64,000 bases of DNA from an uncultured Planctomycetales bacterium. Lineage in GTDB: Bacteria > Omnitrophota > Gorgyraeia > Zapsychrales > Fredricksoniimonadaceae. Each line of letters starts with the position of its first letter. Positions within the stretch are counted from its first letter, which is position 1. The stretch spans positions 7,805 to 71,804 of the forward strand of contig CAZOXU010000003.1 of NCBI GenBank assembly GCA_964583975.1, written 5' to 3'. Under the pieces are notes generated by a model. The model was not told the origin of the DNA. It made no database searches and worked only from the letters and a program-made list of their open reading frames with translations. A program made the translations under genes and the position numbers. Shown here one piece after another: positions 1 through 64,000 of this stretch.

Positions 1-613
1 CTTTAAAGGGCAACTTAACCATTTGTTGTTCAACCACAATCTGACTAAAACCTGCTTTTCTTAGCCTCGCTTCGATCTGATAAACATCGACAAAGCGATT
101 CAAATAATCGGTATCAAATCCTGCACGTTCAAGACTGTTAAACAATTCTTCACAAGTTCTTTCTCCAAACAAGGTTGCCTGAAGCAGTCCCCCGTCTTTA
201 AGAACGCGATGCGCCTCGCCAAAAGCCTCTAATAACTCGGGCATCCATTGAAAAGCAAAATTAGAGAACACCACATCAAAACTTTGATCAGCCAAGGGCA
301 TTTGCCTGGCATCAGCCAGAATAAAATTGATATCTTTATAATTGGTTTGCGCCTGTGTGATCATTCCTGGAGAGAAATCCAAGCCTGTCACTTGTGCTTG
401 CGCAAATCGCTGCCTGGCTTGAGCTGATAGATATCCTGTCCCACAACCAATATCCAAAATGTGCGTTGCCGGTTTTTTAGAATCATCAACTTCCTGGATC
501 AGCGAACGAGCAAATTGTTGATGAAGACTCGAAAGCTCATCGTATTGCCCAGCAGCCTGGCTAAAGGATCGGCTAACCTCTTCAGTTGATAAGAAAATTC
601 TCGAGAAGCTCAT
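1..613 (-). CDS. bioC: malonyl-ACP O-methyltransferase BioC (3' part runs off window start)
   Basis: Reverse-strand translation from ATG at 613..611 reads MSFSRIFLSTEEVSRSFSQAAGQYDELSSLHQQFARSLIQEV...ILDIGCGTGYLS (SAM motif I)...LKDGGLLQATLFGERT. This is a class I SAM-MTase of the BioC type. Start overlaps bioH stop. RBS AGAGGAAT upstream. Confidence 0.7.
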   Translation of the reverse strand, partial: MSFSRIFLSTEEVSRSFSQAAGQYDELSSLHQQFARSLIQEVDDSKKPATHILDIGCGTGYLSAQARQRFAQAQVTGLDFSPGMITQAQTNYKDINFILADARQMPLADQSFDVVFSNFAFQWMPELLEAFGEAHRVLKDGGLLQATLFGERTCEELFNSLERAGFDTDYLNRFVDVYQIEARLRKAGFSQIVVEQQMVKLPFK

Positions 614-1382
614 TATATTCCTCTGGCTTAGTTAAAAATGGCAGATGTCCACAACCGGCAATAAAATCAAGCCTGGCATTGAGCGCATGTTCTTGGATCC
701 AGTCCATGATTTGTCTTGGACACAAATAATCTTCTTCTCCAGTGATGTATTGCACAGGACAAATCAACGATGATAGCCGATCGCGCAAATCCGTGGTTTC
801 TAAAATCTTTAAAAACGACTGCAAGGCTTCGCGCTGTGGCAGCGGATCGGTAGCTCGTAAATCCTTAACCTTCTGATACGAAGGCAAACCTCTCTCCTTA
901 ACCGTAAAAAGCGAACGAAAGAAAATATCCAAGATCGACGCGTAATCACCTTCAAACTGATGCGAGAGTTTGCGGATATTATCAATATCAAGCCCAGCGG
1001 GATATGAGTCACTGCGGGCAAACTTAGGTAATGAGCCTACAAAGCTAATGCGAGAGACCCGCTCGGGATTAAGTCGATAGAGTTCCATCGCAACCAAACC
1101 ACCAAAGGAGCTCGCCACGATATTTAAATGAGCGATCTCAAGAATATCTAAGAGCTCACGCAAATCCTGGGCCATGCCTTGTAAAGTGACAGGCTGCCAC
1201 GAACTGCCTCCATGACCAGGCAGGTCGACTACGATCACAGAATAATGTCGATCTAAAAAGGCTTTTTGATTCGCCCACCAACGCACACTAGCGCCAAAAC
1301 CATGAATAAATAAAATAGCTTCGCCTTGACCAAAGGTCTCGTAGTGCCACTTAATACCTGAACGTGCTGTAAAATGATGCAT
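582..1382 (-). CDS. bioH: pimeloyl-ACP methyl ester esterase-like alpha/beta hydrolase (BioH-like)
   Basis: ORF 582..1505. Chosen start MHHFTARSGIKWHYETFGQGEAILFIHGFGAS (ATG 1382..1380) matches the BioH N-terminus and HGxG oxyanion region. GxSxG nucleophile motif present as SSFGG. Located between bioF and bioC. Confidence 0.6.
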   Translation of the reverse strand: MHHFTARSGIKWHYETFGQGEAILFIHGFGASVRWWANQKAFLDRHYSVIVVDLPGHGGSSWQPVTLQGMAQDLRELLDILEIAHLNIVASSFGGLVAMELYRLNPERVSRISFVGSLPKFARSDSYPAGLDIDNIRKLSHQFEGDYASILDIFFRSLFTVKERGLPSYQKVKDLRATDPLPQREALQSFLKILETTDLRDRLSSLICPVQYITGEEDYLCPRQIMDWIQEHALNARLDFIAGCGHLPFLTKPEEYNELLENFLIN

Positions 1383-1564
1383 GCTTAATCCTCTTAATGA
1401 TTCTAAGAACTTAGTTAGCATTTTTAAAGCGACTCTTGTCCCGACAATCTGCGTCGCTGATTCAGAAATACAGTCCGCAGGACGTTGTATTTCTGAAGGC
1501 ACCAAAAAACCTGCCTGCCGGCAGGCAGGGATTGGCGGAAAAAGACAAGCGGAGCGTAAAAATA

Positions 1565-2719
1565 CTAACTAAGTTCTTTTATAGCATCCAAAAGCTTATC
1601 CAAATCTCCCTGTGTATGCGTGGCCATGACCGTTACTCTCAATCGCGCCGTATTGACTGGCACGGTTGGCGGTCGAATGGCTTGCACAAAAATTCCTTTA
1701 AATCTCAAAGCTTCCGACACAGCCAGTGCTCGAGCTGCATCTTTCAATACCACTGGAATAATCGGAGTTGAGGAGTCCAGCGTATCAAAACCCAAATTCT
1801 TAAGACCTTGCCGAACATACTGCGCATTGTCTAAAACCTTCTGCCTGCGGTTGTCCTCTTGCTGAATGATATCGATAGCCTTTGAAGCTGCTGCGGCCAA
1901 GGCTGGCGGCAGAGATGTTGTATAAATAAAACTGCGTGCATGATTCACCAGATAATCGCAGAGCACCTTCGAGCCAGCCACATAAGCCCCATAACATCCA
2001 GCAGCCTTTGAGAAAGTTCCCATTTGAATATCGATCTTACGACTTAGGCCTTCTTCTTCAACCAAGCCTGCCCCGGTATTACCTAACACACCAAAGGCAT
2101 GAGCTTCATCGGTCATCACGTAGCACTGATAATGTTGAGCTAAGGCCACAATTTCTTTAAGCCTGGCTCGGTCGCCATCCATACTAAACACCGAGTCAGT
2201 CACAATCAGACGCTTTTTAAACTTAAGACTATCTTGCAAGGCTGCTTCGAGCGACTGCAGATCATTATGCGCATAACGTTTGAATTCGGCTCGGCTTAAG
2301 AGAATCCCATCAATAATCGAGGCATGATTGAGCCTATCTGAAAAAACAATATCTTCCCTACCAAACAAGGCTGGAATAATTCCAACATTGGCCATATAGC
2401 CACTGGAAAAAACTAAGGCTGCCTCGGTATTTTTAAACTTGGCAATCTTGCTCTCGAGCTGATGATGTGCCTGCATGCTGCCACACACCAATCGCGAAGC
2501 CCCGCTTCCAAAGCCGTCTTGACCAATCGCCGCTTTGGCAGCCTCTTTGATTCTTGGATCATCAGCGAGCCCCAGATAATTGTTCGAACAAAAATTAATG
2601 AGCCGCTCGCCTTCAATCACAATTTCGCGTGATTGAGAACCTTGCACCTCACGCAAGACCCGTAACATGGATTGGGATTCTAAAGCTTTTAAATCATCGG
2701 CTAAAATAGAATCGTTCAT
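1565..2719 (-). CDS. bioF: 8-amino-7-oxononanoate synthase
   Basis: 384 aa. PLP-dependent aminotransferase class II; lysine motif TFSKAAGCYGAY. Start ATG overlaps birA stop (ATGA). Confidence 0.85.
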   Translation of the reverse strand: MNDSILADDLKALESQSMLRVLREVQGSQSREIVIEGERLINFCSNNYLGLADDPRIKEAAKAAIGQDGFGSGASRLVCGSMQAHHQLESKIAKFKNTEAALVFSSGYMANVGIIPALFGREDIVFSDRLNHASIIDGILLSRAEFKRYAHNDLQSLEAALQDSLKFKKRLIVTDSVFSMDGDRARLKEIVALAQHYQCYVMTDEAHAFGVLGNTGAGLVEEEGLSRKIDIQMGTFSKAAGCYGAYVAGSKVLCDYLVNHARSFIYTTSLPPALAAAASKAIDIIQQEDNRRQKVLDNAQYVRQGLKNLGFDTLDSSTPIIPVVLKDAARALAVSEALRFKGIFVQAIRPPTVPVNTARLRVTVMATHTQGDLDKLLDAIKELS

Positions 2720-3669
2720 ATGTGTCGCACATCTCCGGCCATTTTCTTAATTATTTTTCCGTTGGCTAATCGAATAAGCAGCCCACCATCACTATCAATA
2801 TCCGTGGCCTTGCCTTCTAAGTTGCTGCTGCCTTCAATAATACGCACGCGCTGCTTTATAGTGGCAGAGTTCTTACGGACATATTTTAAAACATCGTCAA
2901 ATCGGCCTTTGAGTATTCGGGCGTACCAGTGTTCTAAAGACCTTAGAATTTCTTGAAAAAGCTCGATGCGATTCACGCTATGATGGGTCACATTTTTTAA
3001 AGAAGTAGCTGTATCGAGGATTTGGCTAGCTGTAGCATTCACATTAATCCCAAAACCCACCACCACAAAGGTTACCTGGTCTGCCTCGGCGCGCAGCTCG
3101 GTTAAAATACCAGCTAGTTTCTTGCCTCCTAGCATCAGATCATTGGGCCATTTGATTAAAGGTTTAAGTCCAGTCACCTTCTTGATAGCCTCGGCAATGG
3201 CAACTGCTGTCATGAGTGTCAAACGTGACATTTGATCGGTACTTAATTTAGGACGTAGAATAATTGAACAGTAAATACCCTTGCCCTTAGGTGACACCCA
3301 AACCCTGCCTAGCCTGCCTCGGCCCTTGGTCTGTCCCTCGGCACACACAACCGTTCCCTCAGGCGCGCCTTGCATGCCTAATCGAAAAGCTTCATCCATG
3401 GTCGAAGGTAGACTGTCAAAGGCATAAACCTTCTGCCCGATCGAATGGGTGTTTAATTTGAATTGAATTTCATGGGCTGATAAAAGATCAGGGGCTGCAA
3501 CTAGCTGATAGCCTAGGTGGGGAACAGCTGCGATCTCATAACCGTGGGACCGCAGATCCTGCATATGCTTCCAAACAGCAGCTCTCGACATATTAAGCTG
3601 CTGACTAATCTCTTCTCCCGAAACATACCCTTCGGTTTGTTTTAAAAATTGGATGATCCGCTCTTGCAT
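2716..3669 (-). CDS. birA: bifunctional biotin-[acetyl-CoA-carboxylase] ligase / bio operon repressor BirA (with N-terminal HTH)
   Basis: 317 aa. N-terminal winged HTH (VSGEEISQQLNMSRAAVWKHMQDLRSHGYEI). Ligase motif GRGRLGRVW. Immediately follows desulfurase stop. Confidence 0.85.
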   Translation of the reverse strand: MQERIIQFLKQTEGYVSGEEISQQLNMSRAAVWKHMQDLRSHGYEIAAVPHLGYQLVAAPDLLSAHEIQFKLNTHSIGQKVYAFDSLPSTMDEAFRLGMQGAPEGTVVCAEGQTKGRGRLGRVWVSPKGKGIYCSIILRPKLSTDQMSRLTLMTAVAIAEAIKKVTGLKPLIKWPNDLMLGGKKLAGILTELRAEADQVTFVVVGFGINVNATASQILDTATSLKNVTHHSVNRIELFQEILRSLEHWYARILKGRFDDVLKYVRKNSATIKQRVRIIEGSSNLEGKATDIDSDGGLLIRLANGKIIKKMAGDVRHI

Positions 3670-3670
3670 C

Positions 3671-4810
3671 TTACTTTCGCATTTTTTCTACAATTAACTT
3701 CAACTGCTGCAAGAAATAATCTACATCTTCTTGGGCGCTCCATCGACCTAGGCTCACACGCAAACTTCCTAAAGCCATCTGATCTGACAATCCCAAGGCC
3801 TTAAGCACATGCGAGGGCTCTAAAATTCCACGCGAACAAGCTGACCCCTGAGAAACGGCAATACCTACCATATCAAGAGCCACAACTAATTGTTCGCCCG
3901 TAATGCCTTCAAAACAAAAATGGGCGTTATTGGGCAGGCGCTGTTTGCGATGTCCATTAAGCAGCACGCCTGTGATATTCTTCAGTACAAAATCAATGAT
4001 ATGGTCTCTTAAAACAACTTGCTTCTGGGCTTCAGAATCCATCGTCTGCTTGCAAAGTTCAATGGCGCGTGCCATCCCCACAATACCTGGTAAATTCTGC
4101 GTGCCTGCCCTTCTGGAAGTTTCCTGATCCCCTCCATAAAGCCTTGGTTCAATCGTTAATCCTTCTCTAACAAATAAAGCGCCTATGCCTAAGGGGCCGT
4201 AAAATTTATGGGCTGAGAGCGAGAGTAAATCGCAATTGATGTGTCGAATATTCACAGGAACATGCCCTACACTTTGAGTTGCATCAACCAAAAAACACAC
4301 ACCACGAGCTCGTGTGACCTCGCCTATCTCTTCAACTGGCTGGATAACGCCAATTTCATTATTAGCATGCTGCACAATGACTAAAATCGTATCTTCTCTA
4401 ATTAAATCGATAACTGATTTGGGTTGGATAACACCATAAACATCAGGTTGGACAAAGCTCACTTCAAAACCTAATTTGGAGAGGCGTTTGGATGGTTCAT
4501 TGACACTGGCATGTTCGATCGCTGAAACAATGACATGACGGCCTTTACTAAACAAACTTAAAGCCAGTGTCAAAATTGCCTGATTGTTGGATTCTGTGGC
4601 TGCGGAAGTAAACACAATCTCGGAGGGCTTGGCTCCTATAAAATCAGCGAGTATTTTACGGCTATCTTCGATGGCGCTATGGGCCCTTCGACCAAAACTA
4701 TGGGGACTAGATGCATTGCCAAAACGGTCAAAATAAAAAGGTCGCATGGCCTCAACAACTTGAGGATCAGTTGGGGTGGTAGAAGCATAATCTAGGTAAA
4801 TGTCGTCCAT
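3671..4810 (-). CDS. cysteine desulfurase (NifS/IscS family, class V aminotransferase)
   Basis: ORF 3671..4984. Start trimmed to MDDIYLDYASTTPTDPQVVEAM (ATG 4810..4808) because the longer N-extension would overlap tRNA-Ala. PLP lysine motif SLSAHKFYGPLGIGALF; SxxC(S)xG region SQGSACS. Confidence 0.8.
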   Translation of the reverse strand: MDDIYLDYASTTPTDPQVVEAMRPFYFDRFGNASSPHSFGRRAHSAIEDSRKILADFIGAKPSEIVFTSAATESNNQAILTLALSLFSKGRHVIVSAIEHASVNEPSKRLSKLGFEVSFVQPDVYGVIQPKSVIDLIREDTILVIVQHANNEIGVIQPVEEIGEVTRARGVCFLVDATQSVGHVPVNIRHINCDLLSLSAHKFYGPLGIGALFVREGLTIEPRLYGGDQETSRRAGTQNLPGIVGMARAIELCKQTMDSEAQKQVVLRDHIIDFVLKNITGVLLNGHRKQRLPNNAHFCFEGITGEQLVVALDMVGIAVSQGSACSRGILEPSHVLKALGLSDQMALGSLRVSLGRWSAQEDVDYFLQQLKLIVEKMRK

Positions 4811-4819
4811 AGGGTTTAT

Positions 4820-4848
4820 ATAATAAATATTCGTTTGCTTATTGTCAA
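4820..4848 (-). promoter_or_regulatory. sigma-70-type promoter of the nifS-birA-bioFHC operon: TTGACA (4848..4843) - N17 - TATTAT (4825..4820)
   Basis: Read on minus strand: ttgacaATAAGCAAACGAATATTtattat, 17-nt spacer. Leaves almost no leader before ATG at 4810, so either leaderless or an alternative start. Confidence 0.4.
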
Positions 4849-4873
4849 CTAAGTTAGGGGTCGGTGGTTTACA
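4842..4873. promoter_or_regulatory. candidate BirA operator (bioO-like) TTGTCAAC-N16-GGTTTACA overlapping the -35
   Basis: Imperfect inverted repeat resembling the TGTAAACC-N14-16-GGTTTACA BirA box. BirA here carries a DNA-binding N-terminal domain. Confidence 0.4.
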
Positions 4874-4908
4874 TATGCCCTTTGGGTCGTTGTGTGCCTG
4901 TCTGCTGG

Positions 4909-4937
4909 TTGACAAACCAGATGGGCAATGGTATATT
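4909..4937 (+). promoter_or_regulatory. sigma-70 promoter for tRNA-Ala: TTGACA (4909-4914) - N17 - TATATT (4932-4937)
   Basis: Near-consensus hexamers with 17-nt spacer, about 14 nt upstream of tRNA 5' end. Divergent from the bio operon promoter. Confidence 0.55.
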
Positions 4938-4950
4938 GGCGTCTCTATTT

Positions 4951-5024
4951 GGGGTTGTAGCTCAGTTTGGGAGAGCGCCTGCATGGCATGCAGGAGGTCA
5001 GGGGTTCAATCCCCCTCAACTCCA
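4951..5024 (+). tRNA. tRNA-Ala (anticodon GGC)
   Basis: GGGGTTGTAGCTCAGTTTGGGAGAGCGCCTGCATGGCATGCAGGAGGTCAGGGGTTCAATCCCCCTCAACTCCA. Anticodon loop ATGGCAT as in E. coli alaW/X. G3:U70 pair present. CCA not encoded. Confidence 0.85.
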
Positions 5025-5034
5025 TTCTACTTCG

Positions 5035-5085
5035 CTCAAATACTTCGTATTTGAGCTTCGTAGAAACAAGCCCTCTGTTTCTACG
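5035..5085 (+). other. two tandem stem-loops after tRNA-Ala (first with UUCG-type loop)
   Basis: ctcaaatacTTCGgtatttgag and cgtagaaacaAGCCCTCtgtttctacg. No U-tract follows, so probably processing or stability elements rather than an intrinsic terminator. Confidence 0.35.
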
Positions 5086-5109
5086 TTAAGCAATGTAATT
5101 AAGAGGGCT

Positions 5110-5361
5110 ATGTATTTTGTTTATATTTTTAAAAGCTTAAAAGATTCCACACGTTACTATATTGGCATTACTTCTAATCTTGAGAAAAGATTAGCTGAAC
5201 ATAACGCAGAAGAGAGCACTTACAGTAAAAGATACGCACCCTGGGAAATAGAAACTTATATTTCCTTTAGAAATGAAACATTAGCATTTAGTTTTGAGCA
5301 GTATTTAAAAGCCGGATCTGGTGTGGCTTTTTTGAAAAAAAGATTTCTTCCTAAAATGTGA
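5110..5361 (+). CDS. small GIY-YIG nuclease-superfamily protein (UPF0213/YhbQ-like)
   Basis: 84 aa: MYFVYIFKSLKDSTRYYIGITSNLEKRLAEHN... carries the GIY...YIG motif plus the conserved Arg/Glu. RBS AAGAGGG 4 nt before ATG. Confidence 0.7.
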   Translation: MYFVYIFKSLKDSTRYYIGITSNLEKRLAEHNAEESTYSKRYAPWEIETYISFRNETLAFSFEQYLKAGSGVAFLKKRFLPKM

Positions 5362-5420
5362 CACGCTTTGCAGAGCTTGCTGCTGCGAAGCTAAAAGCGA
5401 AAGCATTTTAGCGAAGCAGA

Positions 5421-5507
5421 GCTGGGATGGCGGAACTGGTATACGCGCTGGTCTCAAAAACCAGTAGCTTCACGGCTGTGAGGGTTCGATTCCCTCTCCC
5501 AGCACCA
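5421..5507 (+). tRNA. tRNA-Leu (anticodon CAA), type II with long variable arm, CCA encoded
   Basis: GCTGGGATGGCGGAACTGGTATACGCGCTGGTCTCAAAAACCAGTAGCTTCACGGCTGTGAGGGTTCGATTCCCTCTCCCAGCACCA. D-arm GGCGGAA..GGTA.ACGC typical of Leu. Anticodon loop CTCAAAA. Confidence 0.8.
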
Positions 5508-5552
5508 ATAACCTTGGTTTTCATCTAAAAAAATGTTACACTTTTCTTAGAT

Positions 5553-5879
5553 ATGAAAAAACTCATCTTATTTCTCTTACTAATTACCTTTTTATCTCCT
5601 CGCCTGGCTTTTTGTGAAATAACTCCTGCTGCCAAAGAACAAGTCGAGGCTGCTCAAGCTCAAATGATGAATGATCCAGAAATCATGAGTGATATCCAAG
5701 AAATGATGAAGGATCCTGAAATGGTCAAACTTTTAACCGACCCAGAGTTGATGAAGAAAGTTACTAGCCACGATCTTGAAGCCATTGCCAAAGACCCTAA
5801 GGCCCAAGAGCTCATGAGAAATCCCAAAATGCTCGAGCTCATTCAAAAAATGCAGAGCAAGGTCTCTTCCCAACAATAA
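5553..5879 (+). CDS. secreted protein with STI1/DP-like repeats
   Basis: Signal peptide MKKLILFLLLITFLSPRLAFC. Repeated DPE(I/M)M...(L/M)M motifs (MMNDPEIMSDIQEMMKDPEMVKLLTDPELMKKV). Confidence 0.55.
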   Translation: MKKLILFLLLITFLSPRLAFCEITPAAKEQVEAAQAQMMNDPEIMSDIQEMMKDPEMVKLLTDPELMKKVTSHDLEAIAKDPKAQELMRNPKMLELIQKMQSKVSSQQ

Positions 5880-5889
5880 TTAATTCTTT

Positions 5890-6924
5890 TTATTTTTGAT
5901 GCTGATGTCTTAACTGCCCACAGGCAGCAGCTACGTCGCGGCCGCGTGGTGTACGGATGGTGGCATGGATCCCAGCCTCTTCTAAGCTGTCTTTGAAAGC
6001 ATTCATAGCCTTGCCCGAAGGGGTCTTGTGGTCAAATTCTGAGACAGGATTGTAAGGAATTAAATTCATCTTGCAGACCAAGCCTTTGAAAGCTTTCTTT
6101 AAACTCTCAACTGCTTTGGCTGTACAAGTAACATCTTCGATCAGGATGTACTCAAAGGTCAACTGACGTTTGGTTGCTTTGAAAAAATCGTGGCAGGCTG
6201 CAATTAATTCATCAAAAGGATATTTACGATTAACCGGCATGAGTGTGTTACGTGATTCATTATCATATCCATGCAAGGAAATGGCCAATTCAATCTGCAG
6301 CCCTTGCTGGGCTAATTCTTTGATCTTAGGTACCAACCCAACGGTGGAGACAGTAATATGGCGCGCCCCAATATTAATCCCCTGATTGGAATTAATAATA
6401 CGTATGGCTCGCATGAGATTCTCAAAGTTATCCAAAGGCTCGCCTGTACCCATAAACACAATATTGGTCAGTGGTCGCTTATGCTTAAGGGCCTCTTCTT
6501 TCACATGAAGCACTTGAGCCACAATTTCTGCACAGGTCAAGTTTCTCGACCATCCACCGATACCGCTGGCACAAAACTTGCAGCCGAATTTGCATCCTGC
6601 TTGAGTAGAAATACAAGCTGTAGTGCGTGTGGCTGTAGGAATCAATACGCTTTCGATCTTTTCGTGATCATGTAGATCGAATAAGAATTTAGTAGTGCCT
6701 TCTTTGGAGATTTGCTTCTCAGCAATAGTATTAGGCTTAAAATCAAAATCGATTTTTAATCGGTCTCTGACGGATTTAGGGATATTGGGCATATCATCAA
6801 AAGACCACACGCCCTTTTGATAAATCCATTGGGCCACTTGTTGGGAGCGAAATGTTTTTTCACCGATGGATTCAAAATAACGAGCTAACTCTTCGAAGGA
6901 AAGATTGAGGATATCCTGCTTCAT
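5890..6924 (-). CDS. rlmN: 23S rRNA m2A2503 / tRNA m2A37 methyltransferase RlmN (radical SAM)
   Basis: 344 aa. CKFGCKFCASG radical-SAM cysteine triad. C-terminal catalytic Cys region. Confidence 0.85.
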   Translation of the reverse strand: MKQDILNLSFEELARYFESIGEKTFRSQQVAQWIYQKGVWSFDDMPNIPKSVRDRLKIDFDFKPNTIAEKQISKEGTTKFLFDLHDHEKIESVLIPTATRTTACISTQAGCKFGCKFCASGIGGWSRNLTCAEIVAQVLHVKEEALKHKRPLTNIVFMGTGEPLDNFENLMRAIRIINSNQGINIGARHITVSTVGLVPKIKELAQQGLQIELAISLHGYDNESRNTLMPVNRKYPFDELIAACHDFFKATKRQLTFEYILIEDVTCTAKAVESLKKAFKGLVCKMNLIPYNPVSEFDHKTPSGKAMNAFKDSLEEAGIHATIRTPRGRDVAAACGQLRHQHQK

Positions 6925-7874
6925 TTTTTCTCAACAAACTGGCCGACACTGCGGAATTTCTCGTAACGTTTTTCTAAAAGTTTATCGGTGGAGAGATTGC
7001 TTAACTTCTTGATATTCTTTAAAAGACTGGCCTTTAAAGTTTCAGCGGCCTCTTCATGATTACGATGGGCCCCACCCATAGGTTCAGCTACAATTTCATC
7101 AACCACGCCATGCTTAATCAAATCTTCCCCATGGAGTTTCAAAGCCTTGGCTGCTTCAGGGGCTTTTAAGGAACTACGCCAAAGGATTGAGGCGCAACCT
7201 TCAGGAGAAATTACTGAATAGTAAGCATGTTCTAAAATCAGCACTGTATCAGCCACACCAATCCCTAAGGCGCCACCGCTTCCACCCTCACCAATAATGA
7301 CCGCTACAACAGGTGTCTCGATATTCGACATGTCACGCAAGTTCTCAGCAATGGCCTGGGCTTGCCCGCGCTCTTCAGCTCCAATGCCAGGATAAGCTCC
7401 TGGAGTATCAATCAAGCAAACAACAGGCACATGGAATTTTGCTGCCATTCTCATTAAACGCATGGCTTTGCGGTAACCTTCAGGATGCGCACAGCCAAAA
7501 TTACGTTGCACATTTTCCTTAGTATCGCGACCTTTTTGATGGCCAAAAATCATAACCTTCACTCCATCAATCTTGGCAAAACCTCCGACAATCGATAGAT
7601 CATCAGCAAACAAGCGATCGCCATGCAATTCTAGAAAATCATCGCTCATCATCTTGATGTAATCTAAGGTGTAAGGCCGGCCAGGGTGACGGGCAATCTG
7701 CACTCTTTGCCAGGCGGAAAGATTCGAATAAATATCATTCTTTAATTTTTCTAACTTGGTTTCTAGACGCTTGATCTCTGGCTCGAGGGTCACTTTCTTA
7801 GAACCCATTTTGCGAAGATCATTAATCTTATTTTCAAGTTCAAGAATAGGTTTTTCAAAATCTAATTTGCTCAT
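6921..7874 (-). CDS. accA: acetyl-CoA carboxylase carboxyltransferase alpha subunit
   Basis: 317 aa, full-length AccA-like. Stop overlaps rlmN start. Confidence 0.9.
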   Translation of the reverse strand: MSKLDFEKPILELENKINDLRKMGSKKVTLEPEIKRLETKLEKLKNDIYSNLSAWQRVQIARHPGRPYTLDYIKMMSDDFLELHGDRLFADDLSIVGGFAKIDGVKVMIFGHQKGRDTKENVQRNFGCAHPEGYRKAMRLMRMAAKFHVPVVCLIDTPGAYPGIGAEERGQAQAIAENLRDMSNIETPVVAVIIGEGGSGGALGIGVADTVLILEHAYYSVISPEGCASILWRSSLKAPEAAKALKLHGEDLIKHGVVDEIVAEPMGGAHRNHEEAAETLKASLLKNIKKLSNLSTDKLLEKRYEKFRSVGQFVEKK

Positions 7875-7876
7875 CT

Positions 7877-8707
7877 TTACTCCTGAATTGTTACCTTTGT
7901 TCCCATAGGTAGAAGATCAAAAAGCTCCTCGACATCCGCGTTGACCATACGCACGCAACCTGCTGTAGCGTTTTCACCAATCATATCTGGATGAATAGTC
8001 CCATGAATACCATAATGCGGGTCAGTATCAAATCCCATCCAACGCGAGCCTAATTCATTTTCTGGACTCTCAGGTGGAACAGGTTGGCCGCCTGGCTTAA
8101 ACCAAACAGGGTTGGCAATCTTAGAGGCAATTTTAAAAACCCCTGTGGGAGTAGCATTGTCTTTTTTATCTTTGCCAGTCGACACCCGATAGATTTTCAC
8201 AACCTCATCATTGGATTTAAGAACCATGGTATTTTGTGATTTACTGACGAAAACGGAAAATGGAGCTTTCCAAATGCGTAAATTCTCACCAACCCTGATC
8301 ACATCACTTTTTAGATTGTTACTTCTTTTGATTAATTCCTTGGTTGTATTATATTTCTTGGAAAGTTTGCCTAAAGAATCTCCAGGCTGCACTTGATATA
8401 CTTCGGTTTGAGGGGTAGGGGTTTTAGAAAATATGATGCCGATATTTAGATCACCTAATCGCTTTTGGACATCTTCAATCTTATCGTAATCAGGATGTTC
8501 GGCAATAATTTTACTTAAGGCTTCTTTGACTTTTAATTCCTCACCCTGGGTTTCATACTGCTGGGCTTGATCTAATAATTCTCTGACAGGCACTGGCGCT
8601 TGAGAAGATAATGACGCTCCACCATGCTTTATGACGTTAGCAACAACAAGGCCAATGGTGGCCAGTAAAATAACCGCAACAATAATAATGATCCATTGTT
8701 TTTTCAC
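7877..8707 (-). CDS. LysM-domain L,D-transpeptidase (YkuD family)
   Basis: N-terminal TM/signal. LysM (YQVQPGDSLGKLSKKYNTTKELIKRSNNL). Catalytic HGT...ATAGCVRM. Confidence 0.8.
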   Translation of the reverse strand: MKKQWIIIIVAVILLATIGLVVANVIKHGGASLSSQAPVPVRELLDQAQQYETQGEELKVKEALSKIIAEHPDYDKIEDVQKRLGDLNIGIIFSKTPTPQTEVYQVQPGDSLGKLSKKYNTTKELIKRSNNLKSDVIRVGENLRIWKAPFSVFVSKSQNTMVLKSNDEVVKIYRVSTGKDKKDNATPTGVFKIASKIANPVWFKPGGQPVPPESPENELGSRWMGFDTDPHYGIHGTIHPDMIGENATAGCVRMVNADVEELFDLLPMGTKVTIQE

Positions 8708-8723
8708 AAGCGCCTCCTTGAAC

Positions 8724-9182
8724 TTAATACAAAATTAGGGTGCAAATGATTCCAAATACAAAACCTGCCAGAACCTGTATGGGGGTGTGTCCCACTAGTT
8801 CTATAAGTCTTTTTTCTTGAAGATGCCCCATCCAAATGTCATCCATCATTTTATTAAGAATGGTAGCTTGTTGGCCAGCTGCTCGCCTGACTCCCTGCGC
8901 ATCAAACATAATGACAAGGGCAAACACAGAAGATATGGCGAACATAGCTCCATCAAATCCATCTTGTAACCCTACCGCTGTAGCCAAGGCTGTTACTCCA
9001 GCCGCATGACTCGAAGGCATTCCTCCTGTACCGATAAACCAACGAAAATTAAACTTCTTCTCCCTAATAACCCCCAAAATAACCTTGGTTGATTGAGCAA
9101 ATATCCAAACCAGCAGGGTTATGAAGAATATACGATTATGTAGGAATTCTCTGGCAAAGGAATGTGTTGTCTGCAGTTCCAT
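8724..9182 (-). CDS. divergent PAP2-family membrane protein (DUF212/YuiD-like)
   Basis: 152 aa, multi-TM. GGMPSSHAA phosphatase motif 2. Confidence 0.6.
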   Translation of the reverse strand: MELQTTHSFAREFLHNRIFFITLLVWIFAQSTKVILGVIREKKFNFRWFIGTGGMPSSHAAGVTALATAVGLQDGFDGAMFAISSVFALVIMFDAQGVRRAAGQQATILNKMMDDIWMGHLQEKRLIELVGHTPIQVLAGFVFGIICTLILY

Positions 9183-9383
9183 TAGTGCAATCTAATAAAA
9201 TATGACCCTTTCGCTTACGCTTCAGGGTTAACACTGAGTTTATTCGAAAATGTTGACGATAATACCTTAATTTGTTAGCCTGTATTATATCTTTGCTCCC
9301 CCAAAAAGCAAGGATTGGTTTCTTCAAGCTCCCCCCTTGTAATCCTAAAATTATCTAACTCCCCGTAAAATCTGAGGTTACGT

Positions 9384-10895
9384 ATGCTTGCCAAATCTTT
9401 TAGTTTTGCCCTGGCCGGGCTCGAGGCCTACTGCGTTACCATTGAAACCGACATAACCGATGGTCTTCCCCTAGTAACCATCGTTGGCCTGCCTGATAAT
9501 GCAGTCCGAGAAAGCCGCGAGCGAGTCAGGCTGGCCATTAAAAACAGCTCCTTGGGCTTTCCATCAGGACACCTAACCATCAATCTTGCCCCAGCTGATA
9601 TTAAAAAAGAAGGTCCGTCGTTTGATGTGGCCATTGCCTTAAGCGTGCTAGCCAGCAATGAACAAATCTCCTATGAATCCTTACGCCATTACGTTTTTTT
9701 AGGTGAGCTAGCACTCGATGGCAGCATCCGACCTATCAACGGAGCCCTTCCTATTGCCTTGGCCTGTGATCCTAAAGTATTTAAAGGTCTGATCGTTCCT
9801 GCAGCCAATGCCAAGGAAGCAGCCCTGGCTAATACGGTTAATATCTATGCTGCTAATTACCTTAAAGAAATTGTCCATTTTCTTTCTAACCCAGAGAGTA
9901 TAAAGCCAACCCCCTGCGAAGGAATAAATCTGCTTAATGAAAAAAGACGCTATCCCTTGGACTTTGCTGATGTCAAAGGCCAAATCCATGTCAAACGCGG
10001 TCTCGAAATTGCCGCGGCAGGCGGACACAACGTGCTAATGATCGGGCCACCAGGAAGCGGCAAAACCATGTTAGCCAAGCGCGTGCCCTCCATCTTACCT
10101 GATATGACCTTAAGTGAGGCCCTGGACATTACCAAGATCTATTCGGTGATGGGGCTTAACACCAAAGGCATTGTCACGGCTCGACCTTTTCGCTCGCCTC
10201 ATCACACAGCCTCGGATATTGCCTTGATTGGTGGCGGTTCAAACCCCAAACCCGGTGAAGTCAGCCTAGCCCATAACGGTGTTTTGTTTCTTGATGAATT
10301 AGGTGAATTCTCCAGGCATGTGCTGGAAGTTCTTCGCCAGCCCTTGGAAGATCATTGGGTAACCGTCTCCCGAGCCAGTCGAACGCTTCGCTTTCCAGCC
10401 GGCTTCATGCTGATTGCCGCAATGAACCCGTGTTTTTGTGGGTGGCTCATGAGCTCCCAGAGACGATGTCAATGCTCGCCAAACGATATCCAAAAATATC
10501 TCGCCAAAATTTCTGGCCCCATGCTTGATCGCATTGACCTACATCTACAAGTGCCAGGCCTTAAAACGCATGAGATGCTCCATGCTCCTTTAACTGAAAG
10601 TTCTAGTGAGATTAAACAACGGACAGCTAAGGCACGAAAGTTACAACAACGGCGTTTTAACAACACTAACGCCCACATGAATTCCGAACAATTAAAACAA
10701 TATTGTGCGCTTGATGAAGCTGCTCGCGAGCTCCTTAAAAAAGCGATTGATACGCTAGGTCTTTCGGCCCGCGCCCACGATAAGATTCTAAGAGTGGCTC
10801 GAACAATTGCGGATTTAGCAGACAGAGAAAACATCCAGCCCGAACATATTGCAGAGGCGATCAGCTATCGGGCGTTGGATAGGATACATCAATGA
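9384..10895 (+). CDS. comM: YifB/ComM family Mg-chelatase-like AAA+ ATPase
   Basis: 503 aa. N-terminal Lon-like domain. Walker A GPPGSGKT. C-terminal helical domain. Confidence 0.85.
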   Translation: MLAKSFSFALAGLEAYCVTIETDITDGLPLVTIVGLPDNAVRESRERVRLAIKNSSLGFPSGHLTINLAPADIKKEGPSFDVAIALSVLASNEQISYESLRHYVFLGELALDGSIRPINGALPIALACDPKVFKGLIVPAANAKEAALANTVNIYAANYLKEIVHFLSNPESIKPTPCEGINLLNEKRRYPLDFADVKGQIHVKRGLEIAAAGGHNVLMIGPPGSGKTMLAKRVPSILPDMTLSEALDITKIYSVMGLNTKGIVTARPFRSPHHTASDIALIGGGSNPKPGEVSLAHNGVLFLDELGEFSRHVLEVLRQPLEDHWVTVSRASRTLRFPAGFMLIAAMNPCFCGWLMSSQRRCQCSPNDIQKYLAKISGPMLDRIDLHLQVPGLKTHEMLHAPLTESSSEIKQRTAKARKLQQRRFNNTNAHMNSEQLKQYCALDEAARELLKKAIDTLGLSARAHDKILRVARTIADLADRENIQPEHIAEAISYRALDRIHQ

Positions 10896-11353
10896 GAAAA
10901 CCTTCTCGGAAGAATTTAAGATTGAAAAATTGGGATTATTCTTCGGCAGGATATTATTTTGTAACCATATGCACACAAAATCGTTTTCCATATTTAAAAA
11001 ATCCTGACATAAACAATATACTCCATCAAACGTGGTGTGAATTAAAACAGAAATATGACAATATTGTGTTGGATGAATTTATCATCCTGCCCAATCATAT
11101 TCATGGAATCATTATCATCGTAGGGGCGGACCTATGTGTCCGCCCACAATTAGGGTCGACCCCTACGTTGGGCGAAATGATCCGTTGGTTCAAAACAATG
11201 ACCACAAATTATTTTATTCACGGGGTAAATAAATCTGGATGGAAACCATTCTTGGGTAGATTATGGCAACGCAATTATTACGAACATATCATCCGTAATG
11301 AACGATCTCTTTACGACATGCGACGATATATCACACATAATCATATGGAATAA
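10892..11353 (+). CDS. REP-associated tyrosine transposase (RAYT; IS200/IS605-like Y1 HUH transposase)
   Basis: 153 aa. HUH motif LPNHIHGII. Catalytic Tyr region WQRNYYEHIIRN. ATG overlaps comM stop (ATGA). Confidence 0.7.
   Translation: MRKPSRKNLRLKNWDYSSAGYYFVTICTQNRFPYLKNPDINNILHQTWCELKQKYDNIVLDEFIILPNHIHGIIIIVGADLCVRPQLGSTPTLGEMIRWFKTMTTNYFIHGVNKSGWKPFLGRLWQRNYYEHIIRNERSLYDMRRYITHNHME
11120..11166. repeat. REP-like palindrome GTAGGGGCGGAC..GTCCGCCC..GGGTCGACCCCTAC embedded in-frame in the RAYT gene
   Basis: Perfect outer inverted repeat GTAGGGG/CCCCTAC and inner GGGCGGAC/GTCCGCCC. Encodes VGADLCVRPQLGSTPT, inserted between the HUH motif and the downstream conserved helix. Confidence 0.6.
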
Positions 11354-11368
11354 TTACCGTTGAAACAA

Positions 11369-11404
11369 AAAAGAGGTTATCGGTATTAGCGATAACCTCT
11401 TTTT
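11369..11404. terminator. bidirectional intrinsic terminator hairpin (AAGAGGTTATCG-GTATTAG-CGATAACCTCTT + T-run)
   Basis: 12-bp perfect stem flanked by A-run and T-run, between convergent genes (RAYT on plus, coiled-coil gene on minus). Confidence 0.7.
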
Positions 11405-11419
11405 AATTATAACCGTCTT

Positions 11420-14392
11420 CTACGAAGCGTTTTGAAGAGATTGGATCTTTTGTGTTAAATCTTGGACTTTTTTATTAAGAACCGTGATTTGCTTGCTCAG
11501 TTCTTGGGCTTGATCATTTTTATTCTTGGCTGCATCGCGGGCTTGTTCTACTTCTTTTCTAGCATCAGCCAGTTGTTGCTTTAAATCTTCTAAATTTCTC
11601 TGGTCTTTTTGAGCTGGCGTTAAGGCAACAGGCTTATTTTTTTCTTCTAACTGCATCTTAAGCCGGGCAATCTGCTTATCCTTGTAATAAATATCTTCCA
11701 TCAATTTTTCTATTTTAGCTTGGGTCTCTTTTAATTCTTTTTGGCGCACGCTATTGGTTAATTTATCTTGTTTCAACTGTTCAATTTGTTCATTGCTTTG
11801 CTTAAGGGAAGACTTTAATTCCTCAACTTCCTTAGTCGCTGACTTTACAAAAAGCTTGGTCTGTTCTACCTCAGACTGATCTACTGAATTCTTTAAACGT
11901 GTTTCTGCAACGGTCAACTTTTCTTGCAACTCTTCTAAACGCTTAGTTTGCTTGGTTAACTCTTCTTGGCTCACCGAATTCTTTAATTTTTGCTGAGCTG
12001 CTGCAAGTTTGTCACCAATCTCACTGAGTTCTGCTTTTTTATTGTCTAATGAAGCATTCAATAACGCCAACTGCTGATTCTTATCGCGTAATTCTTGAGT
12101 TTTTTCTGAAGATTTCTTCTCTAGTTCAAAGAAGAAAGCTTGTACCTTCTTTAAATCTTTGGTTTTTTGATCAATATCATCTTGGGCGGTCTGCAAATCA
12201 CCTTGCAACTTATTGATTTCCAAAACTCTGTCCTTGATTTGCACGTCTTTATCATCCATTTTTTGTTGATAAACATCTAACATGCTCTCTAACTGAGTCG
12301 CCTTGTCTCGGCTTTCTTGTAATTGTTTTTGCAAGCTTTCAACTTCTCCCTGCTTGTTGCCAACTTCCTTTTTAAAATTCTCCAGCTGACTATCATTTTT
12401 ACTGTTTAAATCTTGCCAATACACAACCGTCTTTTGCAATTCGTTTCGATAACGATCTGTATTATCTCGGTGCTTGATAGCTAATTGCAGCAGCAAATCG
12501 CATTTCTCAGCAGCTAAATCTTCTAAAATGCGATACTTAGATAGTAATTGATCTTCTAATTCCCCGCGTTCTTTCAGGCGTTGATATTCACTGACAATGC
12601 CTTTTAGATTTTCAATTTGTGCAGATAGACCTTTAATATTCTCCTGAAGATGTTTAACCATCCCCATATAGCTAGACTTGTCTTGCACATCTTTTTGTAG
12701 TTTAGATATCTGTGTATCTTTCTCTTGCAGATCTTTATCTTTAGCAGCCATTTGTCCTGTTAAGGATTTAATGGTCATTTGCTGCTTCTTATTTTGCTCT
12801 TGATATTCTTTTAAATCTGCTTGGGCTTGTTGCAATTGCTGTTTTAATTCGACAATGTTGCCCTTAATCCGGGTAAGATCTTCTAAATCTTTAAGCGCAG
12901 GTCTTTCTTGAAGTTGTTTTTGTAAGTCAACAACCATAGTGCCTTTTTCCTGCAAATCTTTTTCCTGAGAAGTTATTTGAGCGCTCAGGGCTTTAATGGT
13001 TGCTGTTTGCTTCTTAATATGCTCTTGATATTCCTTAAGATCTTCTTGTGAGTTTTGCAATTGATATGTTAAGGCTGCAATATCGCCTTTGACCTTAATT
13101 AAATCATTTTCTTGTGCATCCACATCTGCCGCGCGTCTTTTAGCAGCAGCTAACTGTCCTTTAAGATCAACGATCTTTTCACGAATCTGATCAAATCCCT
13201 GATTATAGTTGTCATAATTAGCACGCAGGTCTGTAACTTTCTGTCGGGTTTGAGTAATATCTTCATTAAGCACATTCATTAACTGTTGTTGGTTGACAAG
13301 TTCTTTTTCTTTGCCGGCAATCGCCTTGTCTTTTTCTTCAATTTGTCGTTGGGCTACAGACAATTGATCTTGGGCAGCTGCCAAATCTTTTTTAATTTGG
13401 ACCACATTGGCTGGCTCGGGTTGATTGGCTAATTGCTCATCTTTCTGGGCAATGATCTTGTCTTTATCAGCGATTTGCTTTTGTGCTTGCTGTAATTGTT
13501 CACGGGCAGCAGCTAAATCCCCTTTATACTGGGCGATCATCTGGTCTTTTTCGAGTAACAACTTTTCTAGCTCGCTAATTTTCTGGTCTTTTAAAGCTAA
13601 GGAAGCCTGATACTCACCAACACTTTTGATTTGAGCTTTTAAATTAGCAATGGTCTGTGCAACTTCTTCATTATCCGTATTTTTTGCGTTGTTATTTACG
13701 ACAGGTGCCGGCGATGCTTTGGATTGTTCGTAAAGCGCCTGTAATTTCTGCAATTGTTCCTTGGTATTGGCTAACTGTTCTTTATAGGAAGCAAGTTCTT
13801 GATACTTTTCTGAAAGAAATTTAATTTTAGAAACCAACTCTTCTTTTTGATTATCTAATCCTTCAACTAATTGCTGGGTCTGGGTGTTTGCAGTGGCTGG
13901 CAAATTCTTTAAACCTTCAACGTCCTTGGTTAACTTAATGACTTCATCAAATAAGTGTTCTAGCTTATCAATGCGAGCTCTTAAAAACGCTGTTTCTTCA
14001 TTACGGTGCATCATGCTGCGGTTACGTTCATCTAATTTTTGGCTATACTTCTCAAGTATTTCTTTTAGTTGGCTTAAGGTATTAACGGCAATGACCCAAT
14101 CGCCTGGTTTTCTCACCCCCGCATCGCGCACCACATTCTGCTGCATTCTTGAAATTGTTCCGATCAAAGCTGAATTTTCTTGGGCCAATTCACGAGCAAT
14201 AAGTTCTTCATCACGAAGGGTTCGTTCTTGATTAAGGGCATCTTTTTTTAACTGAACAACTTCATTATTTAACTCAAGAGCTCGCACATAAATCGGTGGA
14301 GCTTGGATAATCTCTGTAGCCGCCAAAACATTGGCAGGCACTGTATTTAACAAAAATAAAACTGATAGGGTACTATGAACAATTCTCTTCAT
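11420..14392 (-). CDS. secreted giant coiled-coil protein (990 aa)
   Basis: Signal peptide MKRIVHSTLSVLFLLNTVPANVLAA. Almost entirely heptad-like E/K/Q/L-rich sequence. Confidence 0.7.
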   Translation of the reverse strand: MKRIVHSTLSVLFLLNTVPANVLAATEIIQAPPIYVRALELNNEVVQLKKDALNQERTLRDEELIARELAQENSALIGTISRMQQNVVRDAGVRKPGDWVIAVNTLSQLKEILEKYSQKLDERNRSMMHRNEETAFLRARIDKLEHLFDEVIKLTKDVEGLKNLPATANTQTQQLVEGLDNQKEELVSKIKFLSEKYQELASYKEQLANTKEQLQKLQALYEQSKASPAPVVNNNAKNTDNEEVAQTIANLKAQIKSVGEYQASLALKDQKISELEKLLLEKDQMIAQYKGDLAAAREQLQQAQKQIADKDKIIAQKDEQLANQPEPANVVQIKKDLAAAQDQLSVAQRQIEEKDKAIAGKEKELVNQQQLMNVLNEDITQTRQKVTDLRANYDNYNQGFDQIREKIVDLKGQLAAAKRRAADVDAQENDLIKVKGDIAALTYQLQNSQEDLKEYQEHIKKQTATIKALSAQITSQEKDLQEKGTMVVDLQKQLQERPALKDLEDLTRIKGNIVELKQQLQQAQADLKEYQEQNKKQQMTIKSLTGQMAAKDKDLQEKDTQISKLQKDVQDKSSYMGMVKHLQENIKGLSAQIENLKGIVSEYQRLKERGELEDQLLSKYRILEDLAAEKCDLLLQLAIKHRDNTDRYRNELQKTVVYWQDLNSKNDSQLENFKKEVGNKQGEVESLQKQLQESRDKATQLESMLDVYQQKMDDKDVQIKDRVLEINKLQGDLQTAQDDIDQKTKDLKKVQAFFFELEKKSSEKTQELRDKNQQLALLNASLDNKKAELSEIGDKLAAAQQKLKNSVSQEELTKQTKRLEELQEKLTVAETRLKNSVDQSEVEQTKLFVKSATKEVEELKSSLKQSNEQIEQLKQDKLTNSVRQKELKETQAKIEKLMEDIYYKDKQIARLKMQLEEKNKPVALTPAQKDQRNLEDLKQQLADARKEVEQARDAAKNKNDQAQELSKQITVLNKKVQDLTQKIQSLQNAS

Positions 14393-14403
14393 GGGGATTA
14401 TCC

Positions 14404-14904
14404 TTATTGTGTGAGGTCTTTTTGTCCTTCGGCGATCTGACTCCTTAAGGCAGCTACTTGACTTTTAAGTTCACCAATGGATCGATCAGCTTCTTGAAGA
14501 TCATTTTTCAAATCTTCATTATTGTAGGTAGATTTAGTTACTTCTTGGGTTGCTTCTTTTTTAGGTTGTTCTACTATCTTCTTAACCACTCCCTTTGGGG
14601 TTACCATAATCGGTGCTGAAGCAATCACAGGATTAGTAGGCATAGGTGGAATCACAATTTGCTGTCCCTTGGCATTCAATTTCTTAGCATAGCTTCTGGC
14701 TGCGGAATTGGCTGGATCCATGGCTAGTATTCTCGAGAATATGGTAGCAGCTTGGGCGTAATCACCTCGATCATACACTGCCTGAGCATACTGGTAAAGT
14801 TGGGTGACTGCCAAGGATCGCATCGAACCTTGGTCTTGAGCAGCATTAACTGTAAAAGGAATTAATAAAAGGATAAGGACGATGATGGGAAATATTTTTT
14901 TCAT
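14404..14904 (-). CDS. secreted TPR-like / coiled-coil protein (166 aa)
   Basis: Signal peptide MKKIFPIIVLILLLIPFTVNA. TPR-like YAQAVYDRGDYAQAATIFSRILAMDP. 11 nt upstream of the coiled-coil gene (probable operon). Confidence 0.6.
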   Translation of the reverse strand: MKKIFPIIVLILLLIPFTVNAAQDQGSMRSLAVTQLYQYAQAVYDRGDYAQAATIFSRILAMDPANSAARSYAKKLNAKGQQIVIPPMPTNPVIASAPIMVTPKGVVKKIVEQPKKEATQEVTKSTYNNEDLKNDLQEADRSIGELKSQVAALRSQIAEGQKDLTQ

Positions 14905-15012
14905 AATTATAAACCGTTGTAAATAAATAACTTATGTTATTCTTGGTTAATGAGAGTTAGTTGATGTTTTTATCAAACTTGAGGAAGTATAACATCCCTG
15001 ATAGCCAAATGC

Positions 15013-15060
15013 AAGTAGGGGCCCTGTGTGGTCTTCCACTATAAAGATAAGCCCTACGGC
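15013..15060. repeat. REP element (GTAGGGGCC...GCCCTAC)
   Basis: gtaggggccctgtgtggtcttccactataaagataagccctacgg. Same GTAGGGGC/GCCCTAC termini as the mutS-flanking REPs. Confidence 0.5.
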
Positions 15061-15064
15061 AGGA

Positions 15065-17839
15065 TTATTTTCTATTTTTATCTTTTGAAGTATCCACCTT
15101 CTCACTCATTTTCTTTTTAATCTTGGTAAAACTAACTGTGTTCGTCTTGGTGCTTTTTTGCACAATCTTTTCTGGAGACTTGATGGGTTGTGGTGAAGCA
15201 TTTTTAAGAGTACCCGTGCCAGGAGTAGTCGAACCAGAAGTAAAGCTTGCTCCAGAGCTTGATCCACCCGATTCTGGGCCAGGACCAGAGCCAGAACCAG
15301 AACCCGAGCCAGAACTTGAACCAGAACCCGAGCTAGAACTTGAACCAGAACCCGAGCCTGAGCCTCCCGAAGGATTGCTAATCACATAATTAAAGCTTTG
15401 CGGTGTTGTTCCTGCCCATGTCCTTATCTTAATATTGTAGGTGGTCGCAGGAGCATAATTGGGCGCATGTAAAACAATGCTCGTTGGAGAGACTGAGTGA
15501 ACATATAGCATGTCAAGGTTATATTGCCGGCCCATGTAAGTCAATAACACATTGTTCCAATTATTAGTATATTCACTTAAATTTCCCAAATTCACTCCTG
15601 TGATCGTGATATAAGCTTCGACACCTGCAACGCCTGTCGTAGAGCTTATACTTGTCAAAGATGGTAAATAAGCGGGGTCTTGATTAACCACAAGATTGAC
15701 TGCCGCACTTATTTGTCCACCTGGATTTTCAACAAAAACATTATATGTCCCAGCAAAAAACTGGGCTGGGAACATGAAATCTATTCGGCCAGGATTAACA
15801 AAAGTCACCTTATTACTATCAACATAAACTGAACCCACATTCGGCAAAGTAAGTTTTACCTTGGCTGCAGGATCTAAATTAGCACCCTCAATATGAATAG
15901 GGATTTCCTGAAGACCATTTTGAATATTATTAGGAACAAGACCATTGATGGTTGGTGGAGTACTGCCAGAAGAACTATACTCATACACACCCGCATCAGG
16001 CAAACCAACACGTGGGTTCCCCTTCAAATCAGTCGCAGGAGCCACAGCACTTAAACCCACATCAATATTGGGACTGGTAGGCATTGGAGCAAAGTTATAA
16101 AGCCAGCTCGTCATTCGATAGTTTATATTGAAATCTGCAAATTGCGGATCACCCAAGACATTGTTTCTAAATTGAGGTCGGTAGGATTGATTCTGCATAT
16201 CAGCTAAATCATATCCGTAAGCATTCGGACACCACGAGAACGTATGCGGACCGCTTGTAGCCCCCACCCCCGTATCATTACAGACTAACATGCCTGCTTG
16301 GTCATGTCCGACGGCATGAGAGTCTCGATAAAAAACATTATTTTCTATATGAAATTCTTGCAAATCATTAACAAATCCCAATCCATACCCAAAACGAATT
16401 GGATAATTACTTTGCGAGCGCATAATATTATTCTTTATTTCAAAATTTTCGTGAGAATAAGGAATTGGCAGTGCTTCTCCATGTTGAATATTGATAGCCG
16501 AATATTCCCCCCCGCCACCATTTTGCCCATTTGTCCCACTTAAACCCAAAAGAATATTATTAATGATCTTAATATTCTTAAGTGGCCGCTGCATAGACAT
16601 TCCATCTTCATTCCAAAAAGTAAGAGCATTTCTTCCAACGTTAAAGATTAAGTTGTTTTCAATAAGCATATCTTGAGTTCCATTTTTAACCTCAATGCCT
16701 TCCCAGGCAGTTCCCCAAATCATATTTCCCTTGATAATAACATTTGTGCCATCGCGCAAATGAATACCGTGACCTCCTTCGTGACCACAATAATTTAATC
16801 TGCTATTTTCAACTTTAAAATATGTGTCGGTGGCATTTAAAGGATGACCAAAGGCAGGGTACATATTTCCATTTTTATATAAACAATGCTCGTAGCCTGT
16901 GTCATGAATAGTAATATTATCTAATGTAACGTAATGACGTTGATATCCCCCTGTCCAAAACATGCCCCATCTGTCACCATTTCTAAATTCACTGTTTTTT
17001 ATGGTGACATGAGAAAAATTATCCCCCATTAATGCCACCCGATAAACCAAATGCTGCGAATCATACCTGCCATCAAATTCAAAACCATCAATAATGACAT
17101 GTTGTGTGGTGGGTGTAATACCAAATATATTATCTACGTTTGCTAATCCTGGCTTAAAAATGACCCGCTTGCCTGGTTCATTCATAATAACAATGGGCCT
17201 CTCTTGTGTTCCCTGATAACCTACCGAATAAGTTCCAACTCCTGGTGCCCAACCGTAATGAGAAAGAGTATTTAATCCCCCAGAAGTGTTTGTAACAAAA
17301 TATGTCCCTTCCAGATAAACTATAACATCTCCTGGTAACACGACAGCAGGCCCATAATAGGGTGTAGGAACGCTATTTAAATATGGCAGGTTAATATTAT
17401 TTGGTTGTGCCGTGCTATTATTCCCATTGGGTGAAACAAAGAAAACATTACCGATTTCATGGGTATAACCAATATCATGCAAATAATTTTTAAAATTCTG
17501 AATGTTGGTAAATGAACCATAGCGAGCAGTTACTGAAGCCGGTGTATTAATAGTCGAATCATTATCATTAGCATCAGGAGCCATGTGCTCGGGATTAGGA
17601 TTGACATTGAAAAGCGGAGTAATCACACTCCCATCTCGATTACCTGTGCTGATATATCCATCGCCATCATTATCTGTATTAAAAACATCGGTATGCCCTT
17701 TTCCTAAATAGGGGAATTGCGTAGCGAAAGCCTTCTTAGCCCCACCCATACTTAAAAGAAGTGCAGCTAAAATGATCAGTAGATATATTTTTATATTGGT
17801 ATTATTTTGGATATGAAATATTGCCATAGTTCTGTACAT
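15065..17839 (-). CDS. secreted right-handed parallel beta-helix repeat protein with C-terminal Gly/Ser linker and Lys-rich tail
   Basis: 924 aa. N-terminal signal/TM. Many NxxxG/asparagine-ladder beta-helix repeats (NNLIFNVGRNALTFWNEDG...IINNILLG). 60-aa SG(S/G)n linker. KKxK tail. Confidence 0.7.
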   Translation of the reverse strand: MYRTMAIFHIQNNTNIKIYLLIILAALLLSMGGAKKAFATQFPYLGKGHTDVFNTDNDGDGYISTGNRDGSVITPLFNVNPNPEHMAPDANDNDSTINTPASVTARYGSFTNIQNFKNYLHDIGYTHEIGNVFFVSPNGNNSTAQPNNINLPYLNSVPTPYYGPAVVLPGDVIVYLEGTYFVTNTSGGLNTLSHYGWAPGVGTYSVGYQGTQERPIVIMNEPGKRVIFKPGLANVDNIFGITPTTQHVIIDGFEFDGRYDSQHLVYRVALMGDNFSHVTIKNSEFRNGDRWGMFWTGGYQRHYVTLDNITIHDTGYEHCLYKNGNMYPAFGHPLNATDTYFKVENSRLNYCGHEGGHGIHLRDGTNVIIKGNMIWGTAWEGIEVKNGTQDMLIENNLIFNVGRNALTFWNEDGMSMQRPLKNIKIINNILLGLSGTNGQNGGGGEYSAINIQHGEALPIPYSHENFEIKNNIMRSQSNYPIRFGYGLGFVNDLQEFHIENNVFYRDSHAVGHDQAGMLVCNDTGVGATSGPHTFSWCPNAYGYDLADMQNQSYRPQFRNNVLGDPQFADFNINYRMTSWLYNFAPMPTSPNIDVGLSAVAPATDLKGNPRVGLPDAGVYEYSSSGSTPPTINGLVPNNIQNGLQEIPIHIEGANLDPAAKVKLTLPNVGSVYVDSNKVTFVNPGRIDFMFPAQFFAGTYNVFVENPGGQISAAVNLVVNQDPAYLPSLTSISSTTGVAGVEAYITITGVNLGNLSEYTNNWNNVLLTYMGRQYNLDMLYVHSVSPTSIVLHAPNYAPATTYNIKIRTWAGTTPQSFNYVISNPSGGSGSGSGSSSSSGSGSSSGSGSGSGSGPGPESGGSSSGASFTSGSTTPGTGTLKNASPQPIKSPEKIVQKSTKTNTVSFTKIKKKMSEKVDTSKDKNRK
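15255..15370. repeat. GGYTCNGAR-type simple repeat encoding (SGSG)n linker
   Basis: ccagaacccgagccagaacttgaaccagaa... repeated units. Antisense reads PEPEPE. Confidence 0.7.
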
Positions 17840-18072
17840 ATTTTTGCCTCCTAAAACCTTTTTAATTCAAGACGACTCTAGTTCAAATATATCATCTCAA
17901 GGAGTGAATAACAAGGCTTTGAACCCCCAACTGAGAAAACGCTTCCTGATAGATAAAATATATGTAATATGCTCATATTAAATAAGTTATAGAAAGTACT
18001 AAAATATCTGAAATGTTAAATTCATATAAAGATTTAATTTATCGAGAAAATGATCCGTTCTTTTTCTTGCAT

Positions 18073-18135
18073 GTAGGGGCCGGCCTCTGTGCCTGCCCTT
18101 TTGATTATTGGGCAACCACGGAGGGTTGCCCCTAC
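18073..18135. repeat. REP doublet (REPIN-like): GTAGGGGCCGGCCTCTGTGCCTGCCC - spacer - GGGCAACCACGGAGGGTTGCCCCTAC
   Basis: Two REP units in inverted orientation upstream of mutS. Confidence 0.65.
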
Positions 18136-18183
18136 ATTTTTCTAATTTACCTAAATTAATTTCTATGTTATAAAGATGCGCTT

Positions 18184-20700
18184 ATGGAAACAACCCCCAT
18201 GCTTAAGCAGTACCATGAAATCAAATCCCGACATAAAGATGCGATCGTTTTTTTTCGTCTAGGTGATTTTTATGAAATGTTCTTTGATGATGCCAAGGAT
18301 GCTTCGTCTATTCTTGATCTGGTCTTAACTTCTCGCGGGCAGGATGCCAGTCGAGTTCCCATGTGTGGCATACCTTATCATGCCTGCGAAGGGTATATCT
18401 CCAAACTGATCAAGGCTGGCCGTAAAATTGCCATCTGTGAGCAAGTGGAAGACCCTGCTGTGGCCAAGGGCATTGTCCGACGCGATGTGATTCGGGTCAT
18501 TTCAGCTGGCACATATCTAGATGAAGAAACCCGGACCCGCTACCTGCTTTCTCTATATATAGGCAAAAATGGGCTAGGCTTTAGCTTTTGCGATAATACC
18601 AGTGGCGTTCTCTGGGCCAATGAAGTAACTAATTCCAGGATCGCCTTAGAATCAATCTCTAAACTGGCCATTTACGAATGTGTTTATCCAGCAGCCCAGG
18701 AAGAACAGATTCGTTCTTTATTTGCCCACCCTCTTTTGAAACTTAAGAATGTTACCCTAAGCCCCATGGAAGACTGGCATTTTCATTTTGATGCCGCTAA
18801 CCAAAATCTCTGCGCCCACTTTGAAGTATTAAATCTCAATGGTTTTGGATTAGAAAATAAGAATTCGGCCATTGCCTGCGCCGGTGCTCTCTTAGAATAC
18901 TTACGCACAGCCAACAAAACTCCTTTGAAACATATTCACCGCATGGCTCTTTACACGGCCGATGATTATGTTTTTATCTCTCCTGCAGCACACTATGGAC
19001 TAGAACTTGAAGAAGTTTTAAAGACCTTGGATCTAACGCAGACATCTATGGGGCATCGCTTATTTCGATTTTGGATGTTTCATCCGCTTAAGAATATCCA
19101 GGCGATTGCTGATCGTCAAAGCGCCATCCAAACACTCAATAAGGCAAAAACCCGTAATAAAATCAACGAATGCTTGCAAAATATGCCTGATTTGGAAAAA
19201 GCACTATCAAGAATCAGCTGTGGCTGCTGCAGCATCAAAGATATCTTAAACCTACGTAATGGACTTTTACGTGGGCCGCTAATCCAAGAAAACCTGACAC
19301 CCATGAATCATCCTCTGTTAATGGTGCATGATTTAACGGCCTTACGCGATCTTTTAACACGCACCATCGATCCTGAAACTCCTTTAGCCAAACCTGAAGG
19401 AAAAATCATTCTACCGGGCATCGATAAAGAATTAGATGAATTACGCAATCTACAAGATAACAGCCGCACCTGGCTAGCTAATTATCAGGCTGAAGAAATT
19501 CGACGCACAGGGATCAATTCTTTAAAAGTTGGTTTTAATAATGTCTTTGGCTATTACCTGGAAATTACCAAGACCCATCAAAAGTCTGCCCCGGCTAATT
19601 ACATCCGTAAACAAACCCTGGCAAATGCTGAACGCTATATCACCCCTGAACTTAAAGAATATGAGGAGAAATTCCTTACAGCCCAGGATAAAATTTTAAG
19701 TATTGAACGGCGAATCCTTAATTCCATAGAAAAAGCCATTCTTTTAGAAGTCAATCAGCTACATGCCTATGCTTCACAAATTGCTCACCTGGACTGTCTG
19801 TTGTCTCTTTGCACTTTGAGTCAACGGCCAGGTTATGTCTTTGCTCAAGTCAATGATTCCATGACCATTGATATCCGAGATGGTCGACATCCAGTGGTGG
19901 AAAAGACCGTAACTGAAAATTTTATTGCCAATGACACCTTGCTCGATGATACCGATAATCATTTGATCATCTTAACCGGTCCTAATATGGCTGGCAAAAG
20001 TACCTACATTCGCCAGACGGCCATTTTAGTTCTAATGGCTCAGATGGGCGCACCGATTCCGGCTGGCTCGGCCACGATTGGTTTGGTTGATAAAATCTTC
20101 ACCCGCATCGGCGCTCATGATGATATTGCCAAAAACCAAAGCACATTCATGGTGGAAATGACCGAGGCTGCTGATATTCTCAATAATCTGACAGCCCGCT
20201 CGCTAGTAATTCTTGATGAAATCGGACGTGGAACTTCCACCAGCGATGGGCTCTCCTTGGCCTGGGCCTTGGCAGAACATTTCCAGAAGCAAAAAGCCCG
20301 CACGTTATTTGCCACCCATTTTCATGAACTAGTGGCTCTAGCCGATAGACTCCCTGGAATTAAAAATTACAACGTGGCTGTGAAAGAATGGCGAGATCAA
20401 ATTATATTTATGCATAAGATTGTGGCTGGTGGCTGTGATGATTCCTACGGAATTTATGTGGCTAAACTGGCTGGTATTCCAGAAAGCGTGATCAAGCGTT
20501 CAAAAGCAATCTTAAGTGAATTAGAACTTGGGAGCACAACGCCAATAAAACGGCATGAACGACAGATTGATCTGTTTACACCTCATTCTGATCCTGTATT
20601 GGAAGATTTGCGCTCGGTTGTGGAAGCCATTGATATCAACAATATAACACCGCTAGATGCGTTAAAGAAATTGGATGAGATAAAACGCAAATTAACGTAG
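18184..20700 (+). CDS. mutS: DNA mismatch repair protein MutS
   Basis: 838 aa. N-terminal mismatch-binding domain. Walker A GPNMAGKST. Walker B/DE, C-terminal HTH. Stop codon TAG forms the first bases of the downstream REP. Confidence 0.9.
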   Translation: METTPMLKQYHEIKSRHKDAIVFFRLGDFYEMFFDDAKDASSILDLVLTSRGQDASRVPMCGIPYHACEGYISKLIKAGRKIAICEQVEDPAVAKGIVRRDVIRVISAGTYLDEETRTRYLLSLYIGKNGLGFSFCDNTSGVLWANEVTNSRIALESISKLAIYECVYPAAQEEQIRSLFAHPLLKLKNVTLSPMEDWHFHFDAANQNLCAHFEVLNLNGFGLENKNSAIACAGALLEYLRTANKTPLKHIHRMALYTADDYVFISPAAHYGLELEEVLKTLDLTQTSMGHRLFRFWMFHPLKNIQAIADRQSAIQTLNKAKTRNKINECLQNMPDLEKALSRISCGCCSIKDILNLRNGLLRGPLIQENLTPMNHPLLMVHDLTALRDLLTRTIDPETPLAKPEGKIILPGIDKELDELRNLQDNSRTWLANYQAEEIRRTGINSLKVGFNNVFGYYLEITKTHQKSAPANYIRKQTLANAERYITPELKEYEEKFLTAQDKILSIERRILNSIEKAILLEVNQLHAYASQIAHLDCLLSLCTLSQRPGYVFAQVNDSMTIDIRDGRHPVVEKTVTENFIANDTLLDDTDNHLIILTGPNMAGKSTYIRQTAILVLMAQMGAPIPAGSATIGLVDKIFTRIGAHDDIAKNQSTFMVEMTEAADILNNLTARSLVILDEIGRGTSTSDGLSLAWALAEHFQKQKARTLFATHFHELVALADRLPGIKNYNVAVKEWRDQIIFMHKIVAGGCDDSYGIYVAKLAGIPESVIKRSKAILSELELGSTTPIKRHERQIDLFTPHSDPVLEDLRSVVEAIDINNITPLDALKKLDEIKRKLT

Positions 20701-20759
20701 GGGCAACCCCCCGTGGTTGCCCAATAATTAAAAGGGCAGACACAGGGGCCTGCCCCTAC
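20697..20759. repeat. REP doublet, reverse-complement arrangement of the upstream doublet
   Basis: GTAGGGGCAACCCCCCGTGGTTGCCC - spacer - GGGCAGACACAGGGGCCTGCCCCTAC. Together with 18073..18135 forms an inverted pair bracketing mutS. Confidence 0.65.
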
Positions 20760-20773
20760 GAATTGGAAACAAA

Positions 20774-22543
20774 ATGCCCGTAAAAATATTACCCCCCGAA
20801 GTCATTGCTAAAATCGCCGCTGGTGAAGTGGTTGAACGTCCAGCTTCGGTAGTCAAAGAATTGATTGAAAACTCAATCGATGCCGGGGCTAAAGCAATCG
20901 AGATCCATTTAAAAGATGCTGGTAAGGAATTGATCCATATTAAAGACGATGGCTGCGGGATCGCTAAAGAAGATCTTGAGCAAATTTTTCAGCGTCATGC
21001 CACAAGCAAACTTCGATCGATTGATGATTTAGAAAAGCTCGCTTCGATGGGATTTCGTGGTGAAGCTCTTTACTCTGTTGCTGCTGTCTCAGACATCATC
21101 TTACGCAGTAAGGTCACTTCCAAGGACGGCTGGGAAATACATTTACAAGGCAGCAAGCGCCTAGAGCTCAAACCAACTGCTCTGTCTGGCCCTGGCACAG
21201 AAATCAAGATCACCCAGCTTTTTTTTAATACACCGGCCCGTCGTAAATTTCTTAAAAGCACTACCTCTGAAATGCAGCAGATTTTTAATGTGGTTTTCCC
21301 TTATACGCTTTTGTATCCCCAAAAACATTTTGTGTTAACTCACGCTGGTAAATCTATGTTGGATGTCAGGCCTGCTATCTGCGCTGTTGATCGTATGGCT
21401 GAAGCTCTCAATCTGGAGAGCCGTGATTTGATCGAAGCCACCCAGGATTTTGCTGATCTCAATGCCCAGGTGCGCATGCTCTTAAGCAATATCAATGTGC
21501 AGCGCCCACGCCGGGATTTGCAGTTTATCTTTGTGAATAATCGCCCTGTAGAGAACAAAAACTTGAGCTTTAACATTAATGATATTTATCGTTTGATTCT
21601 GCCGCCTGGGGTTTATCCGGCCTTTGTCTTAGATATACAAATTGATCCAGCAGAAGTTGATGTGAATATTCACCCAACCAAACGTGAGGTGCGTATTCGC
21701 CAAGAATCTAGATTAGTCTCGTTTGTACGTCATATGACTGAGTACACGCTTCTGCAGCAAGGACAAGCTAAGGCACTCACCAGTTTACCAGTTAATCCTT
21801 CGTGGATCAGTGATACTACACCAGCCCAGAACATTACGTCCCCTGAACAAATCGTCTTTGATCCCACAGGAGAACAAGCTTCCTTTTCACCCAGCTCTTA
21901 CTCAACGTCTGGGCGTAACTTTGAAGCCAGTCACTGGCAAAGCGCTGTTCCTCAGGACCTTTTTAAATCATCGGATAATTTACACAACAAATTTGCGAAA
22001 GCGCGCTACGTAGGGCAATTCATCAACAAATATCTGATTTTTGAAGCTGATCAATCGTTATTTTTAGTCGACCAGCATGCAGCGCAAGAACGTATTATGT
22101 TTGAAAAATTCCAGAATCAAATTGAACAAGGAAAGATAGAAATTCAACCGCTTCTAACACCCGTTTTGCTTAAACTGTCTGCTTCTGAAAAAATCGCTTG
22201 GGAAGAGTCAGGTGAGAAATTAAAAGAAGTAGGGATTGAAACGTCGCTGTTTGATGACGATACACTGGCCATCCAAACTCAGCCTGTGCTTCTTAAAAAG
22301 ATTGATATTACTGTTCGAACACTTCTTGCTGGCGATGCTATTAGCCGCTGTGATCGTGCCACTATCGCTAGGCGTGCTTGCAAGGCCTCTATTGTCACAG
22401 GTGATCGACTGGATAGCACGCAGGCTGATTATCAACGTCGCCAACTTCTAGCCTGTCACGATCCTTTCACCTGTCCACACGGCCGACCCACGGTTGTAGA
22501 AATCAAAGAATCCTTTCTGGATCGACAGTTCTTACGGACATAA
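20774..22543 (+). CDS. mutL: DNA mismatch repair protein MutL
   Basis: 589 aa. GHKL ATPase N-terminus (ELIENSIDAGA, DDGCGI). C-terminal dimerisation domain; no endonuclease DQHA(X)2E(X)4E motif seen, though DQHAAQERIMFE is present, so it may be endonuclease-proficient. Confidence 0.85.
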   Translation: MPVKILPPEVIAKIAAGEVVERPASVVKELIENSIDAGAKAIEIHLKDAGKELIHIKDDGCGIAKEDLEQIFQRHATSKLRSIDDLEKLASMGFRGEALYSVAAVSDIILRSKVTSKDGWEIHLQGSKRLELKPTALSGPGTEIKITQLFFNTPARRKFLKSTTSEMQQIFNVVFPYTLLYPQKHFVLTHAGKSMLDVRPAICAVDRMAEALNLESRDLIEATQDFADLNAQVRMLLSNINVQRPRRDLQFIFVNNRPVENKNLSFNINDIYRLILPPGVYPAFVLDIQIDPAEVDVNIHPTKREVRIRQESRLVSFVRHMTEYTLLQQGQAKALTSLPVNPSWISDTTPAQNITSPEQIVFDPTGEQASFSPSSYSTSGRNFEASHWQSAVPQDLFKSSDNLHNKFAKARYVGQFINKYLIFEADQSLFLVDQHAAQERIMFEKFQNQIEQGKIEIQPLLTPVLLKLSASEKIAWEESGEKLKEVGIETSLFDDDTLAIQTQPVLLKKIDITVRTLLAGDAISRCDRATIARRACKASIVTGDRLDSTQADYQRRQLLACHDPFTCPHGRPTVVEIKESFLDRQFLRT

Positions 22544-22553
22544 ACCGCATTTA

Positions 22554-22582
22554 TTGACATGCCCCAACCAAAATTGTAATAT
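22554..22582 (+). promoter_or_regulatory. sigma-70 promoter TTGACA (22554-22559) - N17 - TAATAT (22577-22582)
   Basis: Consensus -35, 17-nt spacer, good -10, about 75 nt upstream of the small membrane-peptide operon. Confidence 0.5.
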
Positions 22583-22658
22583 TATTTCCATCAATCAAGG
22601 AATCCCCTTCCTTTAGAAACATACTATCAAACCTCCCCGAAATATCACAGGAATCCAC

Positions 22659-22847
22659 ATGATTAAATTTAATCAAAATCAAAAATTAGAATTAAGCAAA
22701 GCTATTTTTAACTTCGGAAACATTCTTGGTGGGACATTAATTGTAAATGAGGCTGTTTCAGGAAATCTAACTCTGTCCGGTTGGGTTTTTGGAGTGTTTT
22801 GTTTTGCAGCAATCTTTACAACTGCTACAATACTCATTAAAGACTGA
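22659..22847 (+). CDS. small hydrophobic membrane protein (62 aa)
   Basis: MIKFNQNQ... followed by two predicted TM helices. Confidence 0.4.
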   Translation: MIKFNQNQKLELSKAIFNFGNILGGTLIVNEAVSGNLTLSGWVFGVFCFAAIFTTATILIKD

Positions 22848-22859
22848 AAGGAGACCCTT

Positions 22860-22964
22860 ATGAAACCTGGTGTAGAATTAATTTATGGTTCTTTAACCTT
22901 CGTTGTTATGATTATGGTCTTTATCGTTATGAAATACAGCGAATCAGACACTCCCAAAAAGTAG
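22860..22964 (+). CDS. 34-aa single-TM peptide (not in ORF track)
   Basis: Strong RBS AAAGGAGA 7 nt upstream. MKPGVELIYGSLTFVVMIMVFIVMKYSESDTPKK. Starts 13 nt after the previous stop. Confidence 0.4.
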   Translation: MKPGVELIYGSLTFVVMIMVFIVMKYSESDTPKK

Positions 22965-23007
22965 GGATCGATCTGATTATGTTATAGGCAGATACCTGGT
23001 CTTGACT

Positions 23008-23367
23008 CTACGCTTCCTTCGGCCACCAGTGGCTTCTGATTTGATCTGCACAAGTTCTGGATAAATACTGACTGATTTCTTGCTTATCATCATCTTTGAT
23101 TCTACTAAATTCCATACCATAAAAATAACGTCCTTCAATTTCTTTATTCCAACGCACCTGGGCTTGAATATTTAGAACAAGATCGTCTTTTAAGTCTAAC
23201 AGCACATCAAACACATAAGCATCAGGTAATGGTTCTTTAGAGGAAATCTTAATTCCTTTTAAATTCATGTCCTCAATACAGCATTTTCGTTCCCATTCAT
23301 GTTCTCTTATTTTCATTTTTGCTTTTTCACCTATTTGCCAACGGGGGATTTGGCGAAGTTCAGTCAT
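23008..23367 (-). CDS. PilZ-domain-like protein (c-di-GMP binding family)
   Basis: 119 aa. RxxxR-like IPRWQIGEK and D/NxSxxG-like EDMNLKGIKI motifs in the right order and spacing. Confidence 0.4.
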   Translation of the reverse strand: MTELRQIPRWQIGEKAKMKIREHEWERKCCIEDMNLKGIKISSKEPLPDAYVFDVLLDLKDDLVLNIQAQVRWNKEIEGRYFYGMEFSRIKDDDKQEISQYLSRTCADQIRSHWWPKEA

Positions 23368-23410
23368 TTGCGACTCCTTTCTTAGGTACTCTAATTATAG
23401 TTAATTTTTA

Positions 23411-26400
23411 CTACCTTCTATAGTTGATTCTAAGAAATCCTCTGAGCCATACCCAGAGCCAAAAATAAAATCTACCGATCTTTTGAAGAATCTCTTCTAA
23501 TCTATTGGTCTCTGCCAAGGGCAAGATAGTATCCACTAGTGGCTCTAAAGATAACTGCTGTTCATCGTTGCTCCTTTGAAAAAATCTACTTTCACCATTG
23601 TTCATTCGATTTTCTCGATAATTCACTATTCTATTTTCTTCAATGGCGCTAGGATCCGCCAGCAGTGTACGTATGGCATCAAAAAACATCCCGTGGCCAA
23701 AGACAATGATTGTTTTGCCTGGATAAGATGCATTTAATTCATCAATAAATCTCTTGGCGCGAATAAGCAAGGCAATAAAATTCTCCCCACCCTCATAGGC
23801 TGCGGTCGCATCCATCAAAACCAATCGATCATAAACTTTCTTTGGCCCTGTCGGCAGCTCTTTGATGGCTACATTTCCTGCAACACCGATATTCATTTCT
23901 TTAATCCCCTGGTGGACAATGATCTGATGCTGTGCGATACCAGATAAAGTTAAAAATGCCTGGGCTGTCTGTAATGCTCTGCCCAAAGGTGAACTAATAA
24001 TCACTACCTTCTTTGCAACAATAGCTTGTCGATACTTTTGCCACAACCGTTGTGCCAAGAATCCAGCTTGGCTATGCCCCGTTGCATTTAAGCCATTAAA
24101 TTTAGGATCATCCTGGGCACCTTGCAGACAATGCTGAAAATTCGCATCAGTTTCACCATGACGAGCAATTTCTAAATCAAAATTAATTTTTAGGTTGCCT
24201 TTTGATCTTAGACGACCAGTTAATGGATTTATTTCAAGCAAATCTTCCATTTCTTCCAAAGTTTGCCACTTCCACCCGTTGGTTAAATCAAAACGAAGGC
24301 CAGGACCATAAGGCTTGAAACCCATTTTAGCAAGATTATCTCCTGCCTTTGAGGTCAAGCGTACGATCCAAGCTACGCTAAATCCGCGTCCTGCTAAAAA
24401 TGGAAACAACATGCACTTAAAATATTTCTCCATAAAACGCCAATCTAATTCTCCTCTACGGCTTCTTAACTTCCCATCACTGATAATGGCTTTATCATCC
24501 TTTCTTGTAATATGAATGAACATTATTGCATCGAGGCTTGATTGAGAATCAGAACGAAGCACAAAGGTTAAATAATTCTGATTATTGCTTACAATTCCTA
24601 AGGTAAAACCCCTTAATGATTTGGGAACCAAGTTCTGTAAAATCCATTGTTGAGGATCAGCATCGGTGATCTGCAAGCTCAGATTATGACGAGAATGTCG
24701 CAGATCTTGTGAAGCGGCTCCGACCCAGGCATTATGAGGATCTGGAACTTGATTAATGTCTAGGTAGTGAGATTGTTCTTCGATTGAGAGTGCTGCGTAT
24801 TCTTCAGGAGTAATTAAATGCCAAATGGGTTGATTCTCATCTGTGACAAATCGGGTTTTCTTAACCCATTTAGGCTTTTCCTTCAAGCCTGATTTTTGAT
24901 TCATCCATTGAATGACCGCCTGGATCTGTTCAATAAACTGACCTCTCTTTGTAAGAAATTTTCGCGCATTTTTCTTTATAAACTCTTTATGTCTAGATAG
25001 ATTCAAATGACCTAACTTAAAATGCGCCACAAATTGATCCACACACATACGTTGCGTAAAGGCAATTTCAAATCTTTGAGCGCCCTCACGAACAACTAAT
25101 AACGGCGCGTGCGCCAAACGCCGCTTAACCAAAACAACTGGGTCGTTCTTCTCTCCAATGATTTGCCAATAACGAAAACCCAGTAATGTACGACGCAATT
25201 TAACCTGGGGCTCATGATTAAAATGAAGCTCTACGTTATATTCTTTAAGCCAAGGGAGTTGAAAGACGCCTTTTCTGATTCTAAAAGGTGCGACATCTTC
25301 AAAACCTTTCGGAGGCATTAAAAATAGCGTGATATTATCAGATATTCTTCGACGTAAAGGACGGATGGATGAAGCAATCTTAGGAAAATTCTCTTTTTGA
25401 ATTTCTAAACAGTACTCTGCTCCTTCTCCAAAAAACACCGCATATAGAATCCAATTTAGAATATTAGCGACACCCAAAACAACAAACAATACAAACAATA
25501 CGTTAAGATCCCCATACAAATAAATGCCATAACCAATCGCAAAACTTGCTAAATGCACAAAATTGTCAAACAACGTGTAGACATTCACTAACACATGGCT
25601 GATACTGGCAAAGCCTCTCTTGACACTTTTAGGTGAATACTCAATCTCTCCCCAGTCGATTTCAGTAATTACTTCATGATAAAACTCATGTGTAACATCG
25701 AGAATAATGTCCCAAACAAGCAAAACAATAAAATAGGCGCTTGCACTTAAGGCAAACCAATATCCTGCGGACCAATGACCTTCAAAAGAACTTCTGGGAA
25801 TTGCTGCATAATTAATAGCCACAAGAATGATTTCAACAAGTGCATACACCAGAATAAAATTCTTCATATTCCTCAGTACTCGTAAATTAGCAACCTTACG
25901 CGGATAAAGACTTCCCTCTGGCTCAGAACTTCGACGATCTCTCCTATCTTGAGCAAATTTAACAGCCAACCTGGAAGACATTGGGCAAATGAACAATGCA
26001 ATTAATATGGATAAGACATGATTGTTTAAGATTTCATATGAAGCTAATACCCCTAATTCTTGCGCTTCATTTAAAATCATCGGCAGGAAAACTCCTTGTA
26101 AAATCGAACCGAAGAAAGTACCTGTTAAATAAAATAAAACGCTATTTCGATATACTTGAGAAAATCGCATAGCTGCAAAGAAATATCTGACTTGTAAAAC
26201 AAAACTCAATTTCTCATGCTTGTAAACAAAGGCGTCTAAGCCTTCTGAAGAAGACAAACCATCTTCGATATCTTCTCGACCATTAATATTTGAAAACTTG
26301 TGATTAGGAAGAAGTACGTTGATTCGGTTAAAAACTTTTAGAAATTGACTCTTAAGCTCTTCTAAAGGAATCTGCCCATTTTCATGCACCAAATTAACTA

Positions 26401-29400
26401 CTTTAAAGATTATTGTCCTAGGTGTAGATTCTTTAATATTCTCTGATAGAAATTGATCTGGCAGACGTCTTAAATCACTATTTTTGTCCCTATAAAATAC
26501 GACTTCTCGTTGTTGTTTGCTATCCAACACCTTGATCAGCGCACCTACACGCCAAGTGTTCTCATCTTGAGGATAAATCACCACATAAACCTTAGACTGT
26601 GGGGTGCTAAAGGTTAATCGATCCTCAAAATTCTCTAAACCTATTAATCGATTATTGTATTCATGACGATTGGCCTCATTCCAAAGTAGCGGAAATTCAT
26701 AAACGGGCAATTCTTTAACATGCTCTTCCACTTCCTCTTCATCATCCCCTTGTATTTTTTTATTACTTAGTCCCAGACCTATTTTTGATTTTAACCCAGC
26801 ATAAAACAAGAAAATTAATGCAAGACTAACCAGCAGACCAGCAACTATTAAAGGAATGGCATAAGGTCTATGATCACTTTCCTCATCATCTTGATTCTCC
26901 CGATTACTTAACTCTTGTTGTTCATTGACTTTATTATTGGGATTTTGTCTGTGGGGTAAGTCGAAGGTAAAGTTTGTTTCTTGAGTAGATCTTGAAGAAG
27001 TAATACCAGGTGCTGCCGTAACAATTGTTTGTGCTGAAGCGGATTGTACGGCAATGCTTAAGAATACAAACAACAGAACTACGGATCTTGTACCTGCTTT
27101 TAAAATTTGCGCAAATGCACCTCCATCCGTACCACCAGTACTGCTCGCTGGACCGCCAACTAAGAGAGGCTCACCATCTGGTGTGGCATCATCTCCTTGC
27201 CAATCTTGTGCATCTTCTTGGGGCACATCTCGATAGTCTGTGCTATTAGTTATAATTAAGGCATCAAGGATTCCTTCGGCACTCTGATCTTTATCTAGTT
27301 TTGAAAATGTCTTTGGATATTCTTCTCTGAAAATCTCTAATTCGGGTCTCTCCTTAATGCTTTTCTCTAACCGACCGTCTTTGATGGGAATGACCGAAGA
27401 TAAATGTACGCCAAAAATCTTATCCAAGCCTACCAGATACGCCGCATGTCTTACCATATCCATAAGATTAGTCTGTTCCGCATCCCGCTGAGAACGTAAC
27501 ACTGTTGTATGGCCAATCCAGAATCCTTCATTAGTGTATTCTTCCAAGGCGTTTTGCATCTTTTTACGACCATTGAGCATAAAAGCACTCAAAAGGAGTC
27601 TGCCTTCATCCTTATTACGTTTCATCCATCGCTCAAAATTTTCTCCTTTTAACGTCGTGTTATCATCAAAAAGAATGACTGTAGCCTTTGTTTTCATTCT
27701 AGCTTGTTTAACGCCATCCCAAAATTTAATGGCCTGCGTAATAATAGGACGCCTTCTGTAATAATCTCCCATATGCTCTGGTGCGCGCTTTTCTCTTGCA
27801 TCGTCCTCTAGTTCAGAAATCTCAAACCACACTTTGAAAGCAATCTTACGATCATTGTTTAAGAAAACTTCAATCTTCTCTAAAGCATCTTCTATGCTTT
27901 TAGAAGCTCCTCTGGCAAAAAGATACTCAGCTAAGGTTCTGATAGCTCCTACATCGATTGTAATGGCCCATTGTTTAAAAGCATCTTCACCTTGGCCCAT
28001 CTGTTCTAACCAATCTAAATAGAAATCCCACACTTTAGGAAACTCATTGTAGTACGCAAGTCTCTCATTAATTTGCCAATCCTTAGGAATCCAATCAAAA
28101 TAAAAGATTCCACTTTTATTGTCTAAAACCACAAATCGATGTTTTCTGGCTTTTTTCACCAGATGATTCACTGGATCTTCCCAAGCTTGAATTTCAGGAT
28201 AGGTCTTGGGCTTGATAGCTTGCTGCAAACTGTCACTCCTTCTAACAAACTCACGTTGTTCTATCGCATCTTCAATAATATCTTCTGAACTCCTTTGGGG
28301 AAACTGTATCTTAGTAGCCCCTTCTTTGGCAGCAGCTTCTTTCTTGGGAGGAAACATAATATCTCGTCCTGCTTGAGAATGTTCTTTCCAAGAGCCTACG
28401 AAAGCAAGGATTCTCTGGTTAATATGAGGATGTTGTCTAAATCTAGACAAGTGCTGATAAACATACATCTCAAATGCATCTCTTGCTTTCTCCTCAAATG
28501 AACATTGATCGAGTTTATAAGCTAAGACCTTGTAAATCTTCTGGATCAGTTTTAGATGTACTCGATGGTATTGCAAATTTCTCGCATTTTGAATTGTAAT
28601 CGATTCTTCTAACACGATCAGTCTTAAAAGCCAGTACCACATCGCTTCGGATGGTTGTTCAAGAATATTGAACATATATAAAGGTGAGGCTGGTTTAATC
28701 TTATCAACATTAAAAACCAATCGTAGGATCATTTTCTCAAATCGATCTGCATCTTCTTGTGTTAAACGTACATATGATTTTCCAAAGTTTTCTATGGCCC
28801 AAAATAGAAGATATGCGTTGGAAGTTGTGAATGTCTCGGGTCTTTCATATAAAAGCGCAATCAAAGCATAAATATAATGTTCCAATCTTTTAAAGAATGA
28901 CTTGGCCAAATCTTTTCCCCTCAAAACCAAGTCATTGTGATTACTTAACATTCTTAAAGGGTCCCACTCAATGACTGTCTTAAGCTTCTTAGCTATGTCT
29001 TCACGGACCATAATGCTCAAGGAAGGATCAACACGACTGATAGAAAGTTCTATTTCTGGTCTTTTTTGATGAGACTTTTCATCATCCGCTCCGACAAAAC
29101 AATTCTTCATATCTTTCAATCGGTAAATTGGCAAAGCCTTACCATTATTAGCTTGGGCAGACTCTTCTTTAAAAACCACGTGATACACCATTGATCCTTC
29201 TTGGGTTTCCCCAACCTTCTTAACATAAATTTGTCGTGCAATGTCCAGCCAATTGCGTCCGATAAGTTTCATGGCTTCTGAAATATTATAAATGCTCTGG
29301 CCATTCCAAATTCTAGGCTCAAGTCTCCCTGAGATATCCTCAGCTATCCCCATAAATCCTAAATCTTCTAAAGCAGCTATTAAACAATTGACCGTATCTG

Positions 29401-32400
29401 TTGAGCTGGCCTCACTTTTGGATGGTTGGCCTCTATTTAAACTTTTTGAATTCGATGCTTCAGGAATACCGATCATATATTCCCCAAAGAAAGGATCATT
29501 GCGAATAAGTTCTAGAATTCTTAAAACATCTCTAAATGGTATGTCTGCACCTTCAGCGAGACTTCGTTCGGTTGCGAAATCCCCGTTCACAAGCATGAGA
29601 CGCAGAATTCCTTCTGCTGCTGTCTTGTCGTCTTCTGAAAAACTTTCTAAGATTCTGGCAACCACTTCTAAAACACGCTCAACAAATCTTTCTGGCATAG
29701 GCTCACGTCCATCACCACGATTTAGCTCTGCATGCCTGAACTTTCCAAACAAAATTTGGAAATGGTTATACGTGACTCGCCTAACATCTTTGAACCAAAA
29801 TTGCTTTCGAACGTCTCTCGGATTTAATCCAGCCTCCTTTAGAAAATTGTCCCAAGATCCAAATTCACGGATAACTTCGATAACAATTAATTTCCCATCC
29901 AAACGAATGTTATGCATTTTTCTATCTGCTATAGAACCTAAGAACACTGCGCTATGCTGCTTCATGGCATATGAAGCAAGAGCCACCTGTCCTTGTGCTA
30001 AGGTTTGGATAATTTCAATTAACTCTTGATATCGAATATGTTTTCTAGATTCGGCTTTTGCCTGAGCCCAGGAGGTAAAAAACTTCTTTGAGACAACTAT
30101 TTTATATAAAGCCTTGCCGCTAACTGGCTGTTTAAACAATTTTGTTAACACAGCTTTAACCTTACCCTCTGGATCACCCTTAATGATACTAGGGCATAAA
30201 TAGAGTGGATCTAATTCTTTAGAAATTGCACCGATGGCCTTTAAGATTTTATTCTTTGACCACCGAATAGTCTTTGGAGCTTTTCGTATGTCTTTAGGAT
30301 TAAGTCCTAACTGTTCCAAAAACTTATCCCAAGATTTAAAAATACGTCCCACAGCTAAATAAACAGAATTAGTGCTAACTTTCTTAAGTTTATATCCATG
30401 TTCTTCTAGATAGGCTTTAATTAAAATCTTTAATTGATCGTTCTTATTCTTCTTAAACTCATATAAATTTAATTGAGCATTCTGTGATACTAAATACCTA
30501 CCAATATTAATAAGTAGCTCGTGTGTCCAGAGTTGCTGATGTGGCTTTTTAATATCTTTTTGATATTCGATTTTTTCTTGGGCAAGTGCTGTATTCACAG
30601 CTTTTTCCCAAGAACAAAGTTCTTTATTGTGGCGAGAAGCTTGATACAAAGACAAACCATTAAGTGGTTTTTCAAAATGCTTTGTTAAAACATCTTTTAC
30701 CTGTACCTCCTTACAAATAAAAGTGTTATTCAAAGAACTCAAACCTAACTGCGTACGTATAACCACAATTGCTTCAAGAATCTTCTGGGTGGTCCAAAAT
30801 TTCTTCCTTCCTTTCTCTTGTGCTCCGACCCAGGCATTTTGTGGATCAGGAACTTGGGTAATATCTATGTAGTGGATTTGTTCTTCGGTTGAGAGTGCTG
30901 CGTATTCTTGAGGAGTGATTAAGTGCCAGATGGCTTCGCCTTGGTCCGTCTTAAATCCAGTCAATTTGACAAATTTAAGCTTATCCTTTAATCCACTTTG
31001 ATTCTCTATCCATCGAATAACAGCATCAATCTGTTCAACAAACTGTCCGCGATTTCTGACAAACTTACGAGCACCGCTATCTCTAAATGCTTGCTGTCTT
31101 GTTTTATTAAGATGTTCTAAACCAAAGCTCGAAACATAGCGATCAACGCAAGTCGAAACTACAGAGGATGCAAAACGCCATTCCTCTGGCGTATTAATGT
31201 TTAAAACATCATCTTTTTCTGTTGAACAATAAAAACTAGCCATGCCAAAACCAATCATCCCCTTCCATCTTGCTACCCTTTGATTGATTCTACCCATTGC
31301 CAAAGGATCCTCGGGCAACAAAGGACGAGGATCATCAGATGTTTTGTTAGGTTGTAAAAGTGATCTTATTTTATGAAAAAGATTCTGCAGACGATAAGCC
31401 CAGCGACTCACAATAAATACACCCGTCCAAATTTCATCAATCTTTTCAAGTTGATGCGCATCATAACTGGTGCCATTAGGTAGGGTAATTTTTTGATTGG
31501 TCGAACGTAAATAATCAATCTCGCTTTGGGCAATGGTAAATTCAACTTCTTTCCAAGAATTGCGTACGACACGATCTTCTCCATGTGGATGCGAAACAAC
31601 TGTACTTAAAGCCATAAACGGTGGTGAACGGCCTGAAGAATTAAAAGCACTGTGCTCTATGAAATTGCGTAATGTTTCCTGGCTACGAATAATCGTGTCG
31701 CCAGGAGCAACTACAATTCGCTTGGCCGAAGTTGGAATAGCTCCTTTAGCACTAAATAAGGCATTGCTAACGCCCATTTTAGCAGTTGTAACAAAAACAT
31801 TGCCAGAGCCGCTAATTGCCTCTTCAAAAACTCGATGGTATTGAGGTCTAACTACACTAATTGTTCTAATACCTATTTGAGCTGCTGTGCCATTGATATA
31901 AGAAATCAGGGGCTGGCCTCCCACAGGAATCAATGGCTTAGGCAGATTAAAACCTAGGGATTGGATTCGTTTACCTTCACCTGCAGCCAAACGTATAACA
32001 ACCCAGTCTTGAGGATCAATCTCTTGCTTCTTATCTTCTTCAAAGGCATGGCGCAGGTCTTCACGGGACAATTTACCGAACTTCATACAGCTGAAATTCA
32101 AAACGACGTTATTATTCTTTCTTTTAGCATCTTTTAATCTTTGTCGATCTCCTTTGTGTTCTAGTGCAATGCCCCCTAATTCCCATATAAAAAATATTAA
32201 ACCTACAATGATTTTGGAAAATATGCTTTCCCGATGACCTTTTTCAAGAGGAGTAAAAGAACGATAAAATACATTGGCTATTCTCGTAATAAGGCTGGCC
32301 CTATGGTACAAGAATAAATCTGCTTCAATTCCCCATTCAGACAAATATTCCAAGCTCTGTCCCTCTAAGATCACGATCTTCTTGGTTTTATCGACAAGAA

Positions 32401-35400
32401 ACGTTCTTGCATCACGCAGATAATCTTCCCAGACCGCATAACTATTCGTAAGATTTAAAACTTTGATCTCATTAGCTGGAATACCAGACAGACCGCTACT
32501 GAGAATCTGGGATAATGTTGATTTTCTCGTTCCTCTTTCTCCTGCGATTACAATCACATACGGTCTTGTTATTTGATCCTCAGATATGGATATTTTCCTT
32601 ACACCATCAAGTATCCTGTCGCGGATATTGCGCAGAATCATGAGTTGGTCATCCTTATTATTAAATCGGTGATGAATGTAGGTGGTGATCACAAAGGCGA
32701 AACCTTGCCGGAAACCGAATTGCGGGAAGAATAAAATAGCTAAATAATTAAACAAAGTAATAAACAAAATATTATGCCATGGTGGTGGCTGAGGAGCATT
32801 TTTCGTACGCACAAAATGCAATGCAAAAAACACACTCCATGTGACTAGTGTTGCCAACCATACTGGCCATACGATCATGAGCACTAGATTTGCGCTCCAA
32901 CCTAATACTTGCTCAATCCAGGCTTGATGCTTACGATTAACACCCAATCGGTCTAATACAACTGTCAGCAATGGGATCATCCCACCTGTTGGTTGATCTT
33001 CTTGAGAGTTTTTGATTAAATTTCTCCAATCGATCCCTTCACTTTCAGCAATAGATGTCAAGAATACCGATACTCGTCGTCGGTTTATAACAGTAGAGGT
33101 GACATCATCATTATAAAAAACCCTGTCGTTATTTATCTTCAACAATCTTTTGATCATCGTTTTCGATAGTCTTTTTAATCCATGTCTCACACTCAGCGCT
33201 TGGAATATAATTTCCAATTGTGAGCCTGACAATCGAACAGAAGATTCATCAATAGCATCTGCTCTCCTTACATGCTCAGCAAAATCTTCCTCTGTTTTCT
33301 CAACAGCTGGAATTTCTTCACCCACCATCTCTCGCCAATTAATTCTTAAATGTTCTGCAACTAAAATCACAAATGCGCAGATGTATTGCAATTTTTCTAA
33401 AGAAATACCTAGAGAACGGACAAAAGCTCTATCAACGACAAGTTGAGGCACGCCTAAAATGTAAGCAATCATTGATCGCTGCAAGAATTTGAATTTTGTC
33501 ACAGCATTAATGCTTTCAAGAATTCGTTCTAACTGAACAGGTTCTAAGATAGGAGTTTTGGGTGCTCTTTCGCGTGCTGGCTTAACAAACGTTCTAAAAA
33601 ACTTAACCAATTCCATTCTTTGTTGGGACGCTCTTTTAGCTGAAGGCCACAAACATGGACTTAAGCTTTCAATAGTAGTTTTATAAAATTGAATAAGCCT
33701 GAGACGGAATTCTTTGTACTTTTCTCCCGTTGTATCAGACTCTATTTCCGACAACATTTTCTCATTGATGCCTATCCTGTGAGCGATATCCTTATTTTTC
33801 AAAGATTTATCAAACAAAAGCTGAACAAAAGATCTTATGAAAAATAGCTCTATTCCTCTTAATGAGTTGTTTTCAATGATATCTTCATCAGCTTTCTCAA
33901 GACCTAAAATCCTCTTCCAAGGAATACGATTGGTTTCAGTGAGAGCGATCAGGGTTTGTGTGACGCGTTTTTGACGTTCTAATACTGCAGCAGGTCCCTT
34001 ATCCTTAATATTCGTCAAAAGATACGTTTGTACTCCTGCATGTTGGGCTATATCAGCCTGGGTCAAGCCTGCTTCCATGGAAAGAACCTTAAATAAAACA
34101 ACAAGCTGTTCTTGAGTAAATACCAACACTGGAACTTGCGCCTCTACTTCCTTTTCCAATTCATCTAATATCCCCATCCACCTTAGACGAACTTCTTCTC
34201 CGGCTTGATATAAATCTTTTGCATTCTCTGTGCGTCGAACACCAGCAGAAGAATATCCTAATTTTTCAGCCATATAATCAGTTGATACATATCGCAAAGT
34301 CTGTTTTATTTTTAAACGGCGTTCTCTTAATTTATTTCCATCTTGTACCACCACCTTAGGTGATTCTGCTGCAATTGAGACGACCGATACTGCTTGAAGT
34401 TGAGTAGGCAAAATTTCAGTAACCTTTCGGGAAACTAAGGCTTCTTCCTGCTGACGAATTCTATCTTGTTCAATATGTTGTAATTCCCTGATTCTTACTA
34501 AGATTCCTTTTTCTCTTAATAAACTCTCTAAAACGTGATCATCAGAGATCTGTAATATCTGCTTAAACATATCCCAATCAAACCTGGCTTCATCGGTAAA
34601 GATGCCAATCAAGACTTCAGGAGTAAATTGGTGCGGATCTCGATGGTCGCGTTTTCGTTGCACGTCCTGATGGGCTGCTCGTTGTCGACCTTCGCGTTGG
34701 TTTTTCTTCCATGTGGCACCAACCAAATCATTCGAACCTATCATTCCACGATATTGAGAAAATGGAAGGTAGCCATTCTTTGCGCTTCGGCTATAAATCA
34801 TATGCCAACGATTTTGGCCTACTTTGCGAATATAAATGTGCTCCATATCTAGTTTTAATCTTGTAAAAACATCGATGACCTTAAAGAAATTCAAATAATA
34901 CTTCTTACCTTCTATGGTAATGGAGAAGTGTTTGAGATAGGTCAGCGCTTTGTGATTAGCATCTTTAACTTTTTGACTCTTCAATACTAAACAAAGTGCT
35001 TCATAAGCACAGTTTTGTTCATACATTTTCTCTTTTTTCTTATCGGCAACTATTTTCTCTTGCTCTAAAACTTGATCGATATTAGGAATCTTTGCTCGGC
35101 CGCTTTTCATAAGCTCCCAAGCTTGTAGTTTTAACCACTGGGCATCGGCTTTATTGATAATCGTTCCATTGCATACAGCCACTAAATAAGCTTCTGGCCA
35201 ATCTCTTTGGGCAGCTACATCAGCCAAACTGTACCCATACTCCCTAAATGTTCTGGGAACCCCTCTTAAATCCATAGCATCAAATTCTTTATAATCAATA
35301 GTTGGTACAAGACCTGTGGGAGCTGCCTTAGGTTCTGTTTTGATCTCTTCTTTAGGTTTTACCTTGGGCTTAAGTATCACAACAGACTTTTTGATATCAG

Positions 35401-38400
35401 GCTTTTTATCAGCTTTGGGTTGAGGTTCAGTAGGCTCACGTTTACGTTGAACCGATTTTGGTTTAGGTACTCTAGGTGGTTGTGGACGAGGGAATTGTGG
35501 CCTTAAACTCAATTGCTGTGAATCAGCCGCTGGATTAGATTCATCAGTCCTCTTGGCTCTACCCAATATAATATCCTCCAAAGCTTCCTTGATGCTTTTA
35601 AGCAGAGCTTCATCTCGCACAAAATTATTAATCAAATTCCTTATAGAAAAATCTGGTACATTTAAGCGTCTAGCAACACGCGTAAGCATCTCACCCTGTA
35701 AAAAAGGTTTTAATTCAGGACCTGTCTTGATCCTTATAATTTCATCTAAAGAAATTCTATCGGCACCGATCCAGGCATTGCGGGGGAATTGGTCGAATGG
35801 GATTGCATCTTTCAAATCATTCTGACTTAAATTAATCCTAGAAAGATCCTGACAATACGTAACGTGAAAATGATTTATGATTATTTGATGATCAAAAGTC
35901 TCAAGCAAGGTGGGTTTGTAATAAAGAATACCGGTAGATAAAATGACTACAAAATGCTGCGCATCATCGCGCCTGATTTTATACAGCTTTAGCTGACTAC
36001 CAAATGTCTGCTGCATTGCGTCCCAAGCGAATCCTGATAACATCAAGACCCTCTTGTTACCATCTTTAAGGGTCACAATATTGATCTGATCTACCGGAAT
36101 CTTGGCCTGATAATGTCGGACGATTGTTCGGAGCTCTGGCTCGGTCACATCAATTCTTTGATGCACTGCCTGCGTGTATGCCATTACCTGACAATTCTGA
36201 TACAACAAAGCCAAAACATCTAAACCATCTAAGTAATGATCAGGGATTCTTTCTACCGCATCGATATTCTGTGCACCTATAAACGCACGCGCTGATTGAT
36301 CGTCTTTTATATTTTGATAAGTATCCCACAGTGAAATGTACATATACTTATTGGCTAAATCCGTATGATAAAGAATTCCCTTCTCAAATGTTAAAGGATT
36401 AATGGTGATAAACACTTTGCGGGCGATTTCTTCGGTCAATACATCTCCTACTTTCTCAAAAACCTCGATGATATCGTAAATGACGCGATGGTTATAGCTA
36501 TGAGCCGTAACCTTTTCCCTGATTTTCTGGGCAATGTCTGTGTATCCCAACTGCTCCAAAACTACTTCCAAGCAATTTTTGAGCGGCAGCCATGTTGCTG
36601 GAGCTTCCAAAAGATACAAGGCTGTCTTTTTGTTTGTGTCCGGATAAACTCTACAGGGACAATCAGCCGCTGATAAAATCTGCGTAATTACCTTTTGCAT
36701 ATCACCCGTGCTATTGAAACGGTTCCTCAATAAAACTTTCCCTCCTTCTTTTAATACCAATGGTAAATCTCGTACAAACTGGACTAAATCTTCTGCATAA
36801 AAATCTACCTGCCATCGCGAAGCATATCCTGCATATGGCCGGCGTTGTGTTATGTACTGGTCTAATTTATGTGCAAGCTCACTGCCTTGCGCATACTCGG
36901 GCATGGCCCACAATATTCGGTCAAACTTATTCCAAACGCCGCTTTGGATAAACTCAGAAGGATACAAACCTGTCTGTGCTTCGACCATGAATCCGCCAAT
37001 GCGTGCAGATACTTTTATATTGGCTGTTTCTAATGAATTACGCGCCAGAACATGAACAGGTCTATCCATATGTAAAGATGCCAACCAGACATTAATACCG
37101 AAGCCTGGCTCGATAGCCAAGACATCCCCACCCGTAACAAAATCAAATGATTCTGGATAATTCTGATCCTTTCCTATCCAACGAGATTTAAAGCTCGAAG
37201 GTGGCAATACTGTTGGGAAGATGGGAAACATCATGCGGTGTAGGCTAGTGGATGAAGCGCTTGCCTTGAGATGCTCATAACCCTGGGCATCAAATTCCTG
37301 CATAGTAACTAACGACGTTTTTTCATCATATTCGACATATACAAAAGGTTTTCGCTTGCCTCCAATGGGGAAAATAATTTGGCCTAAAGACTTATCCTGG
37401 ATATATTGCGCAATGATGCTTTGGTCGCTGGCATACTGCTGAGCTAAGGCTGCCCATTGCTTGGCTGCGCCAAGTCTCATGGAAGAAATTTCAACATAAT
37501 AAGGACTTAAATCAAAATAATGAGGGTATTCATGATGTTTTCCAAGCAGAAGCTCCCTGAGCAGAGATTCACAGAGAACAGGAAAGACAGCAAGCAATCG
37601 ACCATCCGATGAGAACAATAAATCAAAAGAATCAACTTCTTTCGAGTATCCAAAATCGGATAACTCGTTATGTAACAACTGGATTCCTGTGGGAGGTCGA
37701 GGAGGATACAACTTCTGCTCAACCTTCATACGTACCACCATCTCACCAGCAGACATATTTTCTAGACCCAATGTTTTGATCAATTCAGCCGCGACACTTT
37801 CACCCCAAGCTTGATACAAGGCTGGCACAGTCTCTGGAAAACTACGTACAGTCTTAGTAAAACGGTACAAACCTATTTGATAATTACGTCCATTCTTAAT
37901 CTTAACCGATGCTACCTCCTTCATATCAAAAAGATACTCTTCAGCCAAATCTTTAAGAACTTTCTCGCCACGCCGCGGAAAAATTAAATAGATCTCACCT
38001 TTGTCTCGTAGAAATATGGGAGCTGTTTGAAGGAATCGACGTAAAGTCCTATAGTCACTATCAACAATCGCCATATCAAAATACGACAATGGTATGGCGC
38101 CATTTTCATTAGGGTACCATGGCGGATTCCAAAGGATTCGATTAAATCGCTCTCCTTCTTTAACTGGCGCAAAAAGATCACCTTCGCGAACTTCAACCAT
38201 CGTAAAATTACTTAACAAAGCAGCAGCCTCAGATACAGATCTTGGATTAATGTCTATTGCTACATACGTTACATCTTTAGATTGTGTTTGTGTAGCCATC
38301 GACTTGGTTAATTCACCTGAACCTGTACCCATTTCTAACACATGTTCGCCCGGTTGAATCAATGAGGCTAATTGCCTTTCTACAAGTCCAATAATATGAG

Positions 38401-41400
38401 GATCAGCCCGTAACACTGAATCATTGTTCTTTAAAAAGAAATCGGGTTGTTCAATTAAATCAGCGAGTTCTTCAACAGCGCTTTTCTTGTGCAAATGCTT
38501 CATACCACGCTGGCGCACCAGGAAGCTAGTAATTTCACTAGCCAAGAAATCTAAATCTTTTTTACTTAATTCCAGACTATTAAGCTCAATAAAGTTACGT
38601 TGCACAGTTTCATCTCCTGGAGCGTGTAAAAATCTTTCTTTAAATCCTTTTCTTAACTTCAAAAGCTTTAATCTTAAATTCTGCAAGCGTTGATCCCACT
38701 TATAATCCGGCCACAGTTCGTACAGATTACGTAAAACTTTTCCTTTTTTCGATGAATAAAACAATAGCAGCGGCACCAAGTAATCTTCGACATTGTGATA
38801 TCCGATTTGTTCGCCCAAATCTACCAACACCGCTCGACCATCTCTTAGATTACTATCAAAGAATTTCTGAGGAATATGCAGCTCATCAAACATAATAAAG
38901 GATTGCTCAAGCATTTGCTTTGCTACCTTCCCTATCTCTGGAGCCCTCCACACCTCTGGATACTTCATAACAACATTTCCACGATGGAGATCATATGGTG
39001 CGACAAAATCTTTTGTTTTTCCCTTATTTAATTCAAAGAAAACATTCATCAGAAGAACAAACACTTTATCGGCAAAAACCGGATCGATGTATTTAGTCTT
39101 TTGAATTTCTCGAATAGGTCGTCCATCAATTAATTGTTCTAATGAGACAATATAATGAGGCCCTTGGATAGGTTGAGTGCGGACCTTTCCAAATTTACCT
39201 TTTTTCTTCTTCTCGACGTAAATAACCTTTGAGATTCTGGGAACTAAGCCACTGTGTTCCAGTCTTTGGTGGGCCTCGAGCTCTCCTGGCTCATACAATG
39301 GCAAACCACGCCTTACGTCAGTTTTAATTAAAAGTTCAAATGTATAGTTCAAACCCTGATCATTCCGTAAAGTAACTGCATAAACGTCTTTGCGCATTCC
39401 GTACCCATGTAACCCCAGACCAACATATACAGTTCCCATAATATTAGGATTCTGCAGAATACTTTCGAGACGATCTTGGAAAACACCACGACCAAACTGA
39501 AGAATATGTGTAACTAACTCTAGAGCAAGGCTAGTGTCTTTTGTAACGTCTTTTAGGTCGATATCCCTAACAATTTTGAAACTGCCTATCGGGCGGGGTT
39601 CATCTGGAGGCTGACCTTTAGACTCCTCCGCCCCGATGTAATCTGTTAAAGGAAGATCGGTAAGCAATTTATTTGGCTCATTCCAAACATTTTTATCCCA
39701 CGATGTTGCATGCAGCCTGCCATTCTGAAATGTCATAACATAAATCCTCTGCAATAATTTAGGCGCATGATTTTTTAAAAACTCGACTATAAAATAAACT
39801 TGAAAATACGGATGCCCATCAATGACTCGCACATTTCGCAGTTCGTTTGAATAGATATATTTATAAAATCGGCGTGCAAGATCATCGGATACTTTCATCA
39901 ATATCTTAAATACACAGTTTCGGCAATTACGCCACTCTTGCGAATCTTCCTCAGGTTCTAGATTATCACTCGTTGTTCTTATATCTAAATATCCGTCATC
40001 TAACAAATCCCCATCATATTCATCTGAGGTGATTGCAGCCGGGTTCGTGCTTCTTTCAACAACATCTATTGGCCGTATAATTAGGTAAGGTTTTTCTATA
40101 GAATTATTATTGAGTAAACGAACAACTAAACTTTCAATCAATTCAAGTCCTAAGAATAAGATAAAAAGTATGAACCCTCCTATAACATAGGTAGAAAGGA
40201 CAAATTGGAAAGGAAAGATCGATGGGGGAAGAGGTTCCAAATATATCCAATCGTTCAATATGCTCAATACAACAATACTTATCGCTACAGGTTCTGCCTG
40301 TATCTTTTTACCCCAAATAAGAAACAAGCTAGATATAACTCCCACAATAGCTATAGGTAAAACCATGTTGGGCCATATCCAGAAAACTCTTTCAGGGACA
40401 GTGACCAAAACGATGTTTTCACTACGAAAATCTATGAGTTTATCAGTCCCTAGAACTATGGCCCCTACTAATAACGATTGAATAGTCGCAATAATGAGGC
40501 GATGTAAAATCTTAAGATCCTTGATACTCTTTTCAACATGAAATGTGTTAAGGAATGCTTGCCACCACAAATTAACCTTCCAGGGGAATAGTTGCGGCAC
40601 GCCACTTTGCTGATAGATGTGATAAGCTAGACCGAAACGCTTACCAAGCTCCTTTTCTTCTTGAATCGTGTGATAATAAGTCTGTATGACCGCAACAAGA
40701 CATAGAGCAAATAATAATACATTAGGATATATTAAAACCATCGACCCCATCATCAACGTCTGTAAGAAATATTGTGGATGGCGCACTAGTTGATATGGTC
40801 CATAGGTGATCGGTTGACCTTTATCAATACGCATTCCTTCTTGGCGGGTTTTTGAAAACCATCGATTAAGTTTTACTAAGGCTGCTGTACTTAAAACCAT
40901 TAACGACATGCCAATAGTAAAGGTGCTCCAATTAAATCCTTGTAAAATTCCTAGACTGGAAGATTTTTCTAACGGCAAAGCCATTAAAATCCCACTCGAC
41001 ACTTTTTGGTTTCTGTCCGGCGGGCCGCGCTGTGAGGCAGAATCCCCTACCCCTGTCAAACCAGAATAACTTCTATGTGTAATTCTTCTTTTTAATACCG
41101 CTAGAATAGAGACCTTTAAAGCCCTCCATGTAATTAGGGCCATTAATCCCAAAGACCAATGTTGAATTTCGAAATTGTTGCACCTGATGATTTGCTGCAA
41201 CATTCTTCTTATTTCAGAAGAATCAGAAATGGTTGAACTTTTAAACTCTACCTTTGTTGCAAAAATTCCAAGCACTCCTGGTTTCCTTCTTAAGAGTGAC
41301 TCGGGCAGGCGTTCCGGAAAGAATTTTTTCCAAAGAGGACGGTATCCAAAAATTGCCATGTCACCTTTGAGTATATTAAAAATCTGAGGAAGCTCGTCTA

Positions 41401-44400
41401 ACCCTGTCTTACGTAAAAATCTACCTATTCGTGTAGCTTGTCCTTTTCGTGGGCCTTTTTGAATCAAGGTAATAAATTTGTATATCTTAAATTTTTTCCC
41501 CAACAAACCTACTCGTCTTTGGGTAAAGAGGATCTTCTTTTCTTCGGAAAATACGAGGATGGAAACAGCAACAACAATCATCAATGGAAGTATAAAAATA
41601 AAAGCTATGCTACCAACGATTAAATCAAACGCCCGCATATTCAAAGGTTGCAAGTGTTCTAAAAACCAACGCCTAGCTTGTTTTAATTGAGAGAATGCGA
41701 AGAAATATAAATAAAGCAAACCTGCCCCTACTCCATAAGCCAAGATATCAAACCAATCAAAAACCATTCCCATATCATTTGGTTCACGAAAAGACGTCAG
41801 AGGCATTAAAACTTCAATGAGGCTACTTATAAATAGTGAAAGCAAGGTTATTTGTACTGCAGAAAGTTTTACATCAAGAATCCAATCCCACAAATATATC
41901 ACCATAGCAAGTAAGAACGGTAAAGAAACATCTGGCAATGAACCATTGAGGATGCCATCTACTTGTGTAATTTCAAAATTACTCTGGCGAAAATTCATAC
42001 CCCAAGCAGAGAGCCACAAGAATAATCCTGACAACAAGAAAAGTTCAATGAATTTATTCAGCCAATCTTTTCTGTGCGGATGCGCATATCTTGCAATAAT
42101 TCCCCAAAGAATCACAATTCCCAAAATTGCCCAAGTGGAACCCTCAAGATCAATGACATAAAAATATTCCTGAGCCAAAGCATTGCTTAAGATAAATCCT
42201 AGCAAGAGCATTAAACTTACGATTCCTACAAGAAAAACAACCGAAACAGATCCGACTTCAGCACAGCGATCTGTCGACTGAAGCCTGGCAATTGTCCTTT
42301 TAATCCACCAAACTCTTAGAAATGCCGGAGGATGTGATGTTTGCAAAATGTTTTCTTTGAAATAATTTCCTATCGTATCGGTTACATCGTAACCTGCTTC
42401 ATAAGCATAGGTAGCTCCCCAATAATCCGCCCTTAACTCCTTAAACCAACAGACCAACAATTCAGCGAAAACGATAGGAATCAATAAAACAATAGGGATC
42501 CCTAAATACCAAGCTATCATTGAAGCTAACGGAACGAGGAAAGGAAACGGAATAAGTGCTTGAGACATGTTACGAACAATTTTAAAGAATCTGTTTTCTT
42601 GCAAAGCATTGTTTCTAAAAGCGGTTTCTCTGAGATGAGCAATTTCATGGCCAAAAACAAAAGCATGATCTTTCTCACCCCTTTGCTTCATGTCATCTTG
42701 ATCCAGGGTAATTAATGCAGGTATACAATAATAAATCTGACTTCGTTGACCATAGCCTAATACGAATGGTACTTCTTCCAGGGGTTGATACGCCTTTGCT
42801 GCAGCATGTACGTTATCAAATATTCTTAAGATTGTTTGATCCTCAATGACTTCATATGTAGATGGGTTCTTAGATTTGAATGGATAAAAGAAACATCGTG
42901 CAGCGGCATACACAGCCATGCCGACCATGATTAAATCGTCAACCACAGAAAGCAGAACTATTTGGAAGCCCATGGCGATCCCTAATGACATGGATGGGAT
43001 AAGACGAATGTCTATCTTATTTTTATAGTACCTCTGTGTAAGCTTCGTCAGCAAAAATATCACAATACCGTAGGCAAACACATAAAAAATAAAATGAGGA
43101 TGGCGTTCTTGAAATGTTTGAGAAGATTTAAAGGTAGCCTTTATTGCAGACCACCGATTTACTAAATGCGCAGGAACATTTATGAGAAATTCTTCAACTT
43201 GCGGTTTGATTTTAACGATGAGATCTTTGAAGCTATTTAATTGTTGCTGAGTAATATCAGCATTCAATTTATTAATATACTGCGCTAGAAATGTTCTTAT
43301 CGCATCGCTATGCGCGAAACCACCAAACCCAACCGAAGCTTTCCTTCTAACATCAAAGAATGGATTGTTAGGATAAATTTCTTCTGTTGGCCAATTTAAA
43401 GGAAACTTTTTAAAGAACTCATCCCAAGTTAACCGTAATAAACCAACCCACTCATATGTTTGCTCTTCCTTTACTCTAAAAACAGGGGACCCGCTATCAC
43501 CACAAAACACAACCAGCGTTGAGAAATAAACTAATTTATGATATGTTTCATCGGTATGAGCTTGATCGAGAACAAATCCTTCAGGTAATTGTTTTTCTTC
43601 TTTGGCCATGACCCGACCATAACGTCCTTCCAAAAGAGAATCAGAAGGAATATGGATCCTACCCCACACTAAATTATTGGATATTAAATCAAACTCATAC
43701 GACTTAGATCTCAAATTCTTGATGGCTAGGGCAGCATCTGAATCCGCGATTTGATAAAATAAAACGATCGGATCTTCATCTTTAACCTTAGGTGCCAAGG
43801 AAAATGTGATACCCTTTGGCATAGGAACATCGTCTTGTGTTCGTAATAAAGACAGATCTCCTTGGGCTTTATCAAACTCATTAACTACTACAAACGTATG
43901 CCAGTCGTTCTTATCCGTACTGCCACGTTTTTTCTGCTGAACTAATTTAAAATCCTTCTCACATTTAGAGCAGACAACATGATACTCCGTTAGAAAAAGA
44001 TTATCAGCTATTTGAACGGCCCTACCTATTGAATATTCTGAATCAACATCATAAAGCAGCCCGCTAATATCAGCTTGGGTAAGTGAGTCTTGAGAATTTA
44101 AGATGCTTTGTAAATCTCGCAAATGGGATTGTTTTTGTCTAAGAGTTAAAGTAATCGCAGGTGCAGCAGCACTTTCAATCTGTGCTGATCTTCCCATCAT
44201 TGGTGGATGCTGAGCAAAAGCTGGAGCTGAAGCAAAACAAAGAACGGTCAAAACCCCTAGCCAGGCTTGACGCAAAGCATTATTGGTAGTACCCTTAATT
44301 ATATGATTAAACCATCTGCAGGTTACGTCTCTAATATCAAAAAAGCCATTGCTAAACTTCCCCCGAAAGAACGTGTTCAATTGATTGACTCTTTGCAAAG

Positions 44401-47400
44401 AGAAAGTTGGGCTCAAAGATTTAAGCAGCTTCTCAAACGCATCAATGCCCGCTTTGCCAAACATCCCCTGTCTGCTAAAGAGCTCAATAAAATTATTGAA
44501 GACGCTCGGGAAGAATATCATGCTAAAGGCAGTCGTTGATACTAATGTCCTCGTTAGTTCGCTTCTAAAAGGTACGACTGCTAGAAATATCATCGCCACA
44601 CTCACCCTCAATAAATTTACTCTTGTACTCAGCGAAGATATTTTTGAAGAGATTGTATTTACCTTACGAAAACCTCGATTAGCAGAATTTATTCCTGAAT
44701 CAGATATAATTGTGCTGTTTGCGTTACTGCACCAACGTAGTTTATTTGTTAAACCGAGCAACATTGTTAACATTTGCAGAGACAAGAAAGATAATAAGTT
44801 CCTGTCTTGCGCTTTAGCGGCTAAAGCTGACGTTATCGTCAGCGGAGATAAAGATCTGCTCGTGCTTAATCCCTTCGAAGGTATTGCAATTATTTCTCCT
44901 ACAGAATTTCTGATCATGCTGTACAAGGTTTGAATCCGAACTATCGCTTTTTTATTCCATGGCGTCCAGTCTTTGAGTGGAACAATGAAGGTTCCCAGAA
45001 ATGGACCAAACAAACGCCAAAGGTAAGCTTCTTCATATAAGAAAACAACCTGGCCTGACCAATTCAAATGAACAGCTTTGGGAGGAATTGCCCCTAAATT
45101 TTGTTTAAACCGTATAGGAGAAACAAGACAGAAGAATATAAAATGCACCATATATAAGCCAAAAAATATAAAAGCAAAATGTCCTACTATCGGTAAATAA
45201 AAATTAGTGAGGAATAAAACCATTAGTGATGGCAAGGCAATTATAAGACTTGCAAATTTATTGATCATTAAAAGAGCAAAAATCCAAGTGTCGTTATATT
45301 TAGATGGATTTTGCTTAAGATATTCCCCCCATGAAAGCGATCTAGTAGGCACATTTCTCTTCTCCCAAATCATCCAATAGACTGTTAACAGCGATAATGC
45401 CATTCCCAATGTAGTAAAGCCCACCGTGCTTCCACTAGCTACCAAAGCCGCTGATCCAATAATTCCTATTGGCAGAGCTGCGAATGTAAAACCACCTTGG
45501 GTTGATTGAGGGGTTGGATCTTTTTGAAGGTTTTGGACAGTCGGTCTTTGGGTCCATTGTTTTAATTTATTCCAGACAAGTGAAGCTCTAGCCTGCCGCA
45601 AGGCACCTTCCACCCTTTCTTTTAAATGTTCCAGCAACAGTCTGACATAAAGCTCCTCAGGGTGTTGAACAGCAGCTAATTTCACAGTATTAATCAAATA
45701 ATCTTCAACCACGCTCGAAGCATCGATCTTACCGATCAGAAGATTTGCTTCATCTAAACGGCGCAAAACCTTGCCCACTAAAAGTTCTCTGTTCTCTGGA
45801 TTTTGATCTACTTCCTCTAAGCGGCGCTGGGCGACATCAAGCAATTGCTCAGCCCAAGTTAAACGATTTTCATCAGAAGATCGTATCTCCTGCCGAGCTA
45901 AATCAAGCAAGGCCCCATGTTGCAAAGCAATCCCAGCATTGGCAATTTTTACCGAGTTGATATTGGCGCTTAATAAATGACTTGGTGTAATGAAAGAAAT
46001 GTCTGCTTTTCTAGTGAAACGTGTGTAATTCGAATATGAAAAAACACTAACTGGAAGATCAAGATCGTAAACGCCTTTAGGTTCTTTCATTGCTCCATCA
46101 ACAACAATGACTAGATCTAAATCCGGAGGGAATTCACGGAAACCATAAATATAGCTTCCCAAAACATAAATACTCCACACTTTCACATTAGGACCGATAT
46201 GTTTATAAGCCATGTCTTGAGCCCATTTGACAAGCACATCAGAATTAATACTATTAAGTCTCTCCACAAAAATAGTCTTGGCCCCGTCACTAAATGGGCC
46301 GTAAATAGTTTGGTTGATCTGTTGCAAATATTCCGGGGGCATCAAACGTTTAAAACGAGGATCTAATACCATCGGTTTAAATTGCCTTTGCCGTCGAGAT
46401 ATCCAAGTTAATTCAGATAACTGCGCAAGTGTCAAGTCATAGCGCCTGGCCAACAAACTTCGTACTTTTTGTACAGAAAGTCCACTATTACCCGATGCCT
46501 GCTCCCGACCCACTAAAATGGCAGCGACACTACGCAAATCTCCTTCAGTCAGCCAGAAAATCAGTTCATCATTAATTCTTGTGGTTAGGGCTGGATTATC
46601 TAATGTTGTTCCAGCTAAACCATGAAGAAGTGAAATAGCTATTTCACCTGGTGATTTACGACGAGATCGATAAAGAAATCCTAGAACTTTATCAAGATCT
46701 CTTTCAAGAAACGATTTTGGAAAATCTAAATACGCTGGGAATGTAAGAAATTCTTTGGTGTGCGAAGAGTTGCGCAAAAATTCTTTGATCTTACGTGTGA
46801 TGCGGACAATCCAAAACCAGTGTCTAGAGAATTCAAAACGGGATGAGTTATCTTCAATCAATTTAAACTTTGCTGTTCTCCAACCAATCCAATGCGCCAA
46901 CCAACTCACAAGACTTCCAATACGATGTTGGAAAATAATGCTTAAGAAGATTGCAAGAATGAGCACGGCATCAACTAATCGTGTGGATATTCCCAGAAAA
47001 GGTGCCGACAGCCCACTGAAGAATCCACCAATACCAAGGACCGTCAAAATCTTAGAAACAACTCTATTGTGAGAATCCTGGGAATCTGCTTTTTGCAAAA
47101 ATTCACTCATACTATCATCGGTGCGGATCCATATATCTAAAGAATCAACACCTTCGGTCAGTACGAATGTTACACTTACATTATTGTGTTCTTCATTAAT
47201 ATAATAGTTGACCCATGGCGGGATGTAACTCTCTCCATTGATAAGAATCACTGGCAGACCTTTAGGATCAGAACGAGGTTGATCTTCTTTTACTACCTGC
47301 CCCACATAACTTATTTTAAGGTCTAAATGATGCCTATCTTTTCTATCTATAACAAACAGATTAAGTTCGCCGTCTTTGTCTAAATAAAACACCCCTTCAT

Positions 47401-50400
47401 TATATGGATTGATGGCACACCCAATGGTTTGCCGTTTCTCTAAATGAATCGTGGTCCTAGCTAAACCTTTAGAAGAAGCCTGTAATTTGATTGTCTTAAG
47501 ATGCGGCTTGGGACGCTGTAAAATTCTTTGCTGCAACATTCCCGATTCAAAATCAATAATAGAACCTCGTCCCCACAAATAGGACAAAGTAATTTCCCAA
47601 TAAATAAATAATAAGTTGTGTGCATAAACGATAGCCCAGACATACTTGGTACACCCCGTAAAGAAATCTACGAAGAATAAAAAGTTTAATACAAGCACAA
47701 TAGAGGCATTGGCCATTACTCCCACAAGCGCTTTAAGACCATGGACCTTCCAGGGCATACCATGAAATAAACCAACCCCGATTCGCTTCCAACCATAATC
47801 ACTGCGTCGCCCATTTTCTGGCCCCACAACAAACTGTGCTAAATGATTTGGAATAAGGGCTGCTATAAATAAAATCTGTATGGTAAAAATTTGTAGGGAA
47901 CTTGAATTTCCTAACATCATAGGTAGATTAGCGACCATGGAGGTAGCTTGTTTCCTATTGCGTCGAGTCTTCACTGAAAACCAAGCATACACAACTAAGA
48001 AAATAAGCCATCCCCAAATCCATACTTCAGCCCAATTCCTTACTAACCAATCCCATAAGTTACTTCCCCATCCAGCTGATGCCAAAACGGTTATACCAAC
48101 GATCCCCAAAGGTAGGGCTGCAAATATAAAAACATGCATTTTAAGATAATATCTCAATAAATATAGGCTTAATGCTGCAACGCTAAGCAGGATAATGCTA
48201 GTATTGCTCCAGAAATTATTGCCATCTGCTTCAAGCAATCCTACCCAGGCCTTCTCAGGATTAGGAACTTGCTTAATATCTATATATTGGCTTTTTTCTT
48301 TGGAACTCAGTGCGGCGTACTCTTGTGGGGCAATTAAATGATAAATAAATTGACCATCCTCTGTTTTAAATTCAGTAAGCTTGACGTATTTGAGTTGATC
48401 TTTTAAACCACTTTGACTCTCCATCCACTGAATAACTGCTTGTATCTGTTCAACATGCTGATTAAGAGCGTGCACAAATTTACGCGCACCCATTTTATTT
48501 AAAATCTCATGTCGTTTTTGGTTTTGGTTCTCTAGCCCAAAGACCGTAACGTACCTATCTACGCACATGGGTAAAGATAAACGTGGAGTTAAAGCTATAA
48601 ACCTAGCAGGATCCATCGACAAAGACCTGGCTGCATCCGCATTTAACGGCAGGATTATTGATATTTGGCTTGCCCTTCTTGGCTCGCTTACAATATGAAG
48701 CTTTCCTTGATATAAAAACTCCGCAACCATTCGGGCCGCTTGCAAACCAGTTCCAGCACCATAAGCAAAACCCTGAGCCATTTGTCCTCTAAAGCCATAA
48801 TTCCCTAAACTCAATTTTTCATTCTGGTCAATCCCAATGCCAGTATCTGCAACTGTAATAATTACAATTCCATCATGTTTTTGTAAGCTAATGGCAACTG
48901 TTGAATTTACTAAAGAATATTTAATGGCATTGTGAATCACTTCTCCAATTACAACGTCCTTTAAATTAAGTTCGCCATCTTTAGATTTGATAAAAATCTT
49001 CTGATCAGGAAGATCCATCTTTAAAGTGATGTTTTTGCTTTTAGCAAAGCCTCCTAGATACGTCCCTTGAACCAATTGCATAATCAATTCATTTAAATCC
49101 AAGAGGTTTTCTGTAATATCGCAAGCCGTGCTAGTGGCTGTGACTTTGGACTGATTAAAATTAGCGCCTGACACTAGTTTTTCTGGTTCTTCACTCTTTA
49201 CAAACGGCTTAAACGATAAATACTTCATAGCCCAGAATGTCAAGACAGCCGAAGCGATATGGACCCAGAAATTAATGTATAAACTTTCACCTTCAAGGAT
49301 TCGAGTGCGGAAATTGTCCTTGGTCTTACCCATCTCAACCAAATTAGCCAAGATCCACAGGAAGCTAGCAACGCTCAAACGGATCATCAGTGAACGTCGT
49401 TTTGATTGCTTATCCGTTCCATTAAGGTTTAAATCTTTGCCCTTACGCATAAACCCGAACACAGATATAAGATAGAAATATCCGGTAAGGGCTGGAATAC
49501 TTAAAATCCTTAAATACTGTGCATTAAACTGACTCCACAAGCTTCCATCAGCATCCATACGTTTAAAATAACGGAGGAAACTGTTATTAATGAGATCCCA
49601 ATTACCAACGATATCTTTGCGAATAATAACAAGAATGGTTAAGGCTATAGCAGAAACGAAAGAAATTACCGTTGGCCAATAAATAAACGGACGTGTTTTT
49701 ATCAAAGACTGCTTCTGATAGAACTGTTTATAAAATACATACCCACCTAAGACAACAGCATCCAAAGCCAACATGACAAACATCAGATTCTCATAAATAA
49801 ACGGCCTAGCAATGGTGGATATTGGGGTCACCAACCACGTTATTGTAGTTAGAATGCCCAGCAATGCCATTCGTAGAGCCCAAGGCATCTTTAAAATTTG
49901 CGGTTCTTTGTAATCTACAGATTTTTGTGCTAGAAACACACTACGAATACGGCGAACATGTGGAGCATCAATTTCCTCACGCTTAACTTCCCGATGGATC
50001 GCCTGAATATTTTCAAAACCAATCTTCTTTAGCATTCCTGGAATTCGTCTGGCAGATTGACGATTGGTGCGGCTTACCCAACGTGGCGGAAGAATATTGG
50101 TGATAATAATCCATCCGCCGGGCTTCAATTCATTAAACGCATGGCGATAAGCCGCTCTTACTCTTGACCAACGTTCAAACCAAATGTATTTAAGCCAATT
50201 AAAAAGCTCTACTACAGGCCCTTCAATAGAATGATATAGGTTTGTATTAATGAGCTGCAACCATGACAGTGGATCATTCCATCGTGGCTGTGCATTCCAA
50301 GCTACAAAATCACTGACTCGATGAAACACAACAGCATTACTGCCTGGATATTCTTCTTTAGGAAACCAACGTTTTTGGGTAGCTACATCAATACCAGTCC

Positions 50401-53400
50401 ATCCATACTGGATTTCAGTATCATCAGTACCAAATAATCCATCGTCCCATCTTTCCGTTCTATACTCAAATGCCACATGACGATGCTCGCTAGCCCCTGC
50501 AGCCTTCAAACCTCGGTAAGGCGAACCATTTTGCCCTGCTCCAACTTCCGTGACTACCCCGCCATTGATCTGAATCTTCTGTCCAATCAATTCAAACAGA
50601 GCATCTTCATGTTCATTTCCACTGACACCTGTTGAAAATTCACCTAATAGCTCCTTTGCTTGAGCCAATTCTTCTTTACTCCATCCTTGATCTAAATCTG
50701 GACGAAGTTTGAAATCTTCAATTTGTCTAATGAGATACAAATCATTAAATAAATGAATGCCAATAACAATCAGAGCAGTAAGGCTAAAAGGTTGGGTGAT
50801 TAAAATATACGGTAATAATGGCAGGGCAAAACGAAGTGCAGAGATTATGTCATTCCCGAATGCTTTTATCGGGAATCTAGTGCCTGGATCCCCGATTAAG
50901 ACTTTCGGGGATGACAATAAGTTTCCTCTCTTCTCTATATAGACATGCCAATAACCGAGGCCTAAAGCAACCAGCGCAAAGGTTGCATAGGATAAGCCCC
51001 ATGGCAATGCTGCATTTAACCCAAGGGCGATAGCTACTAACGCTGGTGCCTCTAAGAACAAGACACTTAACAATCCAATGACTGGTTGTTGAATATAAAG
51101 ATACATTAAACTTGATGGCGCTTGGGGGGCCTCTCGAACAACAGTCTGTGCCGGAAGGTGGGCTGGCGCTGGTTTTTCTGCTTTAAAAACACTTTTAATA
51201 TATTTCAACACCCACATCAACGCTGTTGCAACAGCAATTCTCTTTTGCTTCTTAAACATTCTTAAGAATATTGCTGCTGATAACATGAGTGTTCGAATCA
51301 AGGTTTTTGGCATAATGACCAGAAACTTCAACTGACCCCAGACTCCTTTAAAATCTCCACCCTCTGTTATAAATTTCACAAGGCGCTTGAATTCTCTTGG
51401 ATAAAATTCTTTGGCTAATGACCAAATTAAGGAAGGTTGATTATTAAAATCTGCTTTGGTATCAGACAATTCATCAGAAATTTGTAAAAATAACATGAAA
51501 TCGTTTCCAAATTCGACGTCCTGTACTTTGTCCTGTGGAAAACGACCTGCAAAAATATTCTCTAATTCCAAAAGACCACCAAGACGCGTTTTCGCTTTTA
51601 GAATCTCCCACATTTTCTCTACAGTTGGATATAATCCGCTTTCTCGCTCTAGAATGTACGACTCAAATAATTCTTGTGAGACTCTAAGCAAAATATCGCG
51701 TAACTTCTTTGTATCAATTTCGTCCTGCGGCATTTGCACTAAAATCTGGTTGGCCTTGTTTTCAAAATCTTCAACAATCTCTGCTCGATCTCGTTTATCA
51801 TCTTTTGCAACCAATGGAGCTTCGATTTCCTGTAATTGCCTTTGAGTTACACCCTTACTTATTAAAAGACTAGATGGAATCACTGGGAATCGACAAAAAA
51901 GCCGAGACTCAGCAAGAATACCCTTCACTTCATCCAAAGATAATTTATGTCCGAATGTGTCTAAAACTACATCTCCTGTGCGCACATATTGGGTCCAAAG
52001 AATCATCAGTAAATCAAATCTAGACTGCTTCACTATATTTAAATCAACACTCAGCATTTTTACCGCAATATATCCAAAAATACGTGTGGTTGAGTTTACC
52101 TTAATTCCATAACCGCTCCCGTCTTGGGTATCTCTTTTACCATTCATCCAGATTTCTCTAATAAGTTTGAGAAAACTAAATCGACGATCTGAATTTTTCT
52201 GTATTAACCAAAACATGTAAACAAAGATACTAATTACTAAGAAGGCTATTGCGCCCCATACCCAATACCCTGAAAGAACAACCCATGGATAAGCTAACCA
52301 TACCCCAAATACCAAAATACCAACAGTTGTAAGGAATGCTGATAAGACATGCCCACTTTGCGCATTGTTTAACTCAACCCCATCGTTTGTTGCTGTCAAA
52401 TCATGGGCAGGTTGTTCTGGGGTTTCTGGCTTCTTGAGAATTAAGATTGTTGATTCTTTTATTAAGAATTTATACCCGAATTCCTTTTGGATAATTAATA
52501 GAGCCCGCTCTAACTGAGCAATCATCCGGATGACATAAAATTTATCAACCAGTTCCTGAAGTATTTTGTGTTTCTTTATTTCTAATTCTATGACCCCATG
52601 CTCTAAATATGGTAGAAGCACTTCATAAATATCATGCTTTTCTAATTCCGCTATCGACCCAGGTGCTTTTAAGCTTCCCTTTTTACGACGATCGGAAATC
52701 CATTCTTTAATATTAGCGATTTCCTCAATATCAAATAAAAGCGAGGGAGGTTCTTTCTTTGCTTTGGCAGGTCTACCGCCAAGTAAAGTTAAATTTAATT
52801 TCAAAGACTTTGCCCGAGAAAAGATAGCAGTAGGAGTAACACCAAAATATTTCGCTAATTGTGAAGCAGTGGGTGGTTGTTCTTTCGTACTAAATAATTT
52901 ATGTGCCTTACGGAATTTAGATACGGTCAACGTTTTTCTTCCAGGGCTTAACTTTAACCGCAATTGTTTTGCTTTGTTAATTACTTGCTTACCAGTGATC
53001 TTTAAAACTGTAGCCAATTCAAAAGCCGTAGGAGCTTTTGCGGATTTCATTAGTTTCTGATAGGTCTCTCTAAATTGTTTTTTCGACACCTTTTCAGTCT
53101 CAGACCTTAGTTTTAATCGAAGAGCATCCGCACGCTTCATAACGGCTCGGTACTTCAAACCAGTAGCTTTGGCTAATTCTCTTCCCGTTGGCAACCGAGC
53201 TCCATCTATCAAACTCCTATAAATAGCGCGGAATTGTTTCTTAGGCAAAACTTTACGCATCGGAGTCAGTTTTAATTTCAAGTCTTTGCTTCGTTGGCGC
53301 ACAACGTCTGGGGACAATTTAAGCTTCCTAGCCAATTCATCTTTATTTGGTTGCTTGCCTTGGCTTGATAAGTCTTTATAGGCAGCAATAATATCCTTAT

Positions 53401-56400
53401 TACTTATGACCTGTTTTTTGTCTCTTACAGGAAGCTGCAATTCATTTAGTCTTTTATTAACAGCTTGGCGGCTAATTGATAACTTATTCATTAGATCTCT
53501 TTTTGTTGGCAATCTTTCTCCAACGCGTAACTCTTGATAGGCTGAAATAAAAACTGATTTACTGACTAGGTAACGTTTAAATAATCTCTTAAATACTAAT
53601 AAATTATGCCGTACATGTACTTCGATGGCCGCCTCTAAGGCTAATTCTCGACTTTTTGTCTTCTGGAATACTTTTTGGAAGGCACGGTTTGTGCGGGTAA
53701 CCAAATCACGTAGTTGTTTTTTATCTGCTGCGGTCAAATCTTCAACAACAAGATTTTTCGGATCGATTTTCTTGTCCTTATGCAACGTTACTAGCGCATC
53801 TGGTGGCGGCAAATCAGTAGATTGACGAATGAATCTCTCTTCCTCCCTGGCGGCTTGGAAAATAAAATCTCTCACAGTACCTGTTTTTATAGCTTTAAGT
53901 AATCGGGGCAAGAATTCAATATTCATACCCGCAACAGCTGACTCACTCTTTAAAATTTCTTTTCTCTTCGCAAGAAGCTCTTTAAGCAATTGAAGTCTAG
54001 CAAGTCTGTTTTTTGCAGCAATTCTACTAGCTAAATCTGCTTGCGCTTGCCTTGCCATCTGACGTTCATGTTCTTCTTGAAGCTTTTGTGCCTTCTGCAA
54101 TTGGCGTTCAATGCGTTTAGATTCTTTTTCAATGGCAGAATCCTTTCTGGACTTTCTTTCCTTAGAATGCTTCTGCTGTGCTCTAGCCATTCGTCTGGCT
54201 TCTTTTTCTTGTGCGTCTTGCATTTTTTGTTGTTCTTTTTCTTTGCGCTTGGCTTCTTTTTGTTGTGCCTTCAGTATTTCTTGCTGTTGTTTTGCTAACT
54301 GACGAGCTTGTTTTTCTTGGGCAAGTCGTTCATTGCGGGCAATTGAAATTACCGATTTTGTGTGCATTTGCGAAGGAATATTTTGGGTTAAATTGATCAA
54401 TAGCCTCTTACCCTCGACATCTTTAATCGGATTACCCTCTGCATCAGCAATGAAAATAGCCCAGGTTCCAACGCCATTAACAAAACGCACATCAACTATG
54501 GAATCAGGATAATCACCAACGATCACTTCTATTCCAGCGAATTTAAGTCTTCTTCCTGTTAACTTTCGGTTAGGATAAATAAAATCTTTTAGAGTTTCTC
54601 TTAGATTAGTTCTGCCAATATCCGCTACCATTTCAACCAGTTCCCCTAAAACAAATGAATCAGGGGTTGTTGCAGGCTTTGGAGCATAAACAGGGTTTAA
54701 CTCTATGGCTCTGCCTGTGCTCAATGATACGGTTGTTTTAAATAATAGGCGCTTAGGTGTGACTTTAAGAATATTTTTAACAAGCACCCGGCCATTATTT
54801 TCACCAAAAAAGGCGATCGATTCTTTGCCGCCAAAAGTCAAATACCCAGCCCCATTCAATTTCTGACCATAAAATTCCATGTGCTTGGTTACCAAATGGT
54901 ATTCCTCATCAACAACGTAATTAAGATAGCAGGAAACAAATTTAGCTTTCTTGTTATCCCAAACCAAAGCAAAGCGTTCATTTAAATCAGATGTTAATGA
55001 CCAAATTTTAATAACTAAGCCATCTCTAAAATAAATAAGGACACGTTGATTTCTATAAGCTTCCAGGCGTCCCCAAGACTTTTGTTCTTGACGATTGGGC
55101 ATTGAACCATCTACCAACATGCGACCGCCGCCAAAACGTAGATTACCAATAGGATCAAGCTGCGTCTCCAATACGACATCACCAAAGCTCAAGAGCTTCT
55201 CACGTTGCAAGCTTCCAGCATAGACATGCAGCACCTTACCTGAGTAAGCTTGCATGATCCTAAAGAACGGATAAACCTTACCGGTTTTGGTCATCTTAAT
55301 TCTAACGGGTAAACCTTCAGACATTTCAAGTTCATAATTCTCGTTGCCATGCGCTGTAAACTTCCCTAAATATTTTCCTACGATAAGCTTACCGCTGAGC
55401 GTCAAACGTCCAGTAATGATCACATGCCCAAGCGCTTTAAGTTGATGCTCGGTTGGATTAGACGGTAAATTTCCTAAAGCAATCTTCTTTAATGAATTCT
55501 TCGTAGGCGTAACCCAAGGAGAGTTCTTGTTATGTCGAAGGGCCATTGCCTTCTTGATATCTTCCTCAAGAGCTTGATATTGAGGCAGATTGCCCGATAG
55601 ATCCTCAACCTTTAGCTTCTTAGCTGCCATCCCCATCATGCCCTTACCTTCTCGCCAAACGTTTAAGTTATGTTTCAAATGCACGATAATAGCGGCCAAA
55701 TAACCCCCAACCCAGAAACCTTTCAATCGCCCTATTTTATATGCTTCTGTTGCACGAGCGGCTAAGTCTGTAAGTTGCGTTAAACATTCGTTTTGTTCTG
55801 TGGCAGATAATTCATCGACTTTAACCCAACCTCTCTCAAAAATAAGCACTTCAGAATCATGGCCCTGTATAAATTTCAAATCTCCATTAATTGTATGTGC
55901 GCGCAACTCCTCTACTACGGCCGCCATCATCCAAATAAGAATACCGAGATTGTATCGACCAACGCCAACTCTTGATGCTAAATTGTATAACCACTTCCAG
56001 CGTGACTGCAGACCAGCGACATGACGTGGGCCATAATGCATCTTTGTCTGTGTATTAAATCTCAACCCTGCAATACTCATTAAAAAGAACGTTATTGCCA
56101 TCAAAATTAGGGATAGCGCCCTATTATTAGACGTAAATGTCATTCCCGAATGCTTTTGTCGGTAATCTAGAACCTGAGTGACTGGATCCCCGATAGAAAC
56201 TTTCGGGGATGACAATAATAGGGCGCTGTCCCCTATTTTTTGAATTACTTTCCCAATCGGTTTAGGATTATGTGTCCGATAAAAATTACGCAAACGTTCT
56301 ACGGTCCACTGGTAAGGAGATTGGATGAGCTCTACATCGATATTGGTTTTGAGTAATTGCAATAAACCTGGTCCAACTATATCATTATCAAAAATCAATA

Positions 56401-59400
56401 ATACCTCTATATGTCCAGCAGCTCCTTCAACTTCTACTGCAAATCTTTTATAGCTCACTTGGGCTTGCTCATCTTGTGCGATCTTAAATTCCCTGGCGTC
56501 TTGAGGGTCATTAATTCCTTGCCTTAATAAAGCGTATCGCTGCTCTTTTCCTTCTTGATCCTTGATGACTAAATAAGGTCTAACGCCAATCGGCTTGATC
56601 TTTATGAAATCAAATAAGAATCCTTCCCAAACTCCTTCGGCATAAGCATAGAATTTCTGGTCAAAAATGGTCTTTAGAATTCCTTCCTCGGGCATATTCT
56701 TACACGTAATAACCACTAATACTTCGTGCCCCTTGTTATCACCAACACGATACATGCTTTGATTGTCTGCAGTCTCTACCATCTCCAATAAACCCCCACT
56801 ATTTTCGACAATGAACATGCCCACCTTGCTGAAATATTGGAAGTTTAATTCATCCATTAGTTGACGGAATCTTGGATATTTCTTAGCATCATCCCCCACC
56901 AAAATATCTATTAGTTCACCGAGCTTTTCAGCCAAATCAACAGAACTTTCCTTAGCTAAATCAATTAAATCATCACGCAATTTTTGGACTGTTGCCAAAT
57001 CTTCATTGACTTTACTTATTTGCTTGGAAAGTTCCTCTTGGGCAGCCAGCGATGCTTGCACGGCTTTTTCATAATCTTCTCCCGCATGGCCTTCGGCTGC
57101 CAGATGCTTGGCCTTATCTAATTTCTTATGTGCTTCTTTTTCTAATTCTTTAGCTTTGGTGAAACTTACTGAGGGGTTTTTAAACATTCGGAAATCTTTT
57201 ACCAACTTATCAACGAGTTTGACTACTTGAGCAGCTCGCTCATGGTAGGCAATGATGTCTTTGATTTCTGTGGAATCATAAGGAACCCGGCCAAAACTCA
57301 AACGGCGGGAAATGGCCTCAGGTGCTGAGCAAGCACTTAAGAAAAATGCAAAAAATAGGCTAATCAATGCCATCAGACTCCAAGGCATTGATCCAGATTG
57401 TGCTGATGCTTGGGCTTCTTTAACAGTATGGGCTTTTAATTTTTGCCACACCATGCTCGCACGAGTGAAGACCAGAGCAATTTTTAAATCTTGATAATAC
57501 GCTTCTAAGATTTCACGGATTTGTTCATCAGAATAATATCCATCTAAATATCGAATGGTTTCACTGAAATAGAGATGTTTTATAGCTGGTAGAAGCAAAG
57601 CTGAAGATGGGTCAATGCCTATGAGAAGAAGGTTTGCTTCCATCATCCGACGAGCTGATTTCGAACGCAAGGTCAAAAAATCACCTTCATCGCTTGTTGG
57701 GTTTTCTTTCGTGATACTCATAGCACTCTTCGCATCCTTAAGAAGCTCCGCTGCCGTGACCACATTATTATCAGAATGTTTGCGAATTCCCGTCATCGGC
57801 CAATCTCGCAGACCGTCTGCTTTTAAGAAAACACCAACATTAGCGATGATGGTTAAATGATGGGTTTTCTTTGCCAATGACTCAGCAGTCATAAAAAGAA
57901 TGTCCGCACGAGATGTATGCAAGGCATACTCACCATTAAAAATTCTCCTGTTTAATGGCATAATTCTTACTTTTAGGGTGTCTTGTAAATTAATCCCTTC
58001 AACAATGACTTCAATATCAAGATCTGCTGGAGATTGTTTAAACCCATAAACAAAACTTCCTACCAAAATAATACTAACGATACGGCCTTGGCGATTGGTA
58101 TGTTTATACAGCTCTTGGGTCAACATTTCTCTTAAAGCTTCTACATCAATCATTTCAACGCGTTTAACAAATTCAGCAATTTGTTGATTGTCCATTCTTC
58201 CATAAATCGTACGTTGTCTGATTTGCTCTGAATAAGAGGGCGACGGTCCAGCTTCTGCAAATTCTTCTAATAAGCGAACATATTCTAATTGGGTCAGTTT
58301 ACTAAAGGCCGGAGATTTAACCCATTTCATTAATGAACGAATTTCGTCACGGCGTTTCTTGTTAACGTTTTTATCATCAGATTTTACAAGTTGAACGTAA
58401 TAATCTTGCACCATAGGCACATAAGATTGGGCTCCTTCCCCTTGTGATGCTCCGGCGATGATAACCGCCCAGGCACGCCAATTATTCATTCGTAACCAAG
58501 CTATTAATTCTTTCTTGATTTGACCATTGATTGATTCATCTTCAACAAAGCTATAGCTTAAGCGGAAAAGGTCTTGCAACCTTGCATCGGTAGCTAAAAA
58601 TCCGAATCGACGGGCACGTTGCAATTTTTTAAGGAGTTTAGGAATCTCTTTAACTTTGAAAGCTTGTAGATTTTCAGGATATTTTGCTCCACCCAAGAAT
58701 AATCTTGTTTCAGATGATAAATGACGCCAATTATCAAGTAGTTGTTTGAGCTTGTGCACTATTCCAGTTATTTGGTAAATAGTAATTATGACAACCGTCA
58801 GTATCCCAATGTCAATTAATGCATAAAGGACACCTTTCATTCCTTCTGCCTTTTGCAAGATAAGGAAAAATGAACTTTCAAGTAGTGTGGCTGCTAGAAA
58901 CAATAGTACTGCTGGGACAGAAATCATGGCGCGAACCTTAGGTAAACTAAAATACGGTCGTTCTTCGCGAAGCAGAATGTCGATTTGCTCATCAGGATTA
59001 ACTAGTACTACCGTCACCTTATTTTTTGGTTCCAGATATAGCTGAAATAGGTTTGGAATATGTTCCCCTTTCACCTGAGCAACGGGAACATAATCACCTG
59101 TTGTCCCCTGATTACTTGGCACAGTAAAATCAATTCTTCGTCCTTCATGGGGAATGACAAATGGCGTCTCAGTATCAAATTTAATACCCTCACCTAAATC
59201 GCGATATTCCTGCATCACACATAATTGTCCTGCTTGATTAAAATAGACAATTACGTCATTTTTGTGGTTAATCAAACGAATTCTCAGGGTTTCTTTCCTA
59301 TTGAGATTAATGCGATAAATACTCGCTGGAAATTCCTGAACGCGCACCTGAAGGGCATCGAAAGTTAATGCAGCACTTGATTTTCTTCTAGGATGTCCTG

Positions 59401-62400
59401 GTTCATATGGAACTCGATAAGTAATAACACCTTCTTTATTAATGATTTCAGTAGGTATTTGGGAAGCTGCAAATCTAATCCATGTACCTCTTCGGGGAGA
59501 AAATTCTGTGACAGCCACATCTTGAGGATCAATGGACAAGCGTTGTTCTTCATAACGCATCGAGAGTTTTTGTTGATACCAATCTCCTAAGAAATTAATT
59601 AAATCACCTTCGTTACTGTAGACAGCTATCAAAACTTCAAAGACAATCATGCCAAGATTTAAGGCTGCCAAAAACTCTGCTAATCGAGGCGCAATAACAC
59701 CTTTCGATAGAACATCAATAATAATAGCAGCCAATATATTACCCATAAACCCGGCTAGGGCCCGTATGCCCTTAGTTTCCCACGGCATGCCGTAGAACAA
59801 CCCTTTTAAAATGCGCCCAACGCCATAATCACGTCTGCGTCCTTGATCGGGTCCGGCAATCAAGTGGCCAAGTTCGTGAGGAATAATAGCTGGGCTCAAA
59901 ACAATTCGTGCAATCCAATTCCCCCACCAACCACGACCTATATGCTCAAATAAACTGGCTGCTAGCGATGGTGTCGGTGCCAAAGAAGTATTAGAAGCAG
60001 CGGCAGACCGAGTTTCAGGTTTTTTTAGAATTTTCACCTCAAGTTGGGTTACTTCAAACTCATACCCATGTCTTTGCTGAATAATCCCTAGAGCCTTCTG
60101 TAATTGGGGATAATTACGAATTATAAGGAATTGATCTCGCAACATATTAAGTATGCTGCTTTTTAACGTTTCTACCGGCATTCTTTCTACGTACATCAAA
60201 AGAAGCTCAATATCATGTTCTTCTAATTCCAGTAGTGAACCTTCAACCTTCAAGCTGCCCTTATTCCTACGATAATCAATCCAATATTCAATATCAGGAA
60301 CTTCTGACGCTTCAAATAAGAGTGAAGCTGTACTGCTTATAGGTTCTTTAGCAACAACAGTGGTGCTTAGAAGAGAATCTGTTGCATGGGGCTTAATCTC
60401 AGGAACAAGGATTTTAGTTACATATTGTTTCATCTTCAGCCTAGTTTTTCTTTTGGGTATAACAATTGGCTTAGGCTGCTGCTTAGGCAGAACCACAGAT
60501 TCTTGACCTTTTAATCGCAAAACTAATCCCAGAACCTTGCTACGAACGCGTACAGCTTTAATTTTCATTCGTAATTTATCAGCGAGTTGACGGGCTGAAG
60601 GGGGAACTCCTTTGTTTTGTATCATCAAACGCTTATAGGCCATGCCAAAAGACTTTCGCGAAACTTCTTTTCTAGAAAGGCGTAATTTCAAGCCTAATAA
60701 ATTGGCTCTGCGACGAACCCTGACTTCAGTGATCTTAAGTTCTTCGCCCATGGCTTTAGGCGTAGGGTATCTATTCTTTTGGGACTTTAACCGTGTATAA
60801 ACCTCTTTATATTTCTCGTCAGAGACATGATTTCTAGCTGGACGAAGTCTTATTCCTAACGCTTTATAGCGTTGCATAAAGGATTCATATGATAGGACAA
60901 GCGCTCTGGCCATCTGTCGTCCGGTTGGAAGCTGTCCTTTGTGTGTTTTCTTAAATATCCTGTATGCACGTTTTATTTCCTTGTCTGAGACTGTCTTTTT
61001 TAAAGGTTTGAGTTTTAAATTCAATGCTCTGCTTTTCTTACCTACCCATTCTTGAGACATTGTAAGGATCTTCGCCAGCTGAATAGAAGTAGGCGCTCTG
61101 CCCTTATGTCGTCGTTTGAATTCACGGTAAGCAGCTCTGAAATCTTTTGCTTTAACTGGAGACCGTCTTTTTCCACCTAACTTTAATTTGAGTTCTTTGG
61201 CTTTGCGGGATGCTGCCTTGTGTGTCATGCCAACCGAATCAGCCAGTTGCTTTAAAGTGGGGATGCTCTTACCCTTCGACAATGCACGATAAGAGGTTAG
61301 AAATTCTTTCTTGGTAACTCTATGTTTGAAAGCTAAATAATTGTATTTGGCATGAACTTGAATAGCTGCTTCAAGGGCTTGTTGGCGATTATTGGTCTTT
61401 TGGAAAACTTTCTGGAAGGCACAATTGGTTCGCTGAACTATTTTAAGTAATTGTTTTCGATTAGTAAATGTCAGTGCTTGGATTTGCAACGACTTTGGAT
61501 TAATTTTGCGGCCTTGATGCAATTTAATCAACGCATCAGGGGGCGGCAGATTCGTTCTTCGACGAATAAACGTCTCTTCTGTCCTGGCTTCTTGAAGCAG
61601 AAACTCTCTTAATTTACCCGCTGCCATGGCTTCTTTCAGCTGAGGCAAACGTAAGGGATTTAAACCAAGCGCAACTGCTTGACTATCTCTATCTACATTA
61701 AACTGAATAATTTCTGCACCGCCAGTCTCATCTAGATCTTCAACATCATCATTCATTCGAGAAGCTCCACGCAAAACAGTGTCCAGCAATGAGGCATCTT
61801 GATTAGAATCTTCCTCTTCTTGACCTTTTAAAAAGTATTCTTTTAATTTTCGTAATGCTCGATCTTCAAGCTGCTGGATCCGTGATCGTCGAATTTCTGG
61901 ATAAAATCTCTCGCTGATTTGTTTAAAAGTTAATGGATGGGTTCTAAAATACCTTAAGAAAATAATATTAGCTTCCCTCTCACTTAAAATCTGAAAAAGC
62001 CTTCTCTTCCAGGCACTATTCAAGTCTTCTAAATCACTTCGCACAAAATCATCCTTACTTCGAGGGTCTGCCACACGATCTTCAAAGCCCCTATGATCGC
62101 CTTTATTATCCATCCAGCCTTTATCTGAAAATAATTTCACCCTTTGGCGTTCTTTACGAGACTTAGTAATGACTTCATTAAATTCCTTACGAATCCACCA
62201 TTCTGCATAGGCTGCAAAACCACTGTTTTTCTTTAACATCTCTAGGTCGCTAGCTTTTTGGGAGGCTCGAAACAGTCCTAGATTACCTGCTAGAATCAAT
62301 TCCATGCTCGAGATTCCAACACGATAAGCACTAGCAAAATATCCATATTTATTAGCGATATAAATGACATACGGAAGGTTGGCATTAACCAAACGAGTAA

Positions 62401-64000: not shown

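Follow-up and report, generated by a model that had tools for sequence, protein, structure and literature searches.

The window, the whole 64,000-nucleotide stretch of DNA analysed here, contains a giant ORF whose longest stretch without predicted membrane segments holds a kinase-like domain, a methyltransferase and a second, methyltransferase-like region:

23411..63970, minus strand: giant ORF, at least 13,519 aa counted from the first ATG (ORF listing)
33413..40144, minus strand: aa 7943-10186, longest stretch without predicted membrane segments, containing all three domains (hydropathy scan)
38531..39553, minus strand: aa ~8140-8480, atypical protein-kinase-like domain of an uncatalogued family
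37856..38413, minus strand: aa ~8520-8705, predicted class I SAM-dependent N-methyltransferase of the HemK/Mtq2/MTS type (Pfam, NCBIfam, PDB)
37199..37855, minus strand: aa 8706-8924, inter-domain segment with no recognisable family and no significant Pfam, PDB or homologue match
36596..37198, minus strand: aa ~8925-9125, probable degenerate methyltransferase-like domain (marginal similarity)

The ORF length is a lower bound because the frame stays open through the 30 nt that separate the ATG from the window edge. The idea that the giant ORF is an artefact of a reassigned stop codon or of concatenated genes was rejected: the housekeeping genes on either side terminate as expected under table 11, and an open frame of 40.5 kb cannot arise by chance at 39% GC. 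Self-BLAST found no internal repeats in the giant ORF, and the three domains are thus not copies of one. Pfam and NCBIfam searches identified sigma-70, HATPase_c, M48, Bac_transf (polyprenyl-phosphate glycosylphosphotransferase, E 2e-31), ICMT/PEMT (a membrane methyltransferase resembling isoprenylcysteine O-MTase/LmtA, E 6e-9), MTS, GlmU-like NTP_transferase (nearest the N-terminal half of GlmU, 2.7e-16, and also matching MurU, 7e-8) and His_Phos_1 domains, and a hydropathy scan found about 60 hydrophobic segments. We predict from its sequence that the giant ORF is a single non-repetitive polytopic membrane multi-enzyme protein. Within aa 7943-10186, weak HTH matches are the only ones outside the three domains, and the positive-inside rule gave no informative orientation for this soluble stretch.

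Taken as a whole, the gene fits a class described from Omnitrophota and other PVC bacteria, the membrane-anchored multi-enzyme giant proteins, for which methyltransferase, HATPase_c and GNAT domains have been reported (10.1101/2023.11.21.568195, 10.64898/2026.06.07.730766). It shares with the Archaeovorin-type and "multi-enzyme metabolic cluster" proteins a length above 10,000 aa, a large number of TM helices, a wide range of enzyme domains without a dominant repeat, and a methyltransferase, HATPase_c, peptidase and sugar-nucleotide content. In contrast to the Archaeovorin type, divergent SecA-DEAD, HEAT, GT5/GT1 and NUDIX domains were not detected (Pfam, E ≤ 0.01, whole ORF); sigma-70 and HTH regions are present, unlike in these giants, and the nearest MutS relative carries the label Planctomycetales rather than Omnitrophota. 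The syntenic large gene of the nearest relative was ruled out as an orthologue because neither BLASTP nor phmmer found similarity to the giant ORF, and genome and metagenome scans with the kinase–methyltransferase region returned zero relatives.

The kinase-like domain

A preliminary description, made from the letters of the window, had placed a kinase-like fold followed by two methyltransferase domains at aa 8150-9100, an interval that agrees with the nucleotide positions it gave. All four of the motifs that it quoted are present in the minus-strand translation of one ORF, and its end is nearly right, the second methyltransferase-like region reaching slightly past it to ~aa 9125 (36596). The features of the kinase-like domain are as follows:

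39323..39325, minus strand: K8216, the β3 (subdomain II) Lys in ELLIKTD, near-invariant column K77 of alignment A1
39281..39283, minus strand: E8230, the αC Glu in GELE, invariant column E91 of alignment A1
38975..38998, minus strand: aa 8325-8332, catalytic loop P-Y-D-L-H-R-G-N with D8327 and N8332 (alignment A1)
38975-38986, minus strand: aa 8329-8332, HRGN motif (translation)
38837..38962, minus strand: aa ~8337-8378, insert of ~40 residues between the catalytic loop and DLG, a gap in 11/11 relatives
38810..38824, minus strand: aa 8383-8387, V-D-L-G-E with D8384, the DFG-equivalent metal-binding Asp (alignment A1)

We found 13 real relatives of this domain, with E values down to 4e-29, and alignment A1 comprises the window copy and 11 of these. 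Kept or nearly kept throughout the 12 members are the Gly-loop G/K, the β3 Lys, the αC Glu, the hinge Gly, PxDxHxxN and D-x-G; in the catalytic loop columns P186 and N193 are invariant and D188 and H190 nearly so, and D245 and G247 of VDLGE are invariant. When the family profile was searched against PDB, nearly all matches were kinases, with the hinge, DxxxxN and DFG in register, and the catalytic loop aligned to DLKPEN/DIKPQN and VDLGE to IDFG of DAPK1 and PknB. A fold model, built from 12 sequences only, exhibits a bilobal kinase fold whose matches are kinases only, the nearest being the APH/choline kinase group. The insert has a pLDDT of 43-47 and was placed in a surface loop of this model. 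AlphaFold run on a single sequence of the kinase-like part gave a pLDDT of 35. The proposal of a kinase-like fold of the APH/eukaryotic-like type is borne out by these invariant columns and the modelled fold, and the subdomain II Lys suggested as a check lies upstream as K8216, accompanied by the αC Glu. All five canonical kinase catalytic residues are intact in the window copy, and the domain is predicted from these residues to be catalytically intact.

The spacing from HRGN to VDLGE, previously taken to match kinase segments, is atypical: the two Asp residues are 57 residues apart in this copy compared with the canonical ~19 in the relatives, because of the lineage-specific insert. The catalytic segment was correctly recognised, but the activation segment was not, as no DFG...APE-like loop follows DLG. 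In the alignment and the model a helix begins within ~10 residues of DLG and the APE motif is absent.

By sequence and model the domain has the marks of the PKL superfamily, with the bilobal fold, β3 Lys and αC Glu, Asp-x4-Asn and a DFG-type Asp all present. It differs from Hanks-type protein kinases in lacking both the DFG...APE activation segment and a Pkinase profile match (none for the window copy at E ≤ 10). APH (PF01636), Choline_kinase (PF01633) and homoserine kinase II are nearest in fold, yet the window copy has no Pfam APH or ChoK match even at E ≤ 10; individual relatives weakly match APH, ABC1 and Choline_kinase, the APH and Choline_kinase matches (8e-4 and 0.12) being to single relatives only. 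Where APH-type enzymes have the His of the H-x-D "Brenner" motif (H-x-D-x4-N), this family has an invariant Pro (G-P-x-D-x-H-x-x-N), and it further differs from them by a distinctive helical part at the C terminus, in which LY..WP..W is conserved, by its occurrence within giant or long multidomain proteins and, in the window copy, by the 40-aa insert. KdkA/WaaP LPS-core kinases were neither a sequence match nor the nearest fold. A Kdo/WaaP-type identity was rejected, specific similarity being absent from both the Pfam search and the fold comparison, and the suggested link to LPS modification was not borne out. When the kinase-like part was searched as a single sequence against PDB with phmmer, the matches were at chance level only (SPT6, AceK), with the motifs out of register. 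Word-indexed homologue searches were run with three queries, namely the 1,041-aa region, its kinase-like part and the second region; they gave one weak methyltransferase match and two empty results, and nothing useful came from any of the three.

The kinase-like domain represents an uncatalogued family without a Pfam or NCBIfam model. A new family signature is conceivable and may be put forward from the aligned residues as G-x-x-K-D-V-F ... A-L-K ... G-E-L-E ... E-E-F-I-E-G ... G-P-x-D-x-H-x-x-N ... V-D-L-G ... L-Y-x-x-W-P. The family is otherwise found only in other long multidomain proteins, where its partners include GNAT, FHA, nucleotidyltransferase and Hanks kinase domains. Most full-length relatives start with a signal peptide and several such relatives have few TM segments, which argues for action outside the cytoplasm of the producer; one relative, P0006 (408 aa), consists of a signal peptide and the kinase-like domain and nothing else.

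The methyltransferase and its probable duplicate

The motifs of the two regions were located by translation:

38315-38341, minus strand: aa 8544-8552, motif I VLEMGTGSG of the first methyltransferase
38117-38131, minus strand: aa 8614-8618, motif IV WNPPW of the first methyltransferase
37097-37117, minus strand: aa 8952-8958, motif I-like AIEPGFG of the second region
36893-36910, minus strand: aa 9021-9026, motif IV-like WAMPEY of the second region

The HemK-type NPPW methyltransferase of the earlier description is real at the superfamily level, as judged from profile matches to Pfam MTS (E 3e-8, above the 23-bit cut-off) and Methyltransf_31 (1e-7) and to NCBIfam PRK14968 (1.3e-16), HemK2/MTQ2 (1.4e-14) and PrmC (3e-11). 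It shares with HemK/PrmC and Mtq2 the GTGSG of motif I, the acidic residue ending β2 (AIDIN) and the NPPW of motif IV, all intact here and conserved in alignment A2. In contrast to these enzymes it is fused into a giant membrane protein and scores far under the curated NCBIfam cut-offs (TIGR00537, 54.2 vs 87; TIGR03534, 43.2 vs 199; PRK14968, 60.6 vs 162). No Pfam match to the N-terminal helical release-factor-binding domain of PrmC was found upstream of the core, and the alignment to HemK in PDB (1e-4) begins at HemK residue 89. Nothing resembling Trm112, the type of activating partner that Mtq2 has, appeared among the matches obtained. The best solved relative is the gentamicin 3''-N-methyltransferase GenN (PDB 5u4t; E 8e-9 over 115 residues), which N-methylates an amino group; this likeness is limited to the Rossmann core, and GenN, a free-standing antibiotic-pathway enzyme, has NSP in place of NPPW as its motif IV.

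The second methyltransferase fold that had been proposed is weakly supported: its similarity scores are marginal, its motifs are degenerate, and aa 8925-9125 have no database match in Pfam, PDB, NCBIfam or homologue searches. Compared with the first methyltransferase, the region gave a BLASTP E value of 0.024 (marginal), a Smith-Waterman score of 62 (z 4.1, reached by 2/1000 shuffles) and an hhalign probability of 52.7% (E 1.4e-4). With an external methyltransferase HMM it was the second-best piece of the giant (E 0.036 vs noise at ≥2). At motif I the region reads EPGFG, its β2 end (LARN) has another residue in place of the acidic one, and NPPW has become AMPEY. The second region is probably a diverged duplicate of the first methyltransferase fold and, by its motifs, likely non-catalytic. 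Tandem methyltransferases of the RsmC/RlmG type likewise combine in one chain an active domain with an (N/D)PP(F/W)-type motif and a diverged, probably inactive duplicate. Here the active domain comes first, which inverts the order, a segment of 220 residues lies between the two, and the duplicate is only marginally detectable.

Possible roles and significance

We consider it reasonably probable that the region forms one soluble tri-domain enzymatic module of a giant inner-membrane-anchored multi-enzyme protein. The kinase-like domain would most likely bind ATP-Mg via K8216, E8230, N8332 and D8384 and transfer the γ-phosphate to a hydroxyl group with D8327 as base; in fold it comes nearest to small-molecule kinases of the APH/choline kinase type. 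The first methyltransferase would most likely use SAM to methylate a nitrogen, either that of an amide or that of an exocyclic or sugar amino group, and the second region, having lost the NPPW Asn and the β2 acidic residue, would most likely be a non-catalytic binding or structural partner. Both cofactor-dependent domains would be cytoplasmic, and the substrate may be a small molecule, sugar or lipid head-group tied to the fused envelope-glycoconjugate enzymes. The suggestion that such kinase–methyltransferase combinations recur was not upheld, and a conserved pair was rejected, because the relatives of the kinase-like domain carry varying partners; as the pairing is not conserved, the three domains need not share one substrate.

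An effector or regulatory module directed at proteins, with a kinase acting like Bud32, RIO or HopBF1-like effectors and a methyltransferase acting on protein Gln or Lys of the giant itself or of host or prey proteins, is an unlikely alternative to the small-molecule reading. The top NCBIfam models for the methyltransferase are the protein-glutamine methyltransferases HemK2/MTQ2 and PrmC, action on prey has been proposed for giant proteins of this class, and the signal peptides of most full-length relatives, the architecture of P0006 and the GNAT, FHA and Hanks kinase partners point the same way. The activation segment and the Hanks substrate-binding C-lobe elements are absent, however, as is the release-factor-binding domain of PrmC, whose family cut-offs are far from reached, and a TM-anchored giant offers no obvious secretion route for an internal stretch of 2,200 residues. 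We regard as slightly less probable still a sugar-activation line in which the product of an anomeric or amino-sugar kinase (NahK/AmgK-like) would be turned into an NDP-sugar by the fused GlmU/MurU-like nucleotidyltransferase and loaded onto a lipid carrier by the fused polyprenyl-phosphate glycosylphosphotransferase; N-methylation of the amino sugar would fall to the NPPW methyltransferase, as it does to GenN in gentamicin synthesis. Such a line would resemble the AmgK–MurU pairing. Consistent with such a line are the closer match to GenN than to HemK, the GlmU, MurU and Bac_transf similarities and the recurrence of sugar metabolism as a module in such giant proteins; but the three domains of such a line are separated by 600-2,300 residues that include membrane segments, NCBIfam puts the first methyltransferase nearest protein-glutamine methyltransferases, and relatives of the kinase-like domain accompany GNAT, FHA and nucleotidyltransferase domains rather than sugar enzymes.

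That the domains are decayed relics, pseudo-enzymes whose sole part is to act as structural spacers within a giant protein that evolves fast, is very improbable, with the five kinase residues, GxGxG, NPPW and the β2 Asp intact in the window copy. In favour of decay are the second methyltransferase-like region with its lost catalytic motifs and alignment A1, where the catalytic Asp and His are missing from one relative and the β3 Lys is missing from another, and the dissimilar syntenic gene of the nearest relative suggests rapid turnover. The 40-residue insert, unique to the window copy, adjoins the kinase active site and speaks against an intact module, but it sits in a surface loop of the model.

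Returning to the tri-domain module, an extended form of it is a distinctly long shot: a new kinase-like family confined to giant or long multi-enzyme proteins, which here would work in a self-contained, membrane-tethered assembly line with the NPPW N-methyltransferase, the GlmU-like nucleotidyltransferase and the polyprenyl-phosphate glycosylphosphotransferase to give a phosphorylated and/or N-methylated amino-sugar lipid intermediate. If this were true, one polypeptide would encode an entire envelope-modification pathway.

In bacterial giant proteins longer than 10,000 residues, most of the sequence is "dark" and lacks annotation. What is new here is a kinase-like family without an existing model; its fold and the class of multi-enzyme giant proteins were known already, and the practical gain is modest. 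Alignment A1 could seed a profile that annotates the kinase-like domain in other long proteins, and the domain, catalytically intact as far as its residues indicate, offers an expressible fragment for testing the biochemistry of giant proteins.

The giant open reading frame and its surroundings

The region at 36703-39523 lies within one minus-strand ORF, 23411..63970, of 13,519 aa counted from its first ATG. Residue i begins at window position 63970-3(i-1), so that the region corresponds to aa ~8150-9089, in agreement with the extent assigned to it in the preliminary description. The 30 nt separating the first ATG from the window edge contain no stop codon; the giant protein may thus be longer and its true start may be outside the window. 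The ORF is not a recoding artefact, since the other genes of the window terminate normally under the standard code. About 60 hydrophobic segments are distributed along the protein, no internal repeats were found in it, and over 85% of its length is without a recognisable domain. The domains that can be recognised are few and diverse:

aa ~490-1090, window ~60700-62500, minus strand: sigma-70 regions
aa ~3480-3724: HTH motifs
aa 5007-5110: histidine-kinase-type ATPase
aa 7098-7221, minus strand: M48 peptidase (Ste24/HtpX-type)
aa 7446-7620, minus strand: polyprenyl-phosphate glycosylphosphotransferase
aa 7687-7780, minus strand: ICMT/PEMT-like (isoprenylcysteine-O-methyltransferase/LmtA-like) membrane methyltransferase
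aa ~10055-10097: HTH motifs, weaker
aa ~10660-10820: GlmU-like sugar-1-phosphate nucleotidyltransferase
aa 13268-13438: histidine phosphatase

The kinase-like domain, the methyltransferase and the second, methyltransferase-like region occupy the first part of the longest stretch free of membrane segments (aa 7943-10186), immediately after the ICMT/PEMT-like region. A need for ATP and SAM would favour a position on the cytoplasmic face. The M48 peptidase, the glycosylphosphotransferase and the isoprenylcysteine-O-methyltransferase/LmtA-like enzyme are consecutive (aa 7098-7780, window ~40600-42700, minus strand), and we take the M48 and ICMT pair to be reminiscent of eukaryotic CAAX processing. 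The sigma-70 part (aa ~490-1090) consists of regions 1.2, 3 and 4 embedded in a polytopic membrane protein, exceeds the cut-off of the NCBIfam sigma70-ECF superfamily model (53.9 bits, cut-off 42.9) and matches the MZA anti-phage sigma factor MzaA (1.5e-13). Such a sigma-like module, tethered to the membrane inside a giant protein, is unusual.

Outside the giant ORF the window has the content of an ordinary bacterial chromosome: MutS, MutL, AccA, RlmN, BirA, a ComM-like Mg-chelatase, a YkuD transpeptidase, a PilZ protein and two tRNAs. An IS200-like Y1 transposase ORF (10892-11353, plus strand; Pfam Y1_Tnp 8e-7) directly follows the ComM-like gene. A 990-aa protein with coiled-coil-type matches only (ATG16, Golgin; 11420-14392, minus strand) and a 924-aa β-helix/TIG protein (15065-17839, minus strand) are encoded in the interval from the housekeeping genes to the giant gene; AT skew at 12-14 kb is strongly negative (−0.275). 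The stand-alone PilZ-domain gene (23008-23367, minus strand) is 44 nt downstream of the stop of the giant ORF, on the same strand. Co-transcription of the two is possible and would hint at control by c-di-GMP.

The closest MutS found (58% identity) is encoded in a MAG labelled Planctomycetales. At that locus MutS-MutL is followed, in the position that the giant ORF occupies in the window, by an ORF cut off at the contig end (at least 2,710 aa; 14393-22525 of that locus, minus strand), and no similarity between this ORF and the giant protein could be detected. The ORF at that locus carries kinase-like stretches of its own, 'SSPV' linkers and three near-identical C-terminal repeats of ~140 aa.

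The kinase-like domain and its relatives

The minus-strand translation reads YDLHRGNVVM at aa 8326-8335 and VLVDLGE at aa 8381-8387. The domain had no match in Pfam at E<=10 or in NCBIfam, chance-level matches only in a single-sequence search of the PDB, and, among 5.8 billion proteins searched by word index, no relative. When 1.84 billion cluster representatives were scanned in full with HMMER, 14 proteins passed E<=1e-3, of which eight also passed E<=1e-10. Thirteen of the 14 are real matches, all of them long (408-6,562 aa) and mostly unannotated multidomain proteins. When the window copy was aligned with 11 relatives, the invariant or nearly invariant columns were exactly those expected of a kinase, including the subdomain-II lysine that the preliminary description had proposed to look for:

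Gly-loop G-x-x-K: G8191, K8194
β3 lysine in A-L-K: K8216
G-E of the αC helix: E8230
hinge: E-E-F-I-E-G
catalytic loop G-P-x-D-x-H-x-x-N: D8327, N8332
V-D-L-G: D8384

Searched against PDB sequences, the alignment profile gave weak E-values (0.02-0.05), 36 of 40 matches being protein kinases (DAPK1, PknB) with the hinge, DxxxxN and DFG in register. Single relatives weakly matched Pfam APH (8e-4), ABC1 (7e-3) and Choline_kinase (0.12). AlphaFold modelled the domain with a pLDDT of 35 without an alignment and of 79.1 (pTM 0.78) with the 12-domain alignment. The best 50 Foldseek matches of the latter model in the PDB were all protein kinases (probability 1.0, TM 0.3-0.5), and comparison with viral models again found only protein kinases. 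The kinase fold proposed initially is thus established. Its reading as a catalytic loop followed by an activation segment held in part: the catalytic loop and DLG are real, but an activation segment is missing, DLG being followed by a helix within ~10 residues, and the two aspartates are 57 residues apart, as compared to ~19 in all relatives. This spacing is due to a poorly modelled insert of ~40 residues (aa ~8337-8378) unique to the window's protein. From its conserved residues we predict that this atypical kinase-like domain, whose family has no model, is catalytically intact.

The domains that accompany it vary between proteins: GNAT in P0002 and P0010, FHA in P0010, a nucleotidyltransferase in P0004, a Hanks kinase in P0011, and a weak methyltransferase match that is adjacent in P0003 and distant in P0014. 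Since the partners differ, the kinase–methyltransferase combination, described initially as recurrent, is not a conserved unit. Many relatives (P0002, P0007 and others) have in common a conserved N-terminal signal peptide, the domain 'FRPLHLRY...LDKGD' and, at the C-terminus, the motif 'GGIDF...LPI'. Repeated 'ASSPI/SSSPV' linkers separate the domains of P0002 and P0007; the giant protein lacks such linkers and has a single chance SSPL. In two separate assemblies a YjbQ-family gene adjoins the gene for a kinase-like-domain protein (L081 4419-5645, GCA_014728305.1; L082 7090-11295, GCA_018818365.1), and at L081 an RsmD-like MTS methyltransferase gene lies two genes downstream.

The methyltransferase and the second, methyltransferase-like region

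Residues ~8520-8705 contain VLEMGTGSG (aa 8544-8552) and WNPPW (aa 8614-8618), and match Pfam MTS above its cut-off (E 3e-8) together with several generic methyltransferase models. NCBIfam matches were PRK14968 (1.3e-16), HemK2/MTQ2 (1.4e-14) and PrmC (3e-11), each model having a curated cut-off far above the score obtained; PDB matches were the aminoglycoside 3''-N-methyltransferase GenN (8e-9) and E. coli HemK (1e-4). GTGSG at motif I, the aspartate of β2 in AIDIN and NPPW at motif IV have all been retained, bearing out the HemK-type assignment, but the N-terminal domain of PrmC is absent. The (N/D/S)PP(Y/F/W) motif marks methyltransferases acting on nitrogen, whose known targets are the amides of glutamine, the exocyclic amino groups of bases, and amino sugars. 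These matches and motifs, with all NCBIfam scores under the cut-offs, indicate an N-methyltransferase of the HemK/MTS lineage outside every curated equivalog.

A second, weaker motif pair, AIEPGFG (aa 8952-8958) and WAMPEY (aa 9021-9026), occurs in residues ~8925-9125, which had no match in Pfam, NCBIfam, the PDB or the homologue search. Direct comparisons with HemK-type methyltransferases were each marginal and all agreed in direction. BLASTP against the first methyltransferase gave E 0.024, and the local alignment of the two regions, collinear from motif I to β5, scored 62 (z = 4.1, equalled in 2 of 1,000 shuffles). Using hhalign, a three-sequence HemK-type alignment that includes an E. coli PrmC sequence was matched over 70 columns (probability 53%, E 1.4e-4). 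An HMM built from two external methyltransferases only ranked the second region second (E 0.036) among 67 pieces of the giant protein, after the first methyltransferase and ahead of all remaining pieces (E >= 2). The motifs are degenerate: motif I reads EPGFG, β2 has lost its acidic residue (LARN) and AMPEY stands in place of NPPW. We regard the second methyltransferase-like fold proposed in the preliminary description as a probable diverged, and probably inactive, duplicate of the first methyltransferase.

The three-domain module and its possible target

Overall, the initial observation is confirmed, all four quoted motifs being present, and its interpretation is partly supported. In fold, the kinase-like domain has APH/choline-kinase-type small-molecule kinases as its nearest neighbours, with a lead over atypical protein kinases too small to fix the substrate class; in the structural comparison PknB scored 10.3, RIO1 10.0 and WaaP 9.9. 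The main rival to a small-molecule target is a protein-directed or effector role. Most full-length relatives start with a signal peptide or anchor, and P0006 consists of a signal peptide and the kinase-like domain, so the domain may act beyond the cytoplasm of the producer or inside another cell. The idea of lipid or LPS modification draws its one line of support from the fusion to envelope-glycoconjugate enzymes; specific similarity to LPS kinases was not found.

Giant, TM-rich, multi-enzyme proteins have been described in Omnitrophota and other PVC phyla (10.1101/2023.11.21.568195; 10.64898/2026.06.07.730766). Nielsen and Lui defined the class 'multi-enzyme metabolic cluster' and described, in addition, an inner-membrane-anchored topology of the TM-only type and a domain module that combines methyltransferase, HATPase_c and GNAT (10.64898/2026.06.07.730766). 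West-Roberts et al. defined 'Archaeovorins' with methyltransferases, glycosyltransferases and peptidases (10.1101/2023.11.21.568195); domain searches of the giant ORF found none of their typical SecA-DEAD, HEAT, GT5 and NUDIX content. The giant ORF fits the general kind of membrane-anchored multi-enzyme giant proteins.

Within it, an intact kinase-like domain, a HemK/MTS-type N-methyltransferase and its probable degenerate copy would form, in this order, one soluble module. ATP-dependent O-phosphorylation and SAM-dependent N-methylation are the most likely chemistry, and our preferred guess for the target is a small molecule, sugar or lipid head-group linked to the fused envelope enzymes.

What the first reader, a model, noticed from the sequence alone, without database searches (positions are those of the whole stretch)
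44267..44933. PIN-toxin/antitoxin gene pair nested antisense inside the giant ORF without breaking its frame
The plus strand carries an unmistakable 137-aa PIN-domain protein with a small overlapping upstream partner, the classic toxin-antitoxin layout. The giant ORF reads straight through the same 670 nt on the other strand. There its translation (aa ~6347-6570) turns into Ser/Leu/Thr/Asn-rich sequence typical of antisense reading. An AT-rich 223-codon stretch staying stop-free by chance is very unlikely; I estimate on the order of 1e-5. So either the giant frame is under selection across an inserted TA cassette, or this marks a former gene boundary that was fused. Immediately after it (on the minus strand), a signal-peptide-like segment and an S1 protease domain begin.
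Basis: seen in the sequence. Interest (0 to 1): 0.85.

Follow-up and report, generated by a model that had tools for sequence, protein, structure and literature searches.

The report
Toxin-antitoxin pair hidden inside giant gene
A complete, apparently working toxin-antitoxin gene pair lies backwards inside a giant (over 13,500-codon) Omnitrophota gene without interrupting it; its codon choices have been purged of anything that would stop the giant gene, and the same arrangement recurs in at least four other huge genes.

Summary
Plus strand: a 137-aa PIN_3/TIGR00305 toxin (44520-44933) and an overlapping 78-aa VapB15-like antitoxin (44303-44539). Minus strand: an ORF of at least 13,519 codons (23411-63970, still open at base 64000) reads straight through both. 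The ORF is an Archaeovorin-type giant gene of an Omnitrophota bacterium, beside mutS-mutL-pilZ as in relatives.

The open frame is not chance. The antitoxin gene is in register with the giant frame and has no TTA/CTA/TCA codons. The PIN gene, where those codons are harmless, uses them normally. Pooled over six cassettes: 0/62 versus 44/170 Leu/Ser codons, p=2.6e-7. Cassette GC3 is host-like.

The same TA family sits antisense and intact in four other large ORFs (1,482-6,404 aa; Omnitrophota and Elusimicrobiota). The cassette is the only sequence those ORFs share with ours, so it is a discrete inserted unit with its own promoter-like element.

Best reading: an autonomous type II TA cassette inserted antisense at a module junction. 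Antisense is the only orientation in which its stops read as Leu/Ser. Selection keeps both strands coding, and the giant protein carries a 223-aa passenger linker. The TA's role (selfish, stabilising, regulatory) is inferred only. I found no published report of this. Verdict: new variant of known kinds.

The parts
23411..63970 (-). Giant composite ORF (Archaeovorin-type Omnitrophota giant gene). 13,519 codons from the first ATG; the frame is open to base 64000, so it is probably longer.
   Evidence: In-frame Pfam domains: Sigma70_r3/r4, HATPase_c, M48, Bac_transf, PEMT/ICMT, methyltransferases, NTP_transferase, His_Phos_1. 37 TM-like segments. Synteny with the 39,654-aa gene of a relative.
44303..44539 (+). 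Antitoxin gene, VapB15-like, 78 aa (the ORF is open from TTG 44267). It is in codon register with the giant frame and contains no TTA/CTA/TCA codons.
   Evidence: NF047401 E=3.5e-8. 52% identity to the L005 partner. Codon counts. Coding log-odds positive on this frame.
44520..44933 (+). PIN_3 / TIGR00305 toxin gene, 137 aa, full length. Catalytic acidic residues D7, E44, D88/D91, D110, D112 are present. Overlaps the antitoxin gene by 20 nt.
   Evidence: Coding log-odds switches to this frame.
44266..44294 (+). Promoter-like element of the cassette: -35 TTGACG (44266-44271), 17-nt spacer, weak -10 TACCCT (44289-44294). This implies a very short or absent leader before ATG 44303.
   Evidence: Read from the sequence. 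Homologous cassettes have clear TTGACA-N17-TATAnT plus an SD at the same place. It was not picked up by the consensus scan, so this part is tentative.
44267..44935 (-). Passenger segment of the giant protein (aa 6346-6568): the antisense reading of the cassette. No domain; Ser/Leu/Thr/Asn-rich.
   Evidence: no family; composition; giant-frame coding score drops to 0 or below.
44210..44266 (-). Signal-peptide-like hydrophobic segment AWLGVLTVLCFASAPAFAQ that opens the next module of the giant protein.
   Evidence: Read from the translation. Inference only; no predictor was run.
43472..44017 (-). S1 (trypsin-fold) protease-like module downstream of the cassette.
   Evidence: Trypsin_2 E=1.7e-4, below cutoff. 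Triad motifs TEYHVV / GDLSLL / GDSGSP are visible in the translation.
44936..45490 (-). TM-rich module (giant aa ~6160-6345) immediately upstream of the cassette in the giant protein.
   Evidence: Hydropathy segments at aa 6160, 6228 and 6257; translation.

Best explanation
An autonomous type II toxin-antitoxin cassette is embedded in antisense orientation at a junction between two modules of an Omnitrophota giant gene. The cassette has its own promoter-like element, a VapB15-like antitoxin and a PIN_3 ribonuclease toxin.

Antisense is the only orientation in which a gene pair with its own stop codons can sit inside another ORF. The pair's TGA/TAA stops read as Ser/Leu on the other strand.

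The giant gene is under selection to stay uninterrupted. Every synonymous choice in the TA genes that would make an antisense stop has therefore been eliminated: TTA/CTA/TCA codons in the in-register antitoxin gene, and NNT|TA, NNT|CA and NNC|TA codon junctions in the PIN gene. The TA proteins themselves stay under purifying selection. As a result the giant protein carries a 223-aa composition-biased passenger linker between a membrane module and a secreted-protease-like module.

Shown:
- Both coding layers exist.
- The stop-avoidance is frame-specific.
- The cassette recurs as the only shared element in otherwise unrelated giant ORFs.

Inferred:
- Both strands are actually expressed.
- The cassette arrived by insertion.
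- What it does for the host. My preferred guess is a selfish addiction module that incidentally stabilises a huge, fast-turning-over gene against deletion, possibly with antisense-transcription cross-talk.
For: Identity and intactness of the TA pair:
- Pfam and NCBIfam matches.
- Invariant catalytic residues.
- About 970 full-length homologs of 130-147 aa, with a small upstream partner in each of the three examined.

Strand switch of the codon-usage signal, confined to 44.25-45.0 kb.

Openness is unlikely by chance: P about 3e-4 to 8e-4 given the protein sequences.

Frame-specific codon purge:
- Window antitoxin 0/12 against PIN 8/30 forbidden Leu/Ser codons.
- Pooled over six cassettes, 0/62 against 44/170, Fisher p=2.6e-7.
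- Cassette GC 0.38-0.40 and GC3 0.35-0.36, equal to the host.

Independent replication:
- L005's second, unrelated TA pair (DUF4258 plus a zinc-finger partner) was not used to find that locus, yet it is also antisense and stop-free, P about 1e-3.
- L089 was found through the antitoxin alone and shows the same 0 against 9 pattern.

Recurrence: the same TA family, intact and antisense, in L005 (2,949 aa), L006 (6,404 aa, Elusimicrobia MAG), L090 (5,515 aa, beside mutL-mutS, an Omnitrophota relative) and L091 (1,482 aa).

Discrete unit: the cassette is the only region of similarity between those ORFs and ours.

Selection acts on the TA frames: sense proteins are 50-52% identical between the window and L005, against about 34% for the antisense reading.

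Own promoter-like elements lie upstream of the antitoxin in the homologous cassettes.

The giant gene is real and of a known kind:
- Omnitrophota origin and conserved synteny.
- Matches the Archaeovorin-type description, with proteomic support for the V. archaeovorus protein, in bioRxiv 10.1101/2023.11.21.568195.
Against: - There are no expression data for either strand.
- The window's own -10 element is weak. The consensus scan found no promoter or terminator for the pair.
- No empty site was found, so insertion is inferred from distribution rather than seen. Relatives' giant genes are not alignable with ours.
- L005, L006, L090 and L091 were found through their open antisense frames, so their openness is partly ascertained. 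Only the internal PIN control, L005's second pair and L089 escape this bias.
- The stabilising or regulatory role is speculation.
Confidence: 0.8

Rival explanations
1. Cassette-intrinsic antisense ORF. This TA lineage itself maintains an open antisense frame wherever it is. Either the frame encodes a third, overlapping protein, or it is an adaptation that makes the cassette 'transparent' to host ORFs and operons, avoiding ORF disruption or Rho-type polarity. On this view giant genes are simply permissive landing sites.
For: - L089 (same antitoxin family, 35% GC) has a 239-codon antisense ORF covering exactly the cassette. It is flanked on the same strand by other open stretches in different frames.
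- L002 and L040 have cassette-wide antisense ORFs lying between two co-directional genes.
- About a dozen 216-254-aa predicted 'proteins' in public data are antisense readings of such cassettes.
Against: - L002 and L040 have both genes in the permissive offset-1 register (antitoxin P_open about 0.73). Two such cases among about 24 AT-rich loci is the chance expectation.
- Most small antisense 'proteins' look GC-rich, where open antisense frames are common.
- Among the roughly 80 background PIN_3 loci, most have closed antisense frames.
- The antisense peptide has junk-like composition and no family.
- L089 may itself be a fragment of a large ORF with frameshifts.
Confidence: 0.12
2. Dead relic. 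The TA pair is a decaying remnant that merely supplies linker sequence; only the giant frame is functional.
For: - No strong promoter or terminator in the window.
- Gene callers do not annotate the pair; there is no exact record of the PIN protein.
Against: - Both plus-strand ORFs are intact and full length, with the canonical overlap and all catalytic residues, in six loci that have diverged to 30-50% identity.
- The codon-usage signal is positive on the TA frames and 0 or below on the giant frame.
- The sense proteins are more conserved than the antisense reading.
Confidence: 0.05
3. Chance or artefact. The frame is open by luck or through a sequencing or assembly error, and the 'giant ORF' is really two genes.
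For: Offset-1 antisense frames are fairly permissive (PIN P_open about 0.13).
Against: - The joint probability is below 1e-3.
- The codon avoidance is frame-specific, p=2.6e-7.
- The same configuration appears in five independent assemblies from different projects.
Confidence: 0.02

Closest known systems
Type II VapBC-like toxin-antitoxin modules (PIN_3 / TIGR00305 toxin with a small upstream antitoxin)
   Same: Two-gene operon, antitoxin first. Short overlap with the toxin start. PIN catalytic acidic residues. Own promoter-like element. Patchy, mobile distribution across phyla.
   Different: It is located entirely inside another gene's coding sequence on the opposite strand, and its synonymous sites are constrained by that gene. 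The antitoxin scores below the VapB15 equivalog cutoff.
Archaeovorin-type giant genes of Omnitrophota (West-Roberts et al., bioRxiv 10.1101/2023.11.21.568195; V. archaeovorus giant protein)
   Same: Omnitrophota origin. ORF of more than 13,000 codons. Many TM segments. Chain of sugar/glycosyl transferase, methyltransferase and peptidase modules. A relative has a 39,654-aa gene at the same locus.
   Different: The papers I could search report no nested opposite-strand genes. No SecA_DEAD domain lies in the part inside the window. Our ORF also holds sigma-70 and HTH arrays. Its content is not alignable with the relative's gene.
Antisense overlapping (nested) protein-coding genes in bacteria
   Same: Two proteins are encoded on opposite strands of the same DNA, with the constraint visible at synonymous sites.
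   Different: From my own knowledge, reported bacterial cases are mostly short, novel ORFs of unknown family embedded in ordinary genes, and are often disputed. Here the embedded genes belong to a well-defined family, the overlap is complete (a whole operon, about 670 nt), the host is a giant gene, and the configuration recurs.
In-frame insertions of small mobile elements into ORFs (e.g. Rickettsia palindromic elements)
   Same: A mobile unit persists inside a coding sequence because it leaves the frame open, adding a passenger peptide. Two MITE-like elements do exactly this elsewhere in the same giant ORF.
   Different: The passenger here is itself a functional-looking two-gene operon with its own promoter, not a non-coding repeat.
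TA cassettes that stabilise large dispensable regions (chromosomal integron arrays, genomic islands)
   Same: TA pairs, sometimes reverse-oriented, are interspersed among cargo modules. In L005 the TA pairs, like the other modules examined, lie between copies of a ~150-nt repeat, like cassettes.
   Different: No integrase or attC was identified. The whole 'array' is one continuous ORF. A stabilising role is untested.

Membership tests
Type II TA, PIN_3/TIGR00305 toxin | The toxin matches the PIN_3 / TIGR00305 models above the curated cutoffs over the full length | tested here: met
   PF13470 77.1 bits (cutoff 27). TIGR00305 92.9 bits (cutoff 29.15), profile positions 1-115 of 115.
Type II TA, PIN_3/TIGR00305 toxin | Conserved acidic active-site residues of the PIN fold | tested here: met
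   D7, E44, D88/D91, D110 and D112 are invariant in the 7-sequence alignment and present in the window copy.
Type II TA, PIN_3/TIGR00305 toxin | A small antitoxin gene immediately upstream on the same strand, overlapping or abutting the toxin | tested here: met
   78-aa ORF 44303-44539 overlaps PIN by 20 nt. The same layout occurs in L005, L006, L090, L091 and L089.
Type II TA, PIN_3/TIGR00305 toxin | The toxin is a ribonuclease that arrests growth, and the antitoxin binds and neutralises it | not testable with these tools
   Needs expression and biochemical assays.
VapB15 antitoxin (NCBIfam NF047401, equivalog) | Score at or above the curated cutoff (80 bits) | tested here: not met
   33.5 bits, E=3.5e-8, profile positions 7-66 of 66. 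It is homologous but not an equivalog member.
Archaeovorin-type Omnitrophota giant gene | Encoded in an Omnitrophota genome | tested here: met
   Named MutS best hits are Candidatus Omnitrophica at up to 78% identity. Synteny is shared with relatives.
Archaeovorin-type Omnitrophota giant gene | Giant length (over 30,000 aa in West-Roberts et al.; 10,000 aa or more counts as 'very large') | tested here: inconclusive
   At least 13,529 open codons; the frame runs off the window end. A relative's gene at the same locus is 39,654 aa.
Archaeovorin-type Omnitrophota giant gene | Numerous TM helices plus glycosyl/methyl-transferase and peptidase domains | tested here: met
   37 hydropathy segments. 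Bac_transf, PEMT/ICMT, MTS/Methyltransf_31, M48 and an S1-like protease.
Archaeovorin-type Omnitrophota giant gene | Divergent SecA_DEAD helicase domain (present in most members) | tested here: not met
   Absent from the Pfam scan of the 13,519 aa in the window. It could lie beyond the window.
Antisense overlapping gene pair under dual selection | Evidence of purifying selection on the embedded (TA) frames | tested here: met
   Intact ORFs and catalytic residues in six loci at 30-50% identity. The sense frames are more conserved than the antisense reading.
Antisense overlapping gene pair under dual selection | Evidence of selection on the host frame across the overlap | tested here: met
   Frame-specific absence of stop-creating codons, p=2.6e-7. 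P_open below 1e-3. Replicated in L005's second pair.
Antisense overlapping gene pair under dual selection | Both strands transcribed and translated | not testable with these tools
   Needs strand-specific RNA-seq, Ribo-seq or proteomics.
Integron-type cassette array | attC-like recombination sites and an integrase | not tested
   The L005 junction repeats have no Rfam match. No attC model was available. There is no integrase in the window's Pfam results.

The most novel reading that the evidence does not exclude
A lineage of VapB15-like/PIN_3 toxin-antitoxin cassettes is specialised for living antisense inside the giant composite genes of Omnitrophota and Elusimicrobiota. It is 'ORF-transparent': its codon usage is shaped so that the host frame stays open. 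It is invisible to gene callers. It may serve as an addiction module that protects 40-120-kb genes from deletion and/or tunes them through convergent transcription. If so, giant genes would be a previously unrecognised habitat for hidden functional genes, and a clean natural system for studying long antisense dual coding.
Probability: 0.3. Interest if true: 0.85.

Novelty: new variant of a known kind. Interest (0 to 1): 0.72.

Why it matters
1. It is an unusually clean case of long (about 220-codon) antisense dual coding in bacteria. A well-defined protein family sits on one strand and a 40-kb ORF on the other. The same operon supplies an internal control: PIN against antitoxin.

2. Annotation pipelines systematically miss real genes nested in giant ORFs. 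Neither our PIN protein nor any close relative of it (all hits are 50% identical or less) appears in protein databases. Only the antisense 'junk' does, as part of the giant proteins.

3. It constrains ideas about giant Omnitrophota genes. The frame must be read through even across a passenger segment, which argues that uninterrupted translation of the whole ORF matters. The gene's content turns over by gain of discrete modules.

4. It suggests a testable role for TA modules in stabilising or regulating giant genes.

Tried and rejected
- **Relatives of the giant-ORF flanks.** The indexed protein search, GTDB genomes and JGI metagenomes found nothing. The 'collinear homolog without the cassette' test could therefore not be run.
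- **Exact look-ups.** PIN, MutL and the identical MutS gave no record.
- **Foreign GC-rich codon usage as the cause of openness.** Rejected: GC3 is host-like and PIN uses the forbidden codons.
- **Intrinsic antisense ORF in L002 and L040.** Within chance, because both genes are in the permissive register.
- **Other nested genes.** Other plus-strand ORFs of 100 aa or more inside the giant ORF have no family and no coding signal. The same holds for minus-strand ORFs in L006 and L090.
- **Alternative genetic code.** Irrelevant: the frame has no TAA, TAG or TGA at all, and neighbouring genes end normally.
- **L005 junction repeats as a ribozyme or other known RNA.** No Rfam hit. The window has only two tRNAs.
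- **Recurrent junction motif in our ORF, like RSELR or GARLA in its homologs.** None found.
- **Flanking direct or inverted repeats or target-site duplications around the cassette.** Nothing beyond chance.
- **Consensus promoter/terminator scan.** Uninformative.
- **PDB sequence search for the protease.** No hit.
- **Antitoxin family in other collections.** Not found in viral contigs. In JGI metagenomes only L005 itself and L089 were found.
- **Structure prediction.** Not run: PIN identity is already secure, and a single-sequence model of the passenger segment would be uninformative.

Full report
**1.

The minus strand carries an ORF from 63970 down to 23411: 13,519 codons with no stop. The frame is still open at base 64000, so the gene probably extends beyond the window.

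On the plus strand, 44520-44933 encodes a 137-aa protein. It matches PF13470 PIN_3 (E=2.4e-21) and NCBIfam TIGR00305, 'putative TA system toxin, PIN family' (92.9 bits, cutoff 29), over the full profile.

Upstream, and overlapping by 20 nt, is a small ORF open from 44267. By comparison with homologs it most likely starts at ATG 44303 (78 aa). It has no Pfam hit but matches the VapB15 antitoxin model across positions 7-66 of 66 (E=3.5e-8, below the equivalog cutoff).

The giant ORF reads this DNA as aa 6346-6568. That stretch has no family match. It is the most compositionally extreme 223-aa window of the whole protein: S+L+T+N is 41% against 25.7±3.7%.

**2. Both strands look coding, and the signal switches strand**

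I used a codon-usage log-odds trained only on the ordinary flanking genes. It is positive for the giant frame along nearly the whole 40 kb (mean +0.20). Over 44.25-45.0 kb it drops to 0 or below. There the antitoxin frame (+0.28) and then the PIN frame (+0.15 to +0.23) become the best of the six frames. This is the only sustained strand switch in the ORF.

The PIN protein keeps all the invariant acidic residues of its family. Its roughly 970 database homologs (50% identity or less) are 130-147 aa. The three whose contigs I examined each have a small upstream partner.

**3. The open frame is not chance**

- From the window's own genes, antisense stop frequency is 0.0625 per codon in the in-register frame (the antitoxin case) and 0.043 at offset 1 (the PIN case). 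That gives about 1e-5 for the whole stretch.
- I also recoded the two proteins synonymously with host codon usage. The frame stays open in 0.2-0.6% of trials for the antitoxin and 13-14% for PIN, jointly 3e-4 to 8e-4.
- The decisive test is internal. In the antitoxin gene, a TTA, CTA or TCA codon would be a stop in the giant frame. In the PIN gene those codons are harmless. The antitoxin has 0 of 12 Leu/Ser codons of these kinds, PIN has 8 of 30, and the host uses them for 35% of Leu/Ser codons.
- Cassette GC (0.38-0.40) and GC3 (0.35-0.36) are host-like, so foreign codon usage is excluded.
- Pooled over six cassettes of this family: 0/62 against 44/170, Fisher p=2.6e-7.

**4. What the giant ORF is**

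MutS next door is identical to a protein on a 216-kb NCBI contig. Its named relatives are Candidatus Omnitrophica. Relatives with 79% and 87% MutS identity keep the order mutS-mutL-pilZ-giant gene. One of these giant genes is annotated at 39,654 aa.

The ORF is a chain of normally free-standing modules with 37 TM-like segments and internal paralogous blocks:
- sigma-70 r3/r4 and HTH arrays
- HATPase_c
- M48 and S1-like proteases
- a complete Bac_transf domain
- PEMT/ICMT and several methyltransferases
- NTP transferase
- histidine phosphatase

This fits the 'Archaeovorin-type' giant proteins of West-Roberts et al. According to that paper, the V. archaeovorus protein is supported by proteomics.

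Content turns over fast. The C-terminal 2,539 aa of the relative's gene share nothing with ours, although they are again transferase, methylase and protease modules.

**5. The configuration recurs**

I ran an exhaustive HMMER search with the 1,200 aa ending in the passenger segment. It unexpectedly hit that segment in other predicted proteins, including very large ones. These hits are PIN cassettes read backwards (...SLSPVTI... is the reverse reading of ...TGDKDL...).

| Locus | Host ORF | Nested genes on the opposite strand |
|---|---|---|
| L005 | 2,949 aa | PIN (50% identity to ours) plus antitoxin (52%) |
| L006 | 6,404 aa, Elusimicrobia MAG | PIN_3 plus homologous antitoxin |
| L090 | 5,515 aa, directly beside mutL-mutS (MutS 72% to ours) | PIN_3 plus antitoxin |
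| L091 | 1,482 aa | PIN_3 plus antitoxin |

All copies are intact, and all use the same antisense register: antitoxin in register, PIN offset by one.

L005's ORF also reads antisense through a second, unrelated pair (DUF4258 plus a zinc-finger partner). That pair played no part in finding the locus, and it has P_open of about 1e-3.

In about 80 background PIN_3 loci from many phyla, the antisense frames are mostly closed.

**6. The cassette is a discrete unit**

For each of the five large proteins that hit the segment (the four above plus P0135, an Elusimicrobiota protein not checked at the DNA level), the only similarity to our giant ORF is aa ~6333-6549, the cassette. This holds even for L090 at the same chromosomal locus.

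Upstream of the antitoxin start, L005, L090, L091 and L089 have TTGACA/G-N17-TATAnT plus a Shine-Dalgarno sequence. The window has TTGACG at 44266-44271, in a context shared with L090, but a weak -10 and almost no leader. The consensus scan saw no promoter or terminator.

In our ORF the cassette lies between a TM-rich module and a module that opens with AWLGVLTVLCFASAPAFA|Q, followed by an S1-like protease. That is a module junction.

**7. Mechanism**

- Shown: the dual coding, the frame-specific purge of stop-creating codons, and the recurrence of the cassette as the only shared element.
- Follows from the genetic code: only the antisense orientation lets a gene pair with its own stops sit inside an ORF, because TGA/TAA/TAG read as TCA/TTA/CTA on the other strand.
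- Inferred: the cassette inserted at a permissive junction. Selection for uninterrupted translation of the giant gene removed or excluded antisense stops. The TA remained functional.
- Speculative (about 0.3): the TA acts as an addiction module that stabilises the huge gene, or cross-talks with it through convergent transcription.

**8. Rivals**

- A cassette-intrinsic antisense ORF, either a third gene or an 'ORF-transparent' design, is not excluded. It is suggested by L089. The L002 and L040 cases are within chance.
- A dead relic is contradicted by intactness across deep divergence.
- Chance or artefact is contradicted by the statistics and by five independent assemblies.
- Caveat: most of the recurrent loci were found because their antisense frame is open. 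The unbiased evidence is therefore the PIN-versus-antitoxin contrast, L005's second pair and L089.

**9. Novelty**

TA modules, Omnitrophota giant genes, antisense overlapping genes and in-frame mobile-element insertions are each known. I found no report of genes nested antisense in giant genes, or of a whole TA operon embedded antisense in another ORF. The literature access is limited, so this is not proof of absence. I rate the finding as a new variant of known kinds, with interest 0.72.

Noticed in passing
window ~50848-50917 and ~56138-56215 (minus strand): Two copies of a ~70-80-nt MITE-like palindromic element (terminal inverted repeats TGTCATCCCCGA...TCGGGAATGACA) lie inside the giant ORF. 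They share the same orientation and both are stop-free. After an 8-nt indel their 3' halves are read in different frames (...LDYRQKHSGMT versus ...RFPIKAFGNDI). There are no copies elsewhere in the window. This is a second kind of in-frame passenger in the same gene.
   Followed up: partly
window 63971-64000: The giant frame is still open at the window edge, upstream of the first ATG. A relative's gene at the same locus is 39,654 aa, so 13,519 aa is probably only the C-terminal part of a longer gene.
   Followed up: partly
giant ORF aa 763-1329 ~ 3342-3859; aa 1355-2198 ~ 5365-6156; aa 5123-5249 ~ 10941-11052 ~ 12966-13089: Large internal paralogous blocks, including a ~110-aa domain of unknown function present three times (53-63% identity). 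Two of the three copies follow an enzyme module (HATPase_c, NTP transferase).
   Followed up: partly
P0121, P0126, P0127 (RSELR); P0128, P0125 (GARLA/GARLS); P0122, P0124 (AGLE): Large proteins (1,440-6,037 aa) homologous to one module of our ORF are chains of modules, several recognisable as complete proteins (e.g. RidA-like). The modules are joined by a short, genome-specific junction motif repeated 4-12 times. The DNA behind the motifs could not be fetched, and their nature (hairpin, cleavage site or recombination scar) is unexplained.
   Followed up: partly
L005:1-9011: In the 2,949-aa ORF both antisense TA pairs, like the other modules examined, lie between copies of a conserved ~150-nt repeat (core CCCGTCGGCACGCGCGGGGCGAGGGATTGGGATGG; eight junctions by the translated repeat). 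The repeat is read in frame as a ~50-aa linker. It gives a cassette-array-like architecture and has no Rfam match.
   Followed up: partly
L006:9-1307: The giant frame of the Elusimicrobia MAG is open upstream of its annotated start. It runs antisense through an annotated ParE/PhdYeFM pair (627-1151), which is possibly a further nested TA.
   Followed up: partly
L087:14901-22517: A relative (MutS 79%) has a 39,654-aa gene at the same locus. Its last 2,539 aa (GT9, methyltransferase, Rce1-like and M50 modules) share no detectable similarity with our ORF, so the gene's content turns over rapidly.
   Followed up: yes
L001:8698-17882: A PhdYeFM/PIN_3 pair sits on the same strand within a PUFA-synthase (pfa-like) gene cluster, between a PS-DH gene and a 2,453-aa KS/FabA gene.
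   Followed up: no
window 29292-30029 (+): A 245-aa plus-strand ORF inside the giant ORF (offset-1 antisense frame). It has no Pfam hit and no coding signal, so it is probably a chance open frame in a Lys/Glu-rich repeat region.
   Followed up: yes
L089:1-1367: A short 35%-GC metagenome contig carries the same TA family. A 239-codon antisense ORF covers exactly the cassette, flanked by open stretches in other frames that reach both contig ends. It could be a frameshifted large ORF or a three-gene arrangement.
   Followed up: partly

Follow-up and report, generated by a model that had tools for sequence, protein, structure and literature searches.

The window, meaning here the whole 64,000-nt stretch of DNA that was analyzed, carries a giant open reading frame (ORF) on its minus strand (23411..63970; 40,560 nt), which encodes at least 13,519 amino acids (aa) and is still open at the window edge. 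Positions 63971..64000 contain no in-frame stop, and the ORF may therefore really begin beyond the window edge. All 13,519 codons are free of stops, and Pfam domains are found along the whole length in this single frame: Sigma70, HATPase_c, M48, Bac_transf, PEMT/ICMT, MTS, NTP_transferase and His_Phos_1. The sigma-70-like region (r1.2 and r4) occupies aa 489-711, and M48 and trypsin-like modules are protease-like elements of the ORF in addition to the HExxH module described below. A kinase-like stretch (aa 8120-8480) and a P-loop stretch (aa 10440-10620) that had been spotted by eye were unsupported in a relaxed Pfam scan. Approximately 55 non-overlapping hydrophobic 19-mers (Kyte-Doolittle hydropathy ≥ 1.6, a crude measure rather than a DeepTMHMM prediction) are candidate transmembrane (TM) helices, by which the polypeptide would be anchored in the cytoplasmic membrane. 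A pilZ gene lies directly downstream of the giant ORF (23008..23367, minus strand; Pfam PilZ, E = 1.1e-10), and the flanks beyond the giant gene consist of housekeeping genes.

By MutS similarity, the host of the giant gene is an Omnitrophota bacterium: the MutS encoded in the window has one NCBI protein as a 100% identical match and shares 60-78% identity with proteins named Candidatus Omnitrophica or Omnitrophota. At least four relatives also have a giant gene at this locus. Where the gene follows mutS-mutL-pilZ, the encoded lengths are 39,654 aa, 17,116 aa and, as a lower bound, 18,875 aa, and the pilZ-giant arrangement of the window recurs in L084, L085 and L086. These same-locus genes are hypervariable, and neither tblastn nor HMM comparison detected similarity between the window giant and the 3′ 7-10 kb of its counterparts in L001, L084, L085 and L086.

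A gene of this kind is already described. The giant proteins of Omnitrophota are among the longest known; Velamenicoccus archaeovorus LiM supplies the prototype, an ORF of 39,678 aa (PMC10066038). They have been termed "archaeovorin" type (West-Roberts et al. 2023 preprint, 10.1101/2023.11.21.568195) or "multi-enzyme" class 1 giants (Nielsen & Lui 2026 preprint, 10.64898/2026.06.07.730766), and pilZ is a characteristic neighbor of their genes (West-Roberts preprint, 10.1101/2023.11.21.568195). HATPase_c, methyltransferases and peptidases are the usual content of giant proteins, 65% of which repeat a Pfam domain; internal repeats are the rule in such genes. The window giant resembles them in its ORF of more than 10,000 aa, its dozens of TM helices, the pilZ directly downstream, the tiling of unrelated enzyme domains (HATPase_c, methyltransferases, peptidases, sugar transferase, phosphatase), its intra-protein domain repeats and its poor conservation among relatives. 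It differs in that the visible 13.5 k aa contain no SecA_DEAD, HEAT, GT1/GT5 or dockerin domains. Markers of the class are a divergent SecA_DEAD domain and a type II secretion locus upstream; the Pfam search for SecA covered the visible 13,519 aa, whereas the window ends short of the N-terminal coding part and of the locus upstream of the gene. It also differs from described giants in having a sigma-70-like segment and arrays of helix-turn-helix (HTH) repeats, and the words "sigma" and "nucleotidyltransferase" are absent from both preprints (10.1101/2023.11.21.568195; 10.64898/2026.06.07.730766). The initial annotation, which reported duplicated nucleotidyltransferase (NTase) motifs, a GHKL ATPase and paired M50-like membrane blocks, omitted that these segments are internal modules of one giant Omnitrophota gene.

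The paralogous pairs are parts of a larger collinear repeat of ~1,450 aa inside the giant ORF, on the minus strand. Each copy of this super-module opens with an HTH-repeat array and a linker, continues with an HExxH membrane module of three to four helices, a beta-rich domain and a pair of TM helices, and closes with the NTase module (~420 aa) and one more TM helix. Five consecutive sub-blocks stand in identical order in both copies, and three collinear blocks align between them by self-BLAST (E = 5e-106, 2e-18 and 2e-27). The first and strongest match joins aa 763-1359 (59894..61684, minus strand) to aa 3342-3900 (52271..53947, minus strand) with 35% identity, and extends the paralogy, itself real, beyond the two segment pairs recognized initially. 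Both blocks consist of a helical head, HTH-like repeats and a linker; in copy A there are 5-6 repeats of ~54 aa, with Sigma70_r3 and HTH matches below the Pfam threshold, and the linker ends in ILKKPET, while the copy B repeats give weak GntR, HTH_11 and HTH_24 matches. The range of 46000-58100 originally given for the duplicated features is likewise too narrow, since the intact HExxH block (59534..60004) falls outside it and the second NTase module reaches down to 45527. Over an alignment of 871 aa (936 columns) the two super-module copies are 29% identical, with values of 26-35% depending on the block. A recent duplication was rejected, as blastn detects no similarity between the copies at the DNA level. 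Judged from these sequences, the repeat is old.

The HExxH membrane module of copy 1 (59534..60004, minus strand; aa 1323-1479) carries the motif HELGH (59864..59878; aa 1365-1369) in a TM helix and keeps the family-conserved N92, N119 and E126. Its counterpart in copy 2 (47504..47983, minus strand; aa 5330-5489) is degenerate, with NHLAQ (47834..47848) in place of HELGH, and retains the fold-defining or invariant G, P, N and E positions. The paralogy proposed for these membrane blocks holds (aa 1355-1483 versus aa 5365-5497; BLASTP E = 2e-18), as does the contrast between HELGH and NHLAQ. Their description as M50-like fares less well: no Pfam family, M50 and M50B included, matched either copy at E ≤ 1, and the second motif differs. 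In M50 site-2 proteases (RseP, SpoIVFB, MjS2P) this motif is NxxPxxxxDG and supplies the Asp zinc ligand, whereas the window family has N-x6-[E/D] (N119...E126) and lacks both the Pro and the DG; unlike these proteases, the module spans only ~155 aa and has neither a PDZ nor a CBS domain. Profile searches of the PDB with the HExxH module were negative and Foldseek returned no match. In an alignment of ten family members, nine have HExxH, and copy 2 of the window alone lacks both histidines. The proposed loss of catalytic residues in one membrane copy is therefore a fair reading, and copy 2 is probably catalytically dead and kept as a membrane scaffold. The module of copy 1 would be a zinc-dependent intramembrane hydrolase, possibly cutting the giant polypeptide itself or a neighboring segment.

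In copy 1 the HExxH module is followed by the beta-rich domain (58946..59533, minus strand; aa 1480-1675), which lies between it and a two-TM hairpin (aa ~1678-1739). The sole Pfam match of this domain is a sub-threshold one to Cu-oxidase, and it also precedes an NTase module in the protein P0001. The copy 1 NTase module (57407..58669, minus strand; aa 1768-2188) is built of an N-terminal helical part, a Pol-beta-type core and a C-terminal helical bundle. Its motif, GSFVYGFKQSPADLD, lies at 58016..58060 (aa 1971-1985), and the third Asp is in RADILF. The second module (45527..46720, minus strand; aa 5751-6148) has an intact acidic triad, formed by GSYIYGFREFPPDLD at 46115..46159 (aa 5938-5952) and KADISF. 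Both display the hG[GS]-x9-13-Dh[DE]h motif as GS..YG......DLD, plus ADI(L/S)F. The segments around these motifs (aa 1732-2198 versus 5719-6156; BLASTP E = 2e-27) are paralogous as originally claimed, with the G[S]...DxD...D residues kept in both, so that both of the segment pairs proposed at the outset align significantly. A family HMM of 12 sequences scores the two copies at 1e-134 to 6e-148, values that are self-scores because both copies were included in its construction; the motif and third Asp are kept in 10 of the 12 family segments.

Assignment of these modules as putative nucleotidyltransferases draws on the motif, weak profile matches and a fold search, with conventional significance reached in no single search. 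For copy 1, the suggested Pfam family NTP_transf_2 (E = 0.15) falls well short of its threshold, MTPAP-like (E = 1.2e-3) and Polbeta (E = 0.14) are also below cut-off, and none of the three matches copy 2; P0001 likewise yields only faint matches. Profile matches of GLD-2 (E = 0.002) and Pla1 (E = 0.03) fall onto the motif. The structure model of copy 1 (pLDDT 82.3, pTM 0.82) shows an alpha/beta core with a helical domain after it, and the nine best Foldseek matches in the PDB are eight ANT(4′) structures and one HalB (probability 0.72-0.99, E = 6e-3 to 4e-2); AadA and MntA are also among the matches. The model shares with the ANT(4′)/AadA kanamycin nucleotidyltransferases a two-domain architecture and the G[S]-x9-DxD motif with a third Asp. 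It differs from them in its 10-14% identity, an extra N-terminal helical region of ~150 aa and its setting between TM helices of a giant protein. Both modules would be active ATP/NTP-dependent nucleotidyltransferases acting on some acceptor.

The second super-module is split between linker and membrane module by a block of ~1,430 aa unique to it (47984..52270, minus strand; aa 3901-5329), which contains TM bundles, an HATPase_c domain and a CVDRY module. A SAM-methyltransferase-like stretch read by eye within the block (aa 4415-4700) has no Pfam match, also in the relaxed scan. HATPase_c (48641..49123, minus strand), a histidine-kinase-type catalytic ATPase with N, G1 and G2 boxes, was called correctly in the initial annotation: PF02518 reaches 48.1 bits at aa 5007-5110 (cut-off 26.4), and NCBIfam histidine-kinase models widen the match to aa ~4950-5110. 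The NCBIfam sensor-kinase models cover the catalytic (CA) part, with the exception of one VanS alignment that starts earlier. With sensor histidine kinases the domain shares the three boxes, the above-threshold Pfam score and a preceding six-helix TM bundle; unlike them, it is embedded in a giant polypeptide and has no detectable HisKA/DHp or receiver domain, neither HisKA/DHp nor Response_reg being matched in the giant ORF by Pfam or NCBIfam. His4904 precedes the N-box Asn5014 by 110 aa, which is the canonical spacing, and stands in a context (FWVHIAS) unlike an H-box. The domain would bind ATP without a recognizable partner domain.

Two rare, unnamed families, which have no above-threshold Pfam match, are defined at the sequence level by the ~155-aa HExxH and ~420-aa NTase modules. 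An exhaustive HMMER search of 1.84 billion cluster representatives returned 21 matches for them. Nearly all proteins in which the modules recur are very long and multi-enzyme, and they come from several lineages; in these other proteins the two modules are found separately, with unrelated enzymes such as ELFV dehydrogenase as neighbors.

The region is probably an internal stretch of a gene for a giant, membrane-threaded multi-enzyme Omnitrophota protein, with the motif pairs representing two copies of an ancient repeat of ~1,450 aa. Of the duplication and subsequent loss of activity first proposed, the true paralogy and the disappearance of HExxH from one copy stand; the duplication is ancient, and what it involved was part of the super-module. 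A considerably less probable reading dispenses with in-gene duplication altogether and has giant genes exchange modules by shuffling or independent acquisition, each copy coming from a different donor. Neighbor-joining trees of both module families, in which the window copies are not sisters, speak for it, as do the hypervariability of same-locus giants and the fact that the other proteins recovered carry the HExxH and NTase modules separately. Moreover, module copies 1 and 2 are 26-28% identical, equal to or below their 30-36% identity with homologues of other organisms; being no closer to each other than to foreign homologues, they leave the case for in-gene duplication to collinearity only. 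Non-sisterhood weighs little, however, because the trees have long branches and a star-like shape and because catalytic constraint no longer acts on copy 2 of the HExxH module. The equal order of the five sub-blocks in both copies and the 35% identity of the HTH/linker block (E = 5e-106) argue against separate donors.

Under the favored reading of an old, decayed repeat, the window offers a clean example of how a giant protein is built: a ~1,450-aa repeat was split by insertion, and one of its catalytic motifs decayed. Existing knowledge of the giant-protein class is unchanged by the finding itself, and the HExxH and NTase modules provide tractable handles on whether giants are processed and on what their enzyme domains act. 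It is conceivable, if improbable, that the super-module is a self-contained signaling device based on regulated intramembrane proteolysis, in which the HExxH module cleaves the giant in cis, perhaps upon a signal sensed through the HATPase_c block, and frees the segment with the sigma-70-like region and HTH array to act on DNA. The position of that region and of the HTH-like repeats directly N-terminal to the intact HExxH module would suit such a device, the M48 and trypsin-like modules lie in the same ORF, and published work proposes self-processing for the C39 and S8 domains of giant proteins. Against it stand the unestablished M50 membership of the module, the second super-module with its HTH repeats and dead HExxH, the lack of a HisKA or receiver match in the giant ORF, and the unrelated enzymes, such as ELFV dehydrogenase, that adjoin family modules elsewhere. 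At the same low probability, the super-module would be a self-processing, membrane-tethered transcription-factor cassette, its cleavage a site-2-protease-like step incorporated in the substrate itself, and its second copy a non-cleaving, permanently tethered one; were this true, Omnitrophota giants would be bacterial polyproteins with built-in regulated proteolysis.

That the long ORF reflects an artifact of assembly or annotation, or that separate genes form an anti-phage defense or toxin-antitoxin cluster (NTase/HEPN-like, ATPase and protease), is highly improbable: HalB (of Hailong defense) and MntA among the Foldseek matches and a weak PADLOC match over HATPase_c point that way, but the uninterrupted frame of 13,519 codons and the synteny with giants in at least four relatives effectively refute it, and PADLOC gave no system-level match at a locus flanked by housekeeping genes. 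The defense-system reading was rejected, PADLOC and NCBIfam being blank for both the NTase and HExxH modules.

The CVDRY...QVPDPxNAWVG module within the copy 2 block is a separate observation. It spans ~145 aa (48179..48613, minus strand), was recognized by self-BLAST and has no significant Pfam match. Pattern scans for it were empty in both GTDB genomes and JGI metagenomes, as was a scan of the latter with the two-copy alignment. The module is lineage-specific, and two further copies lie within the window at 30761..31198 and 24656..25093.

The features of the initial annotation all lie in a single minus-strand open reading frame (ORF; 23411..63970, 13,519 codons), along whose translation residues are numbered. 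A repeat of about 1,450 aa is found twice in this giant ORF, here termed copy 1 and copy 2. Comparison of the giant protein, in 250-aa pieces, with the whole protein recovered three collinear paralogous blocks: aa 763-1359 versus 3342-3900 (35% identity, 616 columns, E = 5e-106), aa 1355-1483 versus 5365-5497 (E = 2e-18) and aa 1732-2198 versus 5719-6156 (E = 2e-27). Global alignment of aa 1330-2200 with aa 5340-6160 gives 29% identity, and no similarity between the copies was found at the DNA level. The second and third blocks bear out the initial annotation, which had proposed paired membrane blocks and paired nucleotidyltransferase (NTase) motifs; the paralogy is real, but far broader than the motifs reported. 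These motifs, GSFVYGFKQSPADLD in copy 1 (58016..58060, minus strand) and GSYIYGFREFPPDLD in copy 2 (46115..46159, minus strand), are located where they had been placed, while the intact HExxH block falls outside the range of 46000-58100 assigned to the whole. The observation was right and its interpretation right in part, and its context had been overlooked.

Each copy begins with a helical head followed by five to six HTH-like repeats of ~54 aa and a linker ending in ILKKPET. It continues with a helical membrane module of ~155 aa, a beta-rich domain, a pair of transmembrane (TM) helices, an NTase module of ~420 aa and more TM helices. In copy 2, an insertion of ~1,430 aa (aa 3901-5329) separates the linker from the membrane module and carries TM bundles, an HATPase_c domain and one of three copies of the CVDRY module described below. 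Identity between the copies is 26-35%. Because five consecutive sub-blocks are collinear in both copies, the sequence argues for one segmental duplication, with long divergence and an insertion afterwards. The main rival is an exchange of modules between giant genes; it is favored by neighbor-joining trees of both module families, which are star-like and do not pair the window copies, and is opposed by the same collinear run. Membrane module copy 1 shares up to 36% identity with foreign members versus 26% with copy 2. 

The two membrane modules (aa 1323-1479 and 5330-5489) differ at their putative active site. An alignment of ten family members displays a conserved TPSLxAN motif, a basic GPxxGRRxDYG loop and an MPW motif, with HExxH where the first long helix ends, two invariant Asn and a near-invariant Glu seven residues past the second Asn. 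Both HExxH histidines are present in nine of the ten members, the sole exception being window copy 2. Module 1 possesses every family-conserved residue, including HELGH (59864..59878, minus strand). The loss of HExxH from one copy, as initially annotated, is confirmed by NHLAQ at the corresponding site of module 2 (47834..47848, minus strand), which lacks the metal-binding and catalytic residues. At the eight positions that are invariant in the family (two Asn, Gly, Pro and Ala) module 2 is unchanged, and it keeps the near-invariant Glu. The "M50" label is unproven: unlike M50 peptidases, the family does not present the second motif NxxPxxxxDG, and the module is not classifiable as an M50 member. 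It is best described, from its sequence, as a putative intramembrane HExxH family of its own, possibly a distant relation of the S2P core.

Pfam alone does not support the NTase assignment suggested by the motifs. Copy 1 matches an MTPAP-like domain at E = 1.2e-3 and NTP_transf_2 at only E = 0.15, and copy 2 has no Pfam match. Yet G[S]...DxD and a third Asp are kept in 10 of 12 family segments, both window copies included, and both modules have complete catalytic triads. When searched as profiles, the two copies and the family match GLD-2 (E = 0.002) and Pla1 (E = 0.03) exactly on the motif. A confident AlphaFold model built from the 12-sequence alignment (pLDDT 82.3, pTM 0.82) predicts long helices after an alpha/beta core. 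Its best nine Foldseek matches in the PDB (probability 0.72-0.99) comprise eight kanamycin/ANT(4') nucleotidyltransferases and Hailong HalB; AadA, AAD(9) and MntA appear lower in the list. Since none of the NTase searches gave an E-value below 1e-3, the predicted NTase fold is regarded as supported and enzymatic activity as inferred.

Both module families are rare and unnamed. An exhaustive HMMER search of 1.84 billion cluster representatives with the two-copy profile (E <= 1e-3) matched only 21 proteins, almost all of 1,100-6,037 aa. Eight contain the membrane module and 13 the NTase module, none contains both, and one (P0001, 4,388 aa) bears three NTase modules. Those with readable context are chromosomal, single, very long and multi-enzyme; enoyl-CoA hydratase, AceK kinase with MTS and MutS_V, or Glu/Leu/Phe/Val dehydrogenase are among their other domains. 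One originates from an Elusimicrobiota MAG. A short R[SA]ELR motif recurs near module borders of large relatives (P0001, P0003, P0007 and others), AHxPxxSxWAERR comes after a shared signal-peptide N-terminus in several matched proteins, and the tail of 15 of the 21 consists of small residues (...AA, ...GA, ...SA).

Further Pfam domains, all in the one frame of the giant ORF, are spread from end to end. The HATPase_c domain of the initial annotation scores above threshold (aa 5007-5110). Nearly all NCBIfam sensor-kinase models align to this segment by their catalytic half only, one VanS model beginning slightly earlier, and no HisKA is recognizable beside this kinase-type ATP-binding domain; His4904 is 110 aa from the N-box, the canonical spacing, in an atypical context. 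Downstream follow a peptidase M48 with HEIAH (aa 7098-7221, ~42310..42679), a bacterial sugar transferase (aa 7446-7620), PEMT/ICMT (aa 7687-7780), an MTS methyltransferase (aa 8541-8666), NTP_transferase (aa 10662-10776) and His_Phos_1 (aa 13269-13439). A trypsin-like module of chymotrypsin fold with GDSGSP (aa ~6652-6833, ~43472..44017) is a sub-threshold Trypsin_2 match (E = 7e-5); both it and the M48 module could have a bearing on whether the giant protein processes itself. The CVDRY...QIQAVIQW...QVPDPxNAWVG module (145 aa) follows HATPase_c (aa 5120-5264, 48179..48613), NTP_transferase (aa 10925-11069, 30761..31198) and a TM domain (aa 12963-13104, 24656..25093). Its three copies share 49-53% identity; no significant Pfam match was found, and pattern scans of GTDB genomes and JGI metagenomes were empty. 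Other internal repeats are an N-terminal tandem pair of ~123 aa (aa 63-405, 62756..63782), two HNH-associated-repeat-like units (aa 11059-11389, 29804..30796) and a dispersed pair of ~70 aa (aa 9132-9203 versus 11528-11598, 36362..36577 versus 29177..29389).

The sequence shows a predicted product that is one polypeptide with many hydrophobic helices, about 55 being candidate TM helices in a simple hydropathy scan. It would be anchored in the cytoplasmic membrane, where HExxH module 1 would act as a zinc hydrolase, possibly on the giant polypeptide itself, and module 2 would survive as a structural pseudo-enzyme. The NTase modules would pass a nucleotidyl group to some acceptor. Sigma-70 regions 1.2 and 4 (aa 489-711, 61838..62506; region 4 E = 1e-9, region 1.2 borderline) adjoin the first HTH-repeat array on its upstream side, within this giant membrane protein; a region 2-like sequence was also spotted by eye. 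Lying just upstream of the intact HExxH module, the sigma-70-like segment and the HTH arrays suggest a regulated-proteolysis device in cis, which is possible but unlikely.

No stop occurs in the 10 in-frame codons that separate 63970 from the window edge (63971..64000), so 13,519 aa is a minimum size and the listed ATG may be internal. MutS of the window is identical (100%) to one NCBI-derived protein and 78%, 67% and 60% identical to proteins named Candidatus Omnitrophica/Omnitrophota by NCBI. The order mutS, mutL, pilZ, then a giant gene on the opposite strand, is kept in relatives with 73-87% identical MutS and, with L001 included, across 58-87% identity (contigs L084, L085, L086 and L001; window 18184..23367). 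Giant genes at this locus encode 39,654 aa (GCA_044225175.1), 17,116 aa (Logan contig), at least 18,875 aa (JGI contig) and at least 2,262 aa (ENA contig); in L001, a more distant MAG, the ORF at this position spans at least 2,717 aa and includes Pkinase and AAA_33 domains. Given lengths of up to 39,654 aa in relatives, the window gene may be far longer, the visible 13,519 aa being just its C-terminal part. No similarity was detected between the 3' 7-10 kb of the relatives' giant genes and the window gene, or among them. The locus is constant and its giant-gene content hypervariable.

In Omnitrophota, giant ORFs are frequent and show poor conservation, V. archaeovorus LiM having one of 39,678 aa (PMC10066038). 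The 'Archaeovorins' combine glycosyl transferases, methyltransferases, peptidases, HATPase_c and many TM helices, with pilZ genes downstream of them (10.1101/2023.11.21.568195). A catalogue of 916 giant proteins includes a 'multi-enzyme' class; singletons make up 80% of its sequence clusters, and 65% of its Pfam-positive proteins have a repeated domain, the repeats being old rather than recent (10.64898/2026.06.07.730766). The window gene agrees with these descriptions and is of a kind already known.

Ordinary chromosomal genes fill the left 23 kb of the window. Named from ORF translations and Pfam labels of relatives' same-locus genes, they include bioF, birA, a cysteine desulfurase, two tRNAs, rlmN, accA, an L,D-transpeptidase, a comM-like gene, a 990-aa coiled-coil protein, mutS and mutL; pilZ (Pfam E = 1.1e-10) is directly downstream of the giant ORF. 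By eye, a small GIY-YIG-like ORF (4864..5361, plus strand) is seen between tRNA-Ala and tRNA-Leu, and a 153-aa ORF (10892..11353, plus strand) with an HUH-type motif (IS200/REP-associated tyrosine transposase-like) adjoins the comM-like gene.

Follow-up and report, generated by a model that had tools for sequence, protein, structure and literature searches.

Within the window analysed here, a 64,000-nt stretch of DNA, lies a giant ORF (Table 1). Its reading frame continues without a stop through the 30 nt preceding the first ATG, so the real start codon could be beyond the window edge. A hydropathy scan gives ca. 53 TM-like hydrophobic segments along the predicted protein. Its Pfam domains are HATPase_c, M48 (Peptidase_M48, aa ~7098-7221), Bac_transf, PEMT/ICMT, methyltransferase, NTP_transferase, His_Phos_1 and Sigma70_r4, and a GDSGSP motif is present at aa ~6823; SecA-DEAD, C39, dockerin and TSP3 domains were not found in the ORF with Pfam. 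The mutL neighbours of the ORF have 60-75% identity to Omnitrophota MAGs.

Table 1. Features of the giant ORF and of its duplicated segments (all on the minus strand).
Feature	aa	Position (nt)	Basis or remark
Giant ORF, 13,519 aa		23411..63970	counted from first ATG in window
Triplicated ~125-aa domain	67-190, 190-316, 317-440	62651..63772	before copy A only
Divergent sigma-70-family domain	476-725	61796..62545	Pfam, NCBIfam
Copy A N-domain, helical	763-883	61322..61684	motifs LPPPDAL, TNxAFQKVFQKT
Copy A HTH array, five three-helix units, net charge +61	884-1155	60506..61321	unit HMM, Pfam, AF2
Copy A basic disordered 55-aa linker + winged-helix-like C-domain, ILKKPET end	1156-1210, 1211-1320	60011..60505	
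Copy A first TM segment after KKPET	1321-1359	59894..60010	still alignable with copy B
Block X	1355-2198	57377..59908	BLASTP to X', z 113; continues copy 1 of duplicated block
Charged K/E/Q-rich segment (136 aa), probably coiled-coil	3206-3341	53948..54355	adjoins copy B
Copy B N-domain	3342-3467	53570..53947	alignment with copy A
Copy B HTH array, five units, net charge +46	3468-3733	52772..53569	unit HMM, Pfam
Copy B short linker + winged-helix-like C-domain, ILKKPET end	3734-3850	52421..52771	
Copy B TM hairpin after KKPET	3851-3900	52271..52420	self-BLASTP, MAFFT, hydropathy
Block X', paralogue of X	5365-6156	45503..47878	BLASTP, z 113

Within this protein, a module of ~560-600 aa occurs exactly twice, each time as a ~120-aa helical N-domain, five helix-turn-helix (HTH) units of ~54 aa, a linker, a winged-helix-like (WH) C-domain of ~105 aa and a TM segment. 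Copy A (aa 763-1359) and copy B (aa 3342-3900) align end to end with 38-40% identity (BLASTP E 1e-63), and chunked self-BLASTP gave three matches, all colinear: aa 763-1000 with 3342-3581 (40% identity, E 4e-52), 801-1155 with 3380-3731 (39%, E 8e-63) and 1012-1359 with 3591-3900 (33%, E 8e-39). The end-to-end alignment claimed in the initial annotation is thus confirmed, and the strings quoted there, FIRRRTNLPPPDALIKL and FIRQSTDLPPPDALVTL, are both present in the MAFFT alignment, as are the KKPET tails (ILKKPET in both copies). The Smith-Waterman score of A against B was 842, compared to 53 +/- 8 for shuffles (z = 97), while 30 other 560-aa pieces of the giant protein used as control scored <=53. 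By parts, z was 55 for the N-domain (53% identity), 40 for the HTH arrays and 34 for the C-domain. Judging from these alignments, copies A and B are true paralogues that arose by intragenic segmental duplication, the modular growth that had been proposed. The N-domain of copy A belongs to no Pfam family, is poorly modelled by AF2 (low confidence) and has one outside relative, P0003. Fold searches place the C-domain closest to, among others, PCI, ESCRT-II and ScpB/JetB-type winged helices.

The repeat units had been described as four or more per copy, ca. 45 aa long and sigma-region-4-like. They are indeed tandem, but there are exactly five in each copy, of 53-55 aa and all in register, and the unit HMM matched these ten and no further ones in the giant protein. 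Their nature as HTH domains is supported by the AF2 model, with three helices in each unit (pLDDT 73-90; the input was a two-sequence alignment and the pTM of 0.23 leaves the relative placement of the units unfixed), and by Pfam matches to HTH_11, GntR, HTH_24, MarR_2, LexA_DNA_bind and Sigma70_r3. In the copy B array these were HTH_11, GntR and HTH_24, plus Sigma70_r3 at 20.6 bits. The assignment to sigma region 4 has to be rejected, as none of the ten matched Sigma70_r4 or r4_2 in Pfam and Sigma70_r3 was matched instead; within this stretch of the ORF, region 4 was matched only by a true sigma4 at aa 660-711. Sigma70_r3 was the family matched by most units (3/10), with 28.3 bits in region A (cutoff 25.3), and a single unit passed the Pfam gathering score. 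Searching PDB sequences with the ten-unit profile retrieved mainly region 3 of SigF, HrdB, SigA and FliA, with weak E values (1e-3 to 0.1). The closest known relatives of the units would therefore be, weakly, sigma-70 region 3 domains. In helix 3, nine of the ten carry K/R at the same alignment column.

The duplication probably does not end with the module. Block X, where a membrane segment bearing a HELGH motif is followed by a beta-rich domain, a TM pair, a helical region and a nucleotidyltransferase-like motif, matches aa 5365-5486 with 33% identity (6e-18) and aa 5719-6156 with 28-29% identity (3e-34) by BLASTP, while the middle part of X and X' is only weakly similar (z 4.9). The HExxH motif is degenerate in X' (NHLAQ), and the HELGH segment has no match to a Pfam peptidase family, even at E 0.5. 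The full duplicated block would then probably be ~1,430 aa (aa 763-2198), with the ~840 aa of X past the module, so that the unit of growth would be ca. 1.4 kaa and not the ca. 0.5 kaa of the supermodule first annotated, of which the duplication stands and the size probably does not. X and X' most likely belong to the block, a view that hangs on colinearity across the weak middle. Between copy B and X' there is an insert of ~1,465 aa (aa 3901-5364), and the second copy of the block was most likely split later by this insertion of ca. 1.5 kaa.

What precedes the two copies is different. The initial annotation depicted a symmetric preamble, with a triplicated domain and a charged segment ahead of each, and this describes copy A but not copy B. 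The N-terminal triplet (z 14.6 for N1-N2 and 6.8 for N2-N3; no Pfam family) has no demonstrable counterpart before copy B, where pairwise z was <3 within aa 2840-3205 and neither the triplet HMM nor its hhalign profile found a match. A charged segment does exist ahead of both; the one adjoining copy B contains 29% K+R and 15% D+E, whereas that of copy A is short (aa 440-475) and not adjacent to the module, as the sigma domain (250 aa) and then an acidic linker intervene. This sigma domain consists of region 1.2, sigma2 (…AYAEWWIRK…) and sigma4 (…RSRIQQLEDRALRKLK); sigma3, which would lie between the last two, is missing, and the hallmark motifs are intact. It matches Pfam Sigma70_r4 at 36 bits, as well as r1_2, and NCBIfam TIGR02937 at 58 bits (cutoff 42.9, covering positions 2-164 of 165), and has a single homologue at E<=1e-8, 28% identical. 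Copy A lies directly behind the sigma2-sigma4 domain; copy B has no sigma domain.

The off-diagonal signal expected between the copies is clear at the protein level and almost missing in the DNA: megablast found no match, and word-7 blastn only 66% identity over 263 nt and 71% over 89 nt. TRF detected no tandem DNA repeats in the HTH arrays, and the sole small ones of the region (54192-54266) lie in the charged segment before copy B. Nucleotide identity between A and B is 0.52, 0.64 and 0.39 at first, second and third codon positions. With almost no repeat left in the DNA and third positions near saturation, the duplication is, by this sequence measure, ancient. At such divergence, the 49-53% identity retained by the N- and C-domains, the preserved number and register of the units and the absence of any stop or frameshift indicate that both copies have been kept under purifying selection. 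The module is nearly unique: among 1.84 billion representative proteins, searches gave 17 weak matches, and none for the C-domain.

As a whole, these data are best explained, with a confidence that we would put at about even, by an ancient block duplication that produced cytoplasmic, membrane-held arms binding nucleic acids. We infer that both modules are cytoplasmic because the first TM helix is followed by three K/R and preceded by none, the sigma domain shares the same loop, and the arrays are strongly positive (+61 and +46); this topology comes from the positive-inside rule applied to a crude scan of hydropathy. Each module would be a multivalent arm that most likely binds DNA and that the giant protein would anchor to the inner membrane; its five weakly specific HTH domains and one winged helix would grip extended DNA through many basic contacts. 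Copy A would extend or stabilise the DNA contacts of a sigma2-sigma4 domain that has no sigma3 of its own or, alternatively, keep either DNA or RNA polymerase close to the membrane, and copy B would play a like role without a sigma domain.

A rather unlikely alternative is that the protein is a polyprotein or membrane-tethered precursor from which proteolysis frees the sigma domain and HTH array, which would then work in solution as a sigma or transcription factor, in effect regulated intramembrane proteolysis within one gene. The hallmark residues retained by the sigma2+sigma4 domain and the order sigma domain, acidic linker, module A and TM segment with HELGH would fit, and the protease could be this HELGH segment or the M48 or trypsin-like (GDSGSP) domains further on. 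Embedded peptidases have been proposed to cleave giant proteins (West-Roberts et al., bioRxiv 10.1101/2023.11.21.568195), and there are ECF sigma factors with fused C-terminal extensions, some of which comprise 5-7 TM helices (PMC7826278). However, the HELGH segment resembles no Pfam peptidase, its motif is lost in X', copy B comes without a sigma domain that could be freed, and no cleavage sites are known. That the gene is merely tolerant to expansion and the block neutral filler, with HTH units that now bind nothing, is highly improbable; most giant proteins of Omnitrophota are unique in sequence and rich in repeated content, and homologues elsewhere are nearly absent, but the 40% overall identity and the signs of purifying selection described above speak against a relic.

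Other possibilities concern the ligand. HTH and WH domains also act as protein-protein modules (PCI, ESCRT-II, kleisin partners), and sigma region 3 domains touch the RNA polymerase core besides DNA. The units might act as decoys of sigma3, sequestering RNA polymerase or docking it at the membrane, or the enzyme domains of the giant protein might use them as generic beads for interaction; their closest sequence relatives and the fold matches of the C-domain are in keeping with this. We consider this unlikely, since the charge of the arrays and the near-invariant basic residue of helix 3 suit the binding of a polyanion better, and the weak sigma3 similarity is limited to positions 5-39 of the 78 of the Pfam profile. 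The highly basic arrays could also bind RNA, for example the 40-kb mRNA of the gene itself or rRNA, in the manner of SelB, whose four winged helices bind SECIS RNA. This is very unlikely, given that the matches are only at the fold level and non-significant (Foldseek E at least 0.014) and that the sigma domain next door points to DNA. Finally, a kleisin-like module, with a ScpA-type SMC-neck binder as N-domain and a kleisin-type winged helix as C-domain bridging an SMC-like ATPase, was suggested by the match of the N-domain profile to the N-terminus of archaeal ScpA (6ivh_A residues 4-45, E 0.019), with a common pattern P-D-L..L....P..L...DLT. It is largely refuted and extremely improbable: hhalign of the module or the N-domain alone against a 15-sequence ScpA profile gave probabilities of 0.1-0.2%, Pfam SMC_ScpA did not match, no SMC domain was found in the giant protein or its neighbours, and the WH matches are generic.

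Among known systems, small helical DNA- or RNA-binding domains are arranged as beads in SelB WH1-4 and the SNAPc Myb repeats, both among our fold-search matches; the likeness is at the fold level, with non-significant E values and no sequence relation, and binding is here a prediction. With Sigma-70 region 3 (PF04539, a domain of three helices in sigma factors of groups 1-3), the dominant match class in the PDB sequence-profile search, the units share the pattern helix, G-R/K-x-P-T, helix (xxQLAxxL), turn, helix. Nevertheless, five copies follow sigma4 in tandem here instead of one between sigma2 and sigma4, and the units match only the first half of the profile, most of them below the gathering score. 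There are also some uncharacterised tandem HTH-array proteins with the same ~53-56-aa period and G-R-x-P-T … L-G-(V/I)-S … K-L pattern: P0001, P0002 and P0005 with 8-13 units, P0004 with three and a gene adjoining rplT/rpmI, and P0007, a multi-TM protein of 4,580 aa that repeats the theme of the giant protein, with an internally duplicated array (a three-unit module) and His_Phos_1. These five score on Sigma70_r3 (50-108 bits for relatives of the array) and on HNH_repeat (PF18780), which Pfam did not match to the units of the giant protein; neither the N-domain nor the winged-helix C-domain occurs in them. ECF-type sigma factors with C-terminal extensions, including TM ones, have been described (ECF263; Casas-Pastor et al. 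2021, PMC7826278) and also combine a sigma2+sigma4 core without sigma3 and TM helices in one polypeptide, but our sigma domain also has region 1.2, it is preceded by a TM anchor and ~440 aa of sequence in all, and the "extension" that follows measures ~12,800 aa.

Omnitrophota, the phylum of our contig, are already known for giant membrane proteins of many domains that have undergone ancient internal duplication (West-Roberts et al. 2023; Nielsen & Lui 2026, class 1 "multi-enzyme" architecture). The long proteins of this phylum are mostly membrane proteins, 65% have a repeated Pfam domain, ascribed to ancient duplication, and 80% of their sequence clusters are singletons (bioRxiv 10.64898/2026.06.07.730766; bioRxiv 10.1101/2023.11.21.568195). 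Ours conforms to them as a single ORF of >10 kaa with dozens of TM segments, many unrelated enzyme domains, internal domain repeats whose nucleotide repeats have dissolved, and almost no sequence relatives. It departs from them in having no Pfam match to SecA-DEAD, C39, dockerin and TSP3 domains and in the identity of the duplicated block, a sigma-adjacent HTH/WH module; the text of neither of these two preprints mentions sigma, HTH, DNA-binding or transcription domains. Two old, diverged copies of a large block indicate that the giant gene grew by copying large blocks.

The giant protein was compared with itself in chunks of 400 aa, each against the remainder, since BLAST suppresses self-hits. 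The two regions that the initial annotation had described as aligning end to end, here called copies A and B, do so colinearly at 33-40% identity (E down to 8e-63), and the strings quoted at the time are present in their end-to-end MAFFT alignment. The Smith-Waterman score of the two copies was 842, against 53 ± 8 for shuffles; the N-domain, the HTH array and the C-domain were each significant alone (z, i.e., standard deviations above shuffles, of 55, 40, and 34), and 30 other pieces of the giant protein, used as a control, scored no better than shuffles. An HMM built from both copies found exactly two modules in the giant protein. Four or more units of about 45 aa had been claimed for each copy; the tandem units are there, exactly five per module (ten in total with a unit HMM), but they are 53-55 aa long. 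The modular growth by segmental duplication that was proposed is correct, as judged by these paralogous modules, yet as a principle it was already known for Omnitrophota giant genes, for which many TM segments, repeated domains from ancient duplication and near-orphan sequences have been described (bioRxiv 10.1101/2023.11.21.568195; bioRxiv 10.64898/2026.06.07.730766).

At the DNA level the expected off-diagonal signal between the copies is nearly gone. Megablast gave no matches and word-7 blastn just 66% over 263 nt and 71% over 89 nt, the identity at codon positions 1, 2, and 3 was 0.52, 0.64, and 0.39, and TRF detected no tandem repeats in the DNA of the HTH arrays. The block duplication is old, as is the amplification of the units, and selection has retained both copies. 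Positional pairs of units (Ai-Bi) share 33% identity and non-positional ones 31%, that is, the former are not clearly closer, and therefore sequence alone cannot order the two events; the sole argument, equal unit number and gapless register, would place the amplification of the units before the block duplication.

Features of the giant protein and its surroundings (residues counted from the first ATG in the window; nucleotides are window positions)
Feature	Residues (aa)	Window (nt)	Strand	Remark
Giant ORF		23411-63970	(-)	13,519 codons
Sigma-70-family domain, divergent	476-725	61796-62545	(-)	near N-terminus, behind TM anchor, directly upstream of copy A
Copy A	763-1359			
Copy A N-domain	763-883	61322-61684	(-)	
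Block X	1355-2198	57377-59908	(-)	
HELGH (HExxH)	~1364-1368	~59860-59880	(-)	immediately after copy A
Copy B	3342-3900			
DNA tandem repeats		54192-54266		21- and 33-nt periods, 2 copies
Stretch between B and X'	3901-5364			~1,465 aa
~110-125-aa domain	5136-5260	48191-48565	(-)	
Block X'	5365-6156	45503-47878	(-)	
NHLAQ	~5376-5380			paralogous position to HELGH
CGDSGSPV	~6823	~43500	(-)	trypsin-like motif
XRE/HTH_19-like units	~9870-10330	approx. 33100-34400	(-)	weak Pfam match
~110-125-aa domain	10941-11065	30776-31150	(-)	
PF18780 repeats	~11056-11385	approx. 29800-30800	(-)	26.9 bits, match at aa ~11366, outside module
Further internal repeat	11059-11141, 11237-11319			paired
~110-125-aa domain	12976-13085	24716-25045	(-)	
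IS200-like Y1 transposase ORF		10892-11353	(+)	among the housekeeping neighbours
Housekeeping neighbours				accA, rlmN, birA, comM, mutS, mutL, two tRNAs

Copy A is continued colinearly by block X, which has a paralogue, X', further downstream in the protein (z 113 overall, 4.9 in the weak middle part); aa 1355-1472 match 5365-5486 and aa 1732-2198 match 5719-6156, at 28-33% identity. The ancestral block would therefore have comprised about 1,430 aa (763-2198). In copy 2 the stretch lying between B and X' is probably an insert that interrupts the block. It contains a methyltransferase-like region, a HATPase_c domain and one of the three 110-aa domains of the giant protein, and the junction falls in the TM helix after KKPET. 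The HELGH sequence is located inside a hydrophobic segment, which recalls intramembrane metalloproteases; a site-2-protease reading of this segment was discarded, as no Pfam or NCBIfam family matched.

The preambles of the two copies are less alike than had been described. A triplicated domain was said to precede both; it is found before A (about 125 aa each, aa 67-440, z 14.6 and 6.8) but not before B, where no triplication was detected by Smith-Waterman comparison of pairs, by hhalign or with an HMM built on the N-terminal triplet. Likewise, a K/E/Q-rich, probably coiled-coil segment does precede B, whereas the charged segment of A is short and the 250-aa sigma domain stands in between. The sole DNA-level tandem repeats of the region fall within this segment of B. 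The best-conserved internal repeats of the giant protein are the three copies of the ~110-125-aa domain (CVDRYV…FGLE…ARKFV…QVPDPxNAWVG, 50-63% identity), without a match in Pfam or PADLOC. The XRE/HTH_19-like units, the homing-endonuclease-associated repeats (PF18780) and the further repeat pair showed no relation to the ten units by HMM. The trypsin-like motif lies in an otherwise unannotated stretch. A link to anti-phage defence was also considered and dropped, the PADLOC matches being generic only, to a sigma domain (MzaA) and an HTH (mad1).

The units follow the consensus xVSxKxFxxAYxxLxxKxxxPTxxQLAxxLxxxxxAVxxRAKxLxLKL. AF2 modelled every one of the five units of the array with three helices (pLDDT 73-90), and matches to generic HTH families of the Pfam type (HTH_11, GntR, HTH_24, MarR_2, LexA_DNA_bind, AsnC-type) were centred on helices 2-3, so that the predicted fold is a three-helix helix-turn-helix with the HTH between helices 2 and 3. 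The pTM of the module was 0.23, and the units would therefore have no fixed mutual arrangement. Whole-module Foldseek against the PDB gave no match below E 0.014, as expected from such a beads-on-a-string model. The arrays are strongly charged (net +61 in A, +46 in B), and nine of the ten units have K/R at one particular column of helix 3.

The initial annotation had called the units sigma-region-4-like, which did not hold. At E≤1, neither PF04545 (r4) nor PF08281 (r4_2) matched either of regions A and B or a single one of the ten units; the sole region 4 match is the true sigma4, which precedes the module (aa 660-711). Membership of sigma-70 region 4 was rejected by position too: instead of one C-terminal copy there are 5 + 5 units in tandem, located downstream of the true sigma4, and copy B has no sigma domain. 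The family matched by most units was Sigma70_r3 (PF04539), with three of ten at E≤1 (best 0.004), although only over profile positions 5-39 of 78; region A reached 28.3 bits over a cutoff of 25.3, from one unit (aa ~1052-1086), and region B 20.6 bits. A search of all PDB sequences with a ten-unit profile recovered mainly region 3 of SigF (residues 115-147, E 1.3e-3), HrdB/SigA (5e-3) and FliA (0.2), all of them weak (E about 1e-3 to 0.2), and cyanobacterial SigA over positions 6-50; sigma region 3 was the dominant, though weak, match class in these sequences, and some matches cover the whole unit. By position the units are not a sigma region 3, which would lie between sigma2 and sigma4: the linker there (aa ~605-655) has no HTH, and the units come after sigma4 and a separate N-domain. 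PF18780 matched none of the ten units at E≤1. Outside proteins with related arrays reached strong scores, as sums over their units, with Sigma70_r3 and PF18780 alike (for the latter, 110 bits in P0001 and 59 bits in P0010). We would describe the units as sigma3-like three-helix HTH domains, formal membership of Sigma70_r3 or PF18780 being unproven.

The array is flanked by two further domains. The N-domain (~120 aa, helical, with motifs LPPPDAL and TNxAFQKVFQKT) is 53% identical between copies, matched no Pfam, NCBIfam or PDB sequence family and was poorly modelled by AF2. With its profile, the SMC-binding motif at the N-terminus of one archaeal ScpA (6ivh_A, residues 4-45) was a borderline match (E 0.019); a kleisin/ScpA identity was rejected, with an hhalign probability of 0.1-0.2% against the bacterial ScpA profile and no Pfam match. 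The C-domain (~105 aa, from SLLF(D/E) to ILKKPET, 49% identity between copies) was modelled by AF2 as H-H-b-H-H-b-b, and the H-b-H-H-b-b topology contained in it together with matches to solved winged-helix domains points to a winged-helix fold. In each copy a TM segment follows.

The sigma domain upstream of copy A consists of region 1.2, sigma2 (with AYAEWWIRK) and sigma4 (with RSRIQQLEDRALRKLK), with no sigma3 between the last two. Its divergence is very high, with 28% identity to the best outside homologue, and TIGR02937 matched it with 58 bits (cutoff 42.9) over profile positions 2-164 of 165, covering sigma2 and sigma4. A sigma2 and sigma4 core lacking sigma3 and scoring above the sigma70-ECF superfamily cutoff suggests an ECF-type context for copy A. 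K/R residues are absent ahead of the first TM helix, and three follow it; this charge pattern, the sigma domain and the basic arrays argue that aa ~34-1340 are cytoplasmic. We know of no sigma factor with a C-terminal extension of such scale or with HTH arrays. ECF groups with fused C-terminal extensions, including TM ones, have been described (PMC7826278).

The giant ORF has no internal stops, and a crude Kyte-Doolittle scan gave 53 hydrophobic segments. Its frame stays open from the first ATG up to the window edge (63971-64000, 30 nt), a stretch in which no clear Shine-Dalgarno is visible, and the real start may lie upstream of the window. The neighbours are ordinary housekeeping genes. The adjoining mutL is 60-75% identical to that of Candidatus Omnitrophota MAGs and mutS-mutL synteny is conserved, which identifies the host as an uncultured member of the Omnitrophota. 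The AccA of the window was found as an exact copy on one contig only, a 3-kb Logan contig of run SRR12487046. In five related Omnitrophota MAGs (loci L002-L005 and L007) a very large minus-strand ORF is also found downstream of mutL (2,300-3,200 aa where the edge of the fetched locus cuts the ORF). Neither tblastn nor HMM comparison found similarity between these loci and the giant protein, in any of its parts, and the four largest ORFs (L002-L005) showed no detectable similarity to each other. The mutL-downstream locus looks like a hypervariable site for giant genes, as judged from these comparisons of sequence.

Relatives of the module are scarce. A word-indexed search of copy A against 5.8 billion proteins found none, nor did scans of GTDB genome contigs and viral contigs for the module, or of JGI metagenome contigs with the N-domain and C-domain. 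Exhaustive HMMER of 1.84 billion representatives returned 17 hits (best E 7e-31), 16 of which cover the HTH array only and one the N-domain (a 240-aa fragment on a 779-bp contig), with none covering the C-domain. Some of the array relatives consist of tandem units alone, 8-13 in number, and one is a protein of 190 aa with three units, adjoining rplT/rpmI. Another, P0007 (ENA ERZ1426817, 18-kb contig), is a multi-TM protein of 4,580 aa with His_Phos_1 and an internal duplication of its own (aa ~780-1210 and ~1590-2040), with three HTH units of the same type per copy. The theme of a duplicated HTH array in a large multi-TM protein therefore recurs outside the host genome.

What, then, could these modules do? 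Two conserved paralogous modules are present; their folds are of DNA-binding type, they are extremely basic, and one follows a sigma domain to which it is fused. For us there is about an even chance that both are cytoplasmic, membrane-anchored, multivalent arms that bind nucleic acid, most likely DNA. The duplication and the fold are near certain components of this explanation; binding to DNA as such is more tentative, falling at or slightly short of even. The role of copy A would be to extend or stabilise the contacts that the sigma domain makes with DNA, or else to keep DNA or RNA polymerase at the membrane. The alternative to which we give most weight is that built-in proteolysis frees a sigma-HTH factor; the membrane segment with HELGH that directly follows copy A hints at this, although it matches no peptidase family. 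Next in weight would be modules that bind protein or RNA polymerase, and then modules that bind RNA. That the duplicated block is a neutral relic is disfavoured, as the copies stayed conserved after near saturation of third codon positions, and a kleisin-like module, last by weight, is not supported, the searches with hhalign against the ScpA profile and in Pfam having been negative. Going beyond the reading as nucleic-acid-binding arms, the giant protein might be a membrane-embedded organiser of transcription or the chromosome, in which a functional sigma domain, ten HTH units and two winged helices, anchored together in the inner membrane as parts of one polypeptide, hold specific DNA and RNA polymerase there, near the enzyme domains, or from which proteolysis releases a factor made of sigma domain and HTH array; we consider this speculative and rather improbable.

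Like other Omnitrophota giant proteins, this one is Omnitrophota-encoded, in a single ORF of at least 10 kaa and with many TM segments. Unlike the Archaeovorin and dockerin types, it has no SecA-DEAD, C39 peptidase, dockerin or TSP3 in whole-protein Pfam scans, and it fits better in the "multi-enzyme" class. The case bears on how such giant genes are built and on what their cytoplasmic parts do. The giant ORF is a clean example of growth by duplication of a block of >1 kaa and then insertion. It also shows that a sigma factor domain can be part of a giant protein, along with large arrays of DNA-binding-type domains; in the texts of both Omnitrophota surveys (bioRxiv 10.1101/2023.11.21.568195; 10.64898/2026.06.07.730766) we found nothing on giant proteins with sigma, HTH, DNA-binding or transcription domains. 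The 270-aa arrays make a module small enough for direct expression and testing. Should they bind DNA, transcription or chromosome organisation would come within the reach of giant membrane proteins and, were the organiser reading true, Omnitrophota giant proteins would be tied to gene regulation or nucleoid anchoring, beyond surface or prey-degrading functions.

Follow-up and report, generated by a model that had tools for sequence, protein, structure and literature searches.

In-frame palindromic repeats in a giant open reading frame as probable NTS/SRM-type hairpin doublets

Two short palindromic sequences, termed A and B here, lie within a giant open reading frame (ORF) in the 64-kb stretch of DNA that was analysed (the window). 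The question raised by this locus is what kind of sequence these elements are and how a coding sequence comes to carry them. A sequence-only reading of the window had described two palindromic elements of roughly 90% identity in this ORF, both in frame and the second inside a further inverted repeat; these observations held, with the ends refined to those given in Table 1. In the host ORF, numerous enzyme-like modules and hydrophobic segments are joined as a mosaic; A corresponds to aa 4352–4374 and B to aa 2586–2611. Both elements are near module junctions and adjoin hydrophobic segments. In its length of more than 10,000 aa, its numerous hydrophobic segments and its divergent enzyme domains, the ORF resembles the giant genes described in Omnitrophota (West-Roberts et al. 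2023, bioRxiv 10.1101/2023.11.21.568195; 2026 preprint 10.64898/2026.06.07.730766), neither account of which mentions palindromes or hairpins in these genes. A relative in L118 has ORFs of 7523 aa, 1002 aa and at least 3454 aa, and a metagenome contig (L119) is 97.6% identical.

Table 1. Positions of the giant ORF, the two palindromic elements and other features of the window.
Feature	Position	Strand	Description	Score
Host ORF	23411..63970	-	13,519 aa, stop-free	
Element A, core TGTCA...TGACA	50848-50916		69 nt = 23 codons; palindromic doublet TGTCATTCCCGAA...TTCGGGGATGACA; minus-strand reading (L)SSPKVLIGDPGTRFPIKAFGND	
A left half	50848..50880	+	TGTC-ATTCCCGA-ATGCTTTTA-TCGGGAAT-CTAG; ssDNA hairpin -6.9 kcal/mol, z -3.9	nhmmer E 7.8e-12
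A right half	50884..50917	-	TGTC-ATCCCCGA-AAGTCTTAA-TCGGGGAT-CCAG; C/G stem variant; ssDNA hairpin -7.7 kcal/mol	nhmmer E 2.5e-11
Element B, core	56138-56214		77 nt; palindromic doublet; minus-strand reading (L)SSPKVSIGDPVTQVLDYRQKHSGMT	
B left half	56138..56171	+	decayed: TCGGTAAT where TCGGGAAT expected, stem broken; ssDNA fold -2.1 kcal/mol only, z -0.9	nhmmer E 1.7e-7
B right half	56182..56215	-	intact: TGTC-ATCCCCGA-AAGTTTCTA-TCGGGGAT-CCAG; ssDNA hairpin -7.9 kcal/mol	nhmmer E 9.6e-12
Outer repeat of B, left arm	56103..56128		small hairpin TAGGG..CCCTA, then T-run on - strand; called terminator-like (-)	
Outer repeat of B, right arm	56214..56239		small hairpin, then TTTTT on + strand; terminator-like	
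Small single-domain GIY-YIG gene	5110..5361	+	83 aa, between two tRNA-like sequences	PF01541 2.7e-13
RAYT-like gene	10892-11353			PF01797 8e-7; NF047646 1.7e-18 (below its cut-off)
GTAG-headed REP copies	11120-11145, 18073-18098, 20734-20759		one copy in the RAYT-like gene, two flanking mutS	

The two elements are 90% identical in each of their halves, and the sole indel between them lies in the central loop, where B has 8 extra nt (AGAACCTG). A 20-mer common to both occurs exactly twice in the window (none expected from 100 shuffles). The pair is not a segmental duplication, since the sequences flanking A resemble neither those flanking B nor the remaining ORF, and the same is true of the flanks of B. 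In the giant frame the elements are translated as LLSSPKVLIGDPGT... and LLSSPKVSIGDPVT..., respectively. The 8-nt indel places their second halves in different frames (RFPIKAFGNDI in A versus QVLDYRQKHSGMTF in B) and the identity of the peptides is thus limited to the first 14 residues; the earlier statement that both copies encode the same peptide is correct only to that extent. When RNA folding was calculated, as had been proposed, the elements folded far better than shuffled sequences, both for A (z = -7.1 and -6.3) and for B with its outer repeat (z = -11.5 and -8.5). DNA folding of the whole elements gave z-scores of -6.4 and -5.0. The arms of the outer repeat of B are 26 nt long and 88% complementary, with no further copy in the window.

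Each element is composed of two inverted units, one of them forward on each DNA strand, with the consensus T-GTC-ATYCCCGA-(9-nt loop)-TCGGGRAT-C-YRG of approximately 33 nt. All four halves have TGTCAT as the oriented 5' flank as well as a C directly 3' of the palindrome that is followed by YRG (tails AATCTAG and GATCCAG), while the 8-bp stem is kept in three of the four. The same C is found at 166 of 190 inner ends in other genomes, where the tails are CCAG, CTGG or CTAG. Among the 232 units listed, the variable stem base of GTCATYCCCG forms a Watson-Crick pair with its partner in the same half in 226, by exchange of T-A (121) and C-G (105), with six other combinations. When the same positions are paired across the long hairpin, the combinations are T-G (56), C-A (35), T-A (23) and C-G (3). 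Covariation within the half-units, and not across the long hairpin, indicates that the conserved structure is a small hairpin on each strand. Solo half-units also exist. The halves of a doublet usually differ in stem type (T/A versus C/G), as in 91 of 117 among the matches listed.

A profile built solely from copies in other genomes recovered the four half-sites of A and B in the 64-kb window (E 8e-12 to 2e-7) and matched nothing else there. With a strict two-end pattern, for which counts refer to matches listed and are a lower bound, the family was found at more than 116 loci in approximately 50 genomes from many phyla. It is multicopy in many of these, with at least 15 loci in a Schekmanbacteria MAG, at least 10 in a deltaproteobacterial MAG and at least six in an Omnitrophica MAG, and relatives are present in several Omnitrophota MAGs. 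The copies are mostly intergenic, and a single match was found among 2.9 million viral contigs. As the sequence-only reading had supposed, A and B are repeat DNA and not a conserved protein motif, in view of this multicopy and mostly intergenic occurrence across phyla.

The alignment with P0012, a homologous segment of a giant gene, extends to either side of A (E 2e-18) and is interrupted once, by a 21-aa gap exactly over the peptide coded by A; the hydrophobic segments that flank A are conserved in it. The condition named earlier for refutation, the same peptide at the same place in orthologues, therefore does not hold for A. Identity to P0012 is only 40%, and the gap falls in a variable loop between hydrophobic segments; removal of the 69 nt of A in silico leaves a loop of 12 aa versus 14 aa in P0012. 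The flanks of B yielded no homologue. In an Omnitrophota MAG (L106), a conserved acetolactate-synthase-like gene carries an in-frame relative of the elements, 26 aa in length, which occupies the linker of the TPP enzyme and is missing from the PDB homologues. For both A and the L106 copy there is thus an in-frame element in an ORF together with a homologue that does not have it.

Rickettsia palindromic elements, which Ogata et al. reportedly described in 2000, are short palindromic repeats that lie in frame within protein-coding genes, where the additional peptide is tolerated. A and B are likewise short, palindromic, in frame in a coding sequence and tolerated as extra peptide; however, their family comes from different hosts and is probably a different sequence family, and RPE-1 is about twice as long. 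A and B are judged to resemble Rickettsia palindromic elements rather than to represent a new kind of system, and the earlier parallel was apt, given the in-frame relative in L106.

A second likeness is to the NTS/SRM hairpin repeats (Neisseria Transformation Sequence and Ssn-related motifs), which the Ssn proteins, GIY-YIG nucleases of single-stranded DNA, recognise and cut (Chenal et al., Nat Commun 2025, PMC11893778). The published NTS is CGTCATTCCCGCGMAVGCGGGAATCYRG, the Neisseria dRS3 repeat is contained in NTS/SRM, and Rickettsia is listed among the SRM-richest genomes (PMC11893778). The upstream GTC matters for cleavage, the C just 3' of the palindrome is the most important base for SsnA binding, and an NTS-ssnA-NTS gene layout has been reported (PMC11893778). 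The units of A and B have in common with these repeats a 5' (C/T)GTC, the stem arms ATTCCCG...CGGGAAT and a 3' C-YRG. Their family also consists of oriented units in hundreds of copies across many phyla. Small single-domain GIY-YIG genes of 94–97 aa have units on both sides in two MAGs (L033 and L079), and in L050 a small GIY-YIG gene is 2 kb from a unit. In contrast to NTS/SRM, in which the spacing of the stem cores is 6 nt, CCCG and CGGG are separated by 11 nt in 184 of the 232 units listed; moreover, the units are mainly inverted doublets of mixed stem type, and those of A and B are read as protein. The published SRM pattern HGTCWYN(0-2)YYVSBRHN(0-5)WNVSBRGN(0-2)RNCYNB has no match on either strand of the window because the loop is too long and, at the one stem position that differs, an A stands where the pattern has its code B. 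The novelty is judged to be a putative long-loop, doublet variant of these already known hairpin repeats.

Within the window, the small GIY-YIG gene in Table 1 alone encodes a nuclease of the superfamily to which Ssn belongs. Its best PDB matches are SLX1 and UPF0213, and it is weakly similar to the GIY-YIG genes of L033 and L050. By profile search of the window no hairpin unit adjoins it, and no evident Ssn-type gene is present within the 64 kb.

Taken with the comparisons above, A and B are probably non-autonomous NTS/SRM-type inverted hairpin doublets that are carried as tolerated passengers in the giant ORF. Presumptive in this explanation are the mobility of the elements, their recognition by Ssn and the way in which B arose. 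By analogy with Neisseria, an exposed single strand would form the small hairpin, and an Ssn-type GIY-YIG nuclease encoded elsewhere in the genome would bind this hairpin and cut one strand a few bases upstream of it. The repeats would multiply through some process that depends on single-stranded DNA; mobility of NTS/SRM has never been demonstrated and was raised as a hypothesis only (PMC11893778). Both copies may have persisted because the frame in which they are read contains no stop, A being exactly 23 codons, and each would add merely a Pro/Gly-rich loop of 23–26 residues beside hydrophobic segments, not a functional part of the protein. B is 77 nt in length, which is not a multiple of three, and a plain insertion without a target-site duplication would therefore have caused a frameshift.

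A further proposal, to be regarded as doubtful, is that selection to stay open is so strong in the giant ORF that the ORF acts as a filter and keeps only stop-free inserts. On this view two kinds of such inserts can be seen, namely the hairpin doublets and a whole toxin-antitoxin cassette that is antisense to the ORF. The doublets, being cut by a single-strand nuclease, may also be points of breakage or recombination, and these could shuffle or duplicate giant-gene modules. The long-loop doublet variant of NTS/SRM would then be a force that shapes how giant genes evolve in an uncultured lineage.

The length of B fits another origin, in which the ORF is a chain of once-separate genes or modules and the elements, B above all, were ordinary intergenic repeats at module junctions. 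They would have come to be translated only through the junctions being kept free of stops, without having entered a functioning coding sequence. In keeping with this account, gene-like starts occur inside the ORF (a lipobox-like signal at about aa 2200 and, at about aa 6555 and 12290, sequences that resemble signal peptides), the arms of the inverted repeat around B are terminator-like on both strands, the giant frame has a coding score close to zero around both elements, an antisense toxin-antitoxin cassette has also been kept open at a module junction, and the family elsewhere is overwhelmingly intergenic. However, A lies inside a protein segment whose hydrophobic flanks are conserved in P0012, it has a whole number of codons, and the copy in L106 is truly intragenic and in frame. 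No relative was found in which the modules are separate genes, the seeming gene boundary in L118 being a 10-N scaffold gap. An origin as intergenic relics is considered rather unlikely.

REPINs are doublets of REP sequences that form hairpins, with the RAYT transposase as partner. The A/B family is alike in that two inverted hairpin repeats yield one longer hairpin, units occur singly as well as in doublets, target-site duplications are absent, and the presumed partner is a small enzyme that acts on single-stranded DNA. In structure, the A/B doublet is to NTS/SRM what a REPIN is to a REP. The elements might be REPINs moved by the RAYT, an IS200-like tyrosine transposase, for which a candidate gene lies in the window and whose elements also have no target-site duplication. 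It is very unlikely that this is so: the family is associated with a GIY-YIG nuclease gene instead, no A/B-family unit is near the RAYT-like gene in the window, and none of the 116 loci listed has a RAYT homologue whereas three have small GIY-YIG genes. The window's RAYT has its own unrelated, GTAG-headed REP, and the earlier link between the elements and the REP inside the RAYT gene was mistaken. RAYT and REP are mentioned in the study of NTS/SRM (PMC11893778).

The elements had also been called MITE-like. As classical MITEs, they would be deletion derivatives of an insertion sequence (IS) with a DDE transposase, moved in trans through their terminal inverted repeats. The doublets do have conserved 13-nt terminal inverted repeats (TGTCATYCCCGAA / TTCGGGRATGACA), a small size and several copies per genome. 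No target-site duplication was found in 113 copies (k = 2–8, four boundary offsets), with counts equal to those of shuffled controls. In addition, conservation and covariation run beyond the ends through the interior hairpins, half-units occur alone, and an unsystematic inspection of approximately 0.8 Mb of flanks revealed no full-length IS bearing such ends. A MITE is therefore a very improbable identity for A and B, which are better described as inverted NTS/SRM-like hairpin doublets.

There is equally little likelihood that the hairpins are functional cis-elements, serving in mRNA or DNA as sites of pausing, termination, processing or recombination that subdivide the expression of a 40-kb gene. 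While the sense-strand RNA hairpins are very stable (-34 to -59 kcal/mol), both elements adjoin hydrophobic segments near module junctions and the outer repeat of B is terminator-like, the family is mostly intergenic in dozens of unrelated genomes, a homologous giant ORF has no A, and Rfam gave no match for the elements. The structure that the covariation favors, a small hairpin on each DNA strand, suits a ligand at the DNA level better than a single transcript.

Finally, a functional loop with incidental palindromy, as suggested by the 14 identical residues, is scarcely credible and was rejected, since the two copies differ in the reading frame of their second halves, the identity of A and B is palindromic and at the DNA level, this DNA lies between genes in many phyla, and P0012 does not have the peptide of A.

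Two palindromic elements, A and B, lie within the giant stop-free minus-strand ORF (23411-63970, 13,519 codons), as the sequence-only reading had claimed, and they have exact 20-mers in common beyond chance. Half for half, A and B are 90% identical, which agrees with the earlier figure of about 90%, and the sole indel is a central one of 8 nt. Folded as RNA, A and B are far more stable than shuffled sequence (z -6 to -11.5), and the same is true of the DNA. The additional inverted repeat said to enclose B was also found, with arms at 56103-56128 and 56214-56239. Both elements consist of two ~33-nt units in inverted orientation, with one forward unit per strand; the unit has the form T-GTC-ATYCCCGA-(9 nt)-TCGGGRAT-C-YRG. 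When single-stranded, the DNA of three out of four units folds into an 8-bp hairpin (-6.9 to -7.9 kcal/mol), while the left unit of B has lost its folding to a stem mutation.

A full-text search with the terminal sequence led to the Neisseria Transformation Sequence (NTS), CGTCATTCCCGCGMAVGCGGGAATCYRG (Chenal et al. 2025, PMC11893778). SsnA, a 94-aa GIY-YIG nuclease, binds the NTS hairpin only in single-stranded form and cuts a few bases upstream of it; the GTC matters for cleavage, and binding depends most on the C that follows the palindrome (PMC11893778). Across phyla, ssn genes typically have such motifs on their flanks, and an IS-like nature of NTS-ssnA-NTS was raised by the authors and left without test (PMC11893778). 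The units of A and B have the same flanks and stem arms as the NTS and the Ssn-related motif (SRM); however, their CCCG and CGGG stem cores are 11 nt apart rather than 6, and they fail the degenerate search pattern for SRMs (PMC11893778). An inverted doublet of NTS/SRM-like hairpins is the better label for A and B.

By sequence, structure and covariation, both elements belong to a multicopy family that is distributed across phyla. A collection of species-representative genomes was scanned with a strict two-end pattern (GTCATYCCCGAA, 35-65 nt, TTCGGGRATGAC), giving at least 116 loci, with about 50 genomes among the matches listed. According to their record titles, the listed loci come from Acidobacteriota, Bacteroidota, Omnitrophota, Nitrospirota, Schekmanbacteria, Desulfuromonadales/Geobacter, Elusimicrobiota, Planctomycetota, Leptospiraceae, Calditrichota, and several Gamma- and Betaproteobacteria; among these matches, five single MAGs hold 15, 10, 7, 6 and 6 loci. 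Copies are mostly intergenic, and solo units exist besides doublets. Four apparent in-ORF copies (L001, L037, L067 and L101) were rejected, as they lie just upstream of gene starts. A scan of viral contigs gave one match; the family is almost absent from them, so it is not phage-borne. Although the pattern left the interior of the element free, the interior is conserved. A C follows CGGGRAT in 166 of 190 inner ends, and CAG, TGG or TAG usually comes next. When 172 units of other genomes were made into a profile, its only matches in the window were the four half-sites (E 8e-12 to 2e-7). An Rfam search of 50000-57000 at E up to 10 returned chance matches only and no family match. In a metagenome scan, a 33-nt sub-family pattern matched 7 contigs, mostly as solo units and in no case within a long ORF.

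The variable stem base covaries inside a half (232 units: T-A 121, C-G 105, other 6, with T-G and C-A not counted apart) but not across the long hairpin (117 elements: T-A 23, C-G 3, T-G 56, C-A 35, other 0), which indicates that the conserved structure is the small hairpin on each strand. One T/A half is combined with one C/G half in 78% of doublets (91/117), so that a T-G or C-A mismatch is nearly always present in the long hairpin. These mixed doublets may reflect the avoidance of perfect long palindromes or the existence of two distinct unit types. The finding widens the NTS/SRM class, recently defined as a substrate of Ssn single-strand nucleases, by a doublet form with a long loop that is present in many uncultured phyla, among them Omnitrophota, Nitrospirota, Schekmanbacteria and Elusimicrobiota.

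A word-indexed search with aa 2350-4750 of the giant protein produced no homologue at 1e-5, and the giant ORF contains no paralogues of the A or B flanks that could act as surrogate empty sites. An exhaustive HMMER search with aa 4100-4720 recovered P0012 and P0001. On an 84-kb metagenome scaffold (L118), P0012 is a 1002-aa ORF flanked by ORFs of 7523 aa and at least 3454 aa, and its apparent start follows a scaffold gap. It aligns to the hydrophobic segments that flank A on both sides (E 2e-18, 40% identity), and the comparison of homologues supports an insertion at A: the single 21-aa gap of P0012 falls exactly over the element-coded peptide and constitutes an empty site. When the 69 nt of A are removed in silico, HVYIEKRGNLLISALRFALPLLPY remains where P0012 has HVFIVKTLHLPYSKRVLSYTLPLVPY. 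Taken together, the gap and the deletion make a 23-codon loop insertion the best reading of A. The elements would presumably be mobile and neutral for the giant protein. Scaffold L118 holds no unit of the A/B family. The scaffold is broken by a gap of 10 N (9968-9977) and a 25-nt overlap resembling a frameshift (12985-13009); its true ORF may also exceed 12,000 aa. A metagenome contig (L119) from a 97.6% identical strain, one that occurs in the samples behind ENA ERZ4216102, ends 97 nt short of A, and a metagenome scan with the back-translated A flank GYWHVYIEK gave 0 matches. Pairs of a filled and an empty site, A and P0012 for instance, provide material for testing whether and how these repeats move, a question left open by the Ssn paper.

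For B, a word-indexed search with the flanking sequence found no homologue at 1e-3. At 77 nt, its insertion is expected to shift the frame unless the boundaries or later indels compensate, and the inverted repeat around it is terminator-like. Extended palindromic flanks of this kind occur in 3 of 113 copies and thus are no family trait. The length of B and its terminator-like repeat sustain an alternative for this element, namely that it may be left over from a junction that was formerly non-coding.

The elements are not a conserved protein motif. The peptide LLSSPKV.IGDP.T does open both copies as had been noted; however, beyond the 8-nt indel A and B are read in different frames, which argues against such a motif. 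Two of six frames are open in A and likewise in B, with a family average of about 1.7 of six, so only rare insertions leave an ORF intact. There are independent in-frame precedents. In Ca. Omnitrophota (L106), a 26-aa element-coded peptide lies inside a linker of an acetolactate-synthase-like enzyme and is absent from all solved homologues. Three large ORFs at L008, L027 and L078 (at least 1876, 574 and 1592 aa), which Pfam annotates scarcely or not at all, share homology around a GGFHT segment, and the in-frame element that each contains is placed differently; in the orphan ORF of L008, the element is between two segments conserved with L027. They are possibly additional giant genes in which such repeats accumulate. 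P0005, also recovered by the HMMER search, is homologous to the methyltransferase-like module downstream of A and contains ...STVIPSSSTVIPAKAGIQ..., in which VIPAKAGIQ is the direct translation of a canonical NTS (GTCATTCCCGCGAAAGCGGGAATCCAG); P0005 holds another in-frame unit in the same protein family. The parallel drawn with Rickettsia palindromic elements is apt. Such repeats are readable in frame in both a giant ORF and a conserved enzyme gene; to our knowledge, repeats read as protein were until now best known from Rickettsia. For annotation, VIPE..., SSPKV.IGDP and ...FGND peptides in predicted proteins represent repeat DNA and not motifs.

In other genomes, the family is associated with small GIY-YIG genes, three of which (94-97 aa) were present in the fetched loci. 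Those of L033 (Thiotrichaceae) and L079 (Omnitrophica) have units on both sides, and that of L050 is 2 kb from a unit. The L079 frame is apparently broken, with a 56-aa ORF listed, yet tblastn aligns 93 aa. NCBIfam contains no Ssn-specific model. In the window, the 83-aa GIY-YIG gene has short hairpins on both sides and SLX1 and UPF0213 as top PDB matches; no A/B-family unit adjoins it. The MITE label fails since the family shows no target-site duplications, and the supposed link to the REP inside the RAYT gene fails as well since that REP is of a different, GTAG-headed family, the RAYT-like gene's own. One of its three copies is in frame within the gene, and the two 66-nt copies, inverted and with 91% complementarity, bracket the whole mutS gene. 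No RAYT homologue was found among the 116 loci listed. With the RAYT tied to another REP and the GIY-YIG gene lacking an adjoining unit, no partner enzyme is demonstrated in the 64 kb; the A and B units would presumably be recognized by an Ssn nuclease in this organism. A further repeat, a 12-nt tandem in six copies (15275-15361), is inside a 924-aa beta-helix/TIG ORF (15065-17839).

Coordinates of the elements, associated genes and comparison loci
Feature	Position	Strand	Remarks
Element A core, TGTCA...TGACA	50848-50916		69 nt
Element B core	56138-56214		77 nt
Toxin-antitoxin cassette	44267-44933	+	antisense inside giant ORF
PIN toxin	44526-44933	+	PF13470 5.5e-21; TIGR00305 3.4e-26
Putative antitoxin	~44300-44539	+	small ORF upstream, overlapping toxin
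RAYT-like gene	10892-11353
GTAG-headed palindromic repeats	11120-11145, 18073-18138, 20694-20759		GTAGGGGCNGNCC..TGTG..GCCC...CCCCTAC
GIY-YIG gene	5110-5361	+	single-domain, 83 aa; between two tRNA-like sequences
tRNA-like sequences	~4950-5025 and 5425-5510		read by eye
In-frame elements in large ORFs	L008 3817-3882, L027 603-671, L078 4690-4764		different MAGs
Repeat-gene-repeat layout	L033 5495-6294; L079 4599-5105		as for ssnA

The giant ORF reads like a fused operon or polyprotein, and selection seems to maintain its continuity. Across the antisense toxin-antitoxin cassette its coding score is negative, yet the frame is free of stops; if synonymous codons are resampled, the probability that it stays open is 0.13 over the toxin and 0.0044 over the antitoxin. 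The open frame across the cassette thus points to selection for ORF continuity, and the insertions visible in the giant ORF would be those that passed this filter. The ORF is a mosaic of sigma-70 regions, HATPase_c, bacterial sugar transferase, PEMT/ICMT and peptidase M48, with methyltransferases, NTP transferase and histidine phosphatase as further modules. Numerous hydrophobic stretches separate the modules, as do several "gene starts" that resemble signal peptides or lipoboxes. Internal duplications are also present, for example aa 763-1329 with 3342-3859, and aa 5123-5260 with 10941-11065 and 12966-13099.
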